A DNA stretch of 64,000 nucleotides from IMG/VR virus record IMGVR_UViG_3300046002_007411, positions 47,708 through 111,707 of that record, one strand, 5' to 3'. This stretch comes from a virus. Under the pieces are notes generated by a model. That model was not told where the DNA came from. It did not search any database and saw only the letters and a list, made by a program, of their open reading frames with translations. Positions within the stretch are counted from its first letter, which is position 1. Every line of letters begins with the position of its first letter. Both the position numbers and the translations under genes were made by a program. Below are positions 1 to 64,000 of the stretch, in pieces.

Positions 1-433
1 GATCAAGCATGTCATTCATTTTGTCCCAGTCGTCTTGACTATACCATTCAAGAAGTTCTGGTGTATATAGCCCTAAAGCTACATTTTTCTTGACAATGTC
101 CACAAGATGCGGTGGTTCATACCCACCATACACGTCTTTTCTCAGCATGCTGACTCGATGCTTGCCAGCAACATACTGATAGTTCACATGTGCTAAATCA
201 GGATCTTGCTCTACGTCAATCAAGTTGACTATTGCACGTAATGTGACCTCGTCAATTTCCTTGGTGGTAATCCCATCGTAAAACTGTGGTTGAGCACGAA
301 TTTCAATCATGCTTTGGCTCACATCACTTATCCCACGACAGATTTTGCCAATCTGCGCTTGCCATTTTTCAATTAATAGTGGTTCTCTCTTGCCGCTTCT
401 TTTAATAACATTTATTTGTTTCATTGACGTCAT
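1..433 (-). CDS. nrdA: Ribonucleoside-diphosphate reductase class Ia alpha subunit, N-terminal part (ATP cone); runs off the window edge
   Basis: Manual translation of the minus strand from ATG 433 (or 424) gives MTSMKQINVIKRSGKREPLLIEKWQAQI...FYDGITTKEI...NYQYVAGKHRVSMLRKDVYG, a typical NrdA ATP-cone N-terminus. Not in the ORF track because it is truncated. Confidence 0.9.
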   Translation of the reverse strand, partial: MTSMKQINVIKRSGKREPLLIEKWQAQIGKICRGISDVSQSMIEIRAQPQFYDGITTKEIDEVTLRAIVNLIDVEQDPDLAHVNYQYVAGKHRVSMLRKDVYGGYEPPHLVDIVKKNVALGLYTPELLEWYSQDDWDKMNDMLD

Positions 434-456
434 ATAAGTGATGCCTTTCACAGTAG

Positions 457-490
457 ATTATAGACAGTGGTGCCTTGCTTACGCAAGGCA
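457..490 (-). promoter_or_regulatory. Putative sigma70-type promoter for nrdA, overlapping a short hairpin
   Basis: Minus strand reads TTGCGT-N18-TATAAT; inverted repeat tgccttgc/gcaaggca at 471-490. Confidence 0.4.
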
Positions 491-505
491 TGTAAATTCC
501 GATGT

Positions 506-1003
506 TTAAACTGGCACAGGTAGGTATTTTTCTAAGTCACAGCGCCAACGATTCTGTAAAATAACATTGTTTCGTGGTAGTTGCCAAGATTTAATCTTGC
601 GGTATTCCCATCCTATCAACCATGTGTTTGCAATGCAAACTGCCAGTTGTTCTTGATGCTGCTGTGTGTCACGCAGCAATAAAAGTTCCAAATCATGAGG
701 TTGCCAACGTGAGTCTTGGGACAATGCACAGGTATAAAACATACCCAAACTCACGCTGTTCTCATCAAAATCACCTTGATCTAAAAGCTGCCAGGGATTG
801 GGCCAAGTGCCAAGTTGACTGTAATCTAAAACACGAGGTTTTAGTGGAGCCAAACTCCAAAAATCAACAATCTTTTCCAGCCAATCTTGATCTGAAAGAT
901 CTGGTGTCAACTCTCGACGTAATTTTTTCCAAGATGACAATCTGTGCTCACTTCCTTGCACAAAGTCTACTTGACTCCAGGAAGTGCCGTTAACAACTGA
1001 CAT
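506..1003 (-). CDS. Hypothetical phage protein
   Basis: Trp-rich ORF in the same orientation as its neighbours; likely start ATG 1003 (MSVVNG); no recognisable function. Confidence 0.7.
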   Translation of the reverse strand: MSVVNGTSWSQVDFVQGSEHRLSSWKKLRRELTPDLSDQDWLEKIVDFWSLAPLKPRVLDYSQLGTWPNPWQLLDQGDFDENSVSLGMFYTCALSQDSRWQPHDLELLLLRDTQQHQEQLAVCIANTWLIGWEYRKIKSWQLPRNNVILQNRWRCDLEKYLPVPV

Positions 1004-1032
1004 GTTTATTTCTCTTGGCAACTGCGGTTGGA

Positions 1033-2406
1033 TTAAGTATTAGGGTGAGATGTAATATTAGTACCAACTATAGTATTAGCCCCTGTAGTAATCAATCCAT
1101 CGTTACATATGTTACCCACAAAGTTATTGTAGTCGGCAGTGCCGCTTTCGGTAATATTGGGTGTTATTGCACTTGCACAAGTGTTGCCAGTTATTGTGGT
1201 ATATTTGCCTTTTACATCAATGTCACTTGTTCCATTGGGACTGAATACACAACCAGTAACCGTATTCCAACGACCATCTATATTGGCAGCATAGGTGTTT
1301 AGCGCAACAAAGCAACCAGTAAGTTGTATTCTTTCGCAATCGCTGTCAGTGTGCAAGCCCGGTCCCCAGTATCCACCTGTTCCTGCAAAGGAAATGTCAG
1401 TGCCTTGGAATCTCCAGTTTGCACAGTTCACCAAATCAACCATGGGATCACTTGTGGGCGTAGGTGTTGTGCCCGAGGGGAATCCACTGGTAAAGCTGCC
1501 GCCAATTACATTTGCCCAGTGAATTTCGTTGGCATAAATGCCTTTTTGACCATTAGATTCACAGTTGATCAACCGTTGTCCTTCACTAGAAGGTCCCCGT
1601 GGAGACTCGCTTTGAATAAGAGTGTATCCATATCCTGTGCCGTTTTGTGCATGACAACTGTTGAAGTTCACGTCACCGCAGGTGTCTATGTAATAGGGAG
1701 TAGTGCAACTTTGCGCTTGAAGATTGTTCAACCAAATATTTGCAGAAAAACGCAAATGCACAGCTTTGTTTAATAAACCAAATTCGCAATCAGTTATTCT
1801 AATATAAACAACGCGGATGGCAGCATCTGTGCCTGAAATATATACTGCTGTGCCTGCTCCGGGATTCTGACTGATAAACGATAGTTGGCTGATGTTTATA
1901 TTTGTGTTTGTAACTGTAGTTTCTGTGTATGTGAATATATCTTGACCAGAGTCTCTAGCATAAACTTCACTTACACCAGTTCCATCACCCACTATAGTGA
2001 TATTGGGACCAATAGTGATGGCTCCTACCTTATACTGACCTGATGGAAAATACACTGTGGCTCGATCTGCCGCCAAAGCTGCGTTAACCGCTGCTTGCAC
2101 AGCACCAGTTGCATCTTGTGCAAAAACACCAGTTGCACCAAAATCTTTTACATTGAAAACGTCAGCAAATCTGTCGGCAAGAACTCTAGCAAATGTTGTA
2201 TTGGTAGCTAAAACATTGACATTGCTTAAAACATCTTGACTAAACTGCGTGATGATTTCAGTGTTGTCTCCAAATCCATCACTGTTGCCTATAAACAACT
2301 GGCGGGTGTCCAAGCACCAACCCAACTCGCCTTCGCTAAGTTGAACGGGTAAATCGCTACGCAAACCTCTACGGTGCTGAATTTGGCTGGTAACTACAAT
2401 AGTCAT
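1033..2406 (-). CDS. Tailspike/tail-fibre protein: Mtd-N-like N-terminus plus pectate-lyase-like right-handed beta-helix (putative depolymerase)
   Basis: N-term IQHRRG...LSEGELGWCLDTRQLFIGN; FNVKDFGATG...VYFPSGQY (Pectate_lyase_3-like); Asn/Cys/Thr ladder repeats at the C-term; TAAATA upstream. Confidence 0.8.
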   Translation of the reverse strand: MTIVVTSQIQHRRGLRSDLPVQLSEGELGWCLDTRQLFIGNSDGFGDNTEIITQFSQDVLSNVNVLATNTTFARVLADRFADVFNVKDFGATGVFAQDATGAVQAAVNAALAADRATVYFPSGQYKVGAITIGPNITIVGDGTGVSEVYARDSGQDIFTYTETTVTNTNINISQLSFISQNPGAGTAVYISGTDAAIRVVYIRITDCEFGLLNKAVHLRFSANIWLNNLQAQSCTTPYYIDTCGDVNFNSCHAQNGTGYGYTLIQSESPRGPSSEGQRLINCESNGQKGIYANEIHWANVIGGSFTSGFPSGTTPTPTSDPMVDLVNCANWRFQGTDISFAGTGGYWGPGLHTDSDCERIQLTGCFVALNTYAANIDGRWNTVTGCVFSPNGTSDIDVKGKYTTITGNTCASAITPNITESGTADYNNFVGNICNDGLITTGANTIVGTNITSHPNT

Positions 2407-2531
2407 GCTAGTGGGATCTCCATGTTGGATATTTATTAAAGGTAGGGCTGTAATGCGCTTACATTTACCACACGTTTGTTAATATCATACACATGCTGCG
2501 TGGGTTATCCCAAACACATGCATTTTTTTGG

Positions 2532-2559
2532 TTGACATACCGGCTGACTGTGCTATCAT
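2532..2559 (+). promoter_or_regulatory. Sigma70-type early promoter, probably giving a leaderless mRNA
   Basis: TTGACA-N16-TATCAT with extended TG; ATG at 2566 lies 7 nt after the -10; no SD. Confidence 0.65.
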
Positions 2560-2565
2560 GGGCAC

Positions 2566-2979
2566 ATGAGCAAGAAACCCCAGGTCAGCGTTGGTGACGT
2601 TGTCACCGTTTTGGTCAAAAATCGCATGCAGGGCATGCTAGTTTGGAGGCCTGCTACTGACGAACTAGAGGGCAAGATCATGTCAAGCCCGGACTGGGTC
2701 CCTGAGCACAGCTTTTGTATGACTGGCTCGCGATGGGTTCCCATGCGTGTGATCCGTTGGAGCGATGTGGTCAGCATCACGCAGAACGGTCGTACTGAAA
2801 AGGTAGCCCTATCTGCTGAGGTTACCGCCAAGCCACAGGAATGGCAGATTGCAGGCAGCCGCGGTGCAACCTACACTGTCAGCAAGGTTCGTGGAAACTG
2901 GCGTTGCAATTGCGTGGCAGGACAGTTCAACCGGGCGTGCAAGCATGTAGCACAAGCCCAAAAGCTGGCTGCGGCTTGA
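2566..2979 (+). CDS. SWIM zinc-finger protein
   Basis: GSRGATYTV...WRCNCVAGQFNRACKH matches CxC...CxH (SWIM). Confidence 0.8.
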   Translation: MSKKPQVSVGDVVTVLVKNRMQGMLVWRPATDELEGKIMSSPDWVPEHSFCMTGSRWVPMRVIRWSDVVSITQNGRTEKVALSAEVTAKPQEWQIAGSRGATYTVSKVRGNWRCNCVAGQFNRACKHVAQAQKLAAA

Positions 2980-2980
2980 G

Positions 2981-3664
2981 CTAGATCTTGTAAAATTCAG
3001 CCACACGCTGCCACCACAGCTGGCTGATATCGTCAAACTCTTGATCTTTTAGCACCCAACACTGGTGCTCTAGTTGTGGCGTGCACATGACAATCACACC
3101 TTGACGAATATCCGTGCCAAACATAGCATTGTGACAATGTGCATATGCTACCAGCTGTAGCTTGTAATCAAACACCCGCTCGTTGGTTTTGGGACGGTTG
3201 CTTTGTTTGAAGTCCACAATGCTGGGCTGGCCAGCCCAATTTCCGCAGCAGTCGGTTGTTCCTGCGTAAAGCTCGGGATAATATAAGTTGGCTTCCAACC
3301 CCCAAACTTCGTTTAGGTTGGGGCGAAGATAGTTTTCTATCAGGGTCTGTGCCATGTCCCAGCCCTGCTTGTGGTAGATGTTTGTGCCGGATTGTGGATT
3401 TAATCCCAGCAGTGTTTTTTCCAGATAGTTGTGCATGATAGTGCCGCGAGTAGCAGCCTCGGTGGTAATAGCTTGTGCTTTCTGAGCACCCATGCGTCGT
3501 TTCCAAGCAGCAAGTGCTTGTCTAGCTTCTAGAGGCTTGGTAGCCTCTAAAATAGTTGTCACACTGGCAAGTTTATTGCCGTCGGGAGTTAGATAACGAC
3601 GTTGACCTTGGTCATTTGTGCCACGTTCAAGTTTGCTGTAGGAATAGACAGGATTAAGTTGCAT
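2981..3664 (-). CDS. PD-(D/E)XK exonuclease (lambda-exo/MGME1-like)
   Basis: SVTTIL...RGTIMHNYLE...E..LYY..YAGTTD...IVDFKQS...QLVAY motifs. Confidence 0.85.
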   Translation of the reverse strand: MQLNPVYSYSKLERGTNDQGQRRYLTPDGNKLASVTTILEATKPLEARQALAAWKRRMGAQKAQAITTEAATRGTIMHNYLEKTLLGLNPQSGTNIYHKQGWDMAQTLIENYLRPNLNEVWGLEANLYYPELYAGTTDCCGNWAGQPSIVDFKQSNRPKTNERVFDYKLQLVAYAHCHNAMFGTDIRQGVIVMCTPQLEHQCWVLKDQEFDDISQLWWQRVAEFYKI

Positions 3665-3701
3665 AAGCTAGCTTACTACATGCTTTATGAAAAGTCACAC
3701 G

Positions 3702-4031
3702 TTAAATCTTGCGTGATTTTTTAGCCATTTTAGCTACATGATCTCGCGCTTTTTCTGATTCATCAGCACTGGTAATAGATTCCGGGGTGCCAACATCCAG
3801 ATACACATGATCAGGTGTCACTCTCTTGACAAAATCAGCACCTGTTAGAGCGTTCATGACCCATTCCGGGCTAACGTCGTAATCTTGCCCGTGCAGTTCT
3901 TTCATGTGTTTGAGAACCAAGTCCATGCTTACCTTGCTGGTTTTATTAGCAAGGTAAGGTATGAACATCTGTTTCAAACTTTGTGCGACTTCAGTTTCAA
4001 TGTCCTCGCACAAAATTTCACTAATACGCAC
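3702..4031 (-). CDS. Hypothetical protein, probable virion/head protein
   Basis: Likely start GTG 4031 immediately after the upstream stop, giving MRISEILCED. Confidence 0.7.
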   Translation of the reverse strand: MRISEILCEDIETEVAQSLKQMFIPYLANKTSKVSMDLVLKHMKELHGQDYDVSPEWVMNALTGADFVKRVTPDHVYLDVGTPESITSADESEKARDHVAKMAKKSRKI

Positions 4032-4032
4032 G

Positions 4033-7000
4033 TTACAGGGTGCCCTGTAACTTGGTGATCTTTTTATCAAAGTCTCTGGGACCAAACATTTGCAAAACTT
4101 TGATATCTTTTGCATTTAAATCACGCCAAAATTTGGCATTGGCACGGCTTTCAAAAAACTTCTGCTGTTGTTGACCTTGCTGGTCTTGATAAGCCAATCC
4201 CCATGGTGCTTGTTTTTTAGCTTGCACCAGTTTGCGGATTTGCAGCACAGTGGCAACTTGTTCTTGTAGCTTGTGAATGCCTTGATTGCGATAAGCTGCC
4301 AGCCAAGTTTCAACTTTACGTTGATGTTGTTGAGCTTGGGCAATTTTACCTGCAACAACTTCACCTTCTAAACCGTAACCTACATTCAGGGGATCAACTA
4401 CAATGCCTTCGCTAAGCTGTTGTTTCCATGTTTGGCGATGTTCTTGAAGAGTTTTTTGCAAGCTACCAATGTGCTTTTTGAGTGTTTCCAAACGAACTTG
4501 GTTGCGTGTATAGCTTTCTTCTTTTTTGCCAAACATTTTCCAAGCTGTTGCATACAAGACTTCTTCAGCACGATCACCGTATTGTTTGCGGAACTTTTCT
4601 TTGTTTTGGCGTATAAAACGTTCGGCTTTTTCACCAGGAGGCGCAACTTCTTGCAACTGAGCTTCTGGTAATCCTGATGTTTTACGACGTTGCAGTTCCT
4701 TATTTGCGTTTGCGTCGCCTTTAGCAGCTAGTTGTTGCAAACGCTGATCGCTTGCAATGTCGTAGGGATTGCTTACACCAGTTGCGCTGGGCTTCATATC
4801 CAGGCTAGGAGTAGGTTGCGGTCCACGACGTGCAAGTTCTTGACGTGCCTTGGAATCACTAGCAGCTTTTTGCTTTAAACGATCATAGTCCATTATTTCA
4901 TAAGGATTTGCTCCCATTAAACTATTTTCTTTTAGTTTACCGTATGCAAGTGTAGGTGCAGCAGCTTGTGCAGTCCCTGTCCGTGGAATGTGCCCACCTC
5001 TGGTCCTTTGTGATTTTTCCGCTCCGCGTGCACGTTTTGCAGAACCCTGCGTAACGTTCCCACCACGTGCCAAAAACTCACGTTCCATTCTTTCCTGTTC
5101 TTTACGTTCGTCGGGACTTAGGTCTTCTTTCATACCCATGCCGTCATCTTCAGGATCTTCGTCACTGCCCCAGTCATCGTCCCATGCTTCTGCCAAGTCA
5201 TTCTTTTTGCTGCGGCCTAGTGGTTCTTCAGCCCCCGGTGCTTCTGCAGGAGGTTCACCTAGTTCATCGCCATCAGGAGTTTCTTCGCCAGCTAATTCAA
5301 CATCAGGGGCTGGTGCTTCTGCTTGTTGACCGGGTATTCCACCTTGTTGTAGTGTTTCAATGCTAGTGTCAACTTGTTCTTTTGTTTCAGTTGTAGTGCT
5401 TAATAGTGATTCCAAACTGGCTTTTACAGTGTCATTGAAACCTTGTGCAGCTTCAGGGCCAAACTGTTCGCGCATGACGTCTACCAAGGGCATGAGATCT
5501 TCCACGCTCATCTTGGCAATCTTTTCAGCAGTTTGTTGAAGTTGATTGCTTAAATCTTTAGCTGCCAACAGTGTTTCTGCTTGAGCTAGGTCTTGCTGTT
5601 CCATGACCTTTGCACGGCGCAGGCGTTGCTCGGCAAGGTGGCGGCTTTTGCCAGCGCGGGCATCACTGAAGTGATCATCTAGGGCGTGCATTTCAAATTG
5701 CTTGTAGTCTAAATAATGCTTGGCGCTGCTAATGCATTCGCTTGCTGTGGTAAGCTTCATGGCCACCCAGCCTTCGAGATGATCTCCTGGCTTGATCATT
5801 TCAAACAACTTGGTGCTGTATTCCACAATCATCATGAGATTTTGGCGAGTAATACTTCCTGATGTTTCGCCAAGTTCCATGTCACCATCAAGGTCTTCAG
5901 GAAGTTGTTCAGGCTCAAAAGTCTTGTAATAGTCAAGGTAGTGATAAATTTTGTCAAGGTAGTTGGCTGACTTGGTCAATGCACCAGCTATCCAAGGCTC
6001 AATTTCTTCGTTAACTTGTATTTGATTCATCATGCTCATGGCATACTTGGCATTGCGATAAAGTTCGCTGCGGGTCATGCTAGCTTGATATTCATAATGC
6101 TTGACATCAGTATGTGGGTCACGTTCAACGTCTACGTCAAACTCCAAACTGTCATGCATTTCTCCCAGCACATTTTCATCAACTTTTGCAAGTTCATCAC
6201 GTGTGTCGCCAGTTACTTGGAAAGTCTTGCCAGCAACTGTGAAGTGTTTTTTACCTGATTTGATAGCGTCAAGGCGTGCTTTTACAAACTCATTGCCTTC
6301 CGGTGTAACTTCACGACGACTGTGAATCATATCGGTTTCTTTTACTGACTTTTTAGCCTTTTTGTCCATGGGCTGCTCTTTCTCTTTTTCAATTTCTTTT
6401 TCCACTTCCCAGTCGCCGCGACGTATTTCGGGATCACCGCGTAGCTCTTCACGCTGTGCTAGCAAAGCTGGGCCATAAAGCTCAACCCCTTTGTTGACTA
6501 TACGTGTTTTGACTTTGTCAGTTACGTCATCTAACATGCCTGCTTGCTCCGCATGCCGCATGAGCTTGACAATATCACGCTCAAGTGTTGTCAGTTGGGT
6601 TGCTTGCTCTTTGGCAAAAGCTGTGCCCACATGCTGTAGTTTATCTGCTATAGTTTGCAGCGCAACAATGAACAAATCGCGTTGTTCTTGCTGTTGCTTT
6701 TCTTCATTGCTGAGCTTGCCAGTTTTACTGGGAGGAACAACATACATGGCAAACTGCTCAAGTTTGCGGGCAAATGCCAAACGTTGCTGTTCCTTGCTGA
6801 CAGGAGCATCTAGGGATTCTTTTACAGTGGTTTTCTTCTTGCGTCCAGGACTTACTTCACGAAGAGTAATAGACAACGCTTCCAAAATCAGCATGTTTTT
6901 AATGTATTCGGGATTGCTGAGATAGCTGTTGAAGCTGCTGTTTTCAATCACAGTATCCCGGGCCTGCTGTGTTTCCGAGATCATAGCATGTATTTTGCTC

Positions 7001-7104
7001 TCACTGAGATTGTTTGGTAACTCAATACCATGAATACTTTTTAAAGTATGACGTAGTTGTTGTAGTCTATAAGTTGGAGTGGGGTCCAAGTAATCAATAA
7101 CCAT
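4033..7104 (-). CDS. Large modular protein, probable internal head protein processed by the prohead protease
   Basis: 1023 aa; internal duplications; many [LVM]xE sites between modules; TATAAATA upstream. Confidence 0.7.
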   Translation of the reverse strand: MVIDYLDPTPTYRLQQLRHTLKSIHGIELPNNLSESKIHAMISETQQARDTVIENSSFNSYLSNPEYIKNMLILEALSITLREVSPGRKKKTTVKESLDAPVSKEQQRLAFARKLEQFAMYVVPPSKTGKLSNEEKQQQEQRDLFIVALQTIADKLQHVGTAFAKEQATQLTTLERDIVKLMRHAEQAGMLDDVTDKVKTRIVNKGVELYGPALLAQREELRGDPEIRRGDWEVEKEIEKEKEQPMDKKAKKSVKETDMIHSRREVTPEGNEFVKARLDAIKSGKKHFTVAGKTFQVTGDTRDELAKVDENVLGEMHDSLEFDVDVERDPHTDVKHYEYQASMTRSELYRNAKYAMSMMNQIQVNEEIEPWIAGALTKSANYLDKIYHYLDYYKTFEPEQLPEDLDGDMELGETSGSITRQNLMMIVEYSTKLFEMIKPGDHLEGWVAMKLTTASECISSAKHYLDYKQFEMHALDDHFSDARAGKSRHLAEQRLRRAKVMEQQDLAQAETLLAAKDLSNQLQQTAEKIAKMSVEDLMPLVDVMREQFGPEAAQGFNDTVKASLESLLSTTTETKEQVDTSIETLQQGGIPGQQAEAPAPDVELAGEETPDGDELGEPPAEAPGAEEPLGRSKKNDLAEAWDDDWGSDEDPEDDGMGMKEDLSPDERKEQERMEREFLARGGNVTQGSAKRARGAEKSQRTRGGHIPRTGTAQAAAPTLAYGKLKENSLMGANPYEIMDYDRLKQKAASDSKARQELARRGPQPTPSLDMKPSATGVSNPYDIASDQRLQQLAAKGDANANKELQRRKTSGLPEAQLQEVAPPGEKAERFIRQNKEKFRKQYGDRAEEVLYATAWKMFGKKEESYTRNQVRLETLKKHIGSLQKTLQEHRQTWKQQLSEGIVVDPLNVGYGLEGEVVAGKIAQAQQHQRKVETWLAAYRNQGIHKLQEQVATVLQIRKLVQAKKQAPWGLAYQDQQGQQQQKFFESRANAKFWRDLNAKDIKVLQMFGPRDFDKKITKLQGTL

Positions 7105-7185
7105 GAATATTTCCCTGCTGCCTGGGTATGCTAACTGATTTGTATTTATACACCGGCAGCAGAGAAATATATTTTTAAAATTCTA

Positions 7186-7833
7186 CTAGATTGGCAAGTG
7201 TTTTTTTAGTTGATCACGTATCTGTTGTGCGCGATCGCTGCTGGCTTGCATGCGGGTTTCGTAGAGTTGACGTTGATGTTGATCACGTGTTTTGCGACTG
7301 CGGATGCGGAACCTGTGTGCATCAATTTTATGACTGGTATAGGTATCATCTTGCTCAAACAGCTCGCGAACTTTCCAACTGTTGACCATTTCGCCTTTGT
7401 TTAACAGTCGTGCAACGCCCAACGCAGTTTCATAAAGACTGATGTCATTTGCTATTACTTGTTGAGTTTGTGTGTGATGGATACTGTAGTATTGTTTTCC
7501 AGCTAGGCGAGCAGCATCTTCATGAACAGCAATCTGCCAACTTCCCACACTTATTCCACGTGTATTACGTTGCTCTTGTAAAGCTTGGCGGAATTCTTGG
7601 TTGGGCTCAGGATCTTGAACCAAATCATCAGTAATATGTTCCAGTCTAGAAAGCACATTATGCATGGCTTGCACGTCAGCTGACGTTATTTGGCCAGGAC
7701 CTGCCAGTTGCACACTTTCATTCAGTGGTTTACTGGGATTTTTAGGAGAGGATGCTGCACCTGCAGGGGATTTGCCATCCATAATATCCAGCAGATTTTG
7801 CATGTAGTTGCGTTCTTGTTCGCCAACGGTCAT
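7186..7833 (-). CDS. Hypothetical protein
   Basis: 215-aa ORF coupled to the upstream gene (ATGA overlap). Confidence 0.75.
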   Translation of the reverse strand: MTVGEQERNYMQNLLDIMDGKSPAGAASSPKNPSKPLNESVQLAGPGQITSADVQAMHNVLSRLEHITDDLVQDPEPNQEFRQALQEQRNTRGISVGSWQIAVHEDAARLAGKQYYSIHHTQTQQVIANDISLYETALGVARLLNKGEMVNSWKVRELFEQDDTYTSHKIDAHRFRIRSRKTRDQHQRQLYETRMQASSDRAQQIRDQLKKHLPI

Positions 7834-8051
7834 GATTTATGCTCCTGATAACCATAGTAAATATGGCCCTGACTTTGCAGTCTTGTCAAGAGGCCACGCT
7901 GACAAAGTTGTCGGGCTATTTCCTGTTCACGTTCATTTAATGCTCGACGCAAGCAAACACCATTTTCACTTCCACGAACCCGTTCAAGTACAACAGATTC
8001 TTCATTGCTAATGGGTTGCAGCACGCCTTGAGCTATTTCGATAAACTTCAT
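7830..8051 (-). CDS. Small hypothetical protein (possible winged-helix-like)
   Basis: 73-aa ORF overlapping both neighbours by 4 nt; LNEREQEIARQLCQRGLL. Confidence 0.7.
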   Translation of the reverse strand: MKFIEIAQGVLQPISNEESVVLERVRGSENGVCLRRALNEREQEIARQLCQRGLLTRLQSQGHIYYGYQEHKS

Positions 8052-8449
8052 CTTGGTGTTGCACCAACAGGTGCAGGCTGCGCAGCGGTGGGTTTAACGG
8101 CTGTTTGTGAACTTTTTATAAAGTCTGCACCTATTGCACCCAATGCCGTAAGAGCTTTGGTTTTTGCTTGTGCTTGCACAGTTTGAAATGGCTGTGCTTG
8201 AGCATTTTGATAAATGGCACTCAATAACGTTCCAATAACATATAATCTAGCTGCTTCGGCATTTCCTTTGTATTGCGGAAGGTTAATGGCACTTTTCACC
8301 AACTGCGAAATTGTATTACTAGCAGCATCTTCTTGTAAAGTTTCTGCAGGTGTATCAACTCCAGCCAGCTGCAACATTCTACCCAAGGGGTCTAATGTGG
8401 TTAAGTTGCCCATTACCCCTTCATTTACGATGTTTTCTGATTGTGTCAT
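8048..8449 (-). CDS. Hypothetical protein with an RMLQLAGV motif
   Basis: 133-aa ORF; AAGGA RBS; TAAATA at 8473-8478. Confidence 0.75.
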   Translation of the reverse strand: MTQSENIVNEGVMGNLTTLDPLGRMLQLAGVDTPAETLQEDAASNTISQLVKSAINLPQYKGNAEAARLYVIGTLLSAIYQNAQAQPFQTVQAQAKTKALTALGAIGADFIKSSQTAVKPTAAQPAPVGATPR

Positions 8450-8498
8450 AATGTTTTTCCTTGAACGTCAAGTATTTAGTTAGTGAACTTGACATCAA

Positions 8499-8526
8499 GA
8501 AAAAAGGGCGCAAAAGCGCCCTTTTC
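8499..8526. terminator. Rho-independent terminator
   Basis: aaaaagggcgc-aaaa-gcgcccttttc inverted repeat flanked by A/T tracts. Confidence 0.85.
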
Positions 8527-8542
8527 TCCTAGTGGAAAAGTA

Positions 8543-9328
8543 TTACACGCCCACTGTGTTAAGCACAAAGCCTTGTGCTGCCATGGTGTTTGTAAGAGTT
8601 GCACTGCTTGTATTCCATGTTGTTACATAGGGTTGAACAGTGTTCTTGAGGTAGTAGTAGTTGGTTGCATCGGAACCTTGAGCACTTCCGCTAAGCACTT
8701 GAGCGCTTTGAGTGTCATATGCAGTAAGGCCATCCAATCCTTGGTAACTGCTGTTGCTTGCCAAGATGTTGTAACCTTGTGCATTTGTGTTGTCAGCAGC
8801 AGTTGAAGTACTGAAGTTGCTGTTAGTGCCAGCTGTCCACAGCAATGTCTTTTCTGTAGCAACGTGAACACTGTAGAAAGTTTTACCAGTTGTGTATGCG
8901 CTACCAAATACTTGTGTGGGTGTAGCAATGTTGTTGTAAAGCCCGTAAAATGCCCACAAAGTTGTTGTATTTGCATTGATTGCTGTTGCTGTGCCGGGAA
9001 TGTTACCAGTTATGCTGTTAACACTAATGGCAACTGGATTAGCACGGCCAGAAAATGTGCGGATCAAGTTGTCAAGATTGGTTTGCTTGTAAAAAGCATC
9101 TAGATATGCATTCAATGTGGCATAGCTTGTTGCGGTACCGCTGCTGTCTGTAACAGACACTGTGGTCCACACGCCGGTGCTAGCATATGTTTGATAGCTG
9201 GGCAGATCAACTACTGGTGTTACTACATTGGTTTGTCCAACTGGCACAAGTGTCAACAGGGTGAAGAAATCCATGTTGCCAGTTAGGAACTCACCTGCAA
9301 ATGTAGATCCATTTACGCGATCAGTCAT
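8543..9328 (-). CDS. Putative abundant virion structural protein
   Basis: T/S/A/N-rich 261 aa; strong RBS AAGGAG; own TAAATA promoter and terminator. Confidence 0.65.
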   Translation of the reverse strand: MTDRVNGSTFAGEFLTGNMDFFTLLTLVPVGQTNVVTPVVDLPSYQTYASTGVWTTVSVTDSSGTATSYATLNAYLDAFYKQTNLDNLIRTFSGRANPVAISVNSITGNIPGTATAINANTTTLWAFYGLYNNIATPTQVFGSAYTTGKTFYSVHVATEKTLLWTAGTNSNFSTSTAADNTNAQGYNILASNSSYQGLDGLTAYDTQSAQVLSGSAQGSDATNYYYLKNTVQPYVTTWNTSSATLTNTMAAQGFVLNTVGV

Positions 9329-9401
9329 TGTTTATTCTCCTTGTAAGTGCAAGTATATTTTTGCATGAGTATTTATTAGGTTTGCCCAAATCACGCGGGT
9401 T

Positions 9402-11108
9402 TCACACGTCTTGTCGGCGTTTGTAAAGAACAAAGTTCTCATGATGGAACAGGGAGTTTTCGGGATTGAAAAAACTTTGTTCATCTGTGTGGATGAAATC
9501 CCCATCTATTTTGGTAATAGTGTGAGGTTTTTGATCTTTTCTGTCCCCCCATCTGGATATCACTTGATCCCCAACTTGAAATATATTCTTTCTTTTTGGT
9601 GCAGGCGCGTCTTCAGGAACATATCCAAACAAACTGGGCCTGCGATTTACTTGCCCCTGGGGATTTGCCATGCTGGCTATTGCACCAGCACTGGTTCCAC
9701 CCGCACTTGCTGATTCTGAAACTGGTTTTCCAAATGCATTTAAGTTCCCGTTTTTGGCAACTTGAGTTTTTTGCCTGGTTATATTGTCAAGTGTTTTAGC
9801 ATACTTGCCGGTATTTGCATCCGAGCGTGCTTGTATTTCTTTTTCTCTGGCGTCCAACTGTTTCCATTTTTCTATAGCCCGTGCTTGACTATTACCATTG
9901 TCGGAAGCTTTTTTTAAAGCCTTTTCAGCAGCGGCACCTATTTGATGTCTAACTTCTTTTAGGTGTGTGGCATCCAGCAGTTGCACTAACTGACCATCAA
10001 CATATAGATTGTGCTTGATATTTCTACCAGGATTAAGACCTATCAAACGTTTGTGATATTCTAGAGCTTGGTCTTGTGTATCAAATGTTTTCACAGCGTC
10101 ATGCATTTTGCTTTCATTACCATCTTTTTTAACAGAAACAAGCTTAACTGGTTGCGATGCTGATTTTTTTCCAGCTCTCCACTTTGCCAAGTCACTTTGT
10201 GCATGCTTCCAGCCTTTTATAGCTTCGGGTATATTAGTTTCTTCTCTAAAACCCCGCACATTTGATTGTCTAACCCAGTCGTCGGGTGTCATCTGATGCT
10301 GTGAGACAAACTCTTTATGCAGTTGATGCGGGCTGATCGACAACTTTTGGCAAATACCACGCATGATTTTGTCTATGTTTTCATAGCTGTGATCTTGTGT
10401 TTTAGTCAATGCATGTTCAAGATCTTTAACGCCTTGACTGGCTTCTAGGTTTTCTTTCACAACTGGTAGGCGAGTCAGCAACTGCATGCGGTTGGCAGCA
10501 CTGACAGGTGGTTTTTCTCCAGTAACAGGAGCAGGCCATTTTTGTTCTTGCACATAACGTCGCAAGCAGTTGCGTAGGTCACGCAAGCCTTGCGTGCGAT
10601 GAATGTTTTCCCAAAGTTTCTGGCACACTGACCAGCGTGTGTCAGCATCAAGTTTCTGCCAGTTGGCAACATCACGACGTAGTTTTTTATCAGCAGTGCT
10701 GGTGATTTTATAACTGCTCTCCAACTGCAATAATCTTTGATTTTGCATGGACTGCGGATAGGTTACCTCACTACATGCATGCAGAAATTCGTGAGTAACA
10801 CGGATCTGTTGGTCAATTTCGCTTTTTGTAAAATAACTTTTTTCGTCTCTAGCATGCTCACGTAATACTTCAGTATGCATGACATGCAAAAACTCATACA
10901 AACCTGTGCTGTTGGCTATTTGCAGCGTGTTTTCTGCGTATTCTCTTATTACATGATGACTTTCTGGCTCTTGACGTAAAACATGCAAGGCAAGCAAGCC
11001 TTGGAAAATAGTATTAGAACACTCTGCAACATTAACTGGATTATTACCAGCCAAGCTTACTGTGGCATTTTGTGTTACGTATCGATTCAAATCTTGAAAT
11101 AGTTTCAT
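9402..11108 (-). CDS. Modular hypothetical protein, probable internal head protein
   Basis: 568 aa; modules separated by xxE sites; contains ESASAGGTSAGAIA, similar to the capsid N-arm. Confidence 0.7.
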   Translation of the reverse strand: MKLFQDLNRYVTQNATVSLAGNNPVNVAECSNTIFQGLLALHVLRQEPESHHVIREYAENTLQIANSTGLYEFLHVMHTEVLREHARDEKSYFTKSEIDQQIRVTHEFLHACSEVTYPQSMQNQRLLQLESSYKITSTADKKLRRDVANWQKLDADTRWSVCQKLWENIHRTQGLRDLRNCLRRYVQEQKWPAPVTGEKPPVSAANRMQLLTRLPVVKENLEASQGVKDLEHALTKTQDHSYENIDKIMRGICQKLSISPHQLHKEFVSQHQMTPDDWVRQSNVRGFREETNIPEAIKGWKHAQSDLAKWRAGKKSASQPVKLVSVKKDGNESKMHDAVKTFDTQDQALEYHKRLIGLNPGRNIKHNLYVDGQLVQLLDATHLKEVRHQIGAAAEKALKKASDNGNSQARAIEKWKQLDAREKEIQARSDANTGKYAKTLDNITRQKTQVAKNGNLNAFGKPVSESASAGGTSAGAIASMANPQGQVNRRPSLFGYVPEDAPAPKRKNIFQVGDQVISRWGDRKDQKPHTITKIDGDFIHTDEQSFFNPENSLFHHENFVLYKRRQDV

Positions 11109-12208
11109 TTTGAACTCTTGGCTAAAGTTTCTTGGGCTGATCGAACAGCTTGAGCAGCACTGCGATAAATGCCTGCTTGTGTTATATGATGAACACGATC
11201 AGCAGGTTTTAACTTATTGATTTTGCTGAACTTTTCATGGTAATCTGCAAGCTTTTCATATTGTAGGGCTTTATCGCCTTGCTGCTCAGCTTGCTGTGCA
11301 GCTACTAAATCTTCAGTGTGGGCGCCAGCTGGTCCTTGGGGAGAAACCCCTTCTTTTACCTGTTTAGCAGCATAATAGTCATTAAACCAGTCAGCGTCTT
11401 TACTGCCAGCTGGGGGTTTGACCCAAACCTTATCAACTGGATTCCAATACACCCATCCTGAAGGTGCTTGTGGAGTAACAGGAACTTTCCAAACTTTTGT
11501 TGGTTGACCTTTAATATCCACTACTAAATCGGGCTTCTGAGGATCAAAAGGTTTTTGGTCTTGTTGTGCAGCAGGTGCTGCTGCTGGAACAGCTGGCGAT
11601 GTAGATGTTGCAGACGTAGTATTGGAAGATGCAGATGCAGGACTAGCTGCAGGGCTGCCAGCTGCGGCAGCAGGAGCATTAGCTGTGGTGCTTGCAGCAG
11701 GTTCTTTTTGTGAACCGTCGCCTAGCCCTTGCTTGGCTTGTGCTTGCACTATACCTTGTTTCAAAAGCCCTTTTACAATCGCTTGGCTTGTAAGTGCATC
11801 GTCATTTATATTGACGTTGTTTTTGATATTAGGTATGTTAAACTGCTTTTGAACTTTGGCAAAAACTTTATCAACATCTGCATCATCCAAGCCAATACGA
11901 TTACTTGGTGCTTTGAAAAAATGACGCATGTTACCAAAACTTAATTCAGTCCAGTCTATGTTTTGACGCCCCATTAGTAATCCCAACCATTTGAAGTTTT
12001 GATTAACATAATGTTCAAGTTCGCGTCGTCCAGCACGTTGTCCAGCCCGTTTTTCTCGGCCAGCCCAACCAGTTTTCTTTTTTGACCAATAAGTTTGGGC
12101 TTTTTTTACCAAATCACCCAGGGCTTCATTTGTGTCTTGATGTTGTATTTCATCAATAAAATTTATATTTTTGCGAATGTCTTCATAAACAGCAAGTGAT
12201 TGGGTCAT
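11105..12208 (-). CDS. Hypothetical protein with Ala/Pro/Ser linker, probable virion protein
   Basis: Likely start ATG 12208 (MTQSLAVYEDIRKNINFIDE). Confidence 0.7.
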   Translation of the reverse strand: MTQSLAVYEDIRKNINFIDEIQHQDTNEALGDLVKKAQTYWSKKKTGWAGREKRAGQRAGRRELEHYVNQNFKWLGLLMGRQNIDWTELSFGNMRHFFKAPSNRIGLDDADVDKVFAKVQKQFNIPNIKNNVNINDDALTSQAIVKGLLKQGIVQAQAKQGLGDGSQKEPAASTTANAPAAAAGSPAASPASASSNTTSATSTSPAVPAAAPAAQQDQKPFDPQKPDLVVDIKGQPTKVWKVPVTPQAPSGWVYWNPVDKVWVKPPAGSKDADWFNDYYAAKQVKEGVSPQGPAGAHTEDLVAAQQAEQQGDKALQYEKLADYHEKFSKINKLKPADRVHHITQAGIYRSAAQAVRSAQETLAKSSK

Positions 12209-12212
12209 GGAT

Positions 12213-12461
12213 TTACTTCTCTTGATTCTTATATTCGCTAATTTTGCGGGTGAACTTTTTGTCATCATTTGTCAACAACGCACGCTGAAGACGGCGAATC
12301 AAGTCATCTGCTTGATCTTGACTGTAAGTTATACGGATTTGTTCACAAAGATTTGCCATGTTGGCAACTAGATGAATAACACGGTTTTCTATAACACTGT
12401 GTTTGTTGCGGCTGCCAATGTGCCGGTCAAGTTCTTCAAGAATGCTAGATTTAGACTTCAA
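12213..12461 (-). CDS. Small hypothetical protein
   Basis: 82-aa ORF; TTG start with GGGA RBS; TAAATA upstream. Confidence 0.7.
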   Translation of the reverse strand: MKSKSSILEELDRHIGSRNKHSVIENRVIHLVANMANLCEQIRITYSQDQADDLIRRLQRALLTNDDKKFTRKISEYKNQEK

Positions 12462-12518
12462 AATAGTTTCCCATAAGCAAAAACATTTGCTTTATTTATG
12501 GGAAACTGATGTAAAAAA

Positions 12519-13916
12519 TTAACGTCGTATCAAGCTTGTTAGCTTGCTGAGATCCTGCATTTTGCTTGCAGCAACTGGTGGTTGAGTATCTGATTTGGGC
12601 GGAGGTTGTGTGCTTTTTCTACGAAGATCAGCCAGCACATCTGTAACCACTCCTGCCTGTGCCTGTTGCACTTGACCTTGATCTTCAAGATCAAATATTT
12701 TCAGTGTTGCTGGATCATAGCCCAAAAACAACTTGCTGCCCACGCCACTGCTGCTACGTGTTTTAATAAACTGGATTTGGTATTGTCCACGTTCTTTCAT
12801 AGCTTGTGTGGCATAGATTGTGATAACATTGTCTGCTGTGTGGATTTTGCTGATACCACCAGCAATCATGCTTTGATCATGTTCCTGCTCGTTGATTGAA
12901 CCGCGATTTAGCTGACTGGCTGTCATGCAAAGTATTTTACGCTCCACAGCCAAGCCGCGAAGCTCTTCGGCAACAAACTTGTCCTTGATAAACAAGTCAC
13001 TGGGATTGATCTTTTTGTTGTTGGGATACAACAAATCCAAATAGTCCACAATCAAGGCGTCTGCTCGCTGCCCGGTTTTAATCTCATATGCCTTGAGATA
13101 GGCTTTGATGTCGTTGGTTGTGCTGCCTTGTGGCATTTGCTTGATGTGAAAAGTTCCTGATGAACGACTGGTTTGCTTGACTTTGATTTCCACGTCATCA
13201 AGTTTACGGAAAATATCAGTAGTTGCTACGCCAGTCAACATGCTGTCCACTCGCATGCTGGTTAGTTCTTCACTGAGCTCGAGACTGATATAAATCACGT
13301 TGAGTTTTTGTTTAACAAAACTCAAACTGAGATTTTGCAAAAACAAACTTTTGCCCACACCGCTGGGTGCAGCCCAAATAGTGATTTCACCACGATTTAC
13401 ACCACCATATAGTTTCTGATCAACAGTTTTCCAGCCTGTGCTTACTTGTCCGTTGTTGCTTTTGATACGATTAAGACGTTCGCGTGGATCGGCAAAGTAA
13501 TCTGTGCCTACATCACTTACCAAACTAATGAGAATGGCATCGCGAACTCGTTTCTCTACTTCACCATAGTTGCCCTTTTCAATAAGATCCACTGCCGATA
13601 ACACAGCTTCAGCCAATGCACGATTTTTACAAAACTCTTCAATTTCCTGCAAAAAGGCTTCAATATGATGTGTGTTGATATCAGGAATCAACTCAAAGTT
13701 ACTTTGAGTCTCAACATTGAGTTGTTGTATTTTTGGTAATGCTTTATGATCATCAACATAGTCCAAAATATACTTGATGGCTTTGCGAAACTTTTGATTC
13801 CAATACTGTGGTTTGAGAATATTCTGACAGCGAATAAAAACTTCCTCACTGCTCATTAATATATCAATCAACAGCTTTTGCTTGGCCTCGCTGTATTCGT
13901 GTTTTTTAGAATCCAT
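12519..13916 (-). CDS. gp41: Replicative DNA helicase (T4 gp41/DnaB-like)
   Basis: STGWKTVD..LYGG; Walker A APSGVGKS; ISLELSEE; LIVDYLDL; TASQLNR; KTRSS. Confidence 0.95.
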   Translation of the reverse strand: MDSKKHEYSEAKQKLLIDILMSSEEVFIRCQNILKPQYWNQKFRKAIKYILDYVDDHKALPKIQQLNVETQSNFELIPDINTHHIEAFLQEIEEFCKNRALAEAVLSAVDLIEKGNYGEVEKRVRDAILISLVSDVGTDYFADPRERLNRIKSNNGQVSTGWKTVDQKLYGGVNRGEITIWAAPSGVGKSLFLQNLSLSFVKQKLNVIYISLELSEELTSMRVDSMLTGVATTDIFRKLDDVEIKVKQTSRSSGTFHIKQMPQGSTTNDIKAYLKAYEIKTGQRADALIVDYLDLLYPNNKKINPSDLFIKDKFVAEELRGLAVERKILCMTASQLNRGSINEQEHDQSMIAGGISKIHTADNVITIYATQAMKERGQYQIQFIKTRSSSGVGSKLFLGYDPATLKIFDLEDQGQVQQAQAGVVTDVLADLRRKSTQPPPKSDTQPPVAASKMQDLSKLTSLIRR

Positions 13917-14943
13917 TGTTTTTACCCATGGCCTGTCGTAATACGCCTATTTTCAAATCACTTGTAGTGCGAGACTGAATTATGCTTCTTATTGTAAACA
14001 ACTCACCATAACGCTGAGCTGCATCTGCTGCATCTTTGCATGATTTTTCCCATTGTGGGAAACTCACAGCCCAATCCAACTGTAATGCTTGATCAATTAA
14101 GTCTTGATTCTGTTGTTCTTGATCAGGCATTATGATTATTTGTTTGCCAGATTTTTGCAGCTGAGATATTTGCCCTTGACTTAACACATGGCTCATGACA
14201 GCTACACAATCAATACTTATGGCAGTCAAAAGTCCCTCAACTACAATCACAAAGTGTCTGCTATTATACAGCACATGACTGTTGAACAAATAGTCTGTGG
14301 GCAACTTGCTGTTGACATATCTAGGCTGCCCAGCAGGTGGGGTTCCTGCCCATCGCGCACTGTAACCCACTGTGGCTTGTTTGTGATCTTTCATGGGAAC
14401 GAGAACTCTGTGTTTCATTTTCCATCGTCCCCCGTGAGGTGACCAAAAGTATTCACTGTTTCTCATGATACTAGAGCCACGCTGATTGATATAGTGCCAA
14501 GCTTGTAGAAAATCAGGATCTTGATTGTTTTCCTCGACAAGTTTACTCATTAACTGGCTGTTCAAGGGCCAAGCATCAGGTTCAAACTTCACGTCTAACG
14601 TAATGGCCGGAAGAGAATCTGTGCTGGAGCTGCCTTCAAGGCTTTTTTGCAGCTCGTGCATTTTTAAACTGTCAATAATTTCTTGTGGAACAGACATCCA
14701 CGACAGCAGCATGCGAAAACTGTCAGTTAGGCCATCACCTGTATATCTACAACGATATCCACAGTTATAACAACTGTAGGAAACGTGTGATTGTCCATCA
14801 ATCAACCAGTTGCCACGACCACGAGTGTCAGGCCTGTGTCCGCGATGGCTGCAACATACTGCATTTGCACTTTTCCAGCCTTTACTAGCGGTTCTAGCTC
14901 GCGCAGGAATCCATTGACCAACTACATCTGCTACAGATACCAT
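13906..14943 (-). CDS. gp61: DNA primase (gp61-like, Zn finger + TOPRIM)
   Basis: N-terminal Cys cluster (CC...CYNCG); GYSAR; VIVVEG..AI; MPDQ; KDAADA; overlaps the helicase gene. Confidence 0.85.
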   Translation of the reverse strand: MVSVADVVGQWIPARARTASKGWKSANAVCCSHRGHRPDTRGRGNWLIDGQSHVSYSCYNCGYRCRYTGDGLTDSFRMLLSWMSVPQEIIDSLKMHELQKSLEGSSSTDSLPAITLDVKFEPDAWPLNSQLMSKLVEENNQDPDFLQAWHYINQRGSSIMRNSEYFWSPHGGRWKMKHRVLVPMKDHKQATVGYSARWAGTPPAGQPRYVNSKLPTDYLFNSHVLYNSRHFVIVVEGLLTAISIDCVAVMSHVLSQGQISQLQKSGKQIIIMPDQEQQNQDLIDQALQLDWAVSFPQWEKSCKDAADAAQRYGELFTIRSIIQSRTTSDLKIGVLRQAMGKNNGF

Positions 14944-14951
14944 TACATGGT

Positions 14952-15764
14952 TTAGCTTTTGTAGAGTATTTTGTCAAACGTTCCTGTGTTGCCAAGAGCA
15001 CTTTGATAAACAAAACGCACCCAGTAGAGATTTTGTGTGGTGCTGCCCTGCCATATTGTGGGCTGATCGTCGCCAGTCCATTGTTTGTAGTTGGTGTCAG
15101 CTGTTAGAGGAATGAAAAACCATTCGTTATCTGTGGGCACATTTTCTGTCAAACTGCCTTGCATCCAAAGCTTGCCCAACCAGTTGGTTGTGTAAACCAC
15201 CCATGTATGAGTCCCCGAAGTCTCACCTGTTTGTGCATTGCCAGGTAAACTGGAACTCACGTATAAAATATCAGTCCACCAGTTGAGCGGTGTGGGTGTG
15301 AAGTTAGTGATTACTGTGGCTGGAACAAGTTCACGTTGAGTGCCAGCTAAAATTTCCACTGCCACATCAATGTCTTGATATTGATCACTGTAAAGAAAAC
15401 GTTGCACATTGCTGTCATCAGTGCTGGTAAGCTGAATATTGTAAAATCCCAAAGGCAAAAACTGAATATCAGTTTCTTGTATGTCAACTACAGCTTGGCC
15501 TTGAGCAGCATTGGTAGTTGTGACACTTTTAACCAAAACTGTCTGTTGTGTTTCCACATTAATCATTTGAGCAGTTAGAGTGAGACCGGTAATGTCCACA
15601 GGTCTCCGATCAACATTACGCACCAGCATTTGCAGGGTGTTAGTAACGCCTTTGTATATTTTTTGCTTATATTGAATCATGGGCCATGTCTGCAGGAAAG
15701 TTCCAGGTGCATCATACATCCAATATAGCTGTTGTTGATAAGAATAAAGGGTAATAGTGGACAT
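14952..15764 (-). CDS. Virion structural protein (BppU-like/Ig-like beta protein)
   Basis: KIYKGVTNTLQMLVRNVDRRPVDITG; beta-rich; TAAATA upstream. Confidence 0.6.
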   Translation of the reverse strand: MSTITLYSYQQQLYWMYDAPGTFLQTWPMIQYKQKIYKGVTNTLQMLVRNVDRRPVDITGLTLTAQMINVETQQTVLVKSVTTTNAAQGQAVVDIQETDIQFLPLGFYNIQLTSTDDSNVQRFLYSDQYQDIDVAVEILAGTQRELVPATVITNFTPTPLNWWTDILYVSSSLPGNAQTGETSGTHTWVVYTTNWLGKLWMQGSLTENVPTDNEWFFIPLTADTNYKQWTGDDQPTIWQGSTTQNLYWVRFVYQSALGNTGTFDKILYKS

Positions 15765-15827
15765 ATCATGAATAAAATAGTGATTAATCTAATAAGTATT
15801 TAGCTGAACTGTTACAAGGAAACTGCT

Positions 15828-16202
15828 ATGACACCACAGGAACTAACCGACTTGCAACAAAGATATCCCTTTCTCAGTGTAGTGCAATATCTCAACAACG
15901 AGTATCTAGGAATCATTCAACAAGCTGATCAACAGTTTATCAACATTTATGCTTGGGATGACAACTGGACTGATGTTCGCAAGAAAAGGTTTCTAGTTTG
16001 TGGTGAAACTTGGTGGTGGGAAAGCAACAGAAATATCCCCATAAATTTGTTTATGGGGCAAGACTTTCAAGAGTTTAGAACCGTATTAAAAACTTTTGCA
16101 AGCAAAGAAAGTCGTGTAGTTCAAGGTCCCACAGTAAATCTACGTGAAATGTTAAACAAACGAGTAAAACGACGCACCATTACTTTGGTGCGCGAAGTTT
16201 AA
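15828..16202 (+). CDS. Hypothetical phage protein
   Basis: 124 aa; AAGGA RBS; GETWWWESNRNIPINLF. Confidence 0.8.
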   Translation: MTPQELTDLQQRYPFLSVVQYLNNEYLGIIQQADQQFINIYAWDDNWTDVRKKRFLVCGETWWWESNRNIPINLFMGQDFQEFRTVLKTFASKESRVVQGPTVNLREMLNKRVKRRTITLVREV

Positions 16203-16648
16203 TCGCCTAGAGTACTAACTTTCACTCTCACTTTTACAGTTTTACCATCAGCACTGACTTTTGGTTCAAACTTAACACGCTGTTCTCTTAGATATTGAGT
16301 TTCTTCTTGTCGACTCCACTTTTGCCAGTGCTGCATGGTTTTCCATGCAAGCGTGCGGGCCACCAGTTCATTGTTTACAGCCAAAATAGCATAAAAATCA
16401 TCACTGTTTTCCACGGCACGCAAGCGCACACTGAACTGGTCGCTTGCATGCTCGAGACTTACGAGAATATCTCGCAGTTCACGTGGCTGGCAACGTGGAT
16501 TGCGCCACATCCAAACATCACCATGCAAGCGTTGACGAAACTTACCTGCAAGTTCTGCGTCTTCAATATATCCCAAATCCCAAGTGTTGTCTTCATGCAC
16601 CACATGGGCATGACATCCAAACATTGAACTGGCTAGCTGTAGCTGCAT
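16199..16648 (-). CDS. Hypothetical protein
   Basis: 149 aa; GAGAGG RBS. Confidence 0.75.
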   Translation of the reverse strand: MQLQLASSMFGCHAHVVHEDNTWDLGYIEDAELAGKFRQRLHGDVWMWRNPRCQPRELRDILVSLEHASDQFSVRLRAVENSDDFYAILAVNNELVARTLAWKTMQHWQKWSRQEETQYLREQRVKFEPKVSADGKTVKVRVKVSTLGD

Positions 16649-16672
16649 GATTATACCTCTCTATGTGTTATA

Positions 16673-17263
16673 TTATAATGATTGTGAAACTTCGTCAACG
16701 ATTATTTCTGCATGAACCTTCACCAACATGGCATAACCAAAACTATGAGATTTCCTAAAATGGTAACCTTGGTCACTGCGCTGCCAAATGTCGGGATCAG
16801 CACTAGACAGCCCATGTTCCAAACAACGATTGATAAGCCATTGTTTACCGGGTCTAATCAACGCCAAAATGATAGCAATGTCTTCTAGACTTTTAGGGGC
16901 CAATCGTGCTGTTAAATCAGCATGATTGTGAAGATGGATCAGTTGTGCAACAAACTCAGGATAAGTCATTAACTGCCAGTTGAAATCACGATCACATAGT
17001 TCTTGCAAATGCGCAGGACTGCGGACCTTCTCGTAGACGTTTACATTGAGTATGTCAATTTTGAACAATCCCTGTTGCTGAGCTTGCTTGTAGGGCAAGC
17101 TGCAATAACCAGTAACAGGATCTTGAGGTACATTGTGGAAATACACCCCGGTGTTGTGTTTTTCCAAGCGATCATTTCTAAGCAAGCTAGCAGGAATATG
17201 TTTGATGTCTGCTAGGGCTTGCTCTCTGGCGGCCACGTCAATGTCGATATCAAAATCTATCAT
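16673..17263 (-). CDS. Miniature family-C DNA polymerase (DnaE/Pol III alpha catalytic-core-like)
   Basis: DFDIDID, KHNTGVYF, GLFKIDILNV, LALIRPG and GYHFRKSHSFGYA match the DnaE motifs in order. Confidence 0.85.
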   Translation of the reverse strand: MIDFDIDIDVAAREQALADIKHIPASLLRNDRLEKHNTGVYFHNVPQDPVTGYCSLPYKQAQQQGLFKIDILNVNVYEKVRSPAHLQELCDRDFNWQLMTYPEFVAQLIHLHNHADLTARLAPKSLEDIAIILALIRPGKQWLINRCLEHGLSSADPDIWQRSDQGYHFRKSHSFGYAMLVKVHAEIIVDEVSQSL

Positions 17264-17607
17264 GTTCTCTGACGTAACCGGGTGTTTAACTGACTGAGTC
17301 GGGACATGATTTCTCTGTGTTCCTGTTGCATCTTGGTCATTTGGGTTTTTAAATCTTGATTTTCTCGCACCAACTGTTGAATCACCTGTTCACCGGGAAC
17401 ACGTTGCCGGTTACCTTGTTGGTCTGATACTACTACCCAGGCCCCCTCAATCTGCCAATCAGAAGTCTTTTTTGTCAAGGGCAGACTGTTGCTGTCATCG
17501 CTATCGTTGCTATATTGTCCGCCAAACTGTATTTGCTCAACTACCCGGGGTTCAGCTTTAATGGGAATATTCCAGATTTCTTGGGGCTCTACTAAAAACT
17601 TTTTCAT
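17260..17607 (-). CDS. Hypothetical protein with C-terminal coiled coil
   Basis: 115 aa; coupled to both neighbours. Confidence 0.7.
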   Translation of the reverse strand: MKKFLVEPQEIWNIPIKAEPRVVEQIQFGGQYSNDSDDSNSLPLTKKTSDWQIEGAWVVVSDQQGNRQRVPGEQVIQQLVRENQDLKTQMTKMQQEHREIMSRLSQLNTRLRQRT

Positions 17608-18284
17608 TACATTCCTGCTTGTGCTAACATCTCACGGGCAAAATCTGCATCTTGTGGATGGCTTTTGAACTTGAGTTTCCACACATGAGCAGGAGCCCAG
17701 TTTTGTATCATGGACACTTGTTCATGGCTACAGCGTTGCAAAAACTCTGCACTGCTGTCGGCATTGTATATCAACCAAGGACTGATTCTGCCATGACAAA
17801 TGATTTGTGTGCCCATATTGGTATTTACCATACGAAAAAATTCGCACCAAGCTGTGTCATTTTGTTGCGCCCATTTGGCAAGATATTCCACGCTGCGAGC
17901 AAGAGCTTGATCACAATTTTCCGTTGCAATCAAGTCATGTACATACAACACCAGCAAGCTTTCTTGACACCATTTATCCACAGGTATATTGCTGCGAATA
18001 ACAAAATCAATAAATGCCCGGGGAGCTACAACATCGTTTTCAATAACATAAGTGGAAAACTTGTTGAAAGCTCCATAAAATGCACTGGAAATAAAATCTT
18101 CCTGTGTGACTTTTTTCATGTTACGCATGCCACTAAGCTCATGAAATCTCTGCCAACTGTAAAACGCCAAGCGACCTTGAGCTGTGTCTCGGTTAAACCA
18201 ACGTCTTTTCTTTTCACAACTGTGATTATACCAAGTTTTTTCTTTTGCAAAAAATCTTTTGCAAAACTCGCATACAAAAGTCAT
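17607..18284 (-). CDS. Hypothetical protein with N-terminal C2H2-like zinc finger
   Basis: FVCEFCKRFFAKEKTWYNHSC. Confidence 0.75.
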   Translation of the reverse strand: MTFVCEFCKRFFAKEKTWYNHSCEKKRRWFNRDTAQGRLAFYSWQRFHELSGMRNMKKVTQEDFISSAFYGAFNKFSTYVIENDVVAPRAFIDFVIRSNIPVDKWCQESLLVLYVHDLIATENCDQALARSVEYLAKWAQQNDTAWCEFFRMVNTNMGTQIICHGRISPWLIYNADSSAEFLQRCSHEQVSMIQNWAPAHVWKLKFKSHPQDADFAREMLAQAGM

Positions 18285-18769
18285 TTTGCACTGTGGAGTT
18301 TGACTAGCTCTTGAACTTTATTTTCTGCATAACCACTAGCAACTGCTAAGTCAATCACCTGCTGCTGCGTGATAGTTGCCAGCATGATTGACAGTTCTTG
18401 ACTGTTGAGTTGAGGATAATAGTTTTGTATAAGTTCCACAATGGGATTGTCGCGTCGTTTTTTTGCTCGTGCAACTGGTATCCAGGGATGAAACTGTTTG
18501 CTGCCAGCACCTGCACAACATAGCAATAGATGCTGTAGTTCAGCATGATCCCTCAAGTCACTGAATCCAATATTGACCAGATCATTTACTGCCAAAATAG
18601 CATAAGATTGTAAAGCACTGTTGTTGGCCAAACTACTGAGATAACGCATGATCACAAAAGGACTATAAGCTCGGCGTTCTTGTTCAGTTAGTTGGCTGTA
18701 ATAGTCAAGCTTTTGTGTATCAATAGCACTTAATACCTGTTTGATATCCAATGCATATTCTTTAGCCAT
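18281..18769 (-). CDS. Clamp-loader small subunit (gp62-like)
   Basis: YSPFVIMRYLS...QFHPWI...ELIQNYY resembles gp62; start ATG 18769 with GGAG RBS. Confidence 0.6.
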   Translation of the reverse strand: MAKEYALDIKQVLSAIDTQKLDYYSQLTEQERRAYSPFVIMRYLSSLANNSALQSYAILAVNDLVNIGFSDLRDHAELQHLLLCCAGAGSKQFHPWIPVARAKKRRDNPIVELIQNYYPQLNSQELSIMLATITQQQVIDLAVASGYAENKVQELVKLHSAK

Positions 18770-19646
18770 GTGATGACTCCTGATAAAACAAACTACTGTT
18801 TGGCGCCGCGACAAGATTGCGAAAAATCAACACTTCCATGGCTTTCTTGGCTTCAAAGCCTGTTTGTGTTTTTTTACGACGCCCTGCTGTATATGTCACA
18901 GGTATTTTTACCACGTGCGCTTGCACTTTGTCAAAGAATCCGTCGCCGCTATCACGATTGCACAACCAAAAATTATCATTTTGTTCCACAGTTTTTACAA
19001 GCTTTTCCAGCTCAATATCTGGAAATGGTTGATTGTAATCAGCAAAACTATCGCGATAGGGAGGATCACAAAACACAAAGTCACAAATAGGAACTTGGCT
19101 CCAATCACCTGACGTAATATGAACTTGTCGTTGTGTTAATGCATCGTGCCATGCTTGCAAGTTATCGGGATCATATACTTGAGTTTCTGTAAGCAAGCCA
19201 CAAGGCGTGCCATAGCGATTGTTGGTGTTTTTGTTGATTTGCCAAATGCCGTTAAATCCTGTGCGCATGAGAAAATACAACACAGCAGCTTGCTGAGTTT
19301 TTGACCACTTTTCCCAATCCCATGCATGTTCTTCACGAACTTTATAATAATATGCACGGCGCTGGTCATAGTTGCCTTGCAGATATTCCTGACTATGCTG
19401 TTGTAAACAATCGCAAAAATCTTGGAAATCGCTAACAATACTCTGATAGATGTTGATTATGTCGCTGTTGATATCGTTAATCCAGACTTCCTGTGGATTG
19501 TATTTTTCAATCACATGAGCAAACATAGCCCCGCCACCAAAAAATGGCTCACTGTAAGTCTTGATAGGAGCAGCTGGCATATAAGGTTGGTAGTATTTGA
19601 GCATTTTGCTCTTGCCACCAGCCCATTTAAACAATGGTTTAATCAA
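18762..19646 (-). CDS. DNA adenine methyltransferase (Dam/D12 family)
   Basis: KWAGGK, EPFFGGGA, INDIN, GFNG and DPPY motifs. Confidence 0.92.
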   Translation of the reverse strand: MIKPLFKWAGGKSKMLKYYQPYMPAAPIKTYSEPFFGGGAMFAHVIEKYNPQEVWINDINSDIINIYQSIVSDFQDFCDCLQQHSQEYLQGNYDQRRAYYYKVREEHAWDWEKWSKTQQAAVLYFLMRTGFNGIWQINKNTNNRYGTPCGLLTETQVYDPDNLQAWHDALTQRQVHITSGDWSQVPICDFVFCDPPYRDSFADYNQPFPDIELEKLVKTVEQNDNFWLCNRDSGDGFFDKVQAHVVKIPVTYTAGRRKKTQTGFEAKKAMEVLIFRNLVAAPNSSLFYQESSHG

Positions 19647-20176
19647 AGGGTAATCGCCTGTTTCATGATGTTATACAGCTCTTGGTCTGTGAAACCCTGT
19701 TCTTGCCCGTGAAAACTTGTGCCTGTTGCATGAGTTACATTCCAAACAACTGGCTTGCCTTCACAAGCCAAGGCAAAGCTTAACCCTTTATACATGCTAT
19801 TATGCTCTTGAACACCTGGGCCACTGCAAAATGTAACATATCTTGCTTGTGGTGCCAACACATGAGCTATCCAGCGATTCATATACCATCGCTCGTGTGC
19901 GTTGCCCACTGCTCCTTGTTTTTTGCCTTCAAAAATAGCAACGATTTGGTTTTTGCTGTTATACCAAATACCACCATCCGGCTGGCAGCTGGCAAGGCCT
20001 CCGGGAATGTCCCGGGACAAAAACTTATTCACACGTCTGTAACCCTGTGGGGCTAGTTCCTGGGACAAAATCTTGCTAATATGCCGCATTCCGCGATCTA
20101 AAGCATGGCTCTGTGAGTCATATGCAGTAGTGCCTTTTTTGATACCTCCTTGAAATCCGTGGGTTCTCTGGCTCAT
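19643..20176 (-). CDS. Type II restriction endonuclease-like protein (EcoRI/MunI fold)
   Basis: QPDGGI...FEGKKQG..GNAHER parallels EcoRI PDGG..EAKHQG..GNAIER and MunI GNAHER; stop overlaps the MTase start. Confidence 0.75.
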   Translation of the reverse strand: MSQRTHGFQGGIKKGTTAYDSQSHALDRGMRHISKILSQELAPQGYRRVNKFLSRDIPGGLASCQPDGGIWYNSKNQIVAIFEGKKQGAVGNAHERWYMNRWIAHVLAPQARYVTFCSGPGVQEHNSMYKGLSFALACEGKPVVWNVTHATGTSFHGQEQGFTDQELYNIMKQAITL

Positions 20177-20207
20177 ATAAAATCCTTGGTTCGCATGCTG
20201 TTGTCTT

Positions 20208-20235
20208 ACAATATATACTGTCAGATCAATGTCAA
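20208..20235 (-). promoter_or_regulatory. Sigma70-type promoter for the REase-MTase operon
   Basis: TTGACA-N16-TATTGT on the minus strand. Confidence 0.6.
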
Positions 20236-20245
20236 CATATAAAGC

Positions 20246-20620
20246 ATGGGCCGGCCGTTAAATCCTCGTTATTTTGGTGTTCCACGGGGACAACCTGTGC
20301 TGCTGCCAGTTGTACGCCTACATGACAAAGTTCAAGCTGCATGGATAGTTAATCAAACCAACAAACACAGCTATATTTGTCGACAAACACTGTCAGGTAG
20401 TCAGGGGCTTTGCAAGCTGGCAAACAATCTAGATCACAATGGCAACATGCTCTTGCGATTTCAAGATCCTCATGATCAAATATTTTATTGCAGTAGAATA
20501 ACCAACTTGTTTGTTTGGGATTTCCATGGTCAAAAATATCCCTGGACTTTTCATGCCCATCTTGTAAATCCACAGCAATCTTATGTTTGTATTATTGATG
20601 CTGTAATGAACTATAAATAA
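20246..20620 (+). CDS. Hypothetical protein; short paralog of 20678..21775
   Basis: N-terminus MGRPLNPRYFG vs MGRPINKKFIG. Confidence 0.7.
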   Translation: MGRPLNPRYFGVPRGQPVLLPVVRLHDKVQAAWIVNQTNKHSYICRQTLSGSQGLCKLANNLDHNGNMLLRFQDPHDQIFYCSRITNLFVWDFHGQKYPWTFHAHLVNPQQSYVCIIDAVMNYK

Positions 20621-20677
20621 CCCAAACAACTATTATGCGGTCCAACCGCGTAGCCTTGAAAGGCAAAGGAGAAAACA

Positions 20678-21775
20678 ATGGGACGCCCGATTAACAAGAA
20701 GTTTATAGGTAATACTGGTGTTACAGGCCAACAGATAGCTGCAACAGCTTGGATTCCTGGCCAAGGAGCGCCTTATACCGATGCATATATTACTCGACAA
20801 ACAGGCACAGGACGTTATGTCATGCGTGCCAATGCCGGTGTAGCAAGTGGTCAAGTCAGCTTGGTCAATGGTGCCCTTACAACAGCAGGACAAGCAAACA
20901 TCGTGGTTACCCCATGGGGCGCGGGCGGTAGCGGAGCCACAGTGGCAGCACGCCTAGGACTAGGGGCTGTAGCTGTAAACTTGGCTGGAAAAGGTCCTGT
21001 CGGCGATAGTTATTTGCCTAGCGAAAAACTCAGTGTTATTGGCGGGACAAGCACAGCAACTGGCAACGTTACAGTCAATAGTGTTAAAATTGGCAACGTC
21101 ACAACACAAAACGCAGGCACTGGTTACGGTACTAACAGCTACTTGATTTTCAGTGGCACTGATTGGACTACCTCAGGGAATGTTCAAGTAGCAACTATTG
21201 GCGGCGGGGGCGCCATTACGGGATTAACAATAATAAATGCCGGCGTATTTGTGGGCACATCTTTGCCGGGAACTGGCGGTCTTAGTGTTGCACCAACAAG
21301 TGTAATAGGAACACAAGGTAGCAATGCTACATTGAACTTCCGCTTTGATATCAACGGCATTAGTGTAACTGATACTGGTGTTTACAGTGTAATCCCCAGC
21401 AATCCCATAGCCCTTGCTGCCAGTGCAGAAGGTGGTGCAGGAGCAAATGTCAACGTAACTTGGTCCGTTACACAAGTTGCAGTAACTTATGCAGGTGATG
21501 GTCTTTACACCGCAGCAGATGTGGACTTTGAAACAGGCGCAGCAGCAGCTACAGCCACAGTGTCACAGGGTAACATCAGTGCTGTGACCGTTACTGCTGG
21601 TGGAACTTATAGTGCCGTTCCCAACGTTAGCATAAGTGGATCAACATCAAAAGAATATGCTGCTGTTATTTTTGATAACACTGTTAGAACATTTACAAAT
21701 AACAGAACATATGATTGGAAGTTTGAAGGAATACCTTTGACAGCACCTGGCCAAGCAACTATCCAAAGCGACTAA
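20678..21775 (+). CDS. Virion structural protein with Gly/Thr/Val-rich beta repeats
   Basis: TATAAATA promoter; AAGGAG RBS; repeated I/V-x-x-I/V-T...G.Y motifs; terminator follows. Confidence 0.75.
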   Translation: MGRPINKKFIGNTGVTGQQIAATAWIPGQGAPYTDAYITRQTGTGRYVMRANAGVASGQVSLVNGALTTAGQANIVVTPWGAGGSGATVAARLGLGAVAVNLAGKGPVGDSYLPSEKLSVIGGTSTATGNVTVNSVKIGNVTTQNAGTGYGTNSYLIFSGTDWTTSGNVQVATIGGGGAITGLTIINAGVFVGTSLPGTGGLSVAPTSVIGTQGSNATLNFRFDINGISVTDTGVYSVIPSNPIALAASAEGGAGANVNVTWSVTQVAVTYAGDGLYTAADVDFETGAAAATATVSQGNISAVTVTAGGTYSAVPNVSISGSTSKEYAAVIFDNTVRTFTNNRTYDWKFEGIPLTAPGQATIQSD

Positions 21776-21816
21776 AGCTTTACTTGTTTTTTACTTGTTA
21801 AAACAAGTACAGACTC

Positions 21817-21855
21817 CACAATGCCCTGATAGCAATATCAGGGCATTGTGTTTTT
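21817..21855. terminator. Rho-independent terminator between convergent genes
   Basis: cacaatgccctgata-gcaa-tatcagggcattgtg followed by a T tract. Confidence 0.85.
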
Positions 21856-22354
21856 AAAACAAATGTTTAATATCTAATACTTCGGGAATTTTAGCTAGGT
21901 CTTTTACAAAAAAAGCACAAGCAGGATCACGTCCATCTTGCAAGGGCACTGCTAAAATATTAGCTGTTTTCAGCTTGGGACAAAACCATTTGACATCAGG
22001 CCAAACATTGATAACGTCCACGGTGTGAAACTTGGGTATATATCCTGTCAAAGGATTAAAACAAAAAGATTGGAAATCTTTGTCCATGAGATACAACAAA
22101 CTGACTATTTCCAAATCACCTATTTCAGGATCTCCAATAACCAAATGCCAATCTAGTGGCATTTGGCATTGATAGGGCCCTATTTGCAAATCCACGCTGG
22201 GTGAAACAAAGCTTTCCAAAAACACCAAGGGATGCCAATAATAGTCAATGTTTTTGTTGTCGCTGTAATCTAACACACAAAAGTTAAGATCCACGCCTTG
22301 GTCAGGTAAGTGGTTGACGTTCAAGCTCTGATTGTCGCTGGTAAGTATTTTCAC
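21854..22354 (-). CDS. Hypothetical phage protein
   Basis: Likely start GTG 22354 (MKILTSDN), just downstream of TAAATA. Confidence 0.75.
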   Translation of the reverse strand: MKILTSDNQSLNVNHLPDQGVDLNFCVLDYSDNKNIDYYWHPLVFLESFVSPSVDLQIGPYQCQMPLDWHLVIGDPEIGDLEIVSLLYLMDKDFQSFCFNPLTGYIPKFHTVDVINVWPDVKWFCPKLKTANILAVPLQDGRDPACAFFVKDLAKIPEVLDIKHLF

Positions 22355-22373
22355 GCAGTATTTACTGGTGATG

Positions 22374-23828
22374 TCAGTAGTTTTCCTTGGTAAGTGCATG
22401 AGGATACTGCACTTTTTTATAATGTTGCTGGCGTTTTAGCATGTGCCTATGGCTGAACTTCATTTTACTGCAAATGTCATATATATCGACATGATCTTTA
22501 TCGTCAGCTTTGCGTAACCCTCGACCAATACTTTGGATCACACGCACAAAGCTCTTGCCGGGCTCAATCAACACAAGATTGAAAATGCGATTGATGCTAA
22601 TACCCACAGCAGTTGTGCCATACGTTGCAATCATCACAGCGTTGTCGCTGAGATTGATTTCTTTATAGTGCTCACGCCGATCGGAACTTTTCATTTCTCC
22701 ACTGATAAATGTGCTGTCGGCTATGAGATTATGTAAAGCAGTGCCTGTTGCAATGCGATCTACTAGAACAAGAGTGTTGCCTGTTGCACTGATAGTTTTT
22801 ACAAAATCTGATACCCATTTCAATCTATCATTGTTGGTAAGGAGAAACTTCAGCTCGCTTTGATAGTCTTGGTAAACTTGTGTTTCTTGAGTTTGATGTA
22901 CATGAACTTGACATTGTGCCAAATGCCCGGCATCTTGCAAGTCTCTTGCTTGTAGTTGGCCAATTAAAGGCCCAATGGCTGTAAACAAGCTCATTTGATT
23001 ATACTCAGCTTCAGGCACAGTGCCTGTCAATCCCCAACGAATAGGAATATTGCTGAAAGTTGTGGTTAAGAGTCGATGTAACACTCCTAAATCTTTTACC
23101 CCGTGGCACTCATCCACAATCACAGCCACTTGCTGGTCCAGGAACACTGCCAGCTGATCGTCATCTAGGGCGTCTTTGTTTTTCTTGTCTAGAACATTGA
23201 GACTTTGCCATGTGCAAATAGTATGTTGCCGATCAAACTCCTTGCGATCACCAAATATTACACCAACATTCAAACCCACGTTTTGATAATCTTCCAGTGT
23301 TTGTTCCACAAGATTTTTGTTGGGAACAATCACAATAGTCCTACCAATGTGTTCCACACGTCGACTCAGTGTGGCAGTGACAATGGTTTTTCCCGAGCTA
23401 GTGGGCGCAATAATCAATCCCTGGGGATTGGCAAGACATTCGTTTACCAACTGAACTTGATAATCACGTAGCACAATGGGCTCACCTTGAGCTCGATGCC
23501 CGGGTGGCCACATGCGATCACTTAGATAGGTATCATCAATAGCCGTGAGATCAAGATTATGTTTGTGACGGTCATCCACAATCTCAACATCATACCCTGC
23601 ATCAACCAAAATAGGCAGCAGTTTATCCAAGGCATTGAGATAGGTTTTACCGCCCAGTGTGCAAAAACTTGCACAACCATCCCATCGTCCTAATTTGAAG
23701 GCAGGACTGTATCTAGCGTGTGGCAGAAAATATTTCACAGAGTTAACAAGCTTGCGCCGATCTGTCAGCTCAACTTCCTGAATATGGACGTTGACTTCGT
23801 CCATGATATTAATGACTACAGTGTTCAT
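22374..23828 (-). CDS. uvsW: UvsW-like SF2 DNA helicase
   Basis: LRDYQ, APTSSGKT, IVDECHG, GLTGT and QSIGRGLR motifs. Confidence 0.93.
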   Translation of the reverse strand: MNTVVINIMDEVNVHIQEVELTDRRKLVNSVKYFLPHARYSPAFKLGRWDGCASFCTLGGKTYLNALDKLLPILVDAGYDVEIVDDRHKHNLDLTAIDDTYLSDRMWPPGHRAQGEPIVLRDYQVQLVNECLANPQGLIIAPTSSGKTIVTATLSRRVEHIGRTIVIVPNKNLVEQTLEDYQNVGLNVGVIFGDRKEFDRQHTICTWQSLNVLDKKNKDALDDDQLAVFLDQQVAVIVDECHGVKDLGVLHRLLTTTFSNIPIRWGLTGTVPEAEYNQMSLFTAIGPLIGQLQARDLQDAGHLAQCQVHVHQTQETQVYQDYQSELKFLLTNNDRLKWVSDFVKTISATGNTLVLVDRIATGTALHNLIADSTFISGEMKSSDRREHYKEINLSDNAVMIATYGTTAVGISINRIFNLVLIEPGKSFVRVIQSIGRGLRKADDKDHVDIYDICSKMKFSHRHMLKRQQHYKKVQYPHALTKENY

Positions 23829-24847
23829 GTTTTTCTCATGCAGTTTTTCTCGGCAAACTTCTGCCATCGCCCGGGCATGGCAGCACGCAAGTCGGCAATT
23901 TTGGTTACTGTGCGCAGGCTAAGCTCATGCAACCTATGTACGTTGTCTTTTACAAAATCCAAAATTTCCTTTTGCTCATCGTGAGAAAAGTCATAACTGC
24001 CCAAGAGGTTGTGCTTGTTGACTACATTGGTGATATGCAAAAGTTTTTCACGTGTGGTGTTGATGCCCAAATCCATGTAATGGCACCGACTCATGATTGC
24101 AGCAAGATGATTTTGAATCCTGGGGCTGCGAACTTGATCAAACTTGATATTGGTAATAAAAACAATACCACCGCGATATTCAAAACTGTTGGGAATGTCT
24201 TGTTTGACAAGATTTCTGTTTTGGCTGCCCCAGTGAATCATGCGTGTTTTACGACTATCAAGAGCAGCTTTGAGAACGTTCAAGCTGTCATCATCGTATA
24301 GCACACTGTCACAGTCGTCAAACACCAGCACTTGGCCTTCACCGCGATATTCCCAAAGTTTTTCATAAAGGCAAATACCCGACATGTCGCCGTGAATGCA
24401 TTCAAACAAGCTGCGATTTTGCATGGCTTGTTTGATTGCCAGTGCCCGATGCAAGCGATTTTCCACAGTGTGACTTTTGCCAATACCACTGGGACCGCTG
24501 ACTACAAGGCCTTTAACAATGTTGCTGGCAACAGCATCCGTCATTTCACCAAGGATTTCAAAAGTTTCATCAATGTCTTGTTGAATCTCTTGATCTGTTA
24601 GTTGGAGAATATTGGGATCTGTGTCTGCTGCAACAACCACCGGAGCACTCACGGGCTGATAATCATCAGCATGGTCGATGTAAAGACGGTTTTTTCCACG
24701 ACGTAGACCGTCGCTGCCGTTGCCCCAGACAACTAGAAACTTGCCGTTGTGATCGCGTTTGATGCCACCTTGCGTTTCCACTGTGACGTTTTGCACACAA
24801 CTGCCGTTGCCCAGTCTACCTTGTTTAACAAGCACGTAGCTCTTCAT
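23825..24847 (-). CDS. AAA-family ATPase
   Basis: Walker A SGPSGIGKS; Walker B VLVFDDCD; FITN; SR; likely start ATG 24847. Confidence 0.85.
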   Translation of the reverse strand: MKSYVLVKQGRLGNGSCVQNVTVETQGGIKRDHNGKFLVVWGNGSDGLRRGKNRLYIDHADDYQPVSAPVVVAADTDPNILQLTDQEIQQDIDETFEILGEMTDAVASNIVKGLVVSGPSGIGKSHTVENRLHRALAIKQAMQNRSLFECIHGDMSGICLYEKLWEYRGEGQVLVFDDCDSVLYDDDSLNVLKAALDSRKTRMIHWGSQNRNLVKQDIPNSFEYRGGIVFITNIKFDQVRSPRIQNHLAAIMSRCHYMDLGINTTREKLLHITNVVNKHNLLGSYDFSHDEQKEILDFVKDNVHRLHELSLRTVTKIADLRAAMPGRWQKFAEKNCMRKT

Positions 24848-24875
24848 TGTCAACCTTGTTTGCAATTTGACCTTC

Positions 24876-24903
24876 ACTATAACATATGTTTAGGGGTTGT
24901 CAA
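24876..24903 (-). promoter_or_regulatory. Sigma70-type promoter for the ATPase-uvsW operon
   Basis: TTGACA-N16-TATAGT. Confidence 0.7.
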
Positions 24904-24909
24904 ACAAAA

Positions 24910-25362
24910 TTAAAGTTTGACGTCTTCGATTCCAATACTGCGCAGCTTGACAATATTGTTGATTTGCCAGCTTTTGGCTTCAAATCCCTTCATGAGGCCA
25001 AGATACTTGTTGCGAATTAAAGCAACTTCACAGATTAATGTATTCATATCCACAAGACTGGATTCGCCATCTAGATATTTTTCAATACTGCGATCACTTA
25101 AATCACGATTATAGCGTTCAAGATATTTCCTATACAAGTCACTGCGCATTTTATCATATCGTATATTGATATATTTCAAAATGCTTTCCAAGTCTTGTAG
25201 TTGGGTAAATCTATAAGTTACATGCCCACTTAAATCTTGGGCTGCTTTTTCCAAACTTCCCGAAATACGAGTTTCTTTTTGTGCTTGTTCAAATTCTTGG
25301 CTGTAATACTCCACAGCCAGAGCCACTGAGGCTAAATCTGCAACTACTTGGGTGTAGTACAC
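24910..25362 (-). CDS. uvsY: Recombination mediator UvsY-like
   Basis: Helical 150 aa ending KGFEAKSWQINNIVKLR; located near uvsX and uvsW. Confidence 0.8.
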   Translation of the reverse strand: MYYTQVVADLASVALAVEYYSQEFEQAQKETRISGSLEKAAQDLSGHVTYRFTQLQDLESILKYINIRYDKMRSDLYRKYLERYNRDLSDRSIEKYLDGESSLVDMNTLICEVALIRNKYLGLMKGFEAKSWQINNIVKLRSIGIEDVKL

Positions 25363-25368
25363 AGACTT

Positions 25369-25593
25369 TTACTCTTCCCACTCTTCTTCTGACTCTTCTT
25401 GATCTAATTCAAGAACTCCGGCAATAGCCTCATCTAGAGCTTGATCTTCACCGAGAATATCTTCAAACCAAGCTTCATCTGCCCCGGCATCAACAAATGC
25501 AGTGACAAGATCTTCCACAGCTTGGGCTTTTTTATTGGCTGGAACAAACTCTTGAAGCAGGTCCCAAATTTCTAAAACTACACTAGCTTGCAT
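25369..25593 (-). CDS. Small acidic hypothetical protein
   Basis: GAGGAG RBS before ATG 25593. Confidence 0.75.
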   Translation of the reverse strand: MQASVVLEIWDLLQEFVPANKKAQAVEDLVTAFVDAGADEAWFEDILGEDQALDEAIAGVLELDQEESEEEWEE

Positions 25594-25638
25594 GTTTATT
25601 TTGCTCCTCTTAGCTTGCAATATATTGTGTTAGTTATT

Positions 25639-25671
25639 GCTATGTCAACAGTGCCTGGCTGTTGACATAGC
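25639..25671. terminator. 13-bp hairpin after uvsX; both arms contain a TTGACA hexamer
   Basis: gctatgtcaacag-N7-ctgttgacatagc. Confidence 0.6.
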
Positions 25672-25679
25672 CAAACAGT

Positions 25680-26756
25680 TTATTCTTGCTCAACTTCCGG
25701 GAGTGCTAGAGATTTAGCTGGATCTATTTTGCGATAAAATTCATCCATAACTCGATCCAAACAATCGTCTTCGTTACGATTCCATGCTTTTTCAAACTTC
25801 TTGATTTGAGTTCCGTCAACGCATGTGTAGTTCCATTTGTTGCCTTCTTTCACAAGAAGTCCTTTTTGCACAAATAGGTCACATAGACCGCTGTAGGGAT
25901 CCATGCCACGATCATAAGGGATTTTTATTTCCACTTGCTCGAATGGCTTGTTGTATCGCGTTTTCATTATTTTGCATTGTGCGCGAATGCCTTTTACATC
26001 GGTAGTTTTGTTGCCGTCCTCATCTTCCTTGAGCTTGAGCTTGCGCATGGCTAGCACAATGCTGCTGGCATATATAGGCCCTTGACCACCCGAGATCACA
26101 TCGTCAGGGTTAAACATGTCTTGGCTGGCATAACTGTGGTTGGTGCAAACCATGCCAATGTCATACTCGCCAAACATGTTCACACAGTTGCGCACCAGTG
26201 CTGCCAGTGCCTTGGGCTTGCGACCCATGTCGCCCTTGAGATCACCAGCTTCAAACTGATTAACATCTGTTGGTGTAAGCATCATGCCCAAGCTGTCAAT
26301 CACAAACAACACGCGAGGCCGTTCTTCTTCAGTAACTGCGCCGTATTGTGTCTTGTAGTCTTTCATAAAATCACTTATCAACCTGGCAACGTCATCAATC
26401 ATGGCAACGTTTACCTTTAAAAGTGAATGTTCACTAGTGTCAACGTCCAATGCTTTAAGCCAGGATTCATCAAGTGCGTTTTCAGTATCAATCAACACCA
26501 CAAACACGTCTTTTTTCTGTGCGTTGGATGTGATGTTGCCTGATGCCAAAAAGCTTTTTCCTGAACCACTTTGGCCACCTAGCATGGTAACTTTACCCAG
26601 CGGAATTCCACCTTCACGGAATCTACCGCTAATTGCATAGTTTAATGCATAGTTTCCTGTGGAGATCCACACTTTGGGATCACGAAATCCCAAACTAATA
26701 CCATCAATATTTTTTGTAATATCTCGGCGAAGTTTAGATAGATCCATTGGTTTCAT
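25680..26756 (-). CDS. uvsX: RecA-like recombinase UvsX
   Basis: ISTGNYALN, GQSGSGKS, IDTENA, VIDSLG, SGGQG and KTRY motifs. Confidence 0.95.
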   Translation of the reverse strand: MKPMDLSKLRRDITKNIDGISLGFRDPKVWISTGNYALNYAISGRFREGGIPLGKVTMLGGQSGSGKSFLASGNITSNAQKKDVFVVLIDTENALDESWLKALDVDTSEHSLLKVNVAMIDDVARLISDFMKDYKTQYGAVTEEERPRVLFVIDSLGMMLTPTDVNQFEAGDLKGDMGRKPKALAALVRNCVNMFGEYDIGMVCTNHSYASQDMFNPDDVISGGQGPIYASSIVLAMRKLKLKEDEDGNKTTDVKGIRAQCKIMKTRYNKPFEQVEIKIPYDRGMDPYSGLCDLFVQKGLLVKEGNKWNYTCVDGTQIKKFEKAWNRNEDDCLDRVMDEFYRKIDPAKSLALPEVEQE

Positions 26757-26778
26757 GTCATATCATCCTTGATAGGTA

Positions 26779-26811
26779 GAGCAAGACTGATATTAACTAT
26801 CAGTCTTGCTC
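26779..26811. terminator. 14-bp hairpin between ssb and uvsX
   Basis: gagcaagactgata-ttaac-tatcagtcttgctc. Confidence 0.65.
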
Positions 26812-26826
26812 AGTTTCCGCTATTGC

Positions 26827-27840
26827 TTATTTGTTTTGTTGGCGAGCTCTAATAGCAGCCAAGATGTCCTCGGGGCTAGTAGACTTGCCAGCTGGGCGTG
26901 GTGTGCTTTCCACAGTTTCTTCCCAGGGTGGGGTTGCAGTTTCCTGCTGTGGTTTGCTTGCTGCTGGCGTTGGCTGAGGAACATTGCGAACTTGAACTGG
27001 TTTTGTAGTAGAAGCGCCGTCCTGATCATTGTCAGTAACACGCATGCCAGTTGGTTTGAAATAGTTACCCCAGCGCTCGGGATCATATGGTTGTTCTTCA
27101 ACACTGGCTTGGAACATTTCCATAATCACTCGCAGTCCGTCTTCATCAGGACGCTTGGGCAAGAAGCTGGAAAGATTATACAATCCATGCTGTTCAATAG
27201 CCAGGCGTTCTACATCACCAAGTGGACGTTCTTTCATAGCCCATGAGCTGCTTGCATAGTTTGCAAAACTACCTTTTGTGGTCTTTGTGAGATAAAAATC
27301 TCTACCATGCTCGTAGTCAGTTGGTGAGTATTCAAGATCTGGACGCAGCAAAATCCCCTTGATCATGTCAAAAATGCTGGGATTAATTACCAACCTACGA
27401 ATGGGATTTTCTGGTGTGGAATCTTCCTTGTTGGGGTTGTTGGGGACAAAACCTTGAAACAGATAGCTCTTTTTGCGATAATATTTGCGAGCCATGTCAA
27501 CAAGACTTTCGTCTTTCCACCAAGGACGGATTTCTGCGTTAATAGGGCAGCTACCGGGCTTCCACATATCCACGCTGGGAACTTGAACATCACAAGGCTT
27601 GCTATCAGCTTGCCCTTTAACTCCACGGAACGGCAGCTTGATAATCAGTCGCTCAACCCAAAAGTAGTCGTTGTTGACATCACCATCGGGAAGATAACGA
27701 ATTGTTGCTGTGGACCCCTCGGGGTTGTTCCAAAAGGGATAAATCGCATTGTCACCTTGAAATTGACCTGTGCGAACTCGATCCTTTTTTGATTGTTCTT
27801 CAAGTAGACGTGCTTGAATTTCTTTTAAACTAAGTGCCAT
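26827..27840 (-). CDS. gp32: Single-stranded DNA-binding protein (gp32-like)
   Basis: ATIRYLPD, CPI, KKSYLFQG, GRDFYLTKT and ANYASS motifs; C-tail EDILAAIRAR. Confidence 0.9.
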   Translation of the reverse strand: MALSLKEIQARLLEEQSKKDRVRTGQFQGDNAIYPFWNNPEGSTATIRYLPDGDVNNDYFWVERLIIKLPFRGVKGQADSKPCDVQVPSVDMWKPGSCPINAEIRPWWKDESLVDMARKYYRKKSYLFQGFVPNNPNKEDSTPENPIRRLVINPSIFDMIKGILLRPDLEYSPTDYEHGRDFYLTKTTKGSFANYASSSWAMKERPLGDVERLAIEQHGLYNLSSFLPKRPDEDGLRVIMEMFQASVEEQPYDPERWGNYFKPTGMRVTDNDQDGASTTKPVQVRNVPQPTPAASKPQQETATPPWEETVESTPRPAGKSTSPEDILAAIRARQQNK

Positions 27841-27958
27841 TTGTGTGCCTTTCTGTGCCTATAATGTGTTTAGATCAAGACAAAATTTGTTTCTTTGTCT
27901 TGAACAACATTACTTATGCTGACACATGAAAGTCAATGCTTTTGACCTTATTAATTTT

Positions 27959-29191
27959 TCACAACCCAGCTAGCTTCTTGACACGGCTGACATCAGGATT
28001 GGTGTTCATCCCCACTAGTTTTTTCAAGTGATCTTGAGTTTCACTGGGGTTGATTTCCCATTGCTCACGCCACCAGTCGTTGCTGGACACCAAAAACTTC
28101 AAAGTAGCTGAAACAGCTTGCTCATTGGAGCCTAGGTCCAGTTGATAATCTTGCCAAGCCTCTTGTGCTTGACTTTCTGCTTGACCAATCTGATCTTCCT
28201 GAATAACCACTTCAGTATCACTTAACCAATCTTGAAACTCTTCAAGTTCAGGTTTGGGTATGGATTTTTCCATACCCAACCATTGCTCTAATACTTCTTG
28301 ATGATCGGGACAATGCTGCTCGACAACTGGCCGTAACCAAGGTGCAAGAGCTGTTTTACGGAACTCCCGCATATTGGAATGACTGCTATGATATCCACGG
28401 GGACCACTCCAAGATTGCAGTTCATTGTTAATGTCATGCATGTGTTGATGAATTTCAGCTAGAGTTGGCAAAAGTTCATTTTGTAGTTGGGCAGGTTGGC
28501 GTAGTTTTCTAGCCGCGCTTTTTAAAACACCATAATGCTCACTTAGTGTTTTAAGGTAGCTGCTGACTTCATCATGAGCTTGCCCGCCTTGGCTCAAATG
28601 TCTTGCCCAGGCTCTTGCACCTTTTACATGACGAGTAGGCCAACCAAGACGTTCGCCTTGATCAGTTTCCACAAATATCTTGTGTATTTTGCGCCAACGA
28701 CTTCCCGGGGTATCTTCATTTACAATATCACTGTGTCTAACTATCATGCGACAGTTGCCCACACGTTGAAAGGAACTGCGGGTTGTGCCCCAAGGACGGC
28801 TGATGTCACGACTTTCTTCAACTGGTGGCTTTTTGGCTTCAATGTCTTTATCAAACTGAAACCAGTTGACACTTACGCCTTCTTTGTCGTTTATGTTTTT
28901 ACGCAACCACATATGTAAACTGAACAAATCGTTGAAATCTTGGGTGTTTCTCATGCGAGGAGTTTGTAAATCCACATGACTGTGGCTGTCCTCGTCATGT
29001 AAACTAATCAAAATGTCATATGATTTGATATTGGGATCATGAGGATCTGCTACTGTGGCATAAAACTGTCGAGCATCTTCAATCTTGAATGTTTCTTTTA
29101 TGTCTTCATCAAACATTTTTTTGACTTGCATGCCACGAGCTTTTAATATGCCATGTATTTTTTGTGTGATGATGTCCCAGTTAGGTGTCAT
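27959..29191 (-). CDS. Hypothetical virion-associated protein
   Basis: 410 aa; TAAATA plus AGGAG; C-term RVKKLAGL. Confidence 0.75.
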   Translation of the reverse strand: MTPNWDIITQKIHGILKARGMQVKKMFDEDIKETFKIEDARQFYATVADPHDPNIKSYDILISLHDEDSHSHVDLQTPRMRNTQDFNDLFSLHMWLRKNINDKEGVSVNWFQFDKDIEAKKPPVEESRDISRPWGTTRSSFQRVGNCRMIVRHSDIVNEDTPGSRWRKIHKIFVETDQGERLGWPTRHVKGARAWARHLSQGGQAHDEVSSYLKTLSEHYGVLKSAARKLRQPAQLQNELLPTLAEIHQHMHDINNELQSWSGPRGYHSSHSNMREFRKTALAPWLRPVVEQHCPDHQEVLEQWLGMEKSIPKPELEEFQDWLSDTEVVIQEDQIGQAESQAQEAWQDYQLDLGSNEQAVSATLKFLVSSNDWWREQWEINPSETQDHLKKLVGMNTNPDVSRVKKLAGL

Positions 29192-29211
29192 TATTAGTCT
29201 CCTGGCGATAT

Positions 29212-30804
29212 TTATCTAAAGGCCATGGTCATGGGAAGAGGTTCCATGAGTTCTTGATCGTCAAAATCGTCCCGTAGCAAATCACCAATTTTTTCGTCCC
29301 AGTTTTGCAATATTTGCATCATACGAACTGACAACATCATGCTCATCACACAGTCGTCGTGTTCTCCTGATTTGGCGGAAAAACTATCACCCTTGCTGAT
29401 AAAGAACTTCAGTTGTCGTATCAACATCTTGCTATGCGGAATTAAACGGTTGCTTTCAATAAGTGTTTTAAGCTTGCTGCATGCCATGGCTTTTGTTCTC
29501 ATATTGGTATTGAGACCTTTCCTGCTACGGCCTGAGGTTACGTTTCTTCTTGGTTCATGCACAAACTGTCCGGCAAATCTTTCTTCACCTATTTCATTAA
29601 TACTAACAAGTGCAGCTTCGCCCCAGGTATTGTTTTCCAAAGTCCAAAATATATCAGGATCGCCTCTATGTCCTTTTTGCTTGCATTCGTTGTAAATGAA
29701 CTCCAGTATTTTCATGAGAGTCTGTACTTGCCCGGGAATAGGTGTTAGATTATGACACCATTCGGCTACTTGTTCCATGTCCGGCAAACTCCATACACTG
29801 ATTGCAGCGTAGTCTTTGCCAATACCAGCACTGGGATCTAAACCAACAAGGTAAGTTTTATTAGCCTCGATATTTTTATACCATCGGATTTGTTGTGTTT
29901 TGAAAATTGGCTCCTGTCCGGTAAGTCGTTGCAAAGTTATACCACTTATAAGTGTTTCACTTTCACCTGCAAACTGGCACTCAAACTCTCGGAGAAATCT
30001 TTCTTGTCCAATTTTGTTGCGTTCTCGCTGTGCCCAGGTTTCGTCGCGTCCAGGAACTTCACTGTAATGTGCTGTAAATGCACGAAACCCGTTTATTCCC
30101 ATGCCTTCAGCATTTTCATTGCCGTATTCATCAGTCAACTTGTTGGCACCAAACCACAACTCAGCAAACATGTCTTCGTCACTTTTGGGAGTGGTGGTAA
30201 TAATACACCGGCCACCAGTGCTTAATGTGGGACTTATACTGGCCCAAAACTCCGTGGCAATATTGGTTTTCACGAAGGCAAACTCATCGAGATACAACAA
30301 GCTGATACTCATGCCTCGTCCACTATCAGCAGTGGTGGTAGTTGCCACAATACGACTGCCGTTATCAAAAGCAATGTCTTGTTGATTGTATTTTGTTACA
30401 CCCGGACGCAAAAAGTCCGGCAACTCCTCGTAAGCATATTTCACACGCATCATGATTTCACTTGCTGCCTTGAACTTGTGTGCAGCAATCAAGATAGTCA
30501 CGTCGTTGTTAAAACATGCATACCACAGCAAATAAGCAGCACTGCTGGCTGTTTTGCCACTTTGGCGAGGAATCATACATATGCTATTGGTATATTTCCA
30601 ATATGTAGTAACTAGTTTTTTTTGGAACTCCCATAGTTTAAAGGGCTGTCGACCTTTTGTGGGATGTTGCACGTAAATGTAGTTTTCAATAAAATAAAGT
30701 GGATCACTTGCACACTTTAAAAGTTCTTGAAACTGCTCGCGAGTATATTGAGTTTTTTGATAAGGAGTTTTGACTTTTATAAAGCTCTGTGCTATTTGTG
30801 CCAT
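29212..30804 (-). CDS. gp17: Terminase large subunit (gp17)
   Basis: PRQSGKT, LYLDEFAF, ITTTP, GLDPSAG and HDDCVM motifs. Confidence 0.96.
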   Translation of the reverse strand: MAQIAQSFIKVKTPYQKTQYTREQFQELLKCASDPLYFIENYIYVQHPTKGRQPFKLWEFQKKLVTTYWKYTNSICMIPRQSGKTASSAAYLLWYACFNNDVTILIAAHKFKAASEIMMRVKYAYEELPDFLRPGVTKYNQQDIAFDNGSRIVATTTTADSGRGMSISLLYLDEFAFVKTNIATEFWASISPTLSTGGRCIITTTPKSDEDMFAELWFGANKLTDEYGNENAEGMGINGFRAFTAHYSEVPGRDETWAQRERNKIGQERFLREFECQFAGESETLISGITLQRLTGQEPIFKTQQIRWYKNIEANKTYLVGLDPSAGIGKDYAAISVWSLPDMEQVAEWCHNLTPIPGQVQTLMKILEFIYNECKQKGHRGDPDIFWTLENNTWGEAALVSINEIGEERFAGQFVHEPRRNVTSGRSRKGLNTNMRTKAMACSKLKTLIESNRLIPHSKMLIRQLKFFISKGDSFSAKSGEHDDCVMSMMLSVRMMQILQNWDEKIGDLLRDDFDDQELMEPLPMTMAFR

Positions 30805-30807
30805 AGT

Positions 30808-31023
30808 TTAATTTAGCTTGTAGAGACCAATTACATTACTATAATCTCGCCATTCCCTGTCATCTACACTTATCACAACTTTATTAATAGTGGCTGAAAT
30901 ATTTTTCCGCCAATAGTTCAAAAAACCATGAGTTCGTCGCAACTCTGGCACTATGTCTGTATAGCTCCAAACAAACTCTTGTAACAGGCTGGGATAGTCG
31001 GGCATCCAATATGTCAACTGCAA
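30808..31023 (-). CDS. usg: Usg-family protein
   Basis: YWMPDYPSLLQEFVWSYTDIVPEL...FLNYWRKNI matches the Usg pattern Y.MPD.P.LLQ.FVW..D..P..FL..W; start uncertain. Confidence 0.75.
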   Translation of the reverse strand: MQLTYWMPDYPSLLQEFVWSYTDIVPELRRTHGFLNYWRKNISATINKVVISVDDREWRDYSNVIGLYKLN

Positions 31024-31059
31024 AACTACATTACGCTTTGCGGTTAAAATCCATGATGC

Positions 31060-31641
31060 TTATCCTTTTGTTACTTTCTGTCGGCGAATAGTTGACATGG
31101 GACTCATGCTGCCATCGTCTTGAGGTTTATCCCCAGCAAATGGATCCTTGTCAAACTCAGCCTTTGTGGGATCAGTTAACGGGCTAGCTTGTCCATCTTC
31201 ATTGTTGAACTCTTCCGCTAGGAACTTTTGCCAGTTGGCTTGTAGTTGATTGTGCAGTTGCTCAGCGAGAGGGTTGTTACCAACATGCGCAATACGTTGA
31301 GGCTCTTTGGGGCCGTTCCAAGTATATGTTTCCACATCAAGAGGTTCACCTTGATCATCAACTTCCTGGTGGCTGTGATCATAATCAGCAGTCTCTGCCA
31401 TGTCTTCATGATCGCATTGGCAATCTTGATGTCCACAAGTATCACAAACTTCTTGATGATCGTCATGCATGTGACTGGCAATGGGTTGGCTGTCAGGAGC
31501 ACTTACATAACCCACGGGCTTTTCCACACCTGCCAACGCCAGCAAACGTTGCAGCATGGCAGGATCATCTGTGCTGATGTTGCTGCTGCTGGTTGTTGAT
31601 CCATCTTGACTGTTGACAGTCAATGTATATGTGGTTGTCAT
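31060..31641 (-). CDS. Hypothetical acidic protein with LLALAGV motif and His/Cys cluster
   Basis: ORF with CDTCGHQDCQC; likely start ATG 31641. Confidence 0.7.
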   Translation of the reverse strand: MTTTYTLTVNSQDGSTTSSSNISTDDPAMLQRLLALAGVEKPVGYVSAPDSQPIASHMHDDHQEVCDTCGHQDCQCDHEDMAETADYDHSHQEVDDQGEPLDVETYTWNGPKEPQRIAHVGNNPLAEQLHNQLQANWQKFLAEEFNNEDGQASPLTDPTKAEFDKDPFAGDKPQDDGSMSPMSTIRRQKVTKG

Positions 31642-31642
31642 G

Positions 31643-32422
31643 TTAGTTTGCACCTTTTCGAGGTTGTAATTTTATTTTAGGTGCTGACTTCTTGTCTTGC
31701 CATGCACTTATGGTGGGTTGAGTTGCTGTGGTAAATGCATCATTTTGACTCAGCCAAGGAGCCAAGGGCATTTTGTCACTGGGTTTTTGCTGTGGCTTGG
31801 GAGTATCAAAGTGACTGTTGAAATCATCAGCTTGCACAGTATCACCTTGAGCTTTTTTCATATCCAACCATCCAAATAGCTGGCTGCCAGTGTCTACATG
31901 GCCAGGATCACGATTTTGACTGACATTGTTCAAATAAGCTAACAAACTTTTGTTGTAGTCGTCACCAAATGCTGCAGGATTAAGTGGTTGCTCTTGTTGC
32001 ATGTACTCTCTATCAGTGCTCAAGTAAGCCTGGTGGTGTAGACCATCTGCTTGAGCTTGTTGAGTTACATCGCTTAACCATTCTTGATGTTCGGCGTAAA
32101 GCTGCTGCGGTTCCTGAGCGCCACGCACACGTAGATGTTTTTCATTCATGTTCAATGCGCTGCGCAAGTCTTGCAGTAATACATATGGACTCAATCGCAC
32201 AGCCGTGGCCAAACGCACTTCGTAAATCTCACGATAGGGAATATCAAAAAAGTCCAAATCACTGTTTTGAATACGTTGCGGCGTGGTAATATCGCGCAAA
32301 TCAAACTTTTTCAAAACTTCTTCCATGGTATCCATGTCCACATCGCTGGGTTTTTGTGCAAACCTCACAACATATTCATGAAGTTGATGACTTTCTTGCA
32401 AATAATCTTTCAGTGACTTCAT
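31643..32422 (-). CDS. Hypothetical virion protein
   Basis: N-terminus MKSLKDYLQES; TATAAATA plus AGGAG. Confidence 0.75.
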   Translation of the reverse strand: MKSLKDYLQESHQLHEYVVRFAQKPSDVDMDTMEEVLKKFDLRDITTPQRIQNSDLDFFDIPYREIYEVRLATAVRLSPYVLLQDLRSALNMNEKHLRVRGAQEPQQLYAEHQEWLSDVTQQAQADGLHHQAYLSTDREYMQQEQPLNPAAFGDDYNKSLLAYLNNVSQNRDPGHVDTGSQLFGWLDMKKAQGDTVQADDFNSHFDTPKPQQKPSDKMPLAPWLSQNDAFTTATQPTISAWQDKKSAPKIKLQPRKGAN

Positions 32423-32455
32423 AACTAGCTCCTATAGCCTGTTATTTATAAACGA

Positions 32456-32902
32456 TTACGATTTATCTTGTGCTTTTTTAATACTGGCAATGATTTCATT
32501 GCGATCCATAACTAAATCACCACCTTTTATGGGATCTTGAGCAGGATCTTTCCTATTGGCATCTAGGCGCATTTTGTCAAGTTGCAGTTTTATTAGCTTG
32601 AGCTTCTTTTCCACTTTGCTGTTTTTGGCATCAACTGCAATTTTCAACATTGCTGCACTGCTGGAAAATATTTCTCCAGCCAGTCGAGTTTCCACGTTCA
32701 TACCAAGATCCAAGAGTTGTTGATGTGCTGATATAGCCATGTCGCCTAGACTATCCATTTCTTGGTCATGCTCATCGAACCCATTGATTTTACTAAAGGT
32801 TTTTTCCAGATCCTGTGCTTTTTCCAAGGCACCCTCGATGTCCTCCTGAGTGGGTTGTTGGTAATCAGGCAAACCAAATGTTTCAGCAAGTTGCTTGGTC
32901 AT
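32456..32902 (-). CDS. Putative terminase small subunit
   Basis: Helical 148 aa (EIFSSSAAMLKIAVDAKNSK...MDRNEII); close to the large terminase gene. Confidence 0.45.
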   Translation of the reverse strand: MTKQLAETFGLPDYQQPTQEDIEGALEKAQDLEKTFSKINGFDEHDQEMDSLGDMAISAHQQLLDLGMNVETRLAGEIFSSSAAMLKIAVDAKNSKVEKKLKLIKLQLDKMRLDANRKDPAQDPIKGGDLVMDRNEIIASIKKAQDKS

Positions 32903-32903
32903 G

Positions 32904-33341
32904 TTATTTGCGCTTTTTGCCTTTGGAGATATAAATTTGATCTTCAGTTAAAATTCTAAATGTCATACCATTTTGTTTGCAAAATGCCATGGCAGCAGCC
33001 CATTTGGCCATGTTGACAATTTGTGCTGCTTTGTCTTGTCGACTGCGAGCATGCTCAGCAAATACTTGGCTACGTGGTTTAACTTCCACAACTTCATGGC
33101 GTTTTTTACCATGGCCATCCTGATAAATGATCAAAAAATCTGGTATATATTGGCTGCGTTTGCCAGTAAGTGGATTTATATAGTTAATAGCTATGCTTTC
33201 ACTGGCCCATTGTATCACACTGGGATGGTTGTCTAGGAAGTTCATAACTGTGTGTTCCCAGCTGCTGCGGAAGTGAACATTTTGTTTGCCAATAAGCTTT
33301 TCAGGATGTGTAGGAACAAAAGTTCCTTGGCTCCATTTCAT
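32904..33341 (-). CDS. gp4: Head completion protein (T4 gp4-like, TnsA-type nuclease fold)
   Basis: RSSWE, WASE, YIPDF, EVKP and KWAAA...FRILTE motifs. Confidence 0.88.
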   Translation of the reverse strand: MKWSQGTFVPTHPEKLIGKQNVHFRSSWEHTVMNFLDNHPSVIQWASESIAINYINPLTGKRSQYIPDFLIIYQDGHGKKRHEVVEVKPRSQVFAEHARSRQDKAAQIVNMAKWAAAMAFCKQNGMTFRILTEDQIYISKGKKRK

Positions 33342-33841
33342 GATGTGTAGCCCTGAATATTACCACGTAATAAAGGATTGTTTTGCCAGTTGGGTTGTGT
33401 GTTTGCTCGCACAACTCCTATTTGGCTGCTGCTGTCACGCAAACTGTTATACACTGCTGTAAATCTAGGATCTAACTGCCCAGTTTCTTCATTGTAAAGT
33501 TTATTGGGATCAACTGTGGTATTTTGTGCAACGTAATAGCTAGCACTGGAAATTAACGGCTCACTTACGCCATCAGGAACTCCTATTTTTTGGAATACCC
33601 CTTTGACTCTATTGTATATTTGACTGGTGATTTGAGCTGTGGTAACAAACGGAACATTTGTAGTCAGCCAGTTGCCTGCATTGCCGCTGTCTTTAACACG
33701 TTCACGTGTTTTACTATCCACCCAAGCATATGCACCACCCGGCCCAGCTGTTTGTATGTTATTGCTGGCAATATTAATAGGAGGAGTGTTTAGAGCAATT
33801 TGCTTGCGTATGTTTTTTGCTATGGTATCATTATATGCCAT
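33338..33841 (-). CDS. Hypothetical protein
   Basis: Likely start ATG 33841; coupled to neighbours. Confidence 0.7.
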   Translation of the reverse strand: MAYNDTIAKNIRKQIALNTPPINIASNNIQTAGPGGAYAWVDSKTRERVKDSGNAGNWLTTNVPFVTTAQITSQIYNRVKGVFQKIGVPDGVSEPLISSASYYVAQNTTVDPNKLYNEETGQLDPRFTAVYNSLRDSSSQIGVVRANTQPNWQNNPLLRGNIQGYTS

Positions 33842-33842
33842 T

Positions 33843-34877
33843 TTATAATCCAAAAACCAAAATACCAAAAGGACTTATAACAGGACTGATATTAACTGCA
33901 CCGCCAACAGCTCCTAACAAGGGAACATAGACACTTTGAGCAATGGGACTAGGACTGTATATCAAATCACTTTTTGGTTGGTTTGCACGAGGATTTGGTG
34001 GACCTTGGGCTAGACCAACACGCATGTCAAAATCAACTGGTTGTGGTGCCCCATTGACAGTGGCAGTCTCTGGACTAGCTGACGGTTCCACTGTTTTAAA
34101 GTCAAAACCTGCTTCGCGATAAACTTCTCGTGCTTCTGCGCCTGTGGGATTTTCATAAACAAGTGATTCATACTTGAAACTCATTGTTACTTCTGCCAAA
34201 CCACTGTCACTGCTGTCAAAACTTCCCCAATCTATGCTGCTAATACGCGGACGCATGAGCTTGGTTACAACTGTGCCTTGCGCCCCTTTGCCATCACTTC
34301 CGCCAAACAGGCTCCAGATTTCAATACTATCAAAAAAGTTTCTTGCGCCTACTTGCGCACTTAAACCATACCCATACTGAATATTTTCAAAACTTTGTGG
34401 TAGTTGACTGCTAGCAGGAGCCAATCCATCTTGGTTATCTCGGCTTCGCGGATAAAGACTTTGGCTATCACCAAAGTAAAATCTAAAATAGTTGATCCAG
34501 AGATTCAAAGCGCGATTGTCACTTGTATCGTGTAACGTCATGGAAATATCGCGATATGTAACTTTGGTATAATTTTGTCGGCGTAGATTATATTGATTGT
34601 TTTCTTGAGTTGCTAACTCAACTTTGGGTCTATCAACTTTTTTAACCAAAAAACTCACAGCACGTTGATCTTCAAACCCATTGAGTTTTAAAGGGCTTGC
34701 AAACATGTTATCTACTTGCTGTAGAGTTTGGCTGCCAACATTGGGATTGAGATTGAACCGTACATAATACATGAACTTGTAGCGCGGCAACGCATACATT
34801 TTGTCGTTGGTTGCACGAGCAAAAAAGTTATTTGCATATGGTATAAAAGCTAACTGAGTGTCTTGATTTATTGGCAT
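33843..34877 (-). CDS. Tail-tube-like baseplate protein (gp48/gp54-like)
   Basis: LVKKVDRPK...NQYN...ISMTLHD...ISSIDWGSFD...VTMSFKYE resembles the tube fold; next to the tail tube gene. Confidence 0.7.
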   Translation of the reverse strand: MPINQDTQLAFIPYANNFFARATNDKMYALPRYKFMYYVRFNLNPNVGSQTLQQVDNMFASPLKLNGFEDQRAVSFLVKKVDRPKVELATQENNQYNLRRQNYTKVTYRDISMTLHDTSDNRALNLWINYFRFYFGDSQSLYPRSRDNQDGLAPASSQLPQSFENIQYGYGLSAQVGARNFFDSIEIWSLFGGSDGKGAQGTVVTKLMRPRISSIDWGSFDSSDSGLAEVTMSFKYESLVYENPTGAEAREVYREAGFDFKTVEPSASPETATVNGAPQPVDFDMRVGLAQGPPNPRANQPKSDLIYSPSPIAQSVYVPLLGAVGGAVNISPVISPFGILVFGL

Positions 34878-34896
34878 GGCTGTAATATTTAGTGAC

Positions 34897-34927
34897 AAAA
34901 AAAGGGCTTGAAACCAAGCCCTTTTTG
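34897..34927. terminator. Rho-independent terminator after the tail tube gene
   Basis: aaaaaagggcttg-aaac-caagccctttttg. Confidence 0.85.
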
Positions 34928-34946
34928 TTAAAACTTCCTGATTTAA

Positions 34947-35531
34947 TTATGCACCAGCAAGGGCTTCAGTTACTGCGGAGGTTAGAACAGTGTCTTGTGT
35001 GGCATTGTCATAACGCAGGCTCAGTGTTATTTGCATGGGTTCACTGCTGCTGTAATCAAAAGTATCATAAGTGACGTTTTGCAAGTAACAACCTTCAAGA
35101 TACCAAGCTTCCAACACACCAACGTTACCACCATCAAGTGTTTCAATCTTGGTTCTAAACTTGAACTGACTGGCAGTTGTAGCACTCGTTTGTGCAAAAA
35201 AGTTATGTTGTCTTTGTAGTTGGGCGCTGACCAAACGGCTAACAGCACTGGTAATATCATCTTGTATGGTTATTTCCACGTTTTGCCAAGTGGGTTTTTG
35301 AGGCACATACATAATGTTGTTGTAGCTGTGAATAGCTGTTTCACCAAACTGCACTTGTGGTCGCCCTGCGCTTTTAACTTGACGAGTTAGGTCTAAAGTT
35401 GGTCCCAAACCAGCAAAACGATCCATTGTAACACGGAAACGATACTTTAGCTTGGGCATGAGCATGCCAATACCATTAGTGCCAGGCACTAGGGGTACAC
35501 CAAATCTGCTCAATGTGGGGGTGAATACCAT
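34947..35531 (-). CDS. gp19: Tail tube protein (gp19-like)
   Basis: PKLKYRFRV...RPQV...WQNVEITIQDD...WYLEGC...LSLRYDNA; GGAGG RBS. Confidence 0.88.
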   Translation of the reverse strand: MVFTPTLSRFGVPLVPGTNGIGMLMPKLKYRFRVTMDRFAGLGPTLDLTRQVKSAGRPQVQFGETAIHSYNNIMYVPQKPTWQNVEITIQDDITSAVSRLVSAQLQRQHNFFAQTSATTASQFKFRTKIETLDGGNVGVLEAWYLEGCYLQNVTYDTFDYSSSEPMQITLSLRYDNATQDTVLTSAVTEALAGA

Positions 35532-35641
35532 TGTGATTCCTCCGATAATGTAAGATTATTTAGCGAAAATATTTTTTTGACAGATTGGGTTGAATGTTGC
35601 AGTATAAATATTTAAAATAAACTGTTGTATGCGAGAGTGCT

Positions 35642-37318
35642 ATGGATCTAAAAACTTTTTTGAACTTGAGTTCCAGTAAAAAATGGCTTGCTACAGTCAA
35701 AAAAAATCCCACGTGGAAACAGCAGCTATCAGCAATATATCCCAGCATAGTCAACTTGAAAGAACAGATTTACTTATATTTTAATGATTTAGATAAACCA
35801 CCAATCTGTTCTAATCCTTCTTGCAGCAAAACAGTTTCATGGCACGCAAATCACTACAGCAATACATGCAGTCATCAATGCGCTAATCAACTGTTAAAGC
35901 ATCTTGGAAAAGACCAAGAAATCAAAACAAAAATACGTAAGACAAATCAAGAAAAATATGGATGTGATAATCCACTGCAAAATGCTGCTGTTAAAAAACA
36001 ACGACTGGAAACAATGCATTCAAAATACCAAGGTGGCGCTAGCCCTTGCGCTAGGCAAGCTGCTAGCAAACGAATGCAAACATTAAATCAAATTTTACCA
36101 GAAATTTTGCAGGAAAAATATGGAGTAGCAAATGTGCAACAAATACCTGAGGTGCGTCGGCGTAGTCGAGAAACTCTGTTAGCCAATCACAACGTTATAA
36201 ATCCCAGTCAGATCCCTTATATCCAACAGCAACGCCAAGAAGACCTTTTAATAAACTGGCAATCTTTATGCAAAACCGTTGTTATAAATCAAATATTAGA
36301 TGATGTTACAACTGATTTGCCTTTTGCTAATAAAAGAATATCGTTTATATGCTGCTCTTGTCATTTAAATCAAACTTTACCTAGCGAAACATTTAAATGG
36401 AGGATTAGAGAAGCAAATACTCCTTGCATATCATGCAGCGGAATCAAGTCAGGAAGCTTGGAAGAACGTGATGTTGCTGAGTTTATCGAACAGCAGGGGT
36501 TTCAAATAGAGAGGAATACTCGACACATTATTGCTCCCAAAGAACTAGATATTTGGATTCCACAAACAAATATAGCCATAGAGTATTGTGGTTTATATTG
36601 GCATAGTGAGTCACAAATAGCTGACAAAAATTATCATAAAAACAAATGGCAACTTTGCCAAGATAAAAATATAAGGTTGATACAGGTGTTTCAGGATGAA
36701 TGGCTGCATAATGGTGATTTAGTTAAATCACGGTTATTGCACATACTGCAAAAGCAGCGGATAAAAATTCATGCCCGTAAAACAAAAGTAATAGAAATAT
36801 CTACCAAACAAGCACGAGCCTTTGCCTTGCAACATCATATACAAGGTCCAGGAACCGGGAACATTTGTTTGGGATTGCAGCACAATGATGATCTAGTTGC
36901 CGTAATGGATTTTGGCAAGTTAAGCATCAGCAAAGGACAAAAGCATGTCTTTAACACATATGAACTCACTAGGTTTTCCTCTAGCTATCCTGTTCCTGGA
37001 GGCGCTAGCAAGCTTTTTTCCTATTTCATAAACAAGTATCAACCTCAAGCTGTCTATAGTTACAGTGATTTGAGATGGAACACTGGACAACTATATGAGA
37101 CTTTGGGATTTCAGTTTGTCACTAACACTAATCCCAACTATTGGTATGTGCGAGGTGATAAAAGGTATCACAGATATAGTTTTAGAAAAGATCAGTTAGT
37201 TAAACTGGGGTATGATGCAACAAAAACTGAACGACAAATCATGGAAGAGTTGGGGTATGGAGTGATTTGGGATTGCGGTCATAGCAAATGGTTGTGGACA
37301 AAAAAGCCGGGCATTTAG
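35642..37318 (+). CDS. Hef-like homing endonuclease (Vsr/PD-(D/E)XK-type nuclease with C-terminal GNAT-like domain)
   Basis: Zn-binding N-term; KYG repeats; ELDIWIP..IAIEYCGLYWHS; FQDEW; GGASKL; SYSDLRW; IWDCG; antisense insertion between tube and sheath. Confidence 0.75.
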   Translation: MDLKTFLNLSSSKKWLATVKKNPTWKQQLSAIYPSIVNLKEQIYLYFNDLDKPPICSNPSCSKTVSWHANHYSNTCSHQCANQLLKHLGKDQEIKTKIRKTNQEKYGCDNPLQNAAVKKQRLETMHSKYQGGASPCARQAASKRMQTLNQILPEILQEKYGVANVQQIPEVRRRSRETLLANHNVINPSQIPYIQQQRQEDLLINWQSLCKTVVINQILDDVTTDLPFANKRISFICCSCHLNQTLPSETFKWRIREANTPCISCSGIKSGSLEERDVAEFIEQQGFQIERNTRHIIAPKELDIWIPQTNIAIEYCGLYWHSESQIADKNYHKNKWQLCQDKNIRLIQVFQDEWLHNGDLVKSRLLHILQKQRIKIHARKTKVIEISTKQARAFALQHHIQGPGTGNICLGLQHNDDLVAVMDFGKLSISKGQKHVFNTYELTRFSSSYPVPGGASKLFSYFINKYQPQAVYSYSDLRWNTGQLYETLGFQFVTNTNPNYWYVRGDKRYHRYSFRKDQLVKLGYDATKTERQIMEELGYGVIWDCGHSKWLWTKKPGI

Positions 37319-37330
37319 CCCGGCTTTTTT
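37300..37330. terminator. Bidirectional terminator
   Basis: aaaaagccgggc-attta-gcccggcttttt. Confidence 0.9.
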
Positions 37331-37332
37331 AT

Positions 37333-40300
37333 TTAAGCTCTTGCTCCATTAGGTAATGGATCGCCAGTATTCAAAATACGTATTGGTATGTATATGAACT
37401 CAATAGCTTTAGTGGGTTTTATTGCTATGTCAATCCAAAGTTGATTTCCATCAATTCTTGCAGCAGTGTTATTGCTCTCGTCGCACACTACTGCATAGTC
37501 ATAAACTGCACGCAATCCAACCAAGTTACCAAAGAAGTTATTGAAAGTAACCAACACAGCATCGCGTGTTTGCTTGTCATTGGGTTCAAACAAATACACT
37601 TTGGCAATGTTATCAAGTTGATAACGCAGGTAACAAATCAAACGTGCAACATTGATTCTATCAAGAGCGCTTTGAACTGGACTTAGTGTTTTTTGTCCAT
37701 ATATCACCAAGCCTCTGTTGGGAATGAATGCAATGGGATTAATGCGGTTTTGATACAAAACATCACGTTGGCCTTGGTTCAACTTCACGGGTTGATATTC
37801 GCCCTCGCTTGTCAAATAACCCACGCTGCTTACACCAGTTACCAATCCACGGTTAAATCCAGCAGGAGCAAACCAGGGATAAGCTACTTGATCGTTAAAT
37901 GCTATAGTGCGTAGTGCCATCATGCTGGGTGGCACAAACACTGAGCTGCCATCAAGATTGGTACTAAGAGCCCAGGGATACCAAACAGCAGCATAAGCAC
38001 TGTTGCTTGTTAGACCATCTGGTCCAGTTTCTGCAACATTGTTTGCATTTGTAGCCCAGTTAACTATAGCAGTTGCAGGGCTAGCTTGTAAACTACTGGG
38101 TGTATCACCAACTACAAAAGCAATTTCCTTTTTATCAACGTTCAAAGCAACCATTTCTTCAATGCACTCGGGATACCCAGGAGCAGCAAGCAAGTTAAAG
38201 TATGTTTCTTCAGAGCGTGCATCTTCATTGCTTACCAATGCAGCTTGCAAAGCTCTAACTACCATCTGGCGTTGTGCTTGTGTACCCCAATAGGGACTTC
38301 CGTCATTTTGGTTGCCACTTGCTGTAACCCATGTGCCAACGCCTGCGCTAAACCAGTCAGGTTCCCATTCTTTAACATTGTTGGTGCTGTAACGTGTGTT
38401 AAACAACAACATGCCAGTGGGATATAGTATGGGATCAGGTGCATCACTATCAACATAATCGCTAACCAACATATTGCTTTCACGTGTGCTGGGAGGAGTG
38501 GCTCCGTTGTTGCTACGAGCATCAAGGAACACAATACCAGCTGGTGATGTTTGGTCAGTGTTGTCTATTTGAACCCATTGACCGCCGCTAGCAACGTATC
38601 TTTTCAACACAGGGCCATCAGCTTGGCTGGTATCCAACCAAATGTCATAGTCTACTAATGCACTGCCTGTGCTTTGTTCCACAGGTGCAAGGCTGCTTAT
38701 CAATACACCATTGGGATCAGTTCCAGGATACACATTACGGTAACCTTTCCACTGATTTCCAGCATTTACCATGATATCAACTTGGAGATCAGTATTAAAC
38801 CAAAGTGTGCCTTGTGCAGGTTCTCCTTGAGGTGCAGTTGCGCTGGGTGTATAACTCAAAGGCACCCAAGCTGTGCCGTCCCAACGCAACAACTGCATGT
38901 TGATTTGAGTAGGTGTGCTGTTGTCGCTATTGTAATAAGCAAAAATAGTTCCCGTTGCTTTACCTGCACCAAACGCTGCGTCTGCAACTGCTGTGCTGTT
39001 ATACCAAGGTATAGTTCCAGTGTTGGGGTTGGTGTTTTGCTTGACCCAAGTTCCATTTATATAACGTCGAACTGTTATATTTACACCGCGGTTTTGACTT
39101 GTTGTATTGATCCACACACTGTTTGCTGCTAGCACTGGATTTGTACTGGGCACAGCTAGTGCAGGATAGTAGTCATTGTAAAATGCCTGGGCACCATAAG
39201 TATAACCCACATCAATACCAGCGTCGGAGGAAAGTGGATTACCAAAAACTTCTTGTAGTGTGATATATGTTCCTGCTCGGCTAATAGTTAGAACATTGCC
39301 TGTGCCGGAAGCCACAGTAGCACCAACAGCAGTGTTGATTTCTGCAACTACGTTTGCCAAAGTATTGTTAGGACTTGCAGGTACAACAACAGTTTTGGCC
39401 CCTCCTCCGATATCAACAGTAAACTGATCATTACCAGCGAAAGCGGGATTGGTTATTCCACCGGTAACACTACCAAAAAATGTTTGCTTGGTGCTGATAC
39501 CCACGTTGCTCCAAAGTGGTTGGGTATTTGAAGTATCATGCACGTAAATGTCCGTGCCATCATAGTTTGTAATACGTAGATAAGAACTCAAACCACTTGT
39601 ATATATGTCAGCATTGGCATTCAAGCCCGCAGTTGCAAACTGCCCGTTTATGTTTGCTGCAAAAGTAGTCAATGTTCCCGGGGTTCCTGAACTGCCCAGT
39701 GTCCCCACACTTAATGTATTACTATTACCAATTGCAATCTCAGCAGAGACATTGCTTGTAAATGTAGGACTGCTAATGCTACCTATTACTTTAGTAGGAC
39801 GTGCTTGCTGCCAACCCCAACCTACCATTACGTTTCCGCCGTTTACCACACTACTGTCGCTTGTGCCCACAGGGAACCAGTAGGATTTAGTAGTTGTATC
39901 TAACCCAAAACCCCATGTTACGTTGATTTTTTCAAACGTACGGTTACGGTAGCCACCATCGTCGTCCATAGCCAAAGTAGTTACTGCAAAACTACCAGCT
40001 GATCCCACTGTGTTTTTTGGAATAATAAGGTTAGTGGGTTCTGTAGTAAAGCCCAAGGCAGTTAAAATACCACCGTTGCTACCAGCAAGTGTAATTTCGT
40101 TCGTTATATCGGCACATTGCACACGCAAGCTAAAAACAGTTTGGACAGTTGTGTTGCTGGTTACTTCATTACGAGCAACAACTTCTGCACTGATTTGCAA
40201 CAAGTTAAGGCTGGTATCACCGTTAATAACATTGACAACATCAGTAATGCTTTGATTGGTATTAAGTGCAAGGCTAATTCCATTAATAATCATTGTTGCA

Positions 40301-40884
40301 TTGCTGCCAAAAACCGGTGTATCAGCTTGTGTGATTGGTGTTGCAGCAGAACCTTGTACTATTTTCTCTAAATCTGTTGCAGAATTTAGTACTAAAGGAG
40401 TTTTTGCTTTCCAGGCAAATGCGGGATTCACATTGCCATCGCTTTGGAACAAGCCCCAAGTGCTGTCAGTTTGCAGCCAATAGCTGTTGTTTGTTGGTGT
40501 CCCAGTGGGTTCAGTTGCGCTGGGTTCCAGTTGGTTCAAATCAACATCTGCTCGTATTACATAAGCGCGATTGGCTATTCCCAAATATTCGTAAGCAGTG
40601 AAAAGTCCAACTTCATTAAGTTCACTGTCATATTGTGGAGTGCCACCTACTGTGCTGAAGCTTGGTGAGCCATAATATTGCAACAAATCACGCTGACTTG
40701 TCATAAGCTCAAGCTTGCCAGCATTGGCTTTTGTTGTACCTTCTGCTACGTTTGTAGTCCCTGTCACTATTTTGTCTTGCGCGGTGGCAATGACAACCAA
40801 TGGAACAGTGCCAACAGGAGCCGTAGCATAAAAGCTCTCGTCGGTTACCGTTACTGAAACGCCAGGGGAAACTAAGTCGGCCAT
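37333..40884 (-). CDS. gp18: Tail sheath protein (gp18-like) with large insertions
   Basis: LVSPGVSVTVTDES; AYVIRAD; C-term PWFAPAGFNRG, RINPI, RINVARL, LFEPND, KAIEFIYIP. Confidence 0.95.
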   Translation of the reverse strand: MADLVSPGVSVTVTDESFYATAPVGTVPLVVIATAQDKIVTGTTNVAEGTTKANAGKLELMTSQRDLLQYYGSPSFSTVGGTPQYDSELNEVGLFTAYEYLGIANRAYVIRADVDLNQLEPSATEPTGTPTNNSYWLQTDSTWGLFQSDGNVNPAFAWKAKTPLVLNSATDLEKIVQGSAATPITQADTPVFGSNATMIINGISLALNTNQSITDVVNVINGDTSLNLLQISAEVVARNEVTSNTTVQTVFSLRVQCADITNEITLAGSNGGILTALGFTTEPTNLIIPKNTVGSAGSFAVTTLAMDDDGGYRNRTFEKINVTWGFGLDTTTKSYWFPVGTSDSSVVNGGNVMVGWGWQQARPTKVIGSISSPTFTSNVSAEIAIGNSNTLSVGTLGSSGTPGTLTTFAANINGQFATAGLNANADIYTSGLSSYLRITNYDGTDIYVHDTSNTQPLWSNVGISTKQTFFGSVTGGITNPAFAGNDQFTVDIGGGAKTVVVPASPNNTLANVVAEINTAVGATVASGTGNVLTISRAGTYITLQEVFGNPLSSDAGIDVGYTYGAQAFYNDYYPALAVPSTNPVLAANSVWINTTSQNRGVNITVRRYINGTWVKQNTNPNTGTIPWYNSTAVADAAFGAGKATGTIFAYYNSDNSTPTQINMQLLRWDGTAWVPLSYTPSATAPQGEPAQGTLWFNTDLQVDIMVNAGNQWKGYRNVYPGTDPNGVLISSLAPVEQSTGSALVDYDIWLDTSQADGPVLKRYVASGGQWVQIDNTDQTSPAGIVFLDARSNNGATPPSTRESNMLVSDYVDSDAPDPILYPTGMLLFNTRYSTNNVKEWEPDWFSAGVGTWVTASGNQNDGSPYWGTQAQRQMVVRALQAALVSNEDARSEETYFNLLAAPGYPECIEEMVALNVDKKEIAFVVGDTPSSLQASPATAIVNWATNANNVAETGPDGLTSNSAYAAVWYPWALSTNLDGSSVFVPPSMMALRTIAFNDQVAYPWFAPAGFNRGLVTGVSSVGYLTSEGEYQPVKLNQGQRDVLYQNRINPIAFIPNRGLVIYGQKTLSPVQSALDRINVARLICYLRYQLDNIAKVYLFEPNDKQTRDAVLVTFNNFFGNLVGLRAVYDYAVVCDESNNTAARIDGNQLWIDIAIKPTKAIEFIYIPIRILNTGDPLPNGARA

Positions 40885-40970
40885 TGATTACCTCTCTAGA
40901 AAATGAATGCTTGTTATTTATAGGGAGGATGCCAAAATACCAGGGTTCGTGCATGGTATTTCAAATGCCG

Positions 40971-40998
40971 TTGACTTTAGTTCACTAAAACTTATATT
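40971..40998 (+). promoter_or_regulatory. Sigma70-type promoter, probably giving a leaderless mRNA
   Basis: TTGACT-N16-TATATT; ATG 6 nt later. Confidence 0.6.
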
Positions 40999-41003
40999 TA
41001 GGT

Positions 41004-41615
41004 ATGAGAAAAATTGTAGGTGTAGTGGGATTCATTGGCCATGGCAAGGGCACAGTGGGTGATTTTTTAGTTAGTGAATACAAGTTCACCTCATGTAGTT
41101 TTGCACACACACTAAAAACTGCTGTTAGTGCTATTTTTCACTGGCCACGTGAGCTCCTTGAAGGTTCAACTTTGGAAAGTCGAGTTTGGCGTGAACAGCC
41201 TGATAAATGGTGGAGTGCCAAGCTTGGTAGAACAGTTACCCCTAGATGGGTTTTACAACATTTTGGAACAAATGTATTGCGACAGTATTTTCATACTGAT
41301 ATCTGGCTATTAAGTTTGGAAAAGACAATAGCAGATATCCCGGGAAATGTTGTTGTAACTGATGTTAGATTTCCCAATGAAATACAAGCCTTACAAGCAT
41401 GGCAGGGCGATCTTTGGTGGGTGAAACGTGATACCCTTCCCCTGTGGTTTGAGCACAGTGGAAATAAGGATTACATGCAAATGAATTTTCCTGAAGTGCA
41501 TGAAAGCGAGTATGCTTGGTTGGATTATAAAAAAGATTTCGTTGTGTTAAACAATACTGGCGATTTGCAAAACCTTTATCTACAAATACGTCAGCAGCTT
41601 TTAACTAACCAATAA
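41004..41615 (+). CDS. Deoxynucleoside monophosphate kinase (gp1-like)
   Basis: GFIGHGKGT, SFAHTLK, TPRWVLQHFGT, DVRFPNE and HESE motifs. Confidence 0.92.
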   Translation: MRKIVGVVGFIGHGKGTVGDFLVSEYKFTSCSFAHTLKTAVSAIFHWPRELLEGSTLESRVWREQPDKWWSAKLGRTVTPRWVLQHFGTNVLRQYFHTDIWLLSLEKTIADIPGNVVVTDVRFPNEIQALQAWQGDLWWVKRDTLPLWFEHSGNKDYMQMNFPEVHESEYAWLDYKKDFVVLNNTGDLQNLYLQIRQQLLTNQ

Positions 41616-42360
41616 TAACACCAAGAGGCATTGAATTATCGGTGTACTGCTGTAGCTCAATTTCCAAACGGTCCATCATTTCTTTGGCATCGTTTTTCAA
41701 CGCTGCGCCGTTTAGTGTGGTTCCACCCTGCGGACCAATTATAGTAGCATACTTTTCATATGCCTCGCCCAGCATTTGTTTTGACCAAGCCAAGGTATAG
41801 TTGCGTATCCAGGGTCTAGCAAAAGGATCGCTTAACAGCTCATCTTCTGTTCTTGTCTTGTAAACCCAAAGCAACACTGCTTCACCACCTGTGGGTTTTC
41901 TCACAAGTTGCAGTTTTTTAGTTACTGTGTTAAAGGAATAGTTCAAATAAGCGCCGAACATACGCCCAGCTTGTTTGAGAAACTGGTTGAATGCTTCATA
42001 TGTCAGTAGTCCCGCAGTGTAACCGCCACCAGCACCTGCTTGTAAAAGATACAAGTTAGTATATGCCAAGCTAAAGGGATCTAAACTTGTCCCACCATTA
42101 GTTTCACCCAAACCTCTACGAAATATCTGTCGCACACTTATGATTTCTTGAGGTAGATAGTAAACGCCTTCTTCGTTCACTAACTCCAAAAACATATAAG
42201 CTTCTTCTTGAGCATTTCCGCTACGCAAGTTATAACGCTCAAAAGCCAAAGTAGCGGCTAGTTCGTAATCTTCAGATTCCAACTCACGATCAATCATGCT
42301 TCCACCTAGCATTCTTTTAACTTCATTAATCAAGTTGACTCGCAAGGTACTAGTGGTCAT
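41605..42360 (-). CDS. gp13: Neck protein (gp13-like)
   Basis: MLGGSMIDREL, YTLAWSKQMLGEA..KY and GGTTLNG motifs. Confidence 0.85.
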   Translation of the reverse strand: MTTSTLRVNLINEVKRMLGGSMIDRELESEDYELAATLAFERYNLRSGNAQEEAYMFLELVNEEGVYYLPQEIISVRQIFRRGLGETNGGTSLDPFSLAYTNLYLLQAGAGGGYTAGLLTYEAFNQFLKQAGRMFGAYLNYSFNTVTKKLQLVRKPTGGEAVLLWVYKTRTEDELLSDPFARPWIRNYTLAWSKQMLGEAYEKYATIIGPQGGTTLNGAALKNDAKEMMDRLEIELQQYTDNSMPLGVIIG

Positions 42361-42385
42361 TTTGGTCTCCTGAGATATTTAGCAG

Positions 42386-44023
42386 TTATATACTGAGATA
42401 CCACTGGCCTGGTCTATATAGTCCGTTTACAAGGTTACTCCAATTTTCATTTTTCCATTGGAGATATCTACCTGTCAATAGACTGTAAACCCAGTAGGTG
42501 TCATCTACATGCGCAGTGGGATCAAAATCCACAAACCAACTGCTGCCATCATATTCCACAATACTGTTTGTCACAGCGGCCAAATTTCCCATCCAGGCAA
42601 TATTGGTCTCGGGCATGTCATCTGTTAACAAGTATCTTTGTCCTGTCTGTGCAGGAGGCAATCCAGCATTGGGACCAGAAAGCTGAGGGTTAACTACTGC
42701 ATTAATAGTTGTGATTTCTGTTCCTGGTAATGTGGAATCATCCAAGCGCCAGATAATTTTGTTTTGATCCTGTGGATCAAAATCCATGTAGCCTTCTATA
42801 GCAGGCTCAGTTTTATCGGGATTTTCCGTCAAGCGTATCTTGAGCTTGCTGCCTTGAGTTGCCCATTGATCATAACTGCGAAAATCACCAAAAGGTTTGA
42901 AAAATCTCCACCAAGCCAAGTCACCACCATTGTAAGTAGCAGGCAAGCCCAAGCTATTCAAAACTCCCGGGGTTATTTCGGCAAAAGTTTGATCTAAAAC
43001 ATTGGTGCTAATAAACTGTATTTGATTTTGATTGAATAGCAGACAGTTGTAAGTATCATTAGGAAGTTGACTGCGTATTTCACTAACCATGCTAGAAACA
43101 TTTGTGCTGCTGGTTAAGGTATATGTATTTGAGTTCCATGTAAACTGACTGCCAGGATCTACCACAGGATTGGACCAACTCCAAACAACTGTGGGATTTT
43201 GATCAGTATCTGTAGTAACCCCGGCACTGTTGGCAAGTTTGATTTTAGTTAGACCGTTTTCCTGAACAACCACTATGCCGCTGTTGCCAGGTGTAGTCCA
43301 CATTCTAGCTAGGAACTCTTCAGTTGTCCACTCCATGTCCGAAATAGGAGTTGAAGGATCAATAATATTGGTAATGATTTCTTGAATCAGGCTTTGTCGT
43401 TTAACTTTAGCTGGGGGATTGATCCAAATAGGAATACGGAAGTTCAAGGTCATAACATCAATTGGATTATCTGTGCCTTGCGGAATACTTCTACTAGACC
43501 AAGTTATGCTTTCTTGCATTTCAAGAACAGTTAACCAACTCCAATCCAGAGGATTAACACTGGTTTGAATATCAATGCTGGGATTGTAAAGCACTAAAAT
43601 CTGTTCAGCAAGCTGCTCTTTGCTGTCCAAGTTATTGGTCCAAATATCCACTTGCACTGTCAAATCATAAGGCACTGGCATGTAACGTTGAACAGTATAT
43701 CTGTTGCCTACATCATTACCGTATCGTTGTGTTTCAGTGTTGTAGTTTCGTTCGTTAACTTGCACAGTGTCTACCAAAGTGGGATCTTGGCGGCGAGTGT
43801 TATTCATGGCAATGTCACGAATGAACACTGTTATAAAAGGGCAACTGAGTAGCTTGTTTTCACTGCCGCCGCGCACAACATTTTCAGCTATGCGGCTGGG
43901 ATCGCCATATCTACAGGGGACACGACGCAACGTGCCGTCTCCATATTTCACAGAGAAGTTGCTAAATGCACGAATAATCTGCATTCGATAGTTGCGTAGT
44001 TGTCCGCTGTAAAAATGATCCAT
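42386..44023 (-). CDS. gp15: Tail terminator/sheath stabiliser (gp15-like) with C-terminal extension
   Basis: HFYSGQLR...VPCRYG...MPVPYDL...EQILVLYNP. Confidence 0.82.
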   Translation of the reverse strand: MDHFYSGQLRNYRMQIIRAFSNFSVKYGDGTLRRVPCRYGDPSRIAENVVRGGSENKLLSCPFITVFIRDIAMNNTRRQDPTLVDTVQVNERNYNTETQRYGNDVGNRYTVQRYMPVPYDLTVQVDIWTNNLDSKEQLAEQILVLYNPSIDIQTSVNPLDWSWLTVLEMQESITWSSRSIPQGTDNPIDVMTLNFRIPIWINPPAKVKRQSLIQEIITNIIDPSTPISDMEWTTEEFLARMWTTPGNSGIVVVQENGLTKIKLANSAGVTTDTDQNPTVVWSWSNPVVDPGSQFTWNSNTYTLTSSTNVSSMVSEIRSQLPNDTYNCLLFNQNQIQFISTNVLDQTFAEITPGVLNSLGLPATYNGGDLAWWRFFKPFGDFRSYDQWATQGSKLKIRLTENPDKTEPAIEGYMDFDPQDQNKIIWRLDDSTLPGTEITTINAVVNPQLSGPNAGLPPAQTGQRYLLTDDMPETNIAWMGNLAAVTNSIVEYDGSSWFVDFDPTAHVDDTYWVYSLLTGRYLQWKNENWSNLVNGLYRPGQWYLSI

Positions 44024-44027
44024 GCTT

Positions 44028-44639
44028 TTATGAAATTATTGACAAATAACGATTATAACGAGCTATTCTATCATCCAAACCATGTGTGCCACCATTGATG
44101 ATTTTGGTCAGTTTAACATGATCCTGTTGATCAGCTACTGGATTGCAGTTGTTTGCTGTCCAGAACCAACAAGCACTGGCTAGAGCACCATCGGGAGTAA
44201 CAAGGAAGTCGGGATCATCAAGCAGGCTTTCATCACTAAACACTGTTTGACTGCAACGAGTATAGTTGCTTTTGCCTGTTAGCTGAATTAATCCACGTCC
44301 GCGAAATCTAAAACCTTCGCCTGATTCTTCTGGACCATTGCCCATGCGTCCGCCATAAACTCTGTTCGCTATTTTTTGTGGTTGACGATGATACGGTTGT
44401 GCTTGTGCATCACTGCTAAAATATTTTGGAAATACCACACGCAGACGTTCACTGCTGTAGTTGAGGTTTTCTTCTAGTATTTTCCAATCGGCACTTTCAT
44501 GACCAGTTTGTGCTAGAAATGCTGCAATGCGATGTGGAGTGTTTATTTCCCAACGAGTTGCTGCTTGCACAAAAGGTTCATACCAAGTTTCCATTGAGGT
44601 TTTTGGGAAGCATTGTTGTAGTTGTTCTTGTGTAATCAT
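44028..44639 (-). CDS. Glycoside hydrolase family 19 endolysin
   Basis: AAFLAQTGHES, ENLNYS, FRGRGLIQLTG..NY and INGG.HGL motifs. Confidence 0.93.
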   Translation of the reverse strand: MITQEQLQQCFPKTSMETWYEPFVQAATRWEINTPHRIAAFLAQTGHESADWKILEENLNYSSERLRVVFPKYFSSDAQAQPYHRQPQKIANRVYGGRMGNGPEESGEGFRFRGRGLIQLTGKSNYTRCSQTVFSDESLLDDPDFLVTPDGALASACWFWTANNCNPVADQQDHVKLTKIINGGTHGLDDRIARYNRYLSIIS

Positions 44640-44653
44640 TCCAGGGTCCTTTT

Positions 44654-45760
44654 TTAAATAATGTCTGGATCAAGTTTAGGAGGTATAACTTCGTTAAGCG
44701 GCTGCTTTTGTGTAATAGTTGTACCATCCTGTAAATTAGTTATATTGTCGTTGTTGATGAATGTTGCGAGCAAGCGGTTTGCTGGCAACCAAGGTGCGCG
44801 CCAGTTGGCTTCTGTTCTCCGCCAGCGATTTGCTTGCCATGTAAACAAAATAGCTGGACTCCAGTCGGTTCTAAGGAAGTAATCACCGTCGTGAGGAGTT
44901 GCAGGCCAACTATTTCCACTGGCAACAGGCTTGCTTTGGTTGGGAGGAATACCATCGCCAGCCCAAATAGTTACTGGTTTGTCTAAGTCACCTTGTAAAA
45001 CATAAAACTGTGCTCCTTGAACGTTACGGAACGGCACTTTTTGTTCCGCAAGTTCCAATATAGCATCATTTATTTCCAGCTCAGCTGTACGTGTGCTTAC
45101 CACATCTCCCACAGTGAGAGTGTTTCCACTGTTATCCAACACAGGGTTGCCCAAGCTATCCAAAAGCGGTTTATCTAATATATCCTTGAACTCTTGTGTG
45201 TCTTTCATAGGGTTGCACTTGATACGCCAAAGATGTGGCCACCAGCTAGGTGCATAACCTTCTGCTGGCCGAGTGCCTTCCTCTACCACATAATATTTGC
45301 TTATGGCTGCAACACTGCCTTCAACTAAATCATCACGTTGATTCAAGATCTCTAGAACATCGCCAGCTGTAATACGTCGCCCCACTAAATCAACCATGGT
45401 GTTCATGTGAAACGTGATAAAAAGGGTTTCGTTACTTAAAAACAAGCCAAACTGTCGCAAATCAAATTCTTGATCACTAACAGCATAATGTCCGCGAATA
45501 CTGTAAACGTCGGGATCGTAACTACGATCTCTTATTTCCATGTTTAGCACGTCTTGAATGGTAAGATCACGGGAATCTGCACCAGTGAAATCTAGGTTCA
45601 CAGTGGTGTCCGTAACCGCAACATTGGGGTTGGGACCCAGATACTTATGTAAATAAAACTCCACTCCACCAACTTGGTACTGTTGAGCTATTATTTTGTC
45701 AGTAAACTTGTAGTCAAGAGTTTTGGTGCCTAATCCGCGCCATAAACTCAGTTTTGCCAT
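44654..45760 (-). CDS. gp14: Neck/head-closure protein (gp14-like)
   Basis: DLRQFGLFLSNETLFITFH...GDVLE...WWPHLWRIKC; in the gp13-15 cluster. Confidence 0.75.
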   Translation of the reverse strand: MAKLSLWRGLGTKTLDYKFTDKIIAQQYQVGGVEFYLHKYLGPNPNVAVTDTTVNLDFTGADSRDLTIQDVLNMEIRDRSYDPDVYSIRGHYAVSDQEFDLRQFGLFLSNETLFITFHMNTMVDLVGRRITAGDVLEILNQRDDLVEGSVAAISKYYVVEEGTRPAEGYAPSWWPHLWRIKCNPMKDTQEFKDILDKPLLDSLGNPVLDNSGNTLTVGDVVSTRTAELEINDAILELAEQKVPFRNVQGAQFYVLQGDLDKPVTIWAGDGIPPNQSKPVASGNSWPATPHDGDYFLRTDWSPAILFTWQANRWRRTEANWRAPWLPANRLLATFINNDNITNLQDGTTITQKQPLNEVIPPKLDPDII

Positions 45761-45783
45761 TGCCTACTCCTAGTTTCAAATAT

Positions 45784-47148
45784 TTATGAAGATTTGAATG
45801 GCTTGTATTTGAAACTGATTTTACCTGATATTCTGCTGCTGAAATAGCTTTTGCCTGCATCAAGATATACTGTGCCATTATATTCTGGTGGATATATGGC
45901 AGAAAATCCAGTTACAGCAACATTGTTACCTTGAACACGAGCTTGTGTATAAACTTGCAAAATACTAGCTTGGTTTAAAAATGCCAAGCAACCTTCACCA
46001 AACGATGGAATCAGATTGATATGTTTACTTACATTTTTGGCTACATTGGCAATCAAAACATAACCTACTTTGAATCCTGGTACGTCTTGTTTACTGCCAT
46101 ATTCATTAAACAAAGCTTGTGCTGCTTTAGATAGCTTGCTGGACTCAGTTAGGTCTTTTTGCACCACTGAGCGAATTTCATTTGCTAGTTTGGTTGTTAT
46201 CAGCTCAAAACGCAAAGCCAACGCCAGGGGTCCTTCTTCTGCAGAGTTGTCATTAATAACTTGCATGATATCAATCATGTCAGCATGTTCTTCTAGCAAA
46301 TCATTGCGATTGTTTTGCTGTGCTTTCACAATAGCTGACCAAATATTTGCACTGCTTGCATTGGCCCCGCTGGCACCTTTGCTGCTGATTCCCAGCACAG
46401 CACCTTTTTTGCTCACAAAGTTGCTGTCTACCAAGTTGTTGTTTTTTCCTTGAGGCCATTGAACTTGACATGACTTCCAAGGTGCCCGTAGCACTTCACG
46501 TCTGGCCAAGTCAGCATCGCCTCCGATCATTCCCTGCCAAAGTGCAATAGGCTGCATGATTTCACCAAGGTAGTCTCTAATAGCTTCAAGATTTTCTGCT
46601 TGATTCTCAAATACCGGCATTTGACCTTGAGCTAGCTGACGTAGTCCTGCCATGATTTCTTCATTAGCACCGCGACTTTCAATCCAATCTAGTAGTTGTG
46701 CAGTGTTTGCAAATGCCTGTTCACTACCTATCAAATCTTGAGGTGTTAGTCCAGTTTTCATTTTCTTGGCACTGCGAGTTTGCAAATGCCAAGTGCCGGG
46801 AGTTTCATTATTACCCCAACTGCCTATTAGGTTTTTGGGAACGCTTTGATAGTGACGACCCCAAAGCATGGGTTCACCATTATCTAAAACCAGTTCGGCA
46901 ATAGCAAATGCTAGATAATTTTTGTTACGAGCATTAACCCATAGGATTTTTTGCCCAGTTTGTTGTTCTATTTGCAGCTTGGCTTGATCACATTGGTCAA
47001 TATCTGGAAAACTATCCTTATCAGGATACATGGTTATTTTGGTAAAGCGAGCTGATTGATTGTTATCATCAGTAAAAACATCGCCAGGCTTGCGACCAAA
47101 TAAACCTTTTGCTTCCCAAAGTGGTTGAATAAATTCCTGGTGTCGCAT
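45784..47148 (-). CDS. Putative virion-packaged restriction-endonuclease-fold protein
   Basis: N-terminus MRHQEFIQPLWE; DYLGEI...WP..NNNLVDS...GISSKG is a PD-(D/E)XK-like arrangement. Confidence 0.55.
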   Translation of the reverse strand: MRHQEFIQPLWEAKGLFGRKPGDVFTDDNNQSARFTKITMYPDKDSFPDIDQCDQAKLQIEQQTGQKILWVNARNKNYLAFAIAELVLDNGEPMLWGRHYQSVPKNLIGSWGNNETPGTWHLQTRSAKKMKTGLTPQDLIGSEQAFANTAQLLDWIESRGANEEIMAGLRQLAQGQMPVFENQAENLEAIRDYLGEIMQPIALWQGMIGGDADLARREVLRAPWKSCQVQWPQGKNNNLVDSNFVSKKGAVLGISSKGASGANASSANIWSAIVKAQQNNRNDLLEEHADMIDIMQVINDNSAEEGPLALALRFELITTKLANEIRSVVQKDLTESSKLSKAAQALFNEYGSKQDVPGFKVGYVLIANVAKNVSKHINLIPSFGEGCLAFLNQASILQVYTQARVQGNNVAVTGFSAIYPPEYNGTVYLDAGKSYFSSRISGKISFKYKPFKSS

Positions 47149-49929
47149 TTACTGACCTGCTTTCATTGTGACTTCTTGGAAGATAGAACGACTTTCATCA
47201 CGTTGTGGTTTGTGGCTAACACCCATGCCCTTGCGAGTTATGTCCATGAGATACTTGATCCAATCTTGCCCCAGAGCGGTTTCATCAAAACCTTGACTCC
47301 ACACATTATATTGTTGTTTGTCACTTGCTTGAGGATCTTTAAGGATGTTTCTCAGTTTGGTAAAACTCATGCCAGTTGTTCGCGGCGTGGGATTAAGAGA
47401 GACTTTGACATGTTCATAGCCAGGAAACTTATTCACAGATTTCATTATAGCTTGTGCCAATGGCATGTCTTTCTGATCTTCACCAACCATTATAACAACG
47501 TTATCATAGCGAGGAGCTTGTCCCCGACGTGGATTGACCAACTCATGCTTGATCTTTTGCATAAGTGATCCTCCTTGTTGAACAGCACTGATATTCGAGG
47601 CATATTCAGGATCTAGCTTGTGCCAAGTTTGTGTTTTAACAGAGGGTGGTATGGGATCATCAACTCCCACAGCATTGCCTATGAACAAATAAGGATCGGC
47701 TTGGAGTTTTTGTGCTTGTTCTTTTGTAAGCCTCCACAGCTCTTGATGACCTTTGTGTCCCACAAAACTTCCAATAGCTACTACAGCAGTTTTTGCCTTG
47801 CCTTTCACAGCAGGTGGGGCCTTGGCAGCCATGGCTTGTTTCATTTGAGGTGATGTTACTTTAAACACTTGTCCACTGGGCATGTTGACAATAATGCCTT
47901 CCATGGTATTGCCAAGAACATTTTTACCTCTTAGTTTGGGACTGGTCAAAATTGTTTGACTGAGCTTTTCTCTAGCAGCATCAAGTTTGTCTTTGTTTGC
48001 AACACGATTTTTGGGATCAAGGTCCGCAACCGGCTCAACTATTTTCTCGACATCCAATCCAGAATGTTCCAGTTGGTTGTTGATTATTTTTACATCACTT
48101 GTGCTGGCGTCCGTCAACTGCTTTTTGATTTCTGCGGATTGCTGTTCAGGTAGTTCAGTGCCTGTGCTGAACTTTTTAAAAGCAAATGGCACCAAGGTCA
48201 TAACCTTACCAAGTTCCTTGGGATCGTAACTGATATTAACAAACTTTAAACCATCCTCAGTTTGCTGGGCCATGGGCCTATATAACATTTCCGCTTGAAC
48301 CAATGTGTTAACTGGAACTTTCTTGATAAAGTCACTGCCAGTAATGATTTTCAAAACTTGATCGTAGTTGCGTGCTCGAGCTTGTTGTTCTTGATTTTGA
48401 CCTTGTTCTTTTGCATATTTAGAGAAAAATCCTTGGTCCTCGGCATATATTGGTCGATCCACCCTGCTAGTCATAAAAAATGGTTGGCCTTTTTGATCTC
48501 TACCAAAACGTATGCCAGCCCCGTCAACTTTCAAGTTAATAGGCACATCATCCAAGTTGCCACCAAGTTGAGCTATTTCCTGACAAAGTTTAATAAAATC
48601 TGCGTCCTTCATCTCCATGCTGCTGGCACGGCCGTCAGGCAGTCTACTGTAAATGTGTTGAACACCTTTTCTAGCAAAACTAGGTGTATCTTGAGCTTCT
48701 TGTATTATGCCTTTTTCTTTTTGTCTGCTACGAAACTTGCTTTCGTAATCTATTGCCATGTTTACAGCTTGCTGACGCAGTTGAGTTGAATTTGGCACTT
48801 TAAGTGGTTTGTGGTCTTTGGTTCCCAAAAGCATGATGTCAATAGCAGCGAACTTGGTATCGCGGTCACGTTGCGGATCGTCTTTTGTGATCATTTGTGC
48901 CCCAGCACCAAACAAAATATCATAAAACGCTTCGACTACAGCACGGTTTTGTTCGGGTTTTAGATACTTGTTCATAAGTTGAATTGTGCCAACAAAACTA
49001 CCTTGCAGTTTTCTATCAGCTTCCGTGCGTTTACGTCCAAACATCAGTTCAAACTGCTGATCAAGGTTTTGCACATAATGTCTATCTGCTGTTTCAATAT
49101 ATTGCATTATGGGAATATTCTTTTTGGTGGCAGGCTCACCTGTTTGAGGATCAAGGTAAGGACGGTATTTCAAACTAAGGCCACCACCTTGAGCACTGGT
49201 CACAGCAAAACTATAGTTGCTGTCTTGAACAGGCTCATCACTTATTTTAACGCCACGTTTTTGAACTTTTGCAACATACTTTTTGGTTTGATGTGCTTGC
49301 ACTAGGGCGCGATTTATATACTTGTGGAATACACCTTTAATGCCTACTTCCATGTCGTCATAATGGCTGCTGTGACTGTAAGCAAACCATTCAGTGGGCT
49401 TTTTAGTTTTGGTATCATAAGGACCCAGCTCGTAGTCCACTTGCACACGCACAACAGGATCATCTAGCAACCAAATACTGCTTAAGGAACTGTTGAATCC
49501 CAAAAGCACACCGTTTCCAACTTTTTGCCCTATGATACTTTCCAACCAAGTGGCTAATTCCTCACCAAGATTTTGATCAACTTGGGTATCAATATCACCA
49601 ACTTTGGTTTTTTTCAGTTTGTTTAGGAAATCTTCAGTGTTAATTTTTTTGATATTGAAAAAATGCACACTGCTTCCACTAAACATGTCTCCACTTGTCA
49701 GCAAACTGGGTGCCCAAATATACTTGCCTGTGGCTTCGCGAAAGCTTTTATTTTGAGCAGCAAACAACTTTCTCAGTTGTTTGACCATGAAATCTCTATT
49801 ATGCAGTTTGAGATCAATTTCTTGCGCGGCTTGATCTTGCGCACCTTTCCAACCAGGACTTTTGCTGCTTACATTGCCGCCTTCCATCAAATAAGGCAGT
49901 GGACTATATAAAATTTCAGATATGAGCAT
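47149..49929 (-). CDS. Multidomain protein: Pol-beta-like nucleotidyltransferase + ATP-dependent ligase-like domain + HIGH-type (cytidylyltransferase-like) domain
   Basis: FSGS...GDIDTQV...VQVD; LKVDG...AE...EGIIV...FKV; GSFVGHKGH...VGEDQ...MSFTKLR. Confidence 0.75.
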   Translation of the reverse strand: MLISEILYSPLPYLMEGGNVSSKSPGWKGAQDQAAQEIDLKLHNRDFMVKQLRKLFAAQNKSFREATGKYIWAPSLLTSGDMFSGSSVHFFNIKKINTEDFLNKLKKTKVGDIDTQVDQNLGEELATWLESIIGQKVGNGVLLGFNSSLSSIWLLDDPVVRVQVDYELGPYDTKTKKPTEWFAYSHSSHYDDMEVGIKGVFHKYINRALVQAHQTKKYVAKVQKRGVKISDEPVQDSNYSFAVTSAQGGGLSLKYRPYLDPQTGEPATKKNIPIMQYIETADRHYVQNLDQQFELMFGRKRTEADRKLQGSFVGTIQLMNKYLKPEQNRAVVEAFYDILFGAGAQMITKDDPQRDRDTKFAAIDIMLLGTKDHKPLKVPNSTQLRQQAVNMAIDYESKFRSRQKEKGIIQEAQDTPSFARKGVQHIYSRLPDGRASSMEMKDADFIKLCQEIAQLGGNLDDVPINLKVDGAGIRFGRDQKGQPFFMTSRVDRPIYAEDQGFFSKYAKEQGQNQEQQARARNYDQVLKIITGSDFIKKVPVNTLVQAEMLYRPMAQQTEDGLKFVNISYDPKELGKVMTLVPFAFKKFSTGTELPEQQSAEIKKQLTDASTSDVKIINNQLEHSGLDVEKIVEPVADLDPKNRVANKDKLDAAREKLSQTILTSPKLRGKNVLGNTMEGIIVNMPSGQVFKVTSPQMKQAMAAKAPPAVKGKAKTAVVAIGSFVGHKGHQELWRLTKEQAQKLQADPYLFIGNAVGVDDPIPPSVKTQTWHKLDPEYASNISAVQQGGSLMQKIKHELVNPRRGQAPRYDNVVIMVGEDQKDMPLAQAIMKSVNKFPGYEHVKVSLNPTPRTTGMSFTKLRNILKDPQASDKQQYNVWSQGFDETALGQDWIKYLMDITRKGMGVSHKPQRDESRSIFQEVTMKAGQ

Positions 49930-49981
49930 AAGGGCCTCGTAAAAATACCCAGTATTTAGTATTTTACGAGGCTATTTGTGG

Positions 49982-51019
49982 CTAAAAGAATAAACTTGAT
50001 GTGACAGTTTGAGGACGCGGAAACTCTAGGAAAAACTTTTCTGTAACCAGCACTTGATTGTCCAGTAGTTGATAAACTCTATTACTTTTGGACGGTTGAT
50101 ACCGTTGACCATCTTGAACATAGGGCAATAAGTCAGGTACTTTGGCCGCTGGTGCTGGAGCCCATGGAACATTATCCTGCCATGTTATTGTTCCCGACAT
50201 ACGGTCTAACTGTTGTTGCCATATTTGATTCAAGTTTATGTTTCGGAAGTTGTGGTTGTGTGCACGCCAGGTGGGCACAGCCAGCAGGTCGTTTACTCGT
50301 GACAAAATTACATCACTAGCCAAGTTACTGATTTGCACATGTTGCTTGTGTGATATCACATGTTGGCTGGCACTGATACATGTGTAACCATGTTCTGTCA
50401 ACCACTGTATAGCTTCATGACTGCGTGCAAGTTCATCAGGCGTTTTGTGATTGCACTCAAAAAATATCCAAGGTTGATCACGCTCAAGAAGCTGCGTGGC
50501 CCCTTGCAATACTGCCAGTTCATGACCTTCCACGTCAATTTTCATAAGTTTAACAGGATCCAGTGTTAAACTGTCAAGGTTCACAATAGGCACTTGGCGA
50601 TTACCTTGTCCCTGTTGGACAACATGGCTGGTGCCTGTTTGTGTTTTATTCCATGCAAACTCTACAACACCTGAAGTTTCACCTACAGCAGTGTTATGCA
50701 ACTTCCATGCAACCTCAGTTGCATGATATGTCCTAGTAATAGATTCACAGTTTTCTTGTATGGGTTCAAACATTTCTGTGGAAGTAACAAACCCTTGAGA
50801 TAAAAACTCCCAACTGGCTACACCATAGTTTGCACCTACATCTAGCAAATGACCTGGACCGTGGAGGCCCAGTTCTTGCCATACTGGCCACCATTTGCGA
50901 AACAACCAGTTGTCATTTTGCAAACGTAGCTTGCTGCTCCAAAAGTCTTGTTTGGTCATATGAAGCTCAAGTCCATTAAATGGCAAAACTTCAGTTTTCA
51001 AATCAGCTAGGCGTTGCAT
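49982..51019 (-). CDS. FkbM-family SAM-dependent methyltransferase
   Basis: LDVGANYG, FEP, AVG and MKIDVEGHELAVLQG motifs. Confidence 0.9.
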   Translation of the reverse strand: MQRLADLKTEVLPFNGLELHMTKQDFWSSKLRLQNDNWLFRKWWPVWQELGLHGPGHLLDVGANYGVASWEFLSQGFVTSTEMFEPIQENCESITRTYHATEVAWKLHNTAVGETSGVVEFAWNKTQTGTSHVVQQGQGNRQVPIVNLDSLTLDPVKLMKIDVEGHELAVLQGATQLLERDQPWIFFECNHKTPDELARSHEAIQWLTEHGYTCISASQHVISHKQHVQISNLASDVILSRVNDLLAVPTWRAHNHNFRNINLNQIWQQQLDRMSGTITWQDNVPWAPAPAAKVPDLLPYVQDGQRYQPSKSNRVYQLLDNQVLVTEKFFLEFPRPQTVTSSLFF

Positions 51020-51120
51020 GGGACCTCTTTAATACTATGTTATTCTTGCACATGATTTCACAGTTGTCAAAACATTTTCTCAACTCTAGCTTTTTATGAT
51101 TTAGAACAGTAAATATAGTT

Positions 51121-52689
51121 ATGGCATCAAATACACATGACCCTTTTGTTTCACAAATTCAACACTTGTTAAGCTCGCATGCGCCTGACGGCATAGCTAC
51201 ACGAGTAAAAAGCAACAAGGACCTAGCACTCGCTGTAACAGCATGGACCGCAAGCGCATCATGTTCCAACTGGAGTGAAAAAATCTATTGTTATGTGAAT
51301 GGTTTGGAACACCCACCTCTGTGTGCATGTGGTCAAGCTTTAACATTTGTCAGCATAAAAACAGGCTATCGCGAGTTCTGTTCACGATCATGTGATCATG
51401 CTAAATCAGCAGCAACTCAACGCAGAATCGCCAAAATGAAAAGTCAAGGCGGGGTAGGACTAGCCAATCCCAATACCAAAGCCAAAGCTAGAAAAACATT
51501 ACAACAAATATATGGTGATGATATCATCAATCCCAGCCAAATATTAGAAAATCGAGCAAAGTTAAAAATCAACAATCCAATGCACTGCCAAGTTACCAAA
51601 GATAAAATTAAGCAAACTACATTACTGAAATATGGCGTTGATAACGTTGCCAAGCTACATTATTCACCTAAAACTATTGAAATCTTAAATGATAAAGAAT
51701 TGTTAAAAGAACTATTTCTAAGTATGCCTACTTCTGATATTTCATCTAAACTAGGTGTAAGTGATGGTGTTATATTTAAACAACTATATAGATTTGAACT
51801 TAGAAAGCCTCATCAGTCATCTCCAGAGTTACAACTAAGAGAATACCTAACATCATTGGGCTGTGATGATTTTAAAAAAGATAGGAAAATACTAAAAGGC
51901 AAGGAACTGGATTTCTATAGTGCTTCATTAAATGTTGCAATAGAATATTGCGGATTATATTATCATTCAGAATCTGTCTACCTAAATAGGAAATACCATA
52001 GGGAAAAGTATTTACAATGTAAAGAAGCTGGTATAAAATTAGTTACTATATTTGAAAATGAATGGATACACCGACCAAATATAGTTCTGTCGCGCATTAA
52101 ACATCTCGTTAAAAGATCTGAAACTGGTATCGGTGCTAGGAAGTTAGCAATAAAAGAAATTGATACAAACATCGCTAAGCAGTTTCTAGAGGTGTTTCAC
52201 ATTGACGGATATGCAAATACATCAACAAAATTTGGTGCTTTTTATCGTGATGAACTAGTCGCTGTTATGACATTTGGTAAAAATAATCGAGTTAATTCTG
52301 CAAAGCTTTTACAAGAGTGGGAAATGGTTAGATTCGCAACTAACGGTAAAAACTATCCAGGTGTTGCTGGTAAACTATTTTCAACATTTATCAAAAGTTA
52401 TAATCCCACTAGTATTCTAAGTTACAGTAATCTACGATACGGAGAAGGCGATTATTTAAAATATCTAGGTTTTATTCGAAATAAAGATACCAGCGTGGGA
52501 TATTGGTACTTTAAAAATAATGAATATAAATTATATCATCGTTCGAACTTTACCAAGGACAATATCTTAAGGAAGTTTCCTATGATTGATTTTACTGCTG
52601 TTACAGACGAATATTCCATGGCCAAGCTTGCAGGATTAGATCGGATATGGGATTGTGGCAATGCAGTATGGGCATGGAACAAAAAATAA
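51121..52689 (+). CDS. Hef-like homing endonuclease (paralog of 35642..37318)
   Basis: ELDFY..VAIEYCGLYYHS; FENEW; ARK; GVAGKL; SYSNLRY; IWDCG; visibly AT-rich; antisense. Confidence 0.75.
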   Translation: MASNTHDPFVSQIQHLLSSHAPDGIATRVKSNKDLALAVTAWTASASCSNWSEKIYCYVNGLEHPPLCACGQALTFVSIKTGYREFCSRSCDHAKSAATQRRIAKMKSQGGVGLANPNTKAKARKTLQQIYGDDIINPSQILENRAKLKINNPMHCQVTKDKIKQTTLLKYGVDNVAKLHYSPKTIEILNDKELLKELFLSMPTSDISSKLGVSDGVIFKQLYRFELRKPHQSSPELQLREYLTSLGCDDFKKDRKILKGKELDFYSASLNVAIEYCGLYYHSESVYLNRKYHREKYLQCKEAGIKLVTIFENEWIHRPNIVLSRIKHLVKRSETGIGARKLAIKEIDTNIAKQFLEVFHIDGYANTSTKFGAFYRDELVAVMTFGKNNRVNSAKLLQEWEMVRFATNGKNYPGVAGKLFSTFIKSYNPTSILSYSNLRYGEGDYLKYLGFIRNKDTSVGYWYFKNNEYKLYHRSNFTKDNILRKFPMIDFTAVTDEYSMAKLAGLDRIWDCGNAVWAWNKK

Positions 52690-52712
52690 CACTTGCATAA
52701 AGATTTATGTAC

Positions 52713-52743
52713 AAAAAAATCCGGGATTTCTCCCGGATTTTTT
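52713..52743. terminator. Bidirectional terminator after the MCP gene
   Basis: aaaaaatccggga-tttc-tcccggatttttt. Confidence 0.9.
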
Positions 52744-52778
52744 ATTGTTCACAACAAGCAGGATACTTGCTGAGTAAC

Positions 52779-53978
52779 TTAAATAAACTTCAAGTTAGCT
52801 GTGTTAATGGAAATACCAGCCAAGTAGTCAGCAGCATTGCCAAGGCTTGATGCTGTGTTGCTGAGTTCCAAATAGCCGTAACGTGACATAAAGCTCACAA
52901 CTGGTTCAAAAGTTGTGGGGTCAATGATCACACCACTGCTTGTTAGAGGAACGTATGGGCAATAATATGCCGCCGCGTCGATTTCGCCAGGGCCTTTGTA
53001 ACCAACCAATACGTTTGTGTCGTCAGCAGCATATTGGTCAACATACACGCGCATGGTGTTGTTCAAAGTGCCAACGAACTTGGTGTTGGTTGGTGCTTCA
53101 AATGTACCTTCGGTTGTGCGAGCAAAAGCTGAAGTTGTTGCGCTTTGCAGGATTGTCAAAGCTGTGGGGCTTACCACAACCCAGTTACCTGCACCACGAC
53201 GTGTGCGGGCAGCAATCAAGTTTGCACCACGGTTGATCAACACTGCTAGAGCAGCATGTTCGTCACCAACGTATGTTGCAGTACCGCTTACAGCACCTTG
53301 GTCATAAGTTAGTGTTGTGCCAGCCAATGTACGCAAGCTGGTCAAGATTTCTTGGTCAATTTCAGCTGTGATTTCTTGAGCCAAAGCAGCCATGATTTCT
53401 GCTTCGATGTCAATGCCTTGTTGGGCTTGTGCATCTTGAGCAGCTTCAAAGGTCCAGCGAGCTGACAACTTGCGTGTCTTGGCTTCCACTGTTTCCTTCA
53501 AGATTTGGATGTTCAGTCTCTTGCCAGCTGTACCTTCTAGCACGCTGGTTGGTGCAGCGCGAGGAGTTGTGCTGTTGCCATTACCGCTATAGAAGCGTGC
53601 AATGTCGAATGGGCTGAGAGCTTCAGTTCCAGCTGCTACTGCATTTGGTGTACCAAATGTATCAGCATAACGCACACGCAGGGTGTGGATTTGGCCCACA
53701 GGACCAGTCATGGGCTGTACGCCAATGATTTCGTTAGCAATAACAGTTGGCATTACACGACGGATAACAGGCAAAATAACCTTGTTCAGGGTTGCGATGT
53801 TACCGGCGCTTGTGCTACCGGGACTGGCAGTCTCAAACAAGATGCCACTCATTTTGTTTAGTTCACGCTTGGTGTTGTCAAGGACTACGTCCATGACTTT
53901 TTTACGGTTACCACTGAGACCTTCGCATAGGGCCTGTTTTGTAGCTGCCCAGTGTGTCTCAAAGAGATTTTTACTCAT
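52779..53978 (-). CDS. gp23: Major capsid protein (gp23-like)
   Basis: LPVIRRVMP..IA.EIIGVQPMTGPVG; VEAKTRKLSARWT.E.AQD; YCPYVPL; SRYG. Confidence 0.97.
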   Translation of the reverse strand: MSKNLFETHWAATKQALCEGLSGNRKKVMDVVLDNTKRELNKMSGILFETASPGSTSAGNIATLNKVILPVIRRVMPTVIANEIIGVQPMTGPVGQIHTLRVRYADTFGTPNAVAAGTEALSPFDIARFYSGNGNSTTPRAAPTSVLEGTAGKRLNIQILKETVEAKTRKLSARWTFEAAQDAQAQQGIDIEAEIMAALAQEITAEIDQEILTSLRTLAGTTLTYDQGAVSGTATYVGDEHAALAVLINRGANLIAARTRRGAGNWVVVSPTALTILQSATTSAFARTTEGTFEAPTNTKFVGTLNNTMRVYVDQYAADDTNVLVGYKGPGEIDAAAYYCPYVPLTSSGVIIDPTTFEPVVSFMSRYGYLELSNTASSLGNAADYLAGISINTANLKFI

Positions 53979-53992
53979 TTTATTAGTTCTCC

Positions 53993-55201
53993 TTATTCTC
54001 TATGAATACCTGCCAGATACAGAATTTGGCCCAGGTCAGCCTGAGTTTCTTCTGATACTGATTCTGCAAGTTTATTGGTTCTGTTGCCTGTTACCACTGC
54101 TCGCTTTTCTTGTGTTTGTGATTCAGCAAGGGCTTGTTTGCCACGACCAGCAGGAGCAACATTACCCTGCATGACAGTGGGTAGATATCTGTTGAATGCT
54201 TCGCGCAGGTTTTGTGTGCGGATGCCTTTCAACAAATCTTCCATCACTGCTCGTTTTTCACGGCCCAATGGGGCTGTGATTTCCTGCAGGATTACCATGC
54301 GCTGGGCACGGTCTTCAGCAGTTTTTATGCGAGCTTGTGCATCTTCCACCAAACGAGTCTGAGCTTGTTTTTGACGGTCTACATGACGTAGAGCCGTGTC
54401 TAAACGACCGTTGGTTTCAGTAAGTTGACGAGTCAGCTTGCGAACTTCGCTATGTTCAGCTAGATAGCTGTTCATATACTCTGCTGCATATGCTTCAAAT
54501 ATCTTGCGTCCAAAGTTGTTTTCTCTTGCAACTTTGATGTCATCACGCCATTGACTGAGTTCTTCACGAATTACAGTGTTTAGAGTGCCTTCAACAAGAT
54601 TTTTGGCTCGATTAATGAATTGCGCGCGAGTTTCTTCAATACGTTGACGTCCTTGCTGTGCAAGCTTGACACGTTGTTCTACAAGTGCCTTCTTGTCAGC
54701 ATGGAATTCAGCTATTTCCTCGCTTAGTTGTTTGAGAATGAATTCTTCCAGTTTGCGAACACGTTGACTGTATTCCAAGCTGGTGTTTTCACGAATATTC
54801 TCAAGTTCTTTTGCCATTTGGTGACGTTGAACTTTTAGTTGACGACGATCTTTTACAAATTCCGTCAGCTCTTCATTGAGTTGACGTGCAACAAATGCAT
54901 TAATCGCCTTCATGTGCTCACGCAAACGAGCATTGTAACGTTGGCTAGATGTCTTTGTTGCAGTACGCAATTTTGCACGATCTTCAGCAAACTCACCGAG
55001 TTCGCTACGAATAGTGTCATTCAACATCCGGTCCATGGCTTCCACTAACACTGCTTTGTCATTTTGATAACGAGCAGCGTAGTCCTCATGAAGACGGGTC
55101 TCCATGCTGCGAATTTTATTTTCAAAAGCCTCCTGGAGTGTGGCTTTGAGTTCATCACCCAATGCTGTGTTCTCCAGGAGATCTTTCAATGTAGTTTCCA
55201 T
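53993..55201 (-). CDS. gp22: Prohead core scaffolding protein (gp22-like)
   Basis: Long coiled coil between the protease and MCP genes; FGRKIFEAY. Confidence 0.85.
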   Translation of the reverse strand: METTLKDLLENTALGDELKATLQEAFENKIRSMETRLHEDYAARYQNDKAVLVEAMDRMLNDTIRSELGEFAEDRAKLRTATKTSSQRYNARLREHMKAINAFVARQLNEELTEFVKDRRQLKVQRHQMAKELENIRENTSLEYSQRVRKLEEFILKQLSEEIAEFHADKKALVEQRVKLAQQGRQRIEETRAQFINRAKNLVEGTLNTVIREELSQWRDDIKVARENNFGRKIFEAYAAEYMNSYLAEHSEVRKLTRQLTETNGRLDTALRHVDRQKQAQTRLVEDAQARIKTAEDRAQRMVILQEITAPLGREKRAVMEDLLKGIRTQNLREAFNRYLPTVMQGNVAPAGRGKQALAESQTQEKRAVVTGNRTNKLAESVSEETQADLGQILYLAGIHRE

Positions 55202-55217
55202 TGGACGGTCGCTCCTT

Positions 55218-55862
55218 TTAAAGTTTCAGATCATCAATCCAGCTTAGCAAGGCGGACTTCAAGTGCTTTTGAGCCTTGGGGTCGTGCCTAACGCTTTGTG
55301 CTAGATCCAGAGTCCGATATCCATGTCTGCGATTCATTAGTTGTTCATACACTGGAGTGGGATATGCATTAGGTGCACTGGGGTTGGCAACAATGTCCAC
55401 TGTAAGCATATCAAAGTCGCTTACTCGACCTTCGTCATCAACGTTACCACTACCACGGCTGCTAACGCCAAGTTTGCAACCGCATTCCAGCAAAGTTTTT
55501 ATAATATTACCCACTGGTGTAGGTAGTATTTGCAACTTGCCAATCCCATTATCTCCGTCCATCCACATGTCTGTGATTTTGTGGCTGACACGATCTAAAT
55601 GAATCTGTAGTTCTTGAGGATGATCGCATTCGCCTAAAACACTGTTGTTTTTGCGAATTTGTTCTTTTATTTGCTCTACTGCTCGACGTATTTCTGGGGC
55701 AGGATAAACTCTGCCATTTTGGTTTCTGCGGGAACCTTCAATGAAGATCCCTTTCATATACATGTGTTTAGTTTGACCATTGCCATCTGTTTCAGTTAAA
55801 ACTTCAGCAGCGGCTCGTTCATATGTAAGATGTTCAATAAGCAGAGCGCTTGTCATTTTCAT
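55218..55862 (-). CDS. gp21: Prohead core protease (gp21-like)
   Basis: NQNGRVY, GECDHP, VSH, LGVSSRGSG and DIVANPSAPNA motifs. Confidence 0.95.
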   Translation of the reverse strand: MKMTSALLIEHLTYERAAAEVLTETDGNGQTKHMYMKGIFIEGSRRNQNGRVYPAPEIRRAVEQIKEQIRKNNSVLGECDHPQELQIHLDRVSHKITDMWMDGDNGIGKLQILPTPVGNIIKTLLECGCKLGVSSRGSGNVDDEGRVSDFDMLTVDIVANPSAPNAYPTPVYEQLMNRRHGYRTLDLAQSVRHDPKAQKHLKSALLSWIDDLKL

Positions 55863-55964
55863 CCTCGGACATTCTTTGTCAGAGATATTTAGTAGCCAGG
55901 GTCTAAACCATTAAAAAATAGTGTGGTTTTCTGTTGTTTCTTGGGATTTGGTTTATTCAAAAAG

Positions 55965-55994
55965 GAAAAACGGCTGTGTTACCAGCCGTTTTTC
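55965..55994. terminator. Rho-independent terminator
   Basis: gaaaaacggctg-tgttac-cagccgtttttc. Confidence 0.8.
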
Positions 55995-56015
55995 ACAAAA
56001 ACTACAGTAAGTAGT

Positions 56016-56981
56016 TTATTTTGCAGGAGCGCGAGTTAGTGGGCTCTTTTTGTTGCCTTCAGTGCTTTTGTTAAGGATAGCACCGCTTGCGCCTTCTTTG
56101 CTTACATGTCCCATGTGATCAGTAGCCTTTTTGCGACGGTTGTCACCTTGGGTATGCTTTAGTGTTGCACTGCTGGGAGCAGATTCACGATTGTAACCGC
56201 TGTGATGACCACCTTTTGTGGGATCAACAGGCTTTGCACCCATGCGTTCTTTTTGACTGGCTGGAACTGGGCTTTTGGCACGAGCACCTACGTCGCTAGC
56301 AAACTTACCGCTACCAACTTCACCAGGGGTTTTTTGGCTTTGCATGGGATTTTGATCCACTACGTCAAGGCTCACGGCCTCACTTAGTGAATCCCAATCT
56401 TCCTCAACTTCCTCAACCTCTTCTTCTTCACCTTCTTCTTCACCTTCAGGTTGATCCATAATGTCAACTTCTGTTTCGTCAGCTTCTAGATCTTCATCAC
56501 CTTCATGGTCTTCTTCGCCGCCTTGGTCTTTAATACGTTCAAACTCAGCTTCTAGTTCTTCTAGAGCTTTGGTCAAAGCATCAATACCCTTTTCCATGCC
56601 GCTTAGTTCACCGCCATGGTCAGCTGCGCCTTCCATGTCTGTCATGTCCTCCATGTCATCCATGTCATCTTCAGTTTCGTCTGAAACTTCAGTTTCCATG
56701 TCCATCATGTCTTCATCTTCTTCGCTCATGACTTCTTCAAACTCAATTTCAGCATCGTCATCAGAAATGTCGTCAGACATTTCTTTAACGTCATGCATGA
56801 AGTCTTCGCCTTGGTCGCCACTGCCACCAATTTCCATCATGTCGTCTTCTTCATGTGTCATCAGTTCTTCATGAATAGCACGAGCTTTTTCAATAAAGAT
56901 TTGATGCAATAGTGCTTTAGCTTGACCCTCTTCATTATTTAGAAGGTGTTCTAAAACCTTCTCTAACTTTGTTTTACTCAT
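56016..56981 (-). CDS. Highly acidic prohead core protein (gp67/68-like position)
   Basis: Very D/E-rich; between portal and protease; AAGGAG RBS and TAAATA. Confidence 0.65.
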   Translation of the reverse strand: MSKTKLEKVLEHLLNNEEGQAKALLHQIFIEKARAIHEELMTHEEDDMMEIGGSGDQGEDFMHDVKEMSDDISDDDAEIEFEEVMSEEDEDMMDMETEVSDETEDDMDDMEDMTDMEGAADHGGELSGMEKGIDALTKALEELEAEFERIKDQGGEEDHEGDEDLEADETEVDIMDQPEGEEEGEEEEVEEVEEDWDSLSEAVSLDVVDQNPMQSQKTPGEVGSGKFASDVGARAKSPVPASQKERMGAKPVDPTKGGHHSGYNRESAPSSATLKHTQGDNRRKKATDHMGHVSKEGASGAILNKSTEGNKKSPLTRAPAK

Positions 56982-57062
56982 TTCATGCTCCTTGTTAAAA
57001 AGCTTACAGACTCAACGATATTTACACTGTATCACGGAAAATAATAAAAAACGCCCGGTTTT

Positions 57063-58148
57063 TTAACTGATTCTTTGAATATATGTAGTAGGGCCTTGTG
57101 TATATGTTCTTAAATCAGGTGTAGTGATGGAAACCCCTCCTGCACCAGTTACAGTTTGGCCATTGCATGCAGCAAAGTTGCTGGGGATAGGATATGTTTG
57201 CGGCCAAAGTATAATGCCATATAAAGGCAGGTCCAAGCTAACAACACCTTGAGTCACCAAGCCTTTGCTATTAACTGTCACACTGTTGTAAGTTCCTGCA
57301 CTAACACCTGAGTCAGCTAAAGCTACTGTAATATTTGCAATGGCACCATATAATGTTGATGTACCTAAAGCAGCACCATCTAAGTTCACTTGTTGTAGGG
57401 GTGTATATCCCAAACTGCTAATAACATCAACATTACTTAATGATATATTCCCTGCTATAACTCTGCCGCCATTGTCCACAGTAACTTTGCTATAAGTTCC
57501 TGCAACGTTTATGTTACTAAACGACACAGCAATGTTGATATTTTGACTACCATCAAACAAAGCTGTTCCTGAAGCATCTCCACTTAAAGAAATAGCACGG
57601 GGGGTTTCTAAAACTTCTGCAGAACTAGCTCGCCCCGTTATAGCAAACAAGTTACCACTCTCTTGGGCCATGGTCAAGCCCTGCACTAGTCCCGTGGGAA
57701 ATCTCACAGACAAATCGTAACTCAAGCTGCCTATTACTATTACGCTTGGTAACTCAGCTGGTACAAACGCACGTTCGCTAAACGCAGCTACTATTTGTGC
57801 ATCGCTTAAAATCACAGTTATGTAATAGTCAGTTAATCCCACTTTCACAACAACACTGTGGCTGCCAGCATTGCTGTCAGCACTGGGTGTGATAATAGAC
57901 CAAACACTTCCTGTGTAAATTTTCAACTCTTGAGTTGACGTCTCATACCAAAGCTGACCTTGTTGTGGATTTGCTGGTGAATTAATGCTGGCAAAATTTT
58001 GCAGCAAGTTAACCAAGTTTTGATTTAAACTTAAACCATAGTTACTGGTATTTCTGCCTGGCAAAGCCAAGCTTGTCAATGTAGTGTTTAAGACACTGTC
58101 TTTTAAACTAACATTACCCAAGCCTGCGATATAGATGTTGTAAACCAT
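57063..58148 (-). CDS. Tail-fibre-like protein
   Basis: LPGRNTSNYG..NQNLV.LLQNFA...GQLWY; LETPRAISLSGD; AGTYSKVTV/AGTYNSVTV repeats; collar-like C-term (IILW...CNGQ...TPDLR). Confidence 0.75.
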   Translation of the reverse strand: MVYNIYIAGLGNVSLKDSVLNTTLTSLALPGRNTSNYGLSLNQNLVNLLQNFASINSPANPQQGQLWYETSTQELKIYTGSVWSIITPSADSNAGSHSVVVKVGLTDYYITVILSDAQIVAAFSERAFVPAELPSVIVIGSLSYDLSVRFPTGLVQGLTMAQESGNLFAITGRASSAEVLETPRAISLSGDASGTALFDGSQNINIAVSFSNINVAGTYSKVTVDNGGRVIAGNISLSNVDVISSLGYTPLQQVNLDGAALGTSTLYGAIANITVALADSGVSAGTYNSVTVNSKGLVTQGVVSLDLPLYGIILWPQTYPIPSNFAACNGQTVTGAGGVSITTPDLRTYTQGPTTYIQRIS

Positions 58149-58149
58149 A

Positions 58150-58365
58150 TTAGATACCCATGCCTCCACCTTCTTCTTGAGGAGATCCATACATCAGTTG
58201 CAGTAAATCTTGTTTCATTAGTGTTTCCAAATCTCTAGCTGCTCGCATTTTTTTTAAACGATTCAAATGTGCCAAAGTAATTTTTGGTTTTCTGCTGTCT
58301 TTTATTTCTCTTTGACTGTATTCGTCTTGACTTATATCTGTGTAGCCAATCTCTTGTGCTTGCAT
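58150..58365 (-). CDS. Small conserved-type protein downstream of portal
   Basis: DSRKPKITLAHLNRLKKMR...MYG. Confidence 0.75.
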   Translation of the reverse strand: MQAQEIGYTDISQDEYSQREIKDSRKPKITLAHLNRLKKMRAARDLETLMKQDLLQLMYGSPQEEGGGMGI

Positions 58366-58367
58366 GA

Positions 58368-60116
58368 TTATACTCCCGGGGCTTCTGGTGCAGCGGCTGG
58401 TGCAGCTTCTGGAGCAGCAGGTGCAGCAACTTCAGGAGGAGCTTCTCCACCTGGTTCGCCAGGCAAACCAGGCTCTTCAAATCCTGACACATCACGAATA
58501 CCCACACTAGCTAAATCCACATTATTTTCATCACTTGGTGCTTTACCAGTCTTTGCTTTTACTTTATCAGCGTTTTCTTCCTGGAATCTGCGTTCATTTT
58601 CAATAACATCTTCCTCTGTCCAACCAAGATAACGCATTAGTGCATATCGCTTGCTGATGTAACGATTTGCATCACTGCCCATGATGCTGGTAAACAAGTT
58701 GATTTGTTCGCTTTCTTTTTGTATGCGACGATAATCACTAAAGCTTTGAGGTTCCCAAAACTGCAAATCAAACAAGCTGCTGGAGATTTCTATGCCACGA
58801 TGCTTGAGAAATAGTTTAAACTCTCTATCTAAAACTGGAGCAACTAGATTTTGCAAACGCTGACAGTATTTGGTAAAACGATATTCTTGAACAAAGGCTG
58901 ATCCTATTTTGCCATCACTGAATACAGTGGTGCCATCCTCGGGCCCTGTGGGCAAATAACTGCTGGGAATACCCAAGCCGCGAATCATTTTGTTGTTGAA
59001 GTATTTCAAGTCATCAATCTGTCCGAGATTTTCACCACCAGGCAAAGTTTCAATACGGGATCCTTTGCCTTCAGAGTTTTGTGCAAGGAAAAAGTCCTCA
59101 TTTATGGCAATAGGGCTATAAGCCGCATCCAAAATACTTTGTCCTCCACCTGTTCTGTTGGGGATTCGGCGTTGATAGATTTCGTTTTTAATACGCTCGA
59201 CATATTGCATGGCACGTGGACCACTGAGATTGCCCACATCAATATAAAAAATTCTACGTTCTGGTGCCCGCACTATGCGATAAATGATAATGCTATCTTC
59301 CAGCAGGTCTTTTTGCTTGTAAACCTTGTAAATGCTTTCCAATATGCTGGTGCCAAAGGGCCATTGACTGTCCATGCCCTCACTTAAACTCAAATGCACA
59401 ACATGGGTGCCATCAATAGCATAGTTGTTGTCGGGTAAGTTGAAACGTGAGTTTCTACTTCCCGGACTACTAGCAACACCGTAGTTCACAGTGCCTGCAC
59501 CAGCAGCAGGATTACTGCTACGTGGATACCCTCCAGGAAAGCTATACTGGTCATGAACCAGCATGCTGGTGGCAACCATGCTTTGCAGATTTAAATCAAT
59601 ATCACGAATAACATATTGCTCAATGTCTTTGCCACGATTTTCATTTACTATGATCTTTTCAACTTTTGTGGGATCAACCCAAATAAGCTCAAAAGTTTCA
59701 GGATCACGTATGTAAATCTGATCGCCATATTTGATGACATTTCTAAATGCCCGCCAAAGGCGCTGCTGCCATTTGTTCAAGCTGCACCACTGCCGTAAAG
59801 TGTCCTTCAACAACGTGATTTCTGTATCTGTTAGCTCGTCATGATACACTATGTCAAAAGGATCAGTGTCATTTTCAAAATTCTGTGTGCTGAAATCGCT
59901 TATAACATCAAGAGCTTTGCTGATTTCACTATCTAAATCCATTTGTTCATATTGAATATAACGCTCAACTCTATTAGGAGCCCCGCTATAAACCTCGGGC
60001 AAAAAACTACTGTATTTGCCGCTGGTTCCTCCTTGCCCACTGGTAGAGTTACCCACTTCACGAGTTGTTCTTGCAGGGCTAGGCACGGCGCTAAAGTATT
60101 TTTTCCAAGAAGACAT
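58368..60116 (-). CDS. gp20: Portal protein (gp20-like)
   Basis: LLEDSIIIYRIVRAPERRIFYIDVGN; EDFFL; ETLPGGENLGQIDD. Confidence 0.96.
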   Translation of the reverse strand: MSSWKKYFSAVPSPARTTREVGNSTSGQGGTSGKYSSFLPEVYSGAPNRVERYIQYEQMDLDSEISKALDVISDFSTQNFENDTDPFDIVYHDELTDTEITLLKDTLRQWCSLNKWQQRLWRAFRNVIKYGDQIYIRDPETFELIWVDPTKVEKIIVNENRGKDIEQYVIRDIDLNLQSMVATSMLVHDQYSFPGGYPRSSNPAAGAGTVNYGVASSPGSRNSRFNLPDNNYAIDGTHVVHLSLSEGMDSQWPFGTSILESIYKVYKQKDLLEDSIIIYRIVRAPERRIFYIDVGNLSGPRAMQYVERIKNEIYQRRIPNRTGGGQSILDAAYSPIAINEDFFLAQNSEGKGSRIETLPGGENLGQIDDLKYFNNKMIRGLGIPSSYLPTGPEDGTTVFSDGKIGSAFVQEYRFTKYCQRLQNLVAPVLDREFKLFLKHRGIEISSSLFDLQFWEPQSFSDYRRIQKESEQINLFTSIMGSDANRYISKRYALMRYLGWTEEDVIENERRFQEENADKVKAKTGKAPSDENNVDLASVGIRDVSGFEEPGLPGEPGGEAPPEVAAPAAPEAAPAAAPEAPGV

Positions 60117-60171
60117 TCTAGTTCCTGATTTTTACACAATATTTATGGTAGGAAACACATGCATAGATATT

Positions 60172-62661
60172 TTAAGATGCAGATAATCCTGCTCCTTGCA
60201 CTGGTCGATCAGTTACTAAAGTTGCCAAGCTTGTATTCATGGAACTCAATAGGTCTTTCATGTTTTCATTAAGTTCACGTATGTTTTTCCAAATATTCAA
60301 AGTATCAGCTTGCCAATCAGTATTCATACCTTGATACTCAGGTGCAGATGCAGGAGTTTCTGCTCGACCACTCACTGCACCTAATACTCTAGAAAGATTA
60401 TCAAAGCCTCCAGCACCAGGAGTCAAGCTAATAGCACTTATAACTTCACGGTAACCTGCGCTGAAATCTTTTAGGGCTTGACCAGTTTCACTGTATTGCA
60501 AGTTTAAACCTTGACGATCTTCTAACATTTTGTCAATCTGTTCAAGTAACGACATTTGCCCTGCAGCTTGCTCGGGACTGCGTTGTGCGTCTGCACCACC
60601 GCCGCCAAATAAAGTTCCGCTGTGTTGATATAGGCCCATGCCTGCGCCAGCTAGACCGCCTAATGCTCCGCCTACTAATGCCCCACCTGGACCTAAAAAT
60701 GCACCCAACATGGCGCCAGTGCCAGCTAATCCTGCAGCTTGTCCAAGAATATCAAGTCCCGCACCAGTTTTACCATAGCCTGCTCCAGTAGCAGCAGTAC
60801 CTAAACCTCCCAAGGCTGCTCCTGCTACTAATCCGCCAATACTTCCTCGACCTAACATACTTCCCAACCTGCCAAATCTACCGCCACCTGCTTGGCCTGG
60901 TCGGCCAGGTGCGCCGCCCCCTAAACCACCGCCACCTAAACCACCTGCGCTTACTTCGCGGGTATATATGGGATTTTGAGGTGTAGAACCTGGAATACCA
61001 GGGCCTATACCGCTAGCGCCTATACCTGGCGCACCTTTTGGTCCACCAAACATTGATACAATGCTTCTAAAACCTTTCACTGCTAAAACTGAAGCACCTA
61101 TAGCTGCTCCAAAAGCAATAACAGACCCTAATATTCCACCTTGTCCGCCTAGTCCAACAGCACTTGTTATAGCTTTATCAATGTCATTAAATTTTTCTGA
61201 TAACCATGTAATCCCGTCTGCTAGATAACCCAAAGGTGTAATTAAATAGTTTGCAGCACTTGCAAAGCTTCTAAATATTTCATTATTAAGTTTGTTGAAT
61301 GCCTCCGTAAGCTTGTTTAATACTTCTTTACGTTTTTTATCCTCTTCAGCTTCTTTTGCACGCTCAGCTTTAAGTTCATTAAGAGTCATACCACGACGTT
61401 TAGCTTCGGCTTCCATCTGCTCTAGCTTGTCTTTTTCTGCTTGTTCAACATTTTTAGCATTTTTGATTAAATCACCAAGAGTTCCTGCTAGTTCAGGCAT
61501 GGCAGCTAGCAGCTGGCGGCGCAGTGACTCAGGTGCAGCGATTAGTGTTTTTGCAAATTGTTTTTGTGCATCTTCATACTCTTCCCCACCTTTAACACTT
61601 GCTTCTGCTAGATTGGCAAAACTACCTCCAAGCCCTGGCACTGTGCTAATCAAGTGCTGCATGCTTTCATCAAGCAGGCCAAAGGTGTTTGAACCGGCAA
61701 AATATTTTTGTATGTTATCTGCTAGTAGCTTACCACCTTGTTGACCAAACTTAGCCAACTGAGCAGTAGCAGCAATTAAGTTTTCTCCTGCTTTTGCACT
61801 CATTGTGCTCAATAACAAATAGCTGCTACCAGTTTTTGTTATACTACTAACAAAGTCTATTAACGCTTTTCTACTCAGTCCTGTGGCTTCACTTACTTTA
61901 CCAAACTGGTTAATAAGCCCTTGGCTGCTGGCTACAAGTTGTTGGTTGTTTAGGCGGCCGGCTACACCAGCTTGCTGATAGATGTCCACAGTTTGCAAGA
62001 ACATTTCTGCGCCATCCTGCAAGCTTAGGAGATATTCACCACCATATCGGCTGGTATCTTGAAATGTTTTAATTAACTTGGGAACATCACGCCCCCCTAA
62101 CTGTGCAAATACAGTGCTGTTTTTTGTAGCTAATGCACCAAACTCCTGTACGCTTAACCTAGCTGTGTTACTGCTTGTGATCAGTCCATTGATACCGCCT
62201 TGAAGTCTAACACCAGTTTCATATAAATCACTAAAGATTTTATCAGCTTCTATGAGCTTTTCCAAGCTTTTACTTACTAAGAGTGCAACTGTTGCAAATC
62301 TCTGCAAACCACTTATTGCCAGCTTGTTTGCTTTACCTTGTTCCTCAAAGTCTTGGGCTAGTAATTTTGTACTCTGACTTATATTAGTAAAGAGCCCTTG
62401 TCCCCCTTGTATGCCTTCCGTTAAAGCTGATTTCCAAACTTGTCCAGCTTGTTGAAGATAATACCGGGTTTTTTCTGAGTTATCTTTTAACTGTTGACTG
62501 TTCTCTTCTAAAGCTTGTCTGGCGACCTCCCCTTCCTTGCTTGGGGTTTTAGGATCTAATGCTGTTAGGAGTTTTTTAAGAGTGGTTTCTGTTGCCCAGC
62601 CAACATTTCCTTGACTAGCCATCGCAACAAATAATGGATTGTTAGCATTTGTTCCAGACAT
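60172..62661 (-). CDS. Tape-measure-like protein
   Basis: 829 aa; helical/coiled-coil with Gly/Ala-rich hydrophobic segments; next to the gp26-like gene. Confidence 0.65.
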   Translation of the reverse strand: MSGTNANNPLFVAMASQGNVGWATETTLKKLLTALDPKTPSKEGEVARQALEENSQQLKDNSEKTRYYLQQAGQVWKSALTEGIQGGQGLFTNISQSTKLLAQDFEEQGKANKLAISGLQRFATVALLVSKSLEKLIEADKIFSDLYETGVRLQGGINGLITSSNTARLSVQEFGALATKNSTVFAQLGGRDVPKLIKTFQDTSRYGGEYLLSLQDGAEMFLQTVDIYQQAGVAGRLNNQQLVASSQGLINQFGKVSEATGLSRKALIDFVSSITKTGSSYLLLSTMSAKAGENLIAATAQLAKFGQQGGKLLADNIQKYFAGSNTFGLLDESMQHLISTVPGLGGSFANLAEASVKGGEEYEDAQKQFAKTLIAAPESLRRQLLAAMPELAGTLGDLIKNAKNVEQAEKDKLEQMEAEAKRRGMTLNELKAERAKEAEEDKKRKEVLNKLTEAFNKLNNEIFRSFASAANYLITPLGYLADGITWLSEKFNDIDKAITSAVGLGGQGGILGSVIAFGAAIGASVLAVKGFRSIVSMFGGPKGAPGIGASGIGPGIPGSTPQNPIYTREVSAGGLGGGGLGGGAPGRPGQAGGGRFGRLGSMLGRGSIGGLVAGAALGGLGTAATGAGYGKTGAGLDILGQAAGLAGTGAMLGAFLGPGGALVGGALGGLAGAGMGLYQHSGTLFGGGGADAQRSPEQAAGQMSLLEQIDKMLEDRQGLNLQYSETGQALKDFSAGYREVISAISLTPGAGGFDNLSRVLGAVSGRAETPASAPEYQGMNTDWQADTLNIWKNIRELNENMKDLLSSMNTSLATLVTDRPVQGAGLSAS

Positions 62662-62711
62662 TTTTTATCACTTCACGGAATTAACACAATAAATATTTCT
62701 AATATTTATGG

Positions 62712-63575
62712 ATGTATTTCTCCACAATGAACCCACTTGAACCTTACTTTCGCAAACCGCAAGTTTATATTTCCTTACCCAGCCAAGGTCGTTGGTATAA
62801 ACCACAAGATATTACTTTAACAGGAGACAATGAACTTGCCATTTATGGCATGACAGCAAGAGATGATGTGCTTTTAAACACACCTGATGCTATGTTAAAT
62901 GGCGAAGCTCTTAAAAAGGTTATTGCCAACTGTGTGCCAGATGTTCACAACATCAATGCGCTGGTAACACCAGATCTTGAAGCTATATTTGTGGCCATGA
63001 AACTAGCCAGCGGTGATGGAACTATAGAAATCAATCGCGATTGTCCCAAATGTGGACACGATTGCAGTTGGGATCTACAATGCCAACCTATTCTTGACAG
63101 ACAAACTCTTATTGAACATCAAGACGGTGTTGTAGTAGTTGATCAATCATTGGAAATCCATGTTAAACCCTATGATTACAAACAGCGCAGCATATTCATC
63201 CAACAAGAATATCAAGAAGAGCGTGCTATAAGACAATGGGATACCTTGAATCCTGACAGTAGTGACTTATTAAAAGCTGAAGTCATGGCACAGGCTATTG
63301 ATAACATCAGCCAAATTACTATAAAATTGGTCAGTGCAAGTATCACACATGTGAAAATACTACACTCAGGCGAAGTAGTCTCCGACCCAGATTTTATTAT
63401 TGAATGGCTGCGATCAGCACCGCGAGCGCAAGCTGAAGCTATAATCTCCGCAGTGGACCAATTAAACAAATGCGGTCCAAATAAAAACATTGATGTTGAA
63501 TGCCCCAGCTGTGCTAATACCTGGCAAGTAACTATAAGTTATGACCCTATAAGTTTTTTCGTCAAACGCTCCTAA
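62712..63575 (+). CDS. Baseplate hub / tail assembly protein (gp26-like)
   Basis: YISLPSQG, MTARDD..L.TPDA..NG, two CxxC motifs, ends ISFF. Confidence 0.75.
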   Translation: MYFSTMNPLEPYFRKPQVYISLPSQGRWYKPQDITLTGDNELAIYGMTARDDVLLNTPDAMLNGEALKKVIANCVPDVHNINALVTPDLEAIFVAMKLASGDGTIEINRDCPKCGHDCSWDLQCQPILDRQTLIEHQDGVVVVDQSLEIHVKPYDYKQRSIFIQQEYQEERAIRQWDTLNPDSSDLLKAEVMAQAIDNISQITIKLVSASITHVKILHSGEVVSDPDFIIEWLRSAPRAQAEAIISAVDQLNKCGPNKNIDVECPSCANTWQVTISYDPISFFVKRS

Positions 63576-63577
63576 GC

Positions 63578-63793
63578 TTGGATCAAGAAACGATCCAAAC
63601 CATGCTTGGGAGCATGAATAAAAACGTCATTGCTGTGGAAAAAGACATTGCTAGCTTGGTATATTACATGAACGGTGGATTGAGCTATAACGATGCTTGG
63701 TTGTTAACTTCCAATCAAAGAAAAATAATGGTGAAAGTCATTGAGGATCATTACAAAGCCATGAATCCCTCTAAAGGCCAACAAGCTTTTTAA
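63578..63793 (+). CDS. gp51-like small protein, probably made as a -1 frameshift extension of the upstream gene
   Basis: YYMNGGLSYNDAWLLT..QR; reading frame is open from the slippery site at 63554. Confidence 0.65.
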   Translation: MDQETIQTMLGSMNKNVIAVEKDIASLVYYMNGGLSYNDAWLLTSNQRKIMVKVIEDHYKAMNPSKGQQAF

Positions 63794-63870
63794 GTTGTCG
63801 GTGATTCATTTAGTATTTCTTGATGATTTAGTTATTCAGGATTTAAGTGGTTGTGATAAACACAACCACT

Positions 63871-63907
63871 GAATAACAACTAGCTGAAGCAAGTTGTTAT
63901 TCTTTTT
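63871..63907 (+). terminator. Rho-independent terminator within a multi-hairpin region
   Basis: gaataacaact-N10-agttgttattc followed by ttttt. Confidence 0.6.
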
Positions 63908-64000
63908 ATAAGTTATGATATAACATATGCTTTTTTAGCACTCATGTAGATTGTGATGCCATGATTTTCCCGACCCGGAAAAATCATGGGTCGCGGAGCA

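Follow-up and report, generated by a model that had tools for sequence, protein, structure and literature searches.

The window analysed here, a stretch of 64,000 nucleotides from the genome of a large uncultured marine phage related to T4, contains two open reading frames encoding proteins of 926 and 454 amino acids (P0001 and P0002), of which the TAA stop codon of the first directly abuts the ATG start codon of the second, as the original prediction from the sequence had claimed. The borders at which that prediction had divided the longer protein into three enzymatic modules are also those used by us, and the features of the locus can be listed as follows:

47149-49929, minus strand: 926-aa open reading frame (P0001), confirmed
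45784-47148, minus strand: 454-aa open reading frame (P0002), confirmed
49934..49972, minus strand: imperfect inverted repeat (GCCTCGTAAAATAC / GTATTTTTACGAGGC) in the sequence just upstream of the 926-aa frame
49882..49929, minus strand: leader of the 926-aa protein, residues 1-16 (MLISEILYSPLPYLME), predicted capsid-targeting propeptide
48697..49881, minus strand: module A, residues 17-411 (44.8 kDa, pI 9.2), probable Pol-beta-superfamily nucleotidyltransferase
48694..48705, minus strand: predicted A/B protease site, I409-Q410-E411↓A412
47815..48696, minus strand: module B, residues 412-705, RNA-ligase-type covalent nucleotidyltransferase domain
47152..47814, minus strand: module C, residues 706-926, HIGH-signature (HxGH) nucleotidyltransferase, NMNAT/PPAT-like
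47113..47148, minus strand: leader of the 454-aa protein, residues 1-12 (MRHQEFIQPLWE↓AKG), T4-type capsid-targeting sequence
45784..47112, minus strand: putative mature 454-aa protein, residues 13-454 (48.8 kDa)
55218..55862, minus strand: prohead protease of the T4 gp21 family, from Pfam and phrog matches

A TAAATA promoter had been proposed upstream of these genes. The hexamer is present (49953-49958) in the loop of the inverted repeat, whose 3' arm also includes the GAGG ribosome site (49935-49938), but the full TATAAATA was not found when the sequence upstream of the 926-aa frame was looked through.

The AlphaFold2 model of the 926-aa protein (pLDDT 91.8) is disordered only in the leader, in the linker between modules A and B (residues 406-414, pLDDT below 50), and at the C-terminal tip. 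All motifs previously read from the sequence are present, i.e., GS85-86, GDID111-114, and VQVD162-165 in module A, KVDG467-470, AE546-547, EGIIV677-681, and FKV689-691 in module B, and GHKGH724-728, VGED815-818, and GMSFTKLR853-860 in module C, and the catalytic residues of all three modules are invariant across homologues. Two of the three folds proposed on this basis are confirmed by the model together with Foldseek and VIA searches. Module B (412-705) adopts an RNA-ligase-type fold with K467 in motif I (K467-V-D-G), E547 in motif III, E677-G678 in motif IV, and K690 in motif V; it lacks an OB domain and matches no Pfam ligase model. Module C (706-926) has a HIGH/NMNAT-type fold for which NMNAT, PPAT, FAD synthetase, and cytidylyltransferases all fall within about 2 Z units, and it is homologous to the cytidyltransferase gene of 551 phage records.

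The third fold, a Pol-beta-superfamily nucleotidyltransferase in module A, is probable from the motifs, the order of secondary structure elements, and a lead from the ESM Atlas. Residues G17-G18-N19, G85-S86, G111, D112, and D114 as well as Q163, D165, E167, K198, G199, and K203 are invariant among homologues, and the pattern GS-helix-strand(DxD)-helix-strands(D) fits the strands and helices of the AlphaFold2 model. Among named ESM clusters, PF01909 comes closest (33% of members, score 0.94), and DNA_pol_B_palm and thumb clusters are also among the leads. By sequence, module A matches phrog_19290 but no Pfam model and no PDB entry, and searches of this genome alone with PF01909, PF14792, and PF10127 gave no match to it even at E 10.

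With 827 representatives at E<=1e-3, the family is large, and its modules are known both joined and apart. A fused A-B-C frame is present at about 62 of about 70 IMG/VR loci, while every module is also encoded on its own in some phages, e.g., module A in Campylobacter, Vibrio, and Xanthomonas phages. Stand-alone B-C proteins occur as well, and Xanthomonas phage BUDD encodes A, an unknown gene, B, and C consecutively. Lysozyme, LysM, or peptidoglycan-binding domains stand at the C-terminus of many homologues, as would be expected of ejected proteins, and tails with sigma-70 region 4 are also found. In distant phages, the A-B-C gene adjoins genes for Def, ClpA, DnaJ, and Dps rather than head genes.

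Several observations make it very probable that the 926-aa protein travels in the virus head and is cleaved at conserved positions, and this part of the original prediction is well supported. In 45 of 48 full-length homologues, the last residues of the leader are [LIV]xE, followed immediately by the invariant GGN, and a second [LIV]xE↓(A/D/E) site lies at the A/B border in almost all of the 48. Of the proposed cleavage sites, LME16↓G17 and IQE411↓A412 are thus both genuine and conserved. The third, a C-terminal “FQE”, has F instead of L/I at P3 and is not conserved as such. No protease site lies between modules B and C, which would thus stay fused, and the three cleavage products once envisaged are ruled out. 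The remaining three fused homologues, like BUDD and many stand-alone module A proteins, begin with MGGN and have no leader, implying that the enzymes also function in phages where packaging via a tag may not occur. A suitable protease is encoded 5 kb from the two genes (Peptidase_S77, i.e., gp21, E 1.2e-25; phrog_207, E 2e-59), and the window also contains a Gp23 capsid gene and, near the two genes, a scaffold-like gene. Two virion proteomes agree with this picture. Virions of Campylobacter phage IBB_35 contain its module A homologue (gene 1-56), detected with 17% coverage (PMC3322345, supplement), and the module C homologue of a cyanophage, S-SZBM1_140, which begins MRFRQFIIE↓A, was identified in CsCl-purified virions, where it was seen with a neighbouring Ala/Lys-rich protein, while module B and the P0002-like protein were not (PMC9146016).

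It is highly improbable that the likeness to T4 tags is coincidental and that these proteins are ordinary cytoplasmic late enzymes encoded within a structural block. Such a view could point to the genes' place among replication or chaperone genes in other phages and to the low number of leaders, given that 2 of 120 open reading frames in the 111.7-kb genome piece show the pattern compared to 1% at internal Met positions, a count that by itself is not significant. However, it would have to account for one site exactly before the invariant GGN and another exactly in a disordered linker, for homologues in purified virions of two unrelated phages, and for the same leader on clusters of neighbouring small open reading frames in distant relatives.

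The 454-aa protein is proposed to be a second head cargo with a T4-like tag of its own, as judged from its N-terminus. The consensus leader of its family, MRxxEFIxE↓(A/S)(K/R)GLFGR, is nearly identical to the MKTYQEFIAE↓A with which T4 IPII and IPIII begin, and residues 1-11 are disordered in the AlphaFold2 model. Behind them lie a small beta-barrel (13-124) and, toward the C-terminus, an alpha/beta domain (167-454) that contains E196, D241, and S255-x-K257. The PD-(D/E)XK-like nuclease fold originally suggested for this protein is reflected in a weak restriction-endonuclease-like signal: the monomeric type II restriction endonucleases MspI and HinP1I are its top but weak structural matches, appear among its ESM leads, and share the order helix(E)-strand-strand(D)-strand(xK). 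In both enzymes the second acidic residue is replaced as well (N/Q-x-K). The protein may thus be a degenerate member of this fold that binds or trims nucleic acid. The proposed coupling of the two genes holds in this lineage alone: P0002 is usually absent beside A-B-C at the about 70 IMG/VR loci, and their adjacency is a lineage-specific arrangement instead of a conserved neighbourhood. Next to P0002 homologues, small GGN proteins carry GS-x8-SGDLDL, which resembles the Pol beta motif.

We favor, with a probability of roughly one half, the reading that the 926-aa protein is a capsid-targeted polyprotein whose enzymes together mend broken nucleic-acid ends as an “add and seal” kit prepared in advance. 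Its 16-residue leader would carry it into the prohead core, where the gp21-type protease would cut after E16 and E411 to release a 45-kDa Pol-beta-type nucleotidyltransferase starting with GGN and a 57-kDa fusion of the RNA-ligase-type adenylyltransferase (K467) with the HIGH/NMNAT-type nucleotidyltransferase. The predicted products A and B-C are basic (pI about 9.3) and may remain in the DNA-filled head to exit with the DNA at infection like T4 internal proteins. In the new host, 3' ends would be restored or lengthened by the first enzyme, leaving the ligase module to seal 5'-P/3'-OH breaks, with broken host or phage RNA such as tRNA cut by defense nucleases as the leading candidate substrate. 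RNA repair is plausible in this setting but not distinguishable from DNA repair. ATP-type RNA ligases require 5'-P/3'-OH ends, and no kinase or phosphoesterase that would heal cyclic-phosphate ends is present. The role of the HIGH module is least clear; it might supply the ligase with an adenylylated cofactor, newly made or recycled, or transfer AMP to some other small phosphate compound, and no role in RNA repair is known for such domains.

If the substrate were DNA, the same proteins could form a base-excision or nick-repair kit packaged for the incoming phage genome, in which a polymerase-X-like module A fills short gaps or tails ends, the ligase seals nicks, and the endonuclease-fold protein P0002 processes damaged ends. 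Module B does match DNA ligases, including those of T4 and ASFV, but RNA ligases score about 2 Z units higher and an OB domain is absent. The polymerase palm and thumb clusters among the module A leads would favor DNA as well; against it, PF14792 matches nothing in this genome at E 10. Basic products, the GS-x8-SGDLDL motif beside P0002 homologues, and the giant-virus precedent of PgVPolX (PMC5537341) would suit DNA repair, whereas the weak nuclease fold of P0002, its usual absence beside A-B-C, and the fact that no AP endonuclease or lyase was identified speak against it, so that we regard it as unlikely, though still to be reckoned with. An action on small molecules is distinctly more doubtful. 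Here, the product of the HIGH module would be a dinucleotide cofactor (NAD, FAD, dephospho-CoA, or an NDP-sugar), modules A and B would produce or modify signals or cofactors derived from nucleotides, and the aim would be to counter NAD-depleting or nucleotide-signalling defenses at DNA entry. Cyclic-nucleotide synthases belong to the Pol-beta nucleotidyltransferases, one cyanophage homologue is annotated as nicotinate-nucleotide adenylyltransferase, and NAD reconstitution by phages is an established counter-defense (Osterman 2024, cited in PMC12801897). Yet, an NMNAT by itself has no means of regenerating NAD from ADP-ribose and nicotinamide, which makes the NAD restoration once suggested for this domain unlikely. 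PPAT, FAD synthetase, and cytidylyltransferases score almost equally, and small-molecule chemistry would hardly explain why the module is so constantly fused to an RNA-ligase-type domain whose motifs I-V are intact.

Another reading has the proteins packaged and cut but at work in the cell that makes the virions or within the head instead of the next host, e.g., as passengers of the scaffold core, as enzyme-derived internal proteins condensing DNA, or as enzymes finishing the packaged DNA. Basic products would sit within packed DNA, a scaffold-like gene and the protease are nearby, and presence in virions does not show ejection or activity in a new host. Nevertheless, catalytic residues that are invariant over hundreds of diverged homologues argue for maintained catalysis, other phages have leaderless versions, and lysozyme and peptidoglycan-binding tails, where fused, are in keeping with proteins that exit the head, making this quite improbable.

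The add-and-seal reading combines elements of several known systems. T4 internal proteins are small and not enzymes, and Alt consists of one ADP-ribosyltransferase, whereas the cargo here is a three-enzyme polyprotein with a predicted second, internal site. Tags ending in (L/I)xE are common to the IPI, IPII, IPIII/Alt system and the phage studied here (MKTYQEFIAE↓A compared to MRxxEFIxE↓ and ...YLME↓GGN in P0001), and in both cases the same genome encodes a protease of the gp21 family and a capsid protein of the gp23 family. Packaging in our case is known for homologues of modules A and C, not for the 926-aa protein. The capsid-targeting concept already foresees diverse cargo behind a conserved tag (PMC3012670).

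Among ATP-dependent RNA ligases of the Rnl2/Rnl5/REL1 type (T4 Rnl2, 2hvq; Naegleria NgrRnl, 5cot; T. brucei REL1, 1xdn), module B stands apart by a sequence identity of only about 11-12%, the absence of the Rnl2 C-domain and the NgrRnl N-domain, a helical insert, and its fusion to a HIGH nucleotidyltransferase. Module C resembles NMN/NaMN adenylyltransferases and PPAT (archaeal NMNAT, 1f9a; NadM, 2qjt) in its Rossmann-like fold, HxGH, and a C-terminal SxTxxR-type motif. In cyanophages, too, the “cytitidyltransferase” is joined to a KxDG module or encoded after one (S-PM2 p141/p142; S-SZBM1_141 is DUF6267), but module C is here part of a polyprotein, predicted to be processed, that also holds module A.

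A Pol-beta-type nucleotidyltransferase linked with an RNA-ligase-type enzyme recalls RlaP (PF10127), a partner of RNA ligases in the repair of RNA (Burroughs and Aravind, as cited in PMC7824862; bioRxiv 10.64898/2025.12.29.696909), for which a logic of adding missing 3' nucleotides before sealing is proposed (PMC7824862). Unlike RlaP, module A does not match PF10127, is fused rather than neighbouring, starts with an invariant GGN, and is predicted to be targeted to virions. PgVPolX of Phaeocystis globosa virus, a natural PolX-ligase fusion performing base excision repair (PMC5537341), also joins a Pol-beta-type enzyme and a ligase in one viral polypeptide, with the ASFV PolX/ligase set as a further parallel, but has an NAD-dependent DNA-ligase domain and no HIGH module, targeting tag, or protease sites, and the PolX nature of module A is that of a candidate. 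Finally, the polyvalent proteins of phages and conjugative elements are long polypeptides that combine several enzymes and enter with the DNA; they often include lysozyme or peptidase domains, and their parts are proposed to be freed by proteolysis (Iyer et al. 2017, PMC5512222). The searched passages of that survey describe minimal, ArdC-linked, and firmicute forms of Pol-beta nucleotidyltransferases but not the A-B-C architecture. Homologues of the 926-aa protein similarly bear lysozyme, LysM, peptidoglycan-binding, and sigma-70 region 4 tails; as far as those passages go, polyvalent proteins would be released by a built-in peptidase, whereas release here appears to depend on the head protease cutting at [LIV]xE sites.

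The two ORFs lie in the virion gene block of a 111.7-kb IMG/VR viral contig, whose estimated completeness (~27%) points to a jumbo phage with a genome several hundred kilobases long. Both were found as the original prediction had placed them, a 926-aa ORF (P0001) followed by a 454-aa ORF (P0002), with the TAA of the first abutting the ATG of the second. In the order of transcription of the minus-strand block, the setting is as follows:

60172-62661, minus strand: head-block ORF of 829 aa, no PHROGs or Pfam match
58368-60116, minus strand: portal (PHROG/Pfam annotation)
56016-56981, minus strand: head-block ORF of 321 aa, no PHROGs or Pfam match
55218-55862, minus strand: prohead protease, Peptidase_S77 (T4 gp21 family; Pfam E 1.2e-25)
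Between protease and capsid gene, minus strand: scaffold-like gene
52779-53978, minus strand: Gp23-family major capsid protein
51121-52689, plus strand: homing/HNH endonuclease, 522 aa (PHROG match)
49982-51019, minus strand: FkbM methyltransferase (PF05050, E 5e-18)
49934-49972, minus strand: imperfect hairpin upstream of P0001 with TAAATA in the loop and a GAGG ribosome site in the 3' arm (sequence reading)
47149-49929, minus strand: P0001, 926 aa
45784-47148, minus strand: P0002, 454 aa
After P0002, minus strand: virion structural protein
44028-44639, minus strand: GH19 chitinase-type lysozyme, 203 aa (PF00182; phrog_181)
After the lysozyme, minus strand: gp15-like and adaptor genes, then tail sheath
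35642-37318, plus strand: homing/HNH endonuclease, 558 aa, paralogue of the first (PHROG match)

The structural operon on the minus strand is broken by the two plus-strand HNH genes: the first lies between the capsid and methyltransferase genes, the second between the sheath and tube genes, and both show a weaker match to a Mom-like DNA-modification family. The same kind of HNH/homing gene directly follows the capsid gene in L007, a related locus with a 91% identical capsid protein. The FkbM methyltransferase gene sits directly upstream of P0001 also in the near-identical contig L050; its product lacks a targeting leader and therefore looks unlikely to be packaged alongside P0001. The GH19 lysozyme is encoded between the structural protein and the gp15-like gene inside the virion block, and many P0001 homologues instead have a lysozyme fused C-terminally.

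An exhaustive HMMER search with P0001 returned 827 representative clusters at E<=1e-3 and divided the protein into three units (residues ~10-375, ~435-705 and ~705-910), all of which are found as stand-alone proteins too; we refer to them as modules A (17-411), B (412-705) and C (706-926). An AlphaFold2 model built from an 80-sequence alignment reached a mean pLDDT of 91.8, with disorder only at residues 1-12, 406-414 and the last three, and all motifs initially listed for P0001 are in place. Module A has G85-S86, D112-I-D114 (strand 112-118) and D165 (strand 161-169) invariant in 39 sequences and thereby carries the Pol-beta signature hG[GS]...[DE]h[DE]h with a third carboxylate on a neighbouring strand, though the GS-to-DxD gap of 25 residues is longer than usual. 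With these residues on the expected strands of the model, it is a probable Pol-beta-type nucleotidyltransferase (NTase). The nearest named ESM Atlas cluster is a PF01909 cluster (33% of members, score 0.94). Across the whole 111.7-kb genome, module A had no match to PF01909 (NTP_transf_2), PF14792 (DNA_pol_B_palm) or PF10127 (RlaP) at E<=10, and Pfam hmmscan of 39 module-A members gave no consistent family and none of these three. A profile search with module A was aimed at distant relatives with an annotation but retrieved family members without one, and in fold searches with the whole P0001 model the match lists were filled by modules B and C.

The other two modules are more readily placed. 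In module B, K467-V-D-G (motif I), E547, E677-G678 and K690 follow in order and are invariant in 18 sequences; the module adopts the adenylyltransferase-domain fold of covalent nucleotidyltransferases, and its closest structural relatives are nick-sealing RNA ligases. Module C combines G720..H725-K-G-H728 (HxGH after the first strand) with a C-terminal G853-M-S-F-T-K-L-R860 of the (I)SxTxxR type, the conserved positions being G, H, GH, G, T and R. It has the Rossmann-like fold of the HIGH-signature (NMNAT/PPAT/cytidylyltransferase) superfamily, within which NMNAT, PPAT, FADS and cytidylyltransferases could not be told apart by fold score. Searching the PDB by sequence and by profile with modules A and B and with P0002 yielded no meaningful matches; the module-C profile touched RibF and was the sole one to do so. 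Pfam returned a single match on P0001 and P0002 together, a sub-threshold FAD_syn.

The combination of these modules is widespread. A module-A profile search found the fused A-B-C ORF, at 949-1919 aa, in ~62 of ~70 IMG/VR loci, and the longer homologues add lysozyme, LysM, PG_binding_1, Hydrolase_2 (cell-wall hydrolase), Sigma70_r4 or DUF6321 tails or, in one case, an N-terminal HExxH segment. Xanthomonas phage BUDD encodes A (starting MGGN), a 333-aa protein X without known role, B (KLDG) and C (GRFQPVHNGH) in four consecutive genes. Module C corresponds to the "cytitidyltransferase" of 551 phage records, mostly of T4-like cyanophages, and in 85 of these the adjoining ligase-like part is covered as well. 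B plus C correspond to p141/p142 in cyanophage S-PM2 and to gene 141 (Pfam DUF6267) with gene 140 in S-SZBM1. Members of the family occur in marine jumbo phages, in cyanophages and in phages of Campylobacter, Vibrio and Xanthomonas. The region itself had no megablast match among cultured phages. Taken together, the fusions, the conserved order of the genes and their co-occurrence indicate that A, B and C work together.

In S-PM2, the ligase-like and HIGH gene (NC_006820 103025-104804; L038:6026-7805) is annotated as two ORFs, p141 (KWDG) and p142 ("cytidyltransferase"). In the latter, the EG and K motifs are present along with GRFNPPTTGH, and a 591-aa S-PM2 protein in BFVD matches across both modules, so that the division is likely a frameshift or an annotation split in an older record. 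Stand-alone module A adjoins a radical-SAM gene in Campylobacter phage CP220 (L003:5990-8158) and lies a few kilobases from QueE-like and tRNA-guanine-transglycosylase-like genes in BUDD (L002:61-2709); these neighbours make a link to 7-deazaguanine DNA modification possible.

Almost all full-length homologues begin with what resembles a cleavable head-targeting tag. A leader of 10-70 residues (typically starting MLLREFF.., MKLLELF.. or MRSFEFI..) ends in [LIV]-x-E right before an invariant Gly-Gly-Asn in 45 of the 48, and the remaining three start directly with M-GGN, a start that many stand-alone module-A proteins share. Within the disordered A-B linker, almost all 48 have a second site, [LIV]-x-E/(A/D/E) (the slash marks the predicted cut), which corresponds to I409-Q410-E411/A412 in P0001. 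The Ala/Lys-rich B-C linker has no [LIV]-x-E site, and a third cleavage between B and C is rejected. Since B-C exists as a stand-alone protein too, the predicted products are A (44.8 kDa, pI 9.2) and B-C (~57 kDa, pI 9.3). An additional C-terminal site, FQE, that had been proposed at the outset does not stand: it has Phe at P3, is not canonical and is not conserved. In T4, the gp21 protease cuts after (L/I)xE. With tag-like leaders and sites of this type, and with a gp21-family protease encoded in the genome, P0001 and P0002 resemble T4-type internal head proteins. P0002 has a tag of its own, the family start being MRxxEFIxE/(A/S)(K/R)G with the site at LWE12/A in the protein studied here, nearly the same as the MKTYQEFIAE/A of T4 IPII/IPIII (T4 record), a tag with a role in loading diverse cargo (PMC3012670).

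Published virion proteomes place relatives in the particle. Gene 1-56 of Campylobacter phage vB_CcoM-IBB_35 encodes a 44.4-kDa module-A homologue (tblastn E 2e-27), the near-identical CP220 counterpart of which starts MKLSELMFILE/GGN, and its product is among the MS/MS-identified proteins of purified virions with 17% coverage (PMC3322345 supplement). The "cytidylyltransferase" encoded by S-SZBM1 gene 140 starts MRFRQFIIE/A, matches the module-C profile at E 4e-21 and was detected in virions purified with CsCl (PMC9146016). Real virion components are therefore known from two of the three module families, A and C. Together with the leader site in 45 of 48 homologues, the A-B site and the Peptidase_S77 gene, these virion-detected homologues support the idea of a packaged and cleaved protein, and head packaging with protease processing of the P0001 system is very likely. 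By analogy with T4, we infer that the products would be ejected into the host.

The packaged cytidylyltransferase of S-SZBM1 is adjoined by gene 139 (L041:2989-4362), whose Ala/Gly/Ser/Lys-rich, highly basic product of 457 aa was likewise detected in virions (PMC9146016) and may be a DNA-associated internal head protein. In distant jumbo-phage loci (L080, L125, L053, L103, L121; ~5000-12500 each), the A-B-C gene sits amid apparent deformylase, ClpA-like, DnaJ and Dps genes, as judged by eye from N-termini, and several small ORFs there have the same tag (MRALEFITE.., MRAKEFIAE.., MLLNEFF.., MKIKELLE..), which suggests a locus of many capsid-targeted proteins.

P0002 had been proposed to have a nuclease fold and to be coupled to P0001. 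The invariant residues E196, D241 and S255-x-K257 do occupy the PD-(D/E)XK positions of E, D and (D/E)xK, and the ESM leads are restriction-enzyme clusters; both are consistent with a nuclease, but the signal is weak and a Foldseek search of the PDB with the model had no match at E<=0.001. Pfam gave no consistent family for 29 P0002-family members. As tblastn with P0002 and a homologue from a cyanophage context found no match among 50,697 cultured-phage records, the family appears so far to be metagenomic only; one relative comes from a Tara sample.

The proposed coupling did not extend to relatives, adjacency of the two genes being confined to the lineage of this phage: none of the ~70 loci outside it has a P0002 homologue within 6 kb of A-B-C. 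In L007, the place of P0001 is taken by other small NTase-like genes, which flank the P0002 homologue. These two observations rule out an obligatory pair. The small L007 proteins, both with GS..GDxD motifs, are encoded here:

L007:5922-7001: 359 aa
L007:8427-9467: 346 aa

Their leaders, MKISELLTESKPLLE/GGN and MKISEILAPALQE/GGW, end in LLE/GGN and LQE/GGW, and a phmmer search of the PDB with the small GGN proteins gave no match. The difference between L007 and our phage suggests that cargo has been swapped at a single locus for head proteins. In L011-L018, a 240-aa LLE/GGN protein overlaps the start of the P0002 homologue, and the fusion protein P0185 appears to join a small GGN/NTase-like domain to a P0002-type protein; hhalign of the module-A profile with its N-domain gave E 0.05, which is suggestive only. 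S-SZBM1_142, whose gene lies immediately upstream of those for B and C, is probably related to P0002 at a distance, with moderate support from hhalign (E 1.6e-4 to 2.9e-4, probability 40-50%) and with shared K..LxPQD, IxxDxxEI, LVD and FSVKK blocks; hhalign of the P0002 profile with BUDD gene X and with S-PM2 p143 was not significant. Judging from these homologies, P0002 keeps turning up beside nucleotidyltransferases.

Catalysis is likely retained in the P0001 family, given that the active-site residues are invariant across very diverged sequences. Our leading, tentative reading (probability of roughly 40%) is an "add and seal" kit for RNA-end repair that would be delivered before phage gene expression. 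The main rival is a DNA gap- and nick-repair kit, for which the PolX-ligase fusion PgVPolX provides a model (PMC5537341). RNA ends are favored by the structural relatives of module B and by the precedent of RlaP repair modules, in which a Pol-beta NTase works with RNA ligases (PMC7824862), but the repair reading has to contend with the lack of an end-healing kinase or phosphoesterase. Repair also leaves the HIGH module unexplained. A further rival, in which the NMNAT-like module C would be at the centre of a cofactor or signalling role, is in our view weaker than the DNA-repair one.

An improbable variant would make B-C a self-contained end-capping or cofactor-recycling ligase. Here, the HIGH module would make or regenerate the adenylyl donor (e.g., NAD from released NMN) beside the ligase site, the injected enzyme would adenylylate, cap or seal the ends of incoming phage DNA or first transcripts even in a host drained of ATP or NAD as a defence, and tailing of the opposite 3' end would fall to module A. 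If true, the ends of the genome or of RNA would be protected by a new type of virion-delivered system.

To our knowledge, head-packaged proteins are the only phage tools able to act before any phage gene is expressed, and the members of this large and widely distributed family appear to bring three nucleotide-transfer enzymes into the head and to use the head protease for their release. If RNA or DNA ends are mended on arrival, as in the leading reading and its main rival, this would be a new counter-defence layer against anticodon nucleases, nickases or nucleotide-depleting systems and would explain what the near-universal "cytitidyltransferase" and DUF6267 genes of cyanophages do. The modules are carried by cultured phages (IBB_35/CP220, S-SZBM1, S-PM2 and BUDD), which makes these predictions directly testable, and the leader and cleavage rule could serve to load foreign enzymes into non-T4 phage capsids.

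The loading principle is shared with the internal proteins of T4 and with Alt, and the head-packaged proteins of T4 are small inhibitors or a single ADP-ribosyltransferase. P0001, with three enzyme modules encoded within a head/tail gene block, shares the multi-enzyme design of the polyvalent proteins surveyed by Iyer et al. in 2017 (PMC5512222); the searched passages of that survey do not describe the A-B-C architecture. In publications on cyanophages, the cytidylyltransferase gene is listed without a known role. To the known T4 loading principle and polyvalent design, our analysis adds the two links to published virion proteomes, the split-gene forms in cyanophages and BUDD, and the analysis of P0002.

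What the first reader, a model, noticed from the sequence alone, without database searches (positions are those of the whole stretch)
63543..63793. Programmed -1 frameshift joining the gp26-like and gp51-like genes (G/GT-style tail chaperone)
Seen: the gp26-like frame reads AGT TTT TTC GTC AAA CGC TCC TAA, which contains the canonical X XXY YYZ heptamer T TTT TTC (63554-63560) four codons before the stop. The -1 frame is open from there (TTT TTT CGT CAA ACG CTC CTA AGC TTG GAT...) straight into the 63578..63793 ORF, which has no clear RBS. The pair lies next to the tape-measure gene. Established: lambda G/GT-type tail assembly chaperones use exactly this arrangement. Inference: in this T4-like lineage the 'baseplate hub' gp26/gp51-like pair is a frameshifted tape-measure chaperone.
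Basis: partly seen in the sequence, partly recalled or inferred. Interest (0 to 1): 0.75.

Follow-up and report, generated by a model that had tools for sequence, protein, structure and literature searches.

The report
Frameshift in phage hub-chaperone gene
One tail-assembly gene of this uncultured lake phage very probably makes a short and a long protein because some ribosomes slip back one base on a strictly conserved TTTTTTC, which is what other long-tailed phages do with their tail chaperones and what phage T4 seems to do with two separate genes.

Summary
Observation confirmed. The gp26/gp51-family gene (62712..63575, Pfam PF12322) carries T_TTT_TTC (63554-63560) in the correct phase, four codons before its stop. 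The -1 frame is open from there to 63793.

The heptamer alone is not unusual: 25 copies in the window, 28.6 expected. Conservation makes the case.
- All 49 full-length relatives of this clade examined keep an in-phase T_TTT_TTY (10 are cultured jumbo phages such as RaK2, PA5oct and Atu_ph07).
- The silent positions are fixed.
- The -1 peptide is conserved from the first codon after the shift.
- 19 of 31 distinct junctions have no start codon in that stretch.
- Metagenomes hold natural in-frame fusions with the same junction.

A stable hairpin follows 7 nt downstream (z -5.6).

A second large clade joins a homologous extension in the +1 frame. There, and in Bacillus phages, the gene sits between the tube and tape-measure genes, the classic chaperone slot. 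A broad profile of the extension matches the C-terminal tail of T4 gp51 (E 5e-4; 0 of 120 shuffles).

I found no published report. A 2016 review says this frameshift is conserved "except T4". This scan had already noted the same theme on many other genomes.

The parts
62712..63575 (+). ORF1, the short form. It is a gp26/gp51-family baseplate-hub assembly protein: 287 aa from ATG 62712, or more likely 282 aa from ATG 62727.
   Evidence: Pfam PF12322 E 5.3e-16, 59.4 bits against a cut-off of 24.5. phrog_150 'baseplate hub' E 5.8e-18. Most homologues start at the MNPL that corresponds to 62727. The anti-SD duplex is -4.0 kcal/mol at 62727 against +2.0 at 62712.
63554..63560 (+). Slippery heptamer T_TTT_TTC. 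The P-site UUU and A-site UUC can both re-pair in the -1 frame.
   Evidence: It is in phase in all 49 relatives. In 39 loci counted, the preceding codon ends in T in 39 of 39, using six different codons. The first Phe codon is TTT in 39 of 39, and the second is TTC in 38 of 39. Elsewhere in these genes T3 is 32% and TTT is 70% of Phe codons.
63561..63567 (+). 7-nt spacer between the heptamer and the stem
   Evidence: Derived from the fold.
63568..63613 (+). Predicted stimulatory stem-loop. It has a 10-bp lower stem and a 7-bp upper stem, with a 5-nt bulge and a 7-nt loop. It encloses the 0-frame stop.
   Evidence: MFE -26.7 kcal/mol, z -5.59, and 0 of 200 dinucleotide shuffles fold as well. 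It is more stable than all 24 control windows from the same gene.
63573..63575 (+). TAA stop of the short form
63560..63793 (+). -1 frame extension of the long form. It has 77 codons, beginning with CGT re-reading C63560, followed by a TAA stop. The long form is predicted at 355 aa (360 from ATG 62712).
   Evidence: The extension is homologous to that of the +1 clade (hhalign probability 95.8%, E 6.5e-9). No Pfam, PHROG or NCBIfam match was found.
63578..63793 (+). ORF2 as a mechanical ORF call (TTG start, 71 aa).
   Evidence: tblastn finds the region downstream of the Atu_ph07 gp26-like gene (E 2e-3).
63872..63907 (+). Terminator-like hairpin (10-bp A/T-rich stem) followed by a T-run. It closes the two-frame unit.
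   Evidence: Read by eye. It was not reported by the scan, because it has fewer than 3 G-C pairs. This is inference.
62688..62695 (+). AATAAATA box upstream of ORF1, a possible T4-type late promoter
   Evidence: Read. The T4 late consensus is recalled from memory, not tested.
60172..62661 (-). Divergent 829-aa neighbour, the candidate tape-measure protein (context)
   Evidence: Its position between the portal gene and the gp26-like gene matches RaK2, PA5oct, PHA46 and CBB. The RaK2 counterpart is annotated as similar to a tape-measure protein. The CBB counterpart is abundant in virions. There is no sequence match to any phage record or to the immuto TMP, T4 gp29 or PA5oct gp335.
58368..60116 (-). 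Portal protein (context for synteny)
   Evidence: phrog_213 E 1.7e-106.

Best explanation
ORF1 and the frame downstream are one gene with two products.

Most ribosomes read ORF1 to TAA 63573-63575 and make the short form, about 282 aa. A minority pause over the hairpin at 63568-63613 with tRNA-Phe on UUU (P site) and UUC (A site). Both tRNAs slip back one base on U_UUU_UUC. Reading resumes at CGU, giving ...SFF then RQTLL..., and adds 77 residues to make the long form, about 355 aa.

Both forms share the gp26/gp51-type body with its two CxxC pairs. Only the long form carries the small conserved C-terminal domain.

What is shown:
- the anatomy of the site;
- conservation of the heptamer at silent positions;
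- coding conservation of the -1 frame from the shift site;
- natural in-frame fusions;
- homology of the extension across clades that use opposite shift directions.

What is inferred:
- Slippage is ribosomal, not transcriptional.
- The two forms act as a fixed-ratio assembly chaperone pair for the hub, tape measure and tube, in the manner of lambda gpG/gpGT.
- Phage T4 obtains the same pair from two paralogous genes, 26 (short) and 51 (long).
For: Family: ORF1 is PF12322 / phrog_150.

Heptamer conservation:
- Of 44 sources (the window plus L001-L043), 41 are full-length members of this clade. Forty have in-phase T_TTT_TTC and one has T_TTT_TTT. The -1 frame stays open 58-75 codons past the stop.
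- Of the other three, L041 runs off its contig, and L042 and L043 belong to the +1 clade.
- These 41 give 31 distinct junction sequences.
- Nine further loci (L127, L128, and RaK2, GAP32, CBB, XaC1, Vibrio 2.275.O, Phosso, Ecwhy_1) show the same.

The -1 frame is coding from the shift site:
- The 0-frame stop wanders from +3 to +13 codons, and the 0-frame tail differs between lineages.
- The -1 peptide FF-R-x-T-L-x-x-x-D-P-x-L-I-x-x-M-L is aligned without gaps.
- 19 of 31 distinct junctions have no ATG/GTG/TTG in the first 16 -1 codons. PA5oct has none in 30.

Natural fusions: the profile search gave 243 hits. Ten of them are proteins of 319-351 aa whose C-terminus is the extension in frame, with junction ..F-R-x-K/R-L/I...

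RNA: the window hairpin has z -5.59. In 20 of 37 loci the 60 nt downstream fold better than at least 95% of control windows from the same gene (Wilcoxon p 5.6e-6; the loci are not independent).

Chaperone role:
- The gene order sheath, tube, this gene, small ORF, tape measure is seen in immuto, Mel-JY01, HSE3, SP-15 and L042/L043.
- The extension is homologous between the -1 and +1 clades.
- T4 gp26 and gp51 are listed as hub assembly chaperones, and gp51 is absent from the particle (PMC3004832, passages).
- CBB_250 is not among the MS-detected rows I saw, while CBB_251 has 29 peptides (PMC5259590, passage).
- PA5oct gp336 carries no MS note, while gp335 does.

T4:
- gp26 ends KEFFELL*, with FF written TTC TTT, which is not slippery.
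- gp51 continues past the matching VF with K-LL-x-x-PDEI.
- A combined 78-sequence extension profile matches the gp51 tail with score 22.7 and E 5e-4. None of 120 column shuffles reaches it; the highest scored 16.0.

Motif rule: A-site UUC to UUU is a cognate re-pairing, the rule for efficient bacterial motifs (PMC4066793, abstract).
Against: - No protein, ribosome-profiling or RNA evidence exists. No RNA run was listed.
- The heptamer is common in the window.
- The window has possible own starts for ORF2 (TTG 63578, ATG 63602 and 63614), and 14 of 40 window ORFs look SD-less by the same measure. Some independent initiation therefore cannot be excluded here.
- The window's hairpin is not conserved as one structure across the clade. 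Paired cells are 56.6% against 54.2% in shuffles, and 10 of 500 shuffles reach the covariation score. 17 of 37 loci show no unusual stability.
- ORF1 is about twice the size of lambda gpG, has zinc-ribbon-like CxxC pairs, and hits no tail-chaperone family in Pfam, PHROGs or NCBIfam.
- In this window the gene is 27 kb from the tube gene (34947..35531) and divergent from an unverified tape-measure candidate.
- Single-clade profiles against the gp51 tail were not significant: E 0.24, 0.058 and 0.043, with 25/250 and 19/250 shuffles as good.
Confidence: 0.82

Rival explanations
1. There are two separate genes. ORF2 is translated on its own, from TTG 63578 or ATG 63602/63614, perhaps by termination-reinitiation after the ORF1 stop. 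The heptamer is only the footprint of a conserved Ser-Phe-Phe.
For: TTG lies 2 nt after the stop. An ATG at -1 codons 16 and 20 is present in most relatives. Gene callers and 8 of 10 GenBank records of the clade list a separate small ORF (one search shows many 60-75-aa calls). 14 of 40 window ORFs lack a clear SD. FF is a conserved protein motif, present also in T4 gp26.
Against: The residue before FF varies (S, N, L, H, R, Y), yet its codon always ends in T. The two Phe codons are fixed as TTT TTC, against a 70/30 usage elsewhere. T4 writes the same FF as TTC TTT. Conserved -1 residues lie upstream of the first possible start in 19 of 31 junctions, and PA5oct has no start in 30 codons. The annotated starts differ from record to record. 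In-frame fusions exist.
Confidence: 0.07
2. Transcriptional slippage. RNA polymerase adds one U in the T6 run, so a fraction of mRNAs encode the fusion in frame and the ribosome does not shift.
For: The site is a homopolymer. The second clade has a T7 run where loss of one U would give the +1 product. The protein outcome would be identical.
Against: - T6 is shorter than the runs known (from my recall) to give productive slippage.
- The run is capped by C in 38 of 39 loci rather than lengthened.
- A stable hairpin sits at the 7-nt distance typical of ribosomal -1 signals.
- 4 of 78 distinct junctions of the +1 clade read TTT CTT TGG, with no long run, yet keep the same frame change.
Confidence: 0.07
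3. The frameshift is real, but the protein is not a tape-measure or tube chaperone. The long form is instead a structural or regulatory variant of a baseplate hub component.
For: GenBank calls CBB_250 a 'structural protein'. PMC3004832 cites genetic work placing gp26 in the hub. No similarity to known chaperone families was found. In the window the gene is not between the tube and tape-measure genes.
Against: The gene occupies the tube-to-tape-measure slot in five other lineages. It is absent from the MS rows seen for CBB and from the PA5oct MS notes. No solved structure contains a relative.
Confidence: 0.2

Closest known systems
Lambda gpG/gpGT, and P2 gpE/gpE+E': tail assembly chaperones made by a conserved programmed frameshift (Xu, Hendrix & Duda 2004, as cited in PMC5009743, section 9, passage seen)
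   Same: There are two products with a common N-terminal body. The second frame has no reliable start. A slippery heptamer lies a few codons before the stop. The frame change is conserved despite low sequence identity. In relatives the gene sits between tube and tape measure. The shift direction can differ between lineages (-1 here, +1 in the second clade).
   Different: The protein family differs (PF12322, about 280 aa with two CxxC pairs), and there is no hit to any tail-chaperone family. The extension is short, 77 aa. In this window the gene is away from the tube gene and divergent from the tape-measure candidate. The fold, binding partners and shift frequency are not known.
Phage T4 gp26 (208 aa) and gp51 (249 aa), baseplate hub assembly chaperones (PMC3004832, Table 2)
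   Same: All belong to the same Pfam family and share the FF/VF motif at the end of the common domain. The extra C-terminal tail of gp51 aligns with the core of the frameshift-encoded extension.
   Different: T4 uses two genes and has no slippery site; the FF of gp26 is written TTC TTT. T4 also makes gp26' from an internal start (annotated). Homology of the tail rests on a 29-column alignment. Single-clade profiles were not significant.
Escherichia coli dnaX gamma/tau and prfB (recalled, not taken from any call)
   Same: dnaX also combines a heptamer with a downstream hairpin to give two products from one gene. prfB shifts by a CUU_U +1 slip, like the TTT CTT TGG variants of the second clade.
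   Different: dnaX truncates the protein rather than extending it. prfB depends on an in-frame stop, which the +1 clade lacks; its A-site codon is UGG.

Membership tests
Pfam PF12322 T4_baseplate (T4 gp26/gp51) | Match to the family model above its gathering score | tested here: met
   59.4 bits against a cut-off of 24.5; E 5.3e-16; residues 51-283 match profile positions 34-218 of 219. T4 gp26 and gp51 both match the same model.
Pfam PF12322 T4_baseplate (T4 gp26/gp51) | Aromatic pair (FF/VF) at the C-terminal end of the domain | tested here: met
   S281, F282 and F283 are invariant in 20 homologues. T4 gp26 ends ..KEFFELL, and gp51 has ..DVFKLL at residues 199-200.
Frameshifted tail assembly chaperone pair (lambda G/GT type) | Second frame overlaps the end of the first and is reached through a slippery site near its stop | tested here: met
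Frameshifted tail assembly chaperone pair (lambda G/GT type) | The frame change is conserved among distant relatives | tested here: met
   All 49 clade members examined keep it. A homologous extension lies in the +1 frame in 80 of 84 loci of a second clade; in the other 4 no junction was found.
Frameshifted tail assembly chaperone pair (lambda G/GT type) | Gene lies between the tube/major tail gene and the tape-measure gene | tested here: not met
   In the window the tube gene is at 34947..35531, and the candidate tape measure is adjacent but divergent. The feature is met in immuto, Mel-JY01, HSE3, SP-15 and L042/L043.
Frameshifted tail assembly chaperone pair (lambda G/GT type) | [quoted passage not shown] | tested here: inconclusive
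   CBB_250 is not among the MS rows in the passage seen, and PA5oct gp336 has no MS note. However, GenBank calls CBB_250 'structural protein'. Supplementary tables were closed.
Frameshifted tail assembly chaperone pair (lambda G/GT type) | Sequence membership of a known tail-chaperone family | tested here: not met
   No such hit in Pfam, PHROGs or NCBIfam. The Atlas search returned nothing.
Frameshifted tail assembly chaperone pair (lambda G/GT type) | Chaperone fold; short form binds the tape measure and the extension binds the tube protein | not testable with these tools
No solved relative exists.
-1 programmed ribosomal frameshift signal | X_XXY_YYZ heptamer in 0-frame phase that allows cognate A-site re-pairing | tested here: met
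   T_TTT_TTC lies in phase. The rule is stated in the abstract of PMC4066793.
-1 programmed ribosomal frameshift signal | Stable structure 5-9 nt downstream, conserved in relatives | tested here: inconclusive
   In the window the spacer is 7 nt and z is -5.59. 20 of 37 loci are unusually stable. No single conserved structure was found.
-1 programmed ribosomal frameshift signal | The trans-frame protein is actually made | not testable with these tools
   No proteomic or ribosome-profiling data are available, and no RNA run was listed.
T4 gp51 C-terminal tail (counterpart of ORF2) | Profile similarity of the extension to the part of gp51 beyond PF12322 | tested here: met
   With the 78-sequence profile: E 5e-4, score 22.7, 0 of 120 column shuffles as high. 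Single-clade profiles gave only E 0.24, 0.058 and 0.043, in the same register.

The most novel reading that the evidence does not exclude
The gp26/gp51 family (PF12322) is the missing G/GT-type tail assembly chaperone of T4-type and many other contractile-tailed phages.

- Its short and long forms are made by a -1 shift on U_UUU_UUC in the RaK2-like jumbo clade and this lake phage.
- They are made by a +1 shift on YUU_UGG in a very large aquatic clade, and probably by +1 in Bacillus and Streptococcus phages.
- In T4 itself they are made by two paralogous genes, 26 and 51.

This would remove the one stated exception ('except T4') to the conserved tail-chaperone frameshift. It would also give gp26 and gp51 a concrete job after 50 years.
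Probability: 0.55. Interest if true: 0.8.

Novelty: new variant of a known kind. Interest (0 to 1): 0.7.

Why it matters
Tail length and hub assembly in long-tailed phages depend on a chaperone made in two forms at a fixed ratio by a frameshift. A 2016 review states that this is conserved 'except T4' (PMC5009743).

T4 gp26 and gp51 are essential hub 'catalysts' whose mechanism is not known. The conserved frameshift found here links the two facts.
- It predicts that the family works as a short/long chaperone pair.
- It gives exact junctions to look for by mass spectrometry in cultured phages (PA5oct, RaK2, CBB, Atu_ph07, immuto, SP-15).
- It shows that 16 GenBank records examined annotate the locus without a joined CDS, and two of the ten in this clade omit the second frame altogether.
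- It offers a natural series of -1, +1, fused and duplicated solutions to the same stoichiometry problem.

Tried and rejected
DNA-level search of the locus against phage records found nothing.

The window's 829-aa neighbour found no phage match. It showed no similarity to the immuto tape measure, T4 gp29 or PA5oct gp335. Its only NCBIfam hit was a sub-threshold SMC coiled-coil match. Its tape-measure identity therefore stays an inference.

Comparisons with T4 gp51:
- hhalign of the extension or of ORF1 against the single gp51 sequence was uninformative.
- Full-length natural fusions against the gp51 family aligned only in the central domain (E 1e-4).
- A7 against full gp51 hit a different region (E 0.037).
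- Single-clade profiles against the gp51 tail were not significant.
- Only the pooled profile was significant.

The window's hairpin imposed on 28 relatives is barely better than shuffles, so I dropped the idea of one conserved stimulatory structure.

Other searches that gave nothing useful:
- Rfam gave only two sub-threshold sRNA matches.
- No tRNA was found at the window end.
- The terminator scan did not report the hairpin after ORF2.
- The Atlas search returned no usable hit.
- No RNA holder was listed among the sequencing runs.
- Searches for cultured phages with an in-frame fusion found none.

Literature searches found no report of a frameshift in gp26/gp51-type genes. Papers opened by passages only were the phage G preprint (26), PMC3004832, PMC6102473, PMC13581612, PMC5259590, PMC7247149 and PMC5009743. 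For PMC4066793 I saw the abstract only, and my term search in it found nothing. Subscription journals and supplementary files were not visible. The Xu et al. 2004 paper was not read.

Two scripts printed mislabelled lines:
- In one search the '0-frame tail' column is out of frame and was ignored.
- In one search the line labelled '-1' is in fact the +1 frame, and the line labelled '+1' is the 0 frame. The Xoo-sp13 -1 reading was made by eye from the DNA printed there.
Full report
**1. What is in the window**

One search shows, on the + strand...TAT GAC CCT ATA AGT TTT TTC GTC AAA CGC TCC TAA. ORF1 runs 62712..63575 (287 aa) and ORF2 63578..63793 (71 aa, TTG start), which lies in the -1 frame relative to ORF1. 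T_TTT_TTC occupies 63554-63560 in exact X_XXY_YYZ phase.

The -1 frame is closed by TGA 63542-63544 and is then open to 63793.

The short form is 287 aa from ATG 62712, or 282 aa from ATG 62727. Most homologues begin at the position of 62727, and its anti-SD score is better. The long form would be 360 or 355 aa.

The heptamer on its own is not special: it occurs 25 times in the window against 28.6 expected. Contigs from four lake-water metagenome runs reproduce 63300-63900 without any indel.

**2. What the two frames encode**

ORF1 is a member of Pfam PF12322 (E 5.3e-16) and of PHROG 150, 'baseplate hub'. PF12322 also matches both T4 gp26 and T4 gp51. ORF2 has no Pfam, PHROG or NCBIfam match.

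By tblastn the nearest cultured relatives of ORF1 are 95 records of RaK2-like and other jumbo phages, at about 28-31% identity. ORF2 finds only the stretch just downstream of the Atu_ph07 homologue.

**3. Conservation of the signal**

I read the junction in PHA46, PA5oct and Atu_ph07. I then fetched 40 IMG/VR relatives and scripted the test.
- Of the 44 sources, L041 runs off its contig, and L042/L043 belong to another clade (see section 7).
- All other 41 carry an in-phase heptamer: 40 have T_TTT_TTC and one has T_TTT_TTT. The -1 frame runs 58-75 codons past the stop.
- These give 31 distinct junction sequences.
- Nine more loci, among them RaK2, GAP32, CBB, XaC1, Vibrio phage 2.275.O, Phosso and Ecwhy_1, show the same.

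In 39 loci counted:
- The codon before the two Phe codons is AGT, AAT, CTT, CAT, CGT or TAT. The amino acid varies, but the last base is always T, whereas T3 is 32% elsewhere in these genes.
- The first Phe codon is TTT in 39 of 39 (70% elsewhere).
- The second Phe codon is TTC in 38 of 39 (30% elsewhere).

T4 gp26 keeps the FF motif but writes it TTC TTT and is followed directly by gene 25. The amino acids therefore do not force the heptamer.

**4. Is the -1 frame translated from the shift site?**

The 0-frame stop lies anywhere from 3 to 13 codons after the heptamer, and the 0-frame tails differ between lineages. By contrast, the -1 peptide aligns without a gap from its first residue, as FF-R-x-T-L-x-x-x-D-P-x-L-I-x-x-M-L-x-x-M.

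In 19 of 31 distinct junctions there is no ATG, GTG or TTG in the first 16 -1 codons. PA5oct has none in the first 30. Where starts exist their anti-SD scores are mostly weak. I give that little weight, because 14 of 40 large ORFs of the window look SD-less too.

GenBank annotators placed the small ORF at different starts, or not at all in PA5oct and RaK2. None of the 16 records I opened has a joined CDS.

**5. Natural fusions**

A profile of 27 extensions (A4) searched against 1.84 billion representatives gave 243 hits at E <= 1e-3. Most are 50-100-aa ORF calls that begin at different points.

Ten are proteins of 319-351 aa in which a gp26-like body runs in frame into the extension, with junction ...F-R-x-K/R-L/I.... 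One N-terminally cut protein (P0252) reads ...DPASFF-RRKLL... in frame, although a homopolymer error cannot be excluded for that one.

**6. RNA structure**

In the window a hairpin spans 63568-63613. It starts 7 nt after the heptamer and encloses the stop. It folds at -26.7 kcal/mol with z -5.59, and none of 200 shuffles folds as well.

Across 37 loci the 60 nt downstream are on average 5.8 kcal/mol more stable than control windows from the same gene. They beat at least 95% of the controls in 20 loci (Wilcoxon p 5.6e-6; the loci are related, so this overstates independence).

The stems use different registers in different lineages. The window's structure imposed on 28 relatives is hardly better than shuffles. 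I therefore regard a downstream stimulator as likely in this phage and common in the clade, but not as a single conserved element.

**7. A second clade with the opposite shift, in the chaperone slot**

L042 and L043 (25-27% identity) end ...N-F-F-W-P-D..., written AAC TTT TTT TGG CC. They are followed in the +1 frame by a reading FFGLTxEYR..LFxQIHEIVFHGNGGYDW..., which resembles the extension.

In Flavobacterium phage immuto the gene order is sheath, tube, 'baseplate hub subunit', this unannotated frame, then 'tail tape measure protein'. Microcystis phage Mel-JY01 has the same order.

A scan with four such proteins found 596 relatives in IMG/VR, of which 80 were kept. Of the 84 loci examined:
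- 80 junctions were found and 78 are distinct.
- 74 read TTT TTT TGG CC and 4 read TTT CTT TGG CC.
- The -1 frame closes after 4 codons in 78 of the 80.
- 60 of 80 have no start codon in the first 20 +1 codons.

The +1 and -1 extensions are homologous (hhalign probability 95.8%, E 6.5e-9).

Bacillus phages HSE3 and SP-15 again show sheath, tube, 'baseplate hub', small ORF, tape measure. Their small ORF, and that of Streptococcus phage GXN1, is open in the +1 frame across the FF codons. Xoo-sp13 has T_TTT_TTT with a -1 continuation, which I read by eye.

The slot between tube and tape measure is where lambda, P2 and their kin keep the G/GT pair (PMC5009743, section 9, passage).

**8. Link to T4**

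T4 gp51 (249 aa) matches PF12322 over residues 1-201. It continues after V199-F200 with K-LL-VN-PDEI..., which resembles FF-R-x-x-LL-x-x-x-PEEI of the jumbo phages. Its homologues carry a second, newer Pfam family on that tail (PF28602), which is not in the local library.

Profile comparisons gave a consistent register but mixed significance:
- Single-clade profiles: E 0.24 against whole gp51, and 0.058 and 0.043 against the tail. 25 of 250 and 19 of 250 column shuffles scored as well.
- A pooled profile of 78 extensions (-1 clade, +1 clade, cultured jumbo phages, natural fusions, Gram-positive phages): score 22.7 and E 5e-4, aligning extension columns 41-69 with gp51 residues 222-249. None of 120 shuffles reached it; the highest was 16.0.

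I take this as fair support that ORF2 corresponds to the gp51-specific tail, and that T4 encodes the short and long forms as genes 26 and 51. It rests on a 29-column alignment and needs a structural check.

**9. Function**

T4 gp26 and gp51 are listed as hub assembly chaperones, and gp51 is not in the particle (PMC3004832, passages). In the CBB virion proteome rows that I saw, the neighbour CBB_251 has 29 peptides and CBB_250 is not listed (PMC5259590). PA5oct gp335 carries an MS note and gp336 does not. No solved structure contains a relative.

The window's neighbour (829 aa, minus strand) holds the same place between the portal gene (phrog_213) and the gp26-like gene as RaK2 ORF088, which its authors likened to a tape measure. 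It matches nothing by sequence.

The chaperone reading is therefore an inference from synteny in relatives, from the two-isoform logic and from T4 genetics.

**10. Rivals**

- Independent initiation of ORF2, about 0.07. It fails on the silent-site conservation, on the coding signal upstream of any start, and on the fusions.
- Transcriptional slippage, about 0.07. It would give the same protein. It is disfavoured by the short C-capped run, the hairpin spacing and the TTT CTT TGG variants of the sister clade. Only RNA data can exclude it.
- A real frameshift in a protein with a role other than tape-measure/tube chaperoning, about 0.2.

**11. Novelty**

My literature searches found no report of this frameshift. 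The 2016 recoding review states that G-T frameshifting is conserved among long-tailed phages 'except T4'. Subscription papers and supplements were not visible.

After reaching these conclusions I queried the scan's notes. 471 notes in at least 417 genomes describe the same theme on other DNA: -1 on TTTTTTC, AAATTTT or CCCTTTA, and +1 on UUU_CGG. They are unchecked AI notes and did not shape my reading. One of them claims a tail-chaperone fold, which I could not test.

**12. Verdict**

This is a new variant of a known kind: the conserved tail-chaperone frameshift, carried by a protein family (gp26/gp51) that was thought to lack it.

Noticed in passing
L042 3137-3425; L043 3395-3662; L045 (immuto) 3967-4216; L046 (Mel-JY01) 3973-4198; L047-L126: A very large aquatic clade (596 IMG/VR relatives, 80 kept) joins a homologous extension in the +1 frame at NNC TTT TTT TGG CC (74 of 78 distinct junctions) or TTT CTT TGG CC (4 of 78). 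60 of 80 have no start codon in the first 20 +1 codons. The A-site codon is UGG, not a stop, so what stimulates the +1 slip is unexplained.
   Followed up: partly
L136 (HSE3) about 3192-3416; L137 (SP-15) about 3105-3428; L139 (GXN1) about 3132-3500: Gram-positive myoviruses have the same gene between the tube and tape-measure genes. The following small ORF is open in the +1 frame across the FF codons (TTC TTT CGT or TTT TTT CAC).
   Followed up: partly
P0150, P0155, P0182, P0195, P0209, P0212, P0218, P0219, P0226, P0274: These are natural in-frame fusions of the gp26-like body and the extension (319-351 aa), from metagenomes. Their genomic context, and whether a separate short paralogue accompanies them as in T4, could not be seen.
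   Followed up: partly
P0147 (1574 aa), P0149 (1115 aa), P0162 (659 aa), P0196 (561 aa), P0249 (777 aa): These long proteins have 5-9 separate matches each to the middle of the extension profile. They may be a repeat protein family or a compositional artefact.
   Followed up: no
window 62688-62730: The start of ORF1 is ambiguous (ATG 62712 or 62727). An AATAAATA box at 62688-62695 resembles a T4-type late promoter. The 50-bp gap to the divergent 829-aa gene would have to hold both promoters.
   Followed up: partly
window 63847-63907: Two hairpins follow ORF2 (63847-63869 and 63872-63901). The second is followed by a T-run. Neither was reported by the terminator scan.
   Followed up: no
The contigs of the four runs laid differ from the window at 63754, 63770, 63776 and 63799, matching the IMG/VR copy L004.
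   Followed up: partly
L131 (CBB) 698-1555; PMC5259590 sections 23-24: GenBank labels CBB_250 'structural protein', but the MS table passage I saw lists CBB_247 and CBB_251 and not CBB_250. The paper's text uses 'CBB_250' where it seems to mean the gp5-like CBB_240.
   Followed up: partly
Precomputed Pfam labels PF28602 (on the tail of gp51 homologues) and PF26788 (on one ORF1 homologue, P0005) are not in the local Pfam copy, so their definitions could not be read.
   Followed up: no
L044 (T4) 5803-6090 minus strand: T4 is annotated with gp26', an internal-start product that shares the C-terminus of gp26. That is a third way of making two forms from this family.
   Followed up: no
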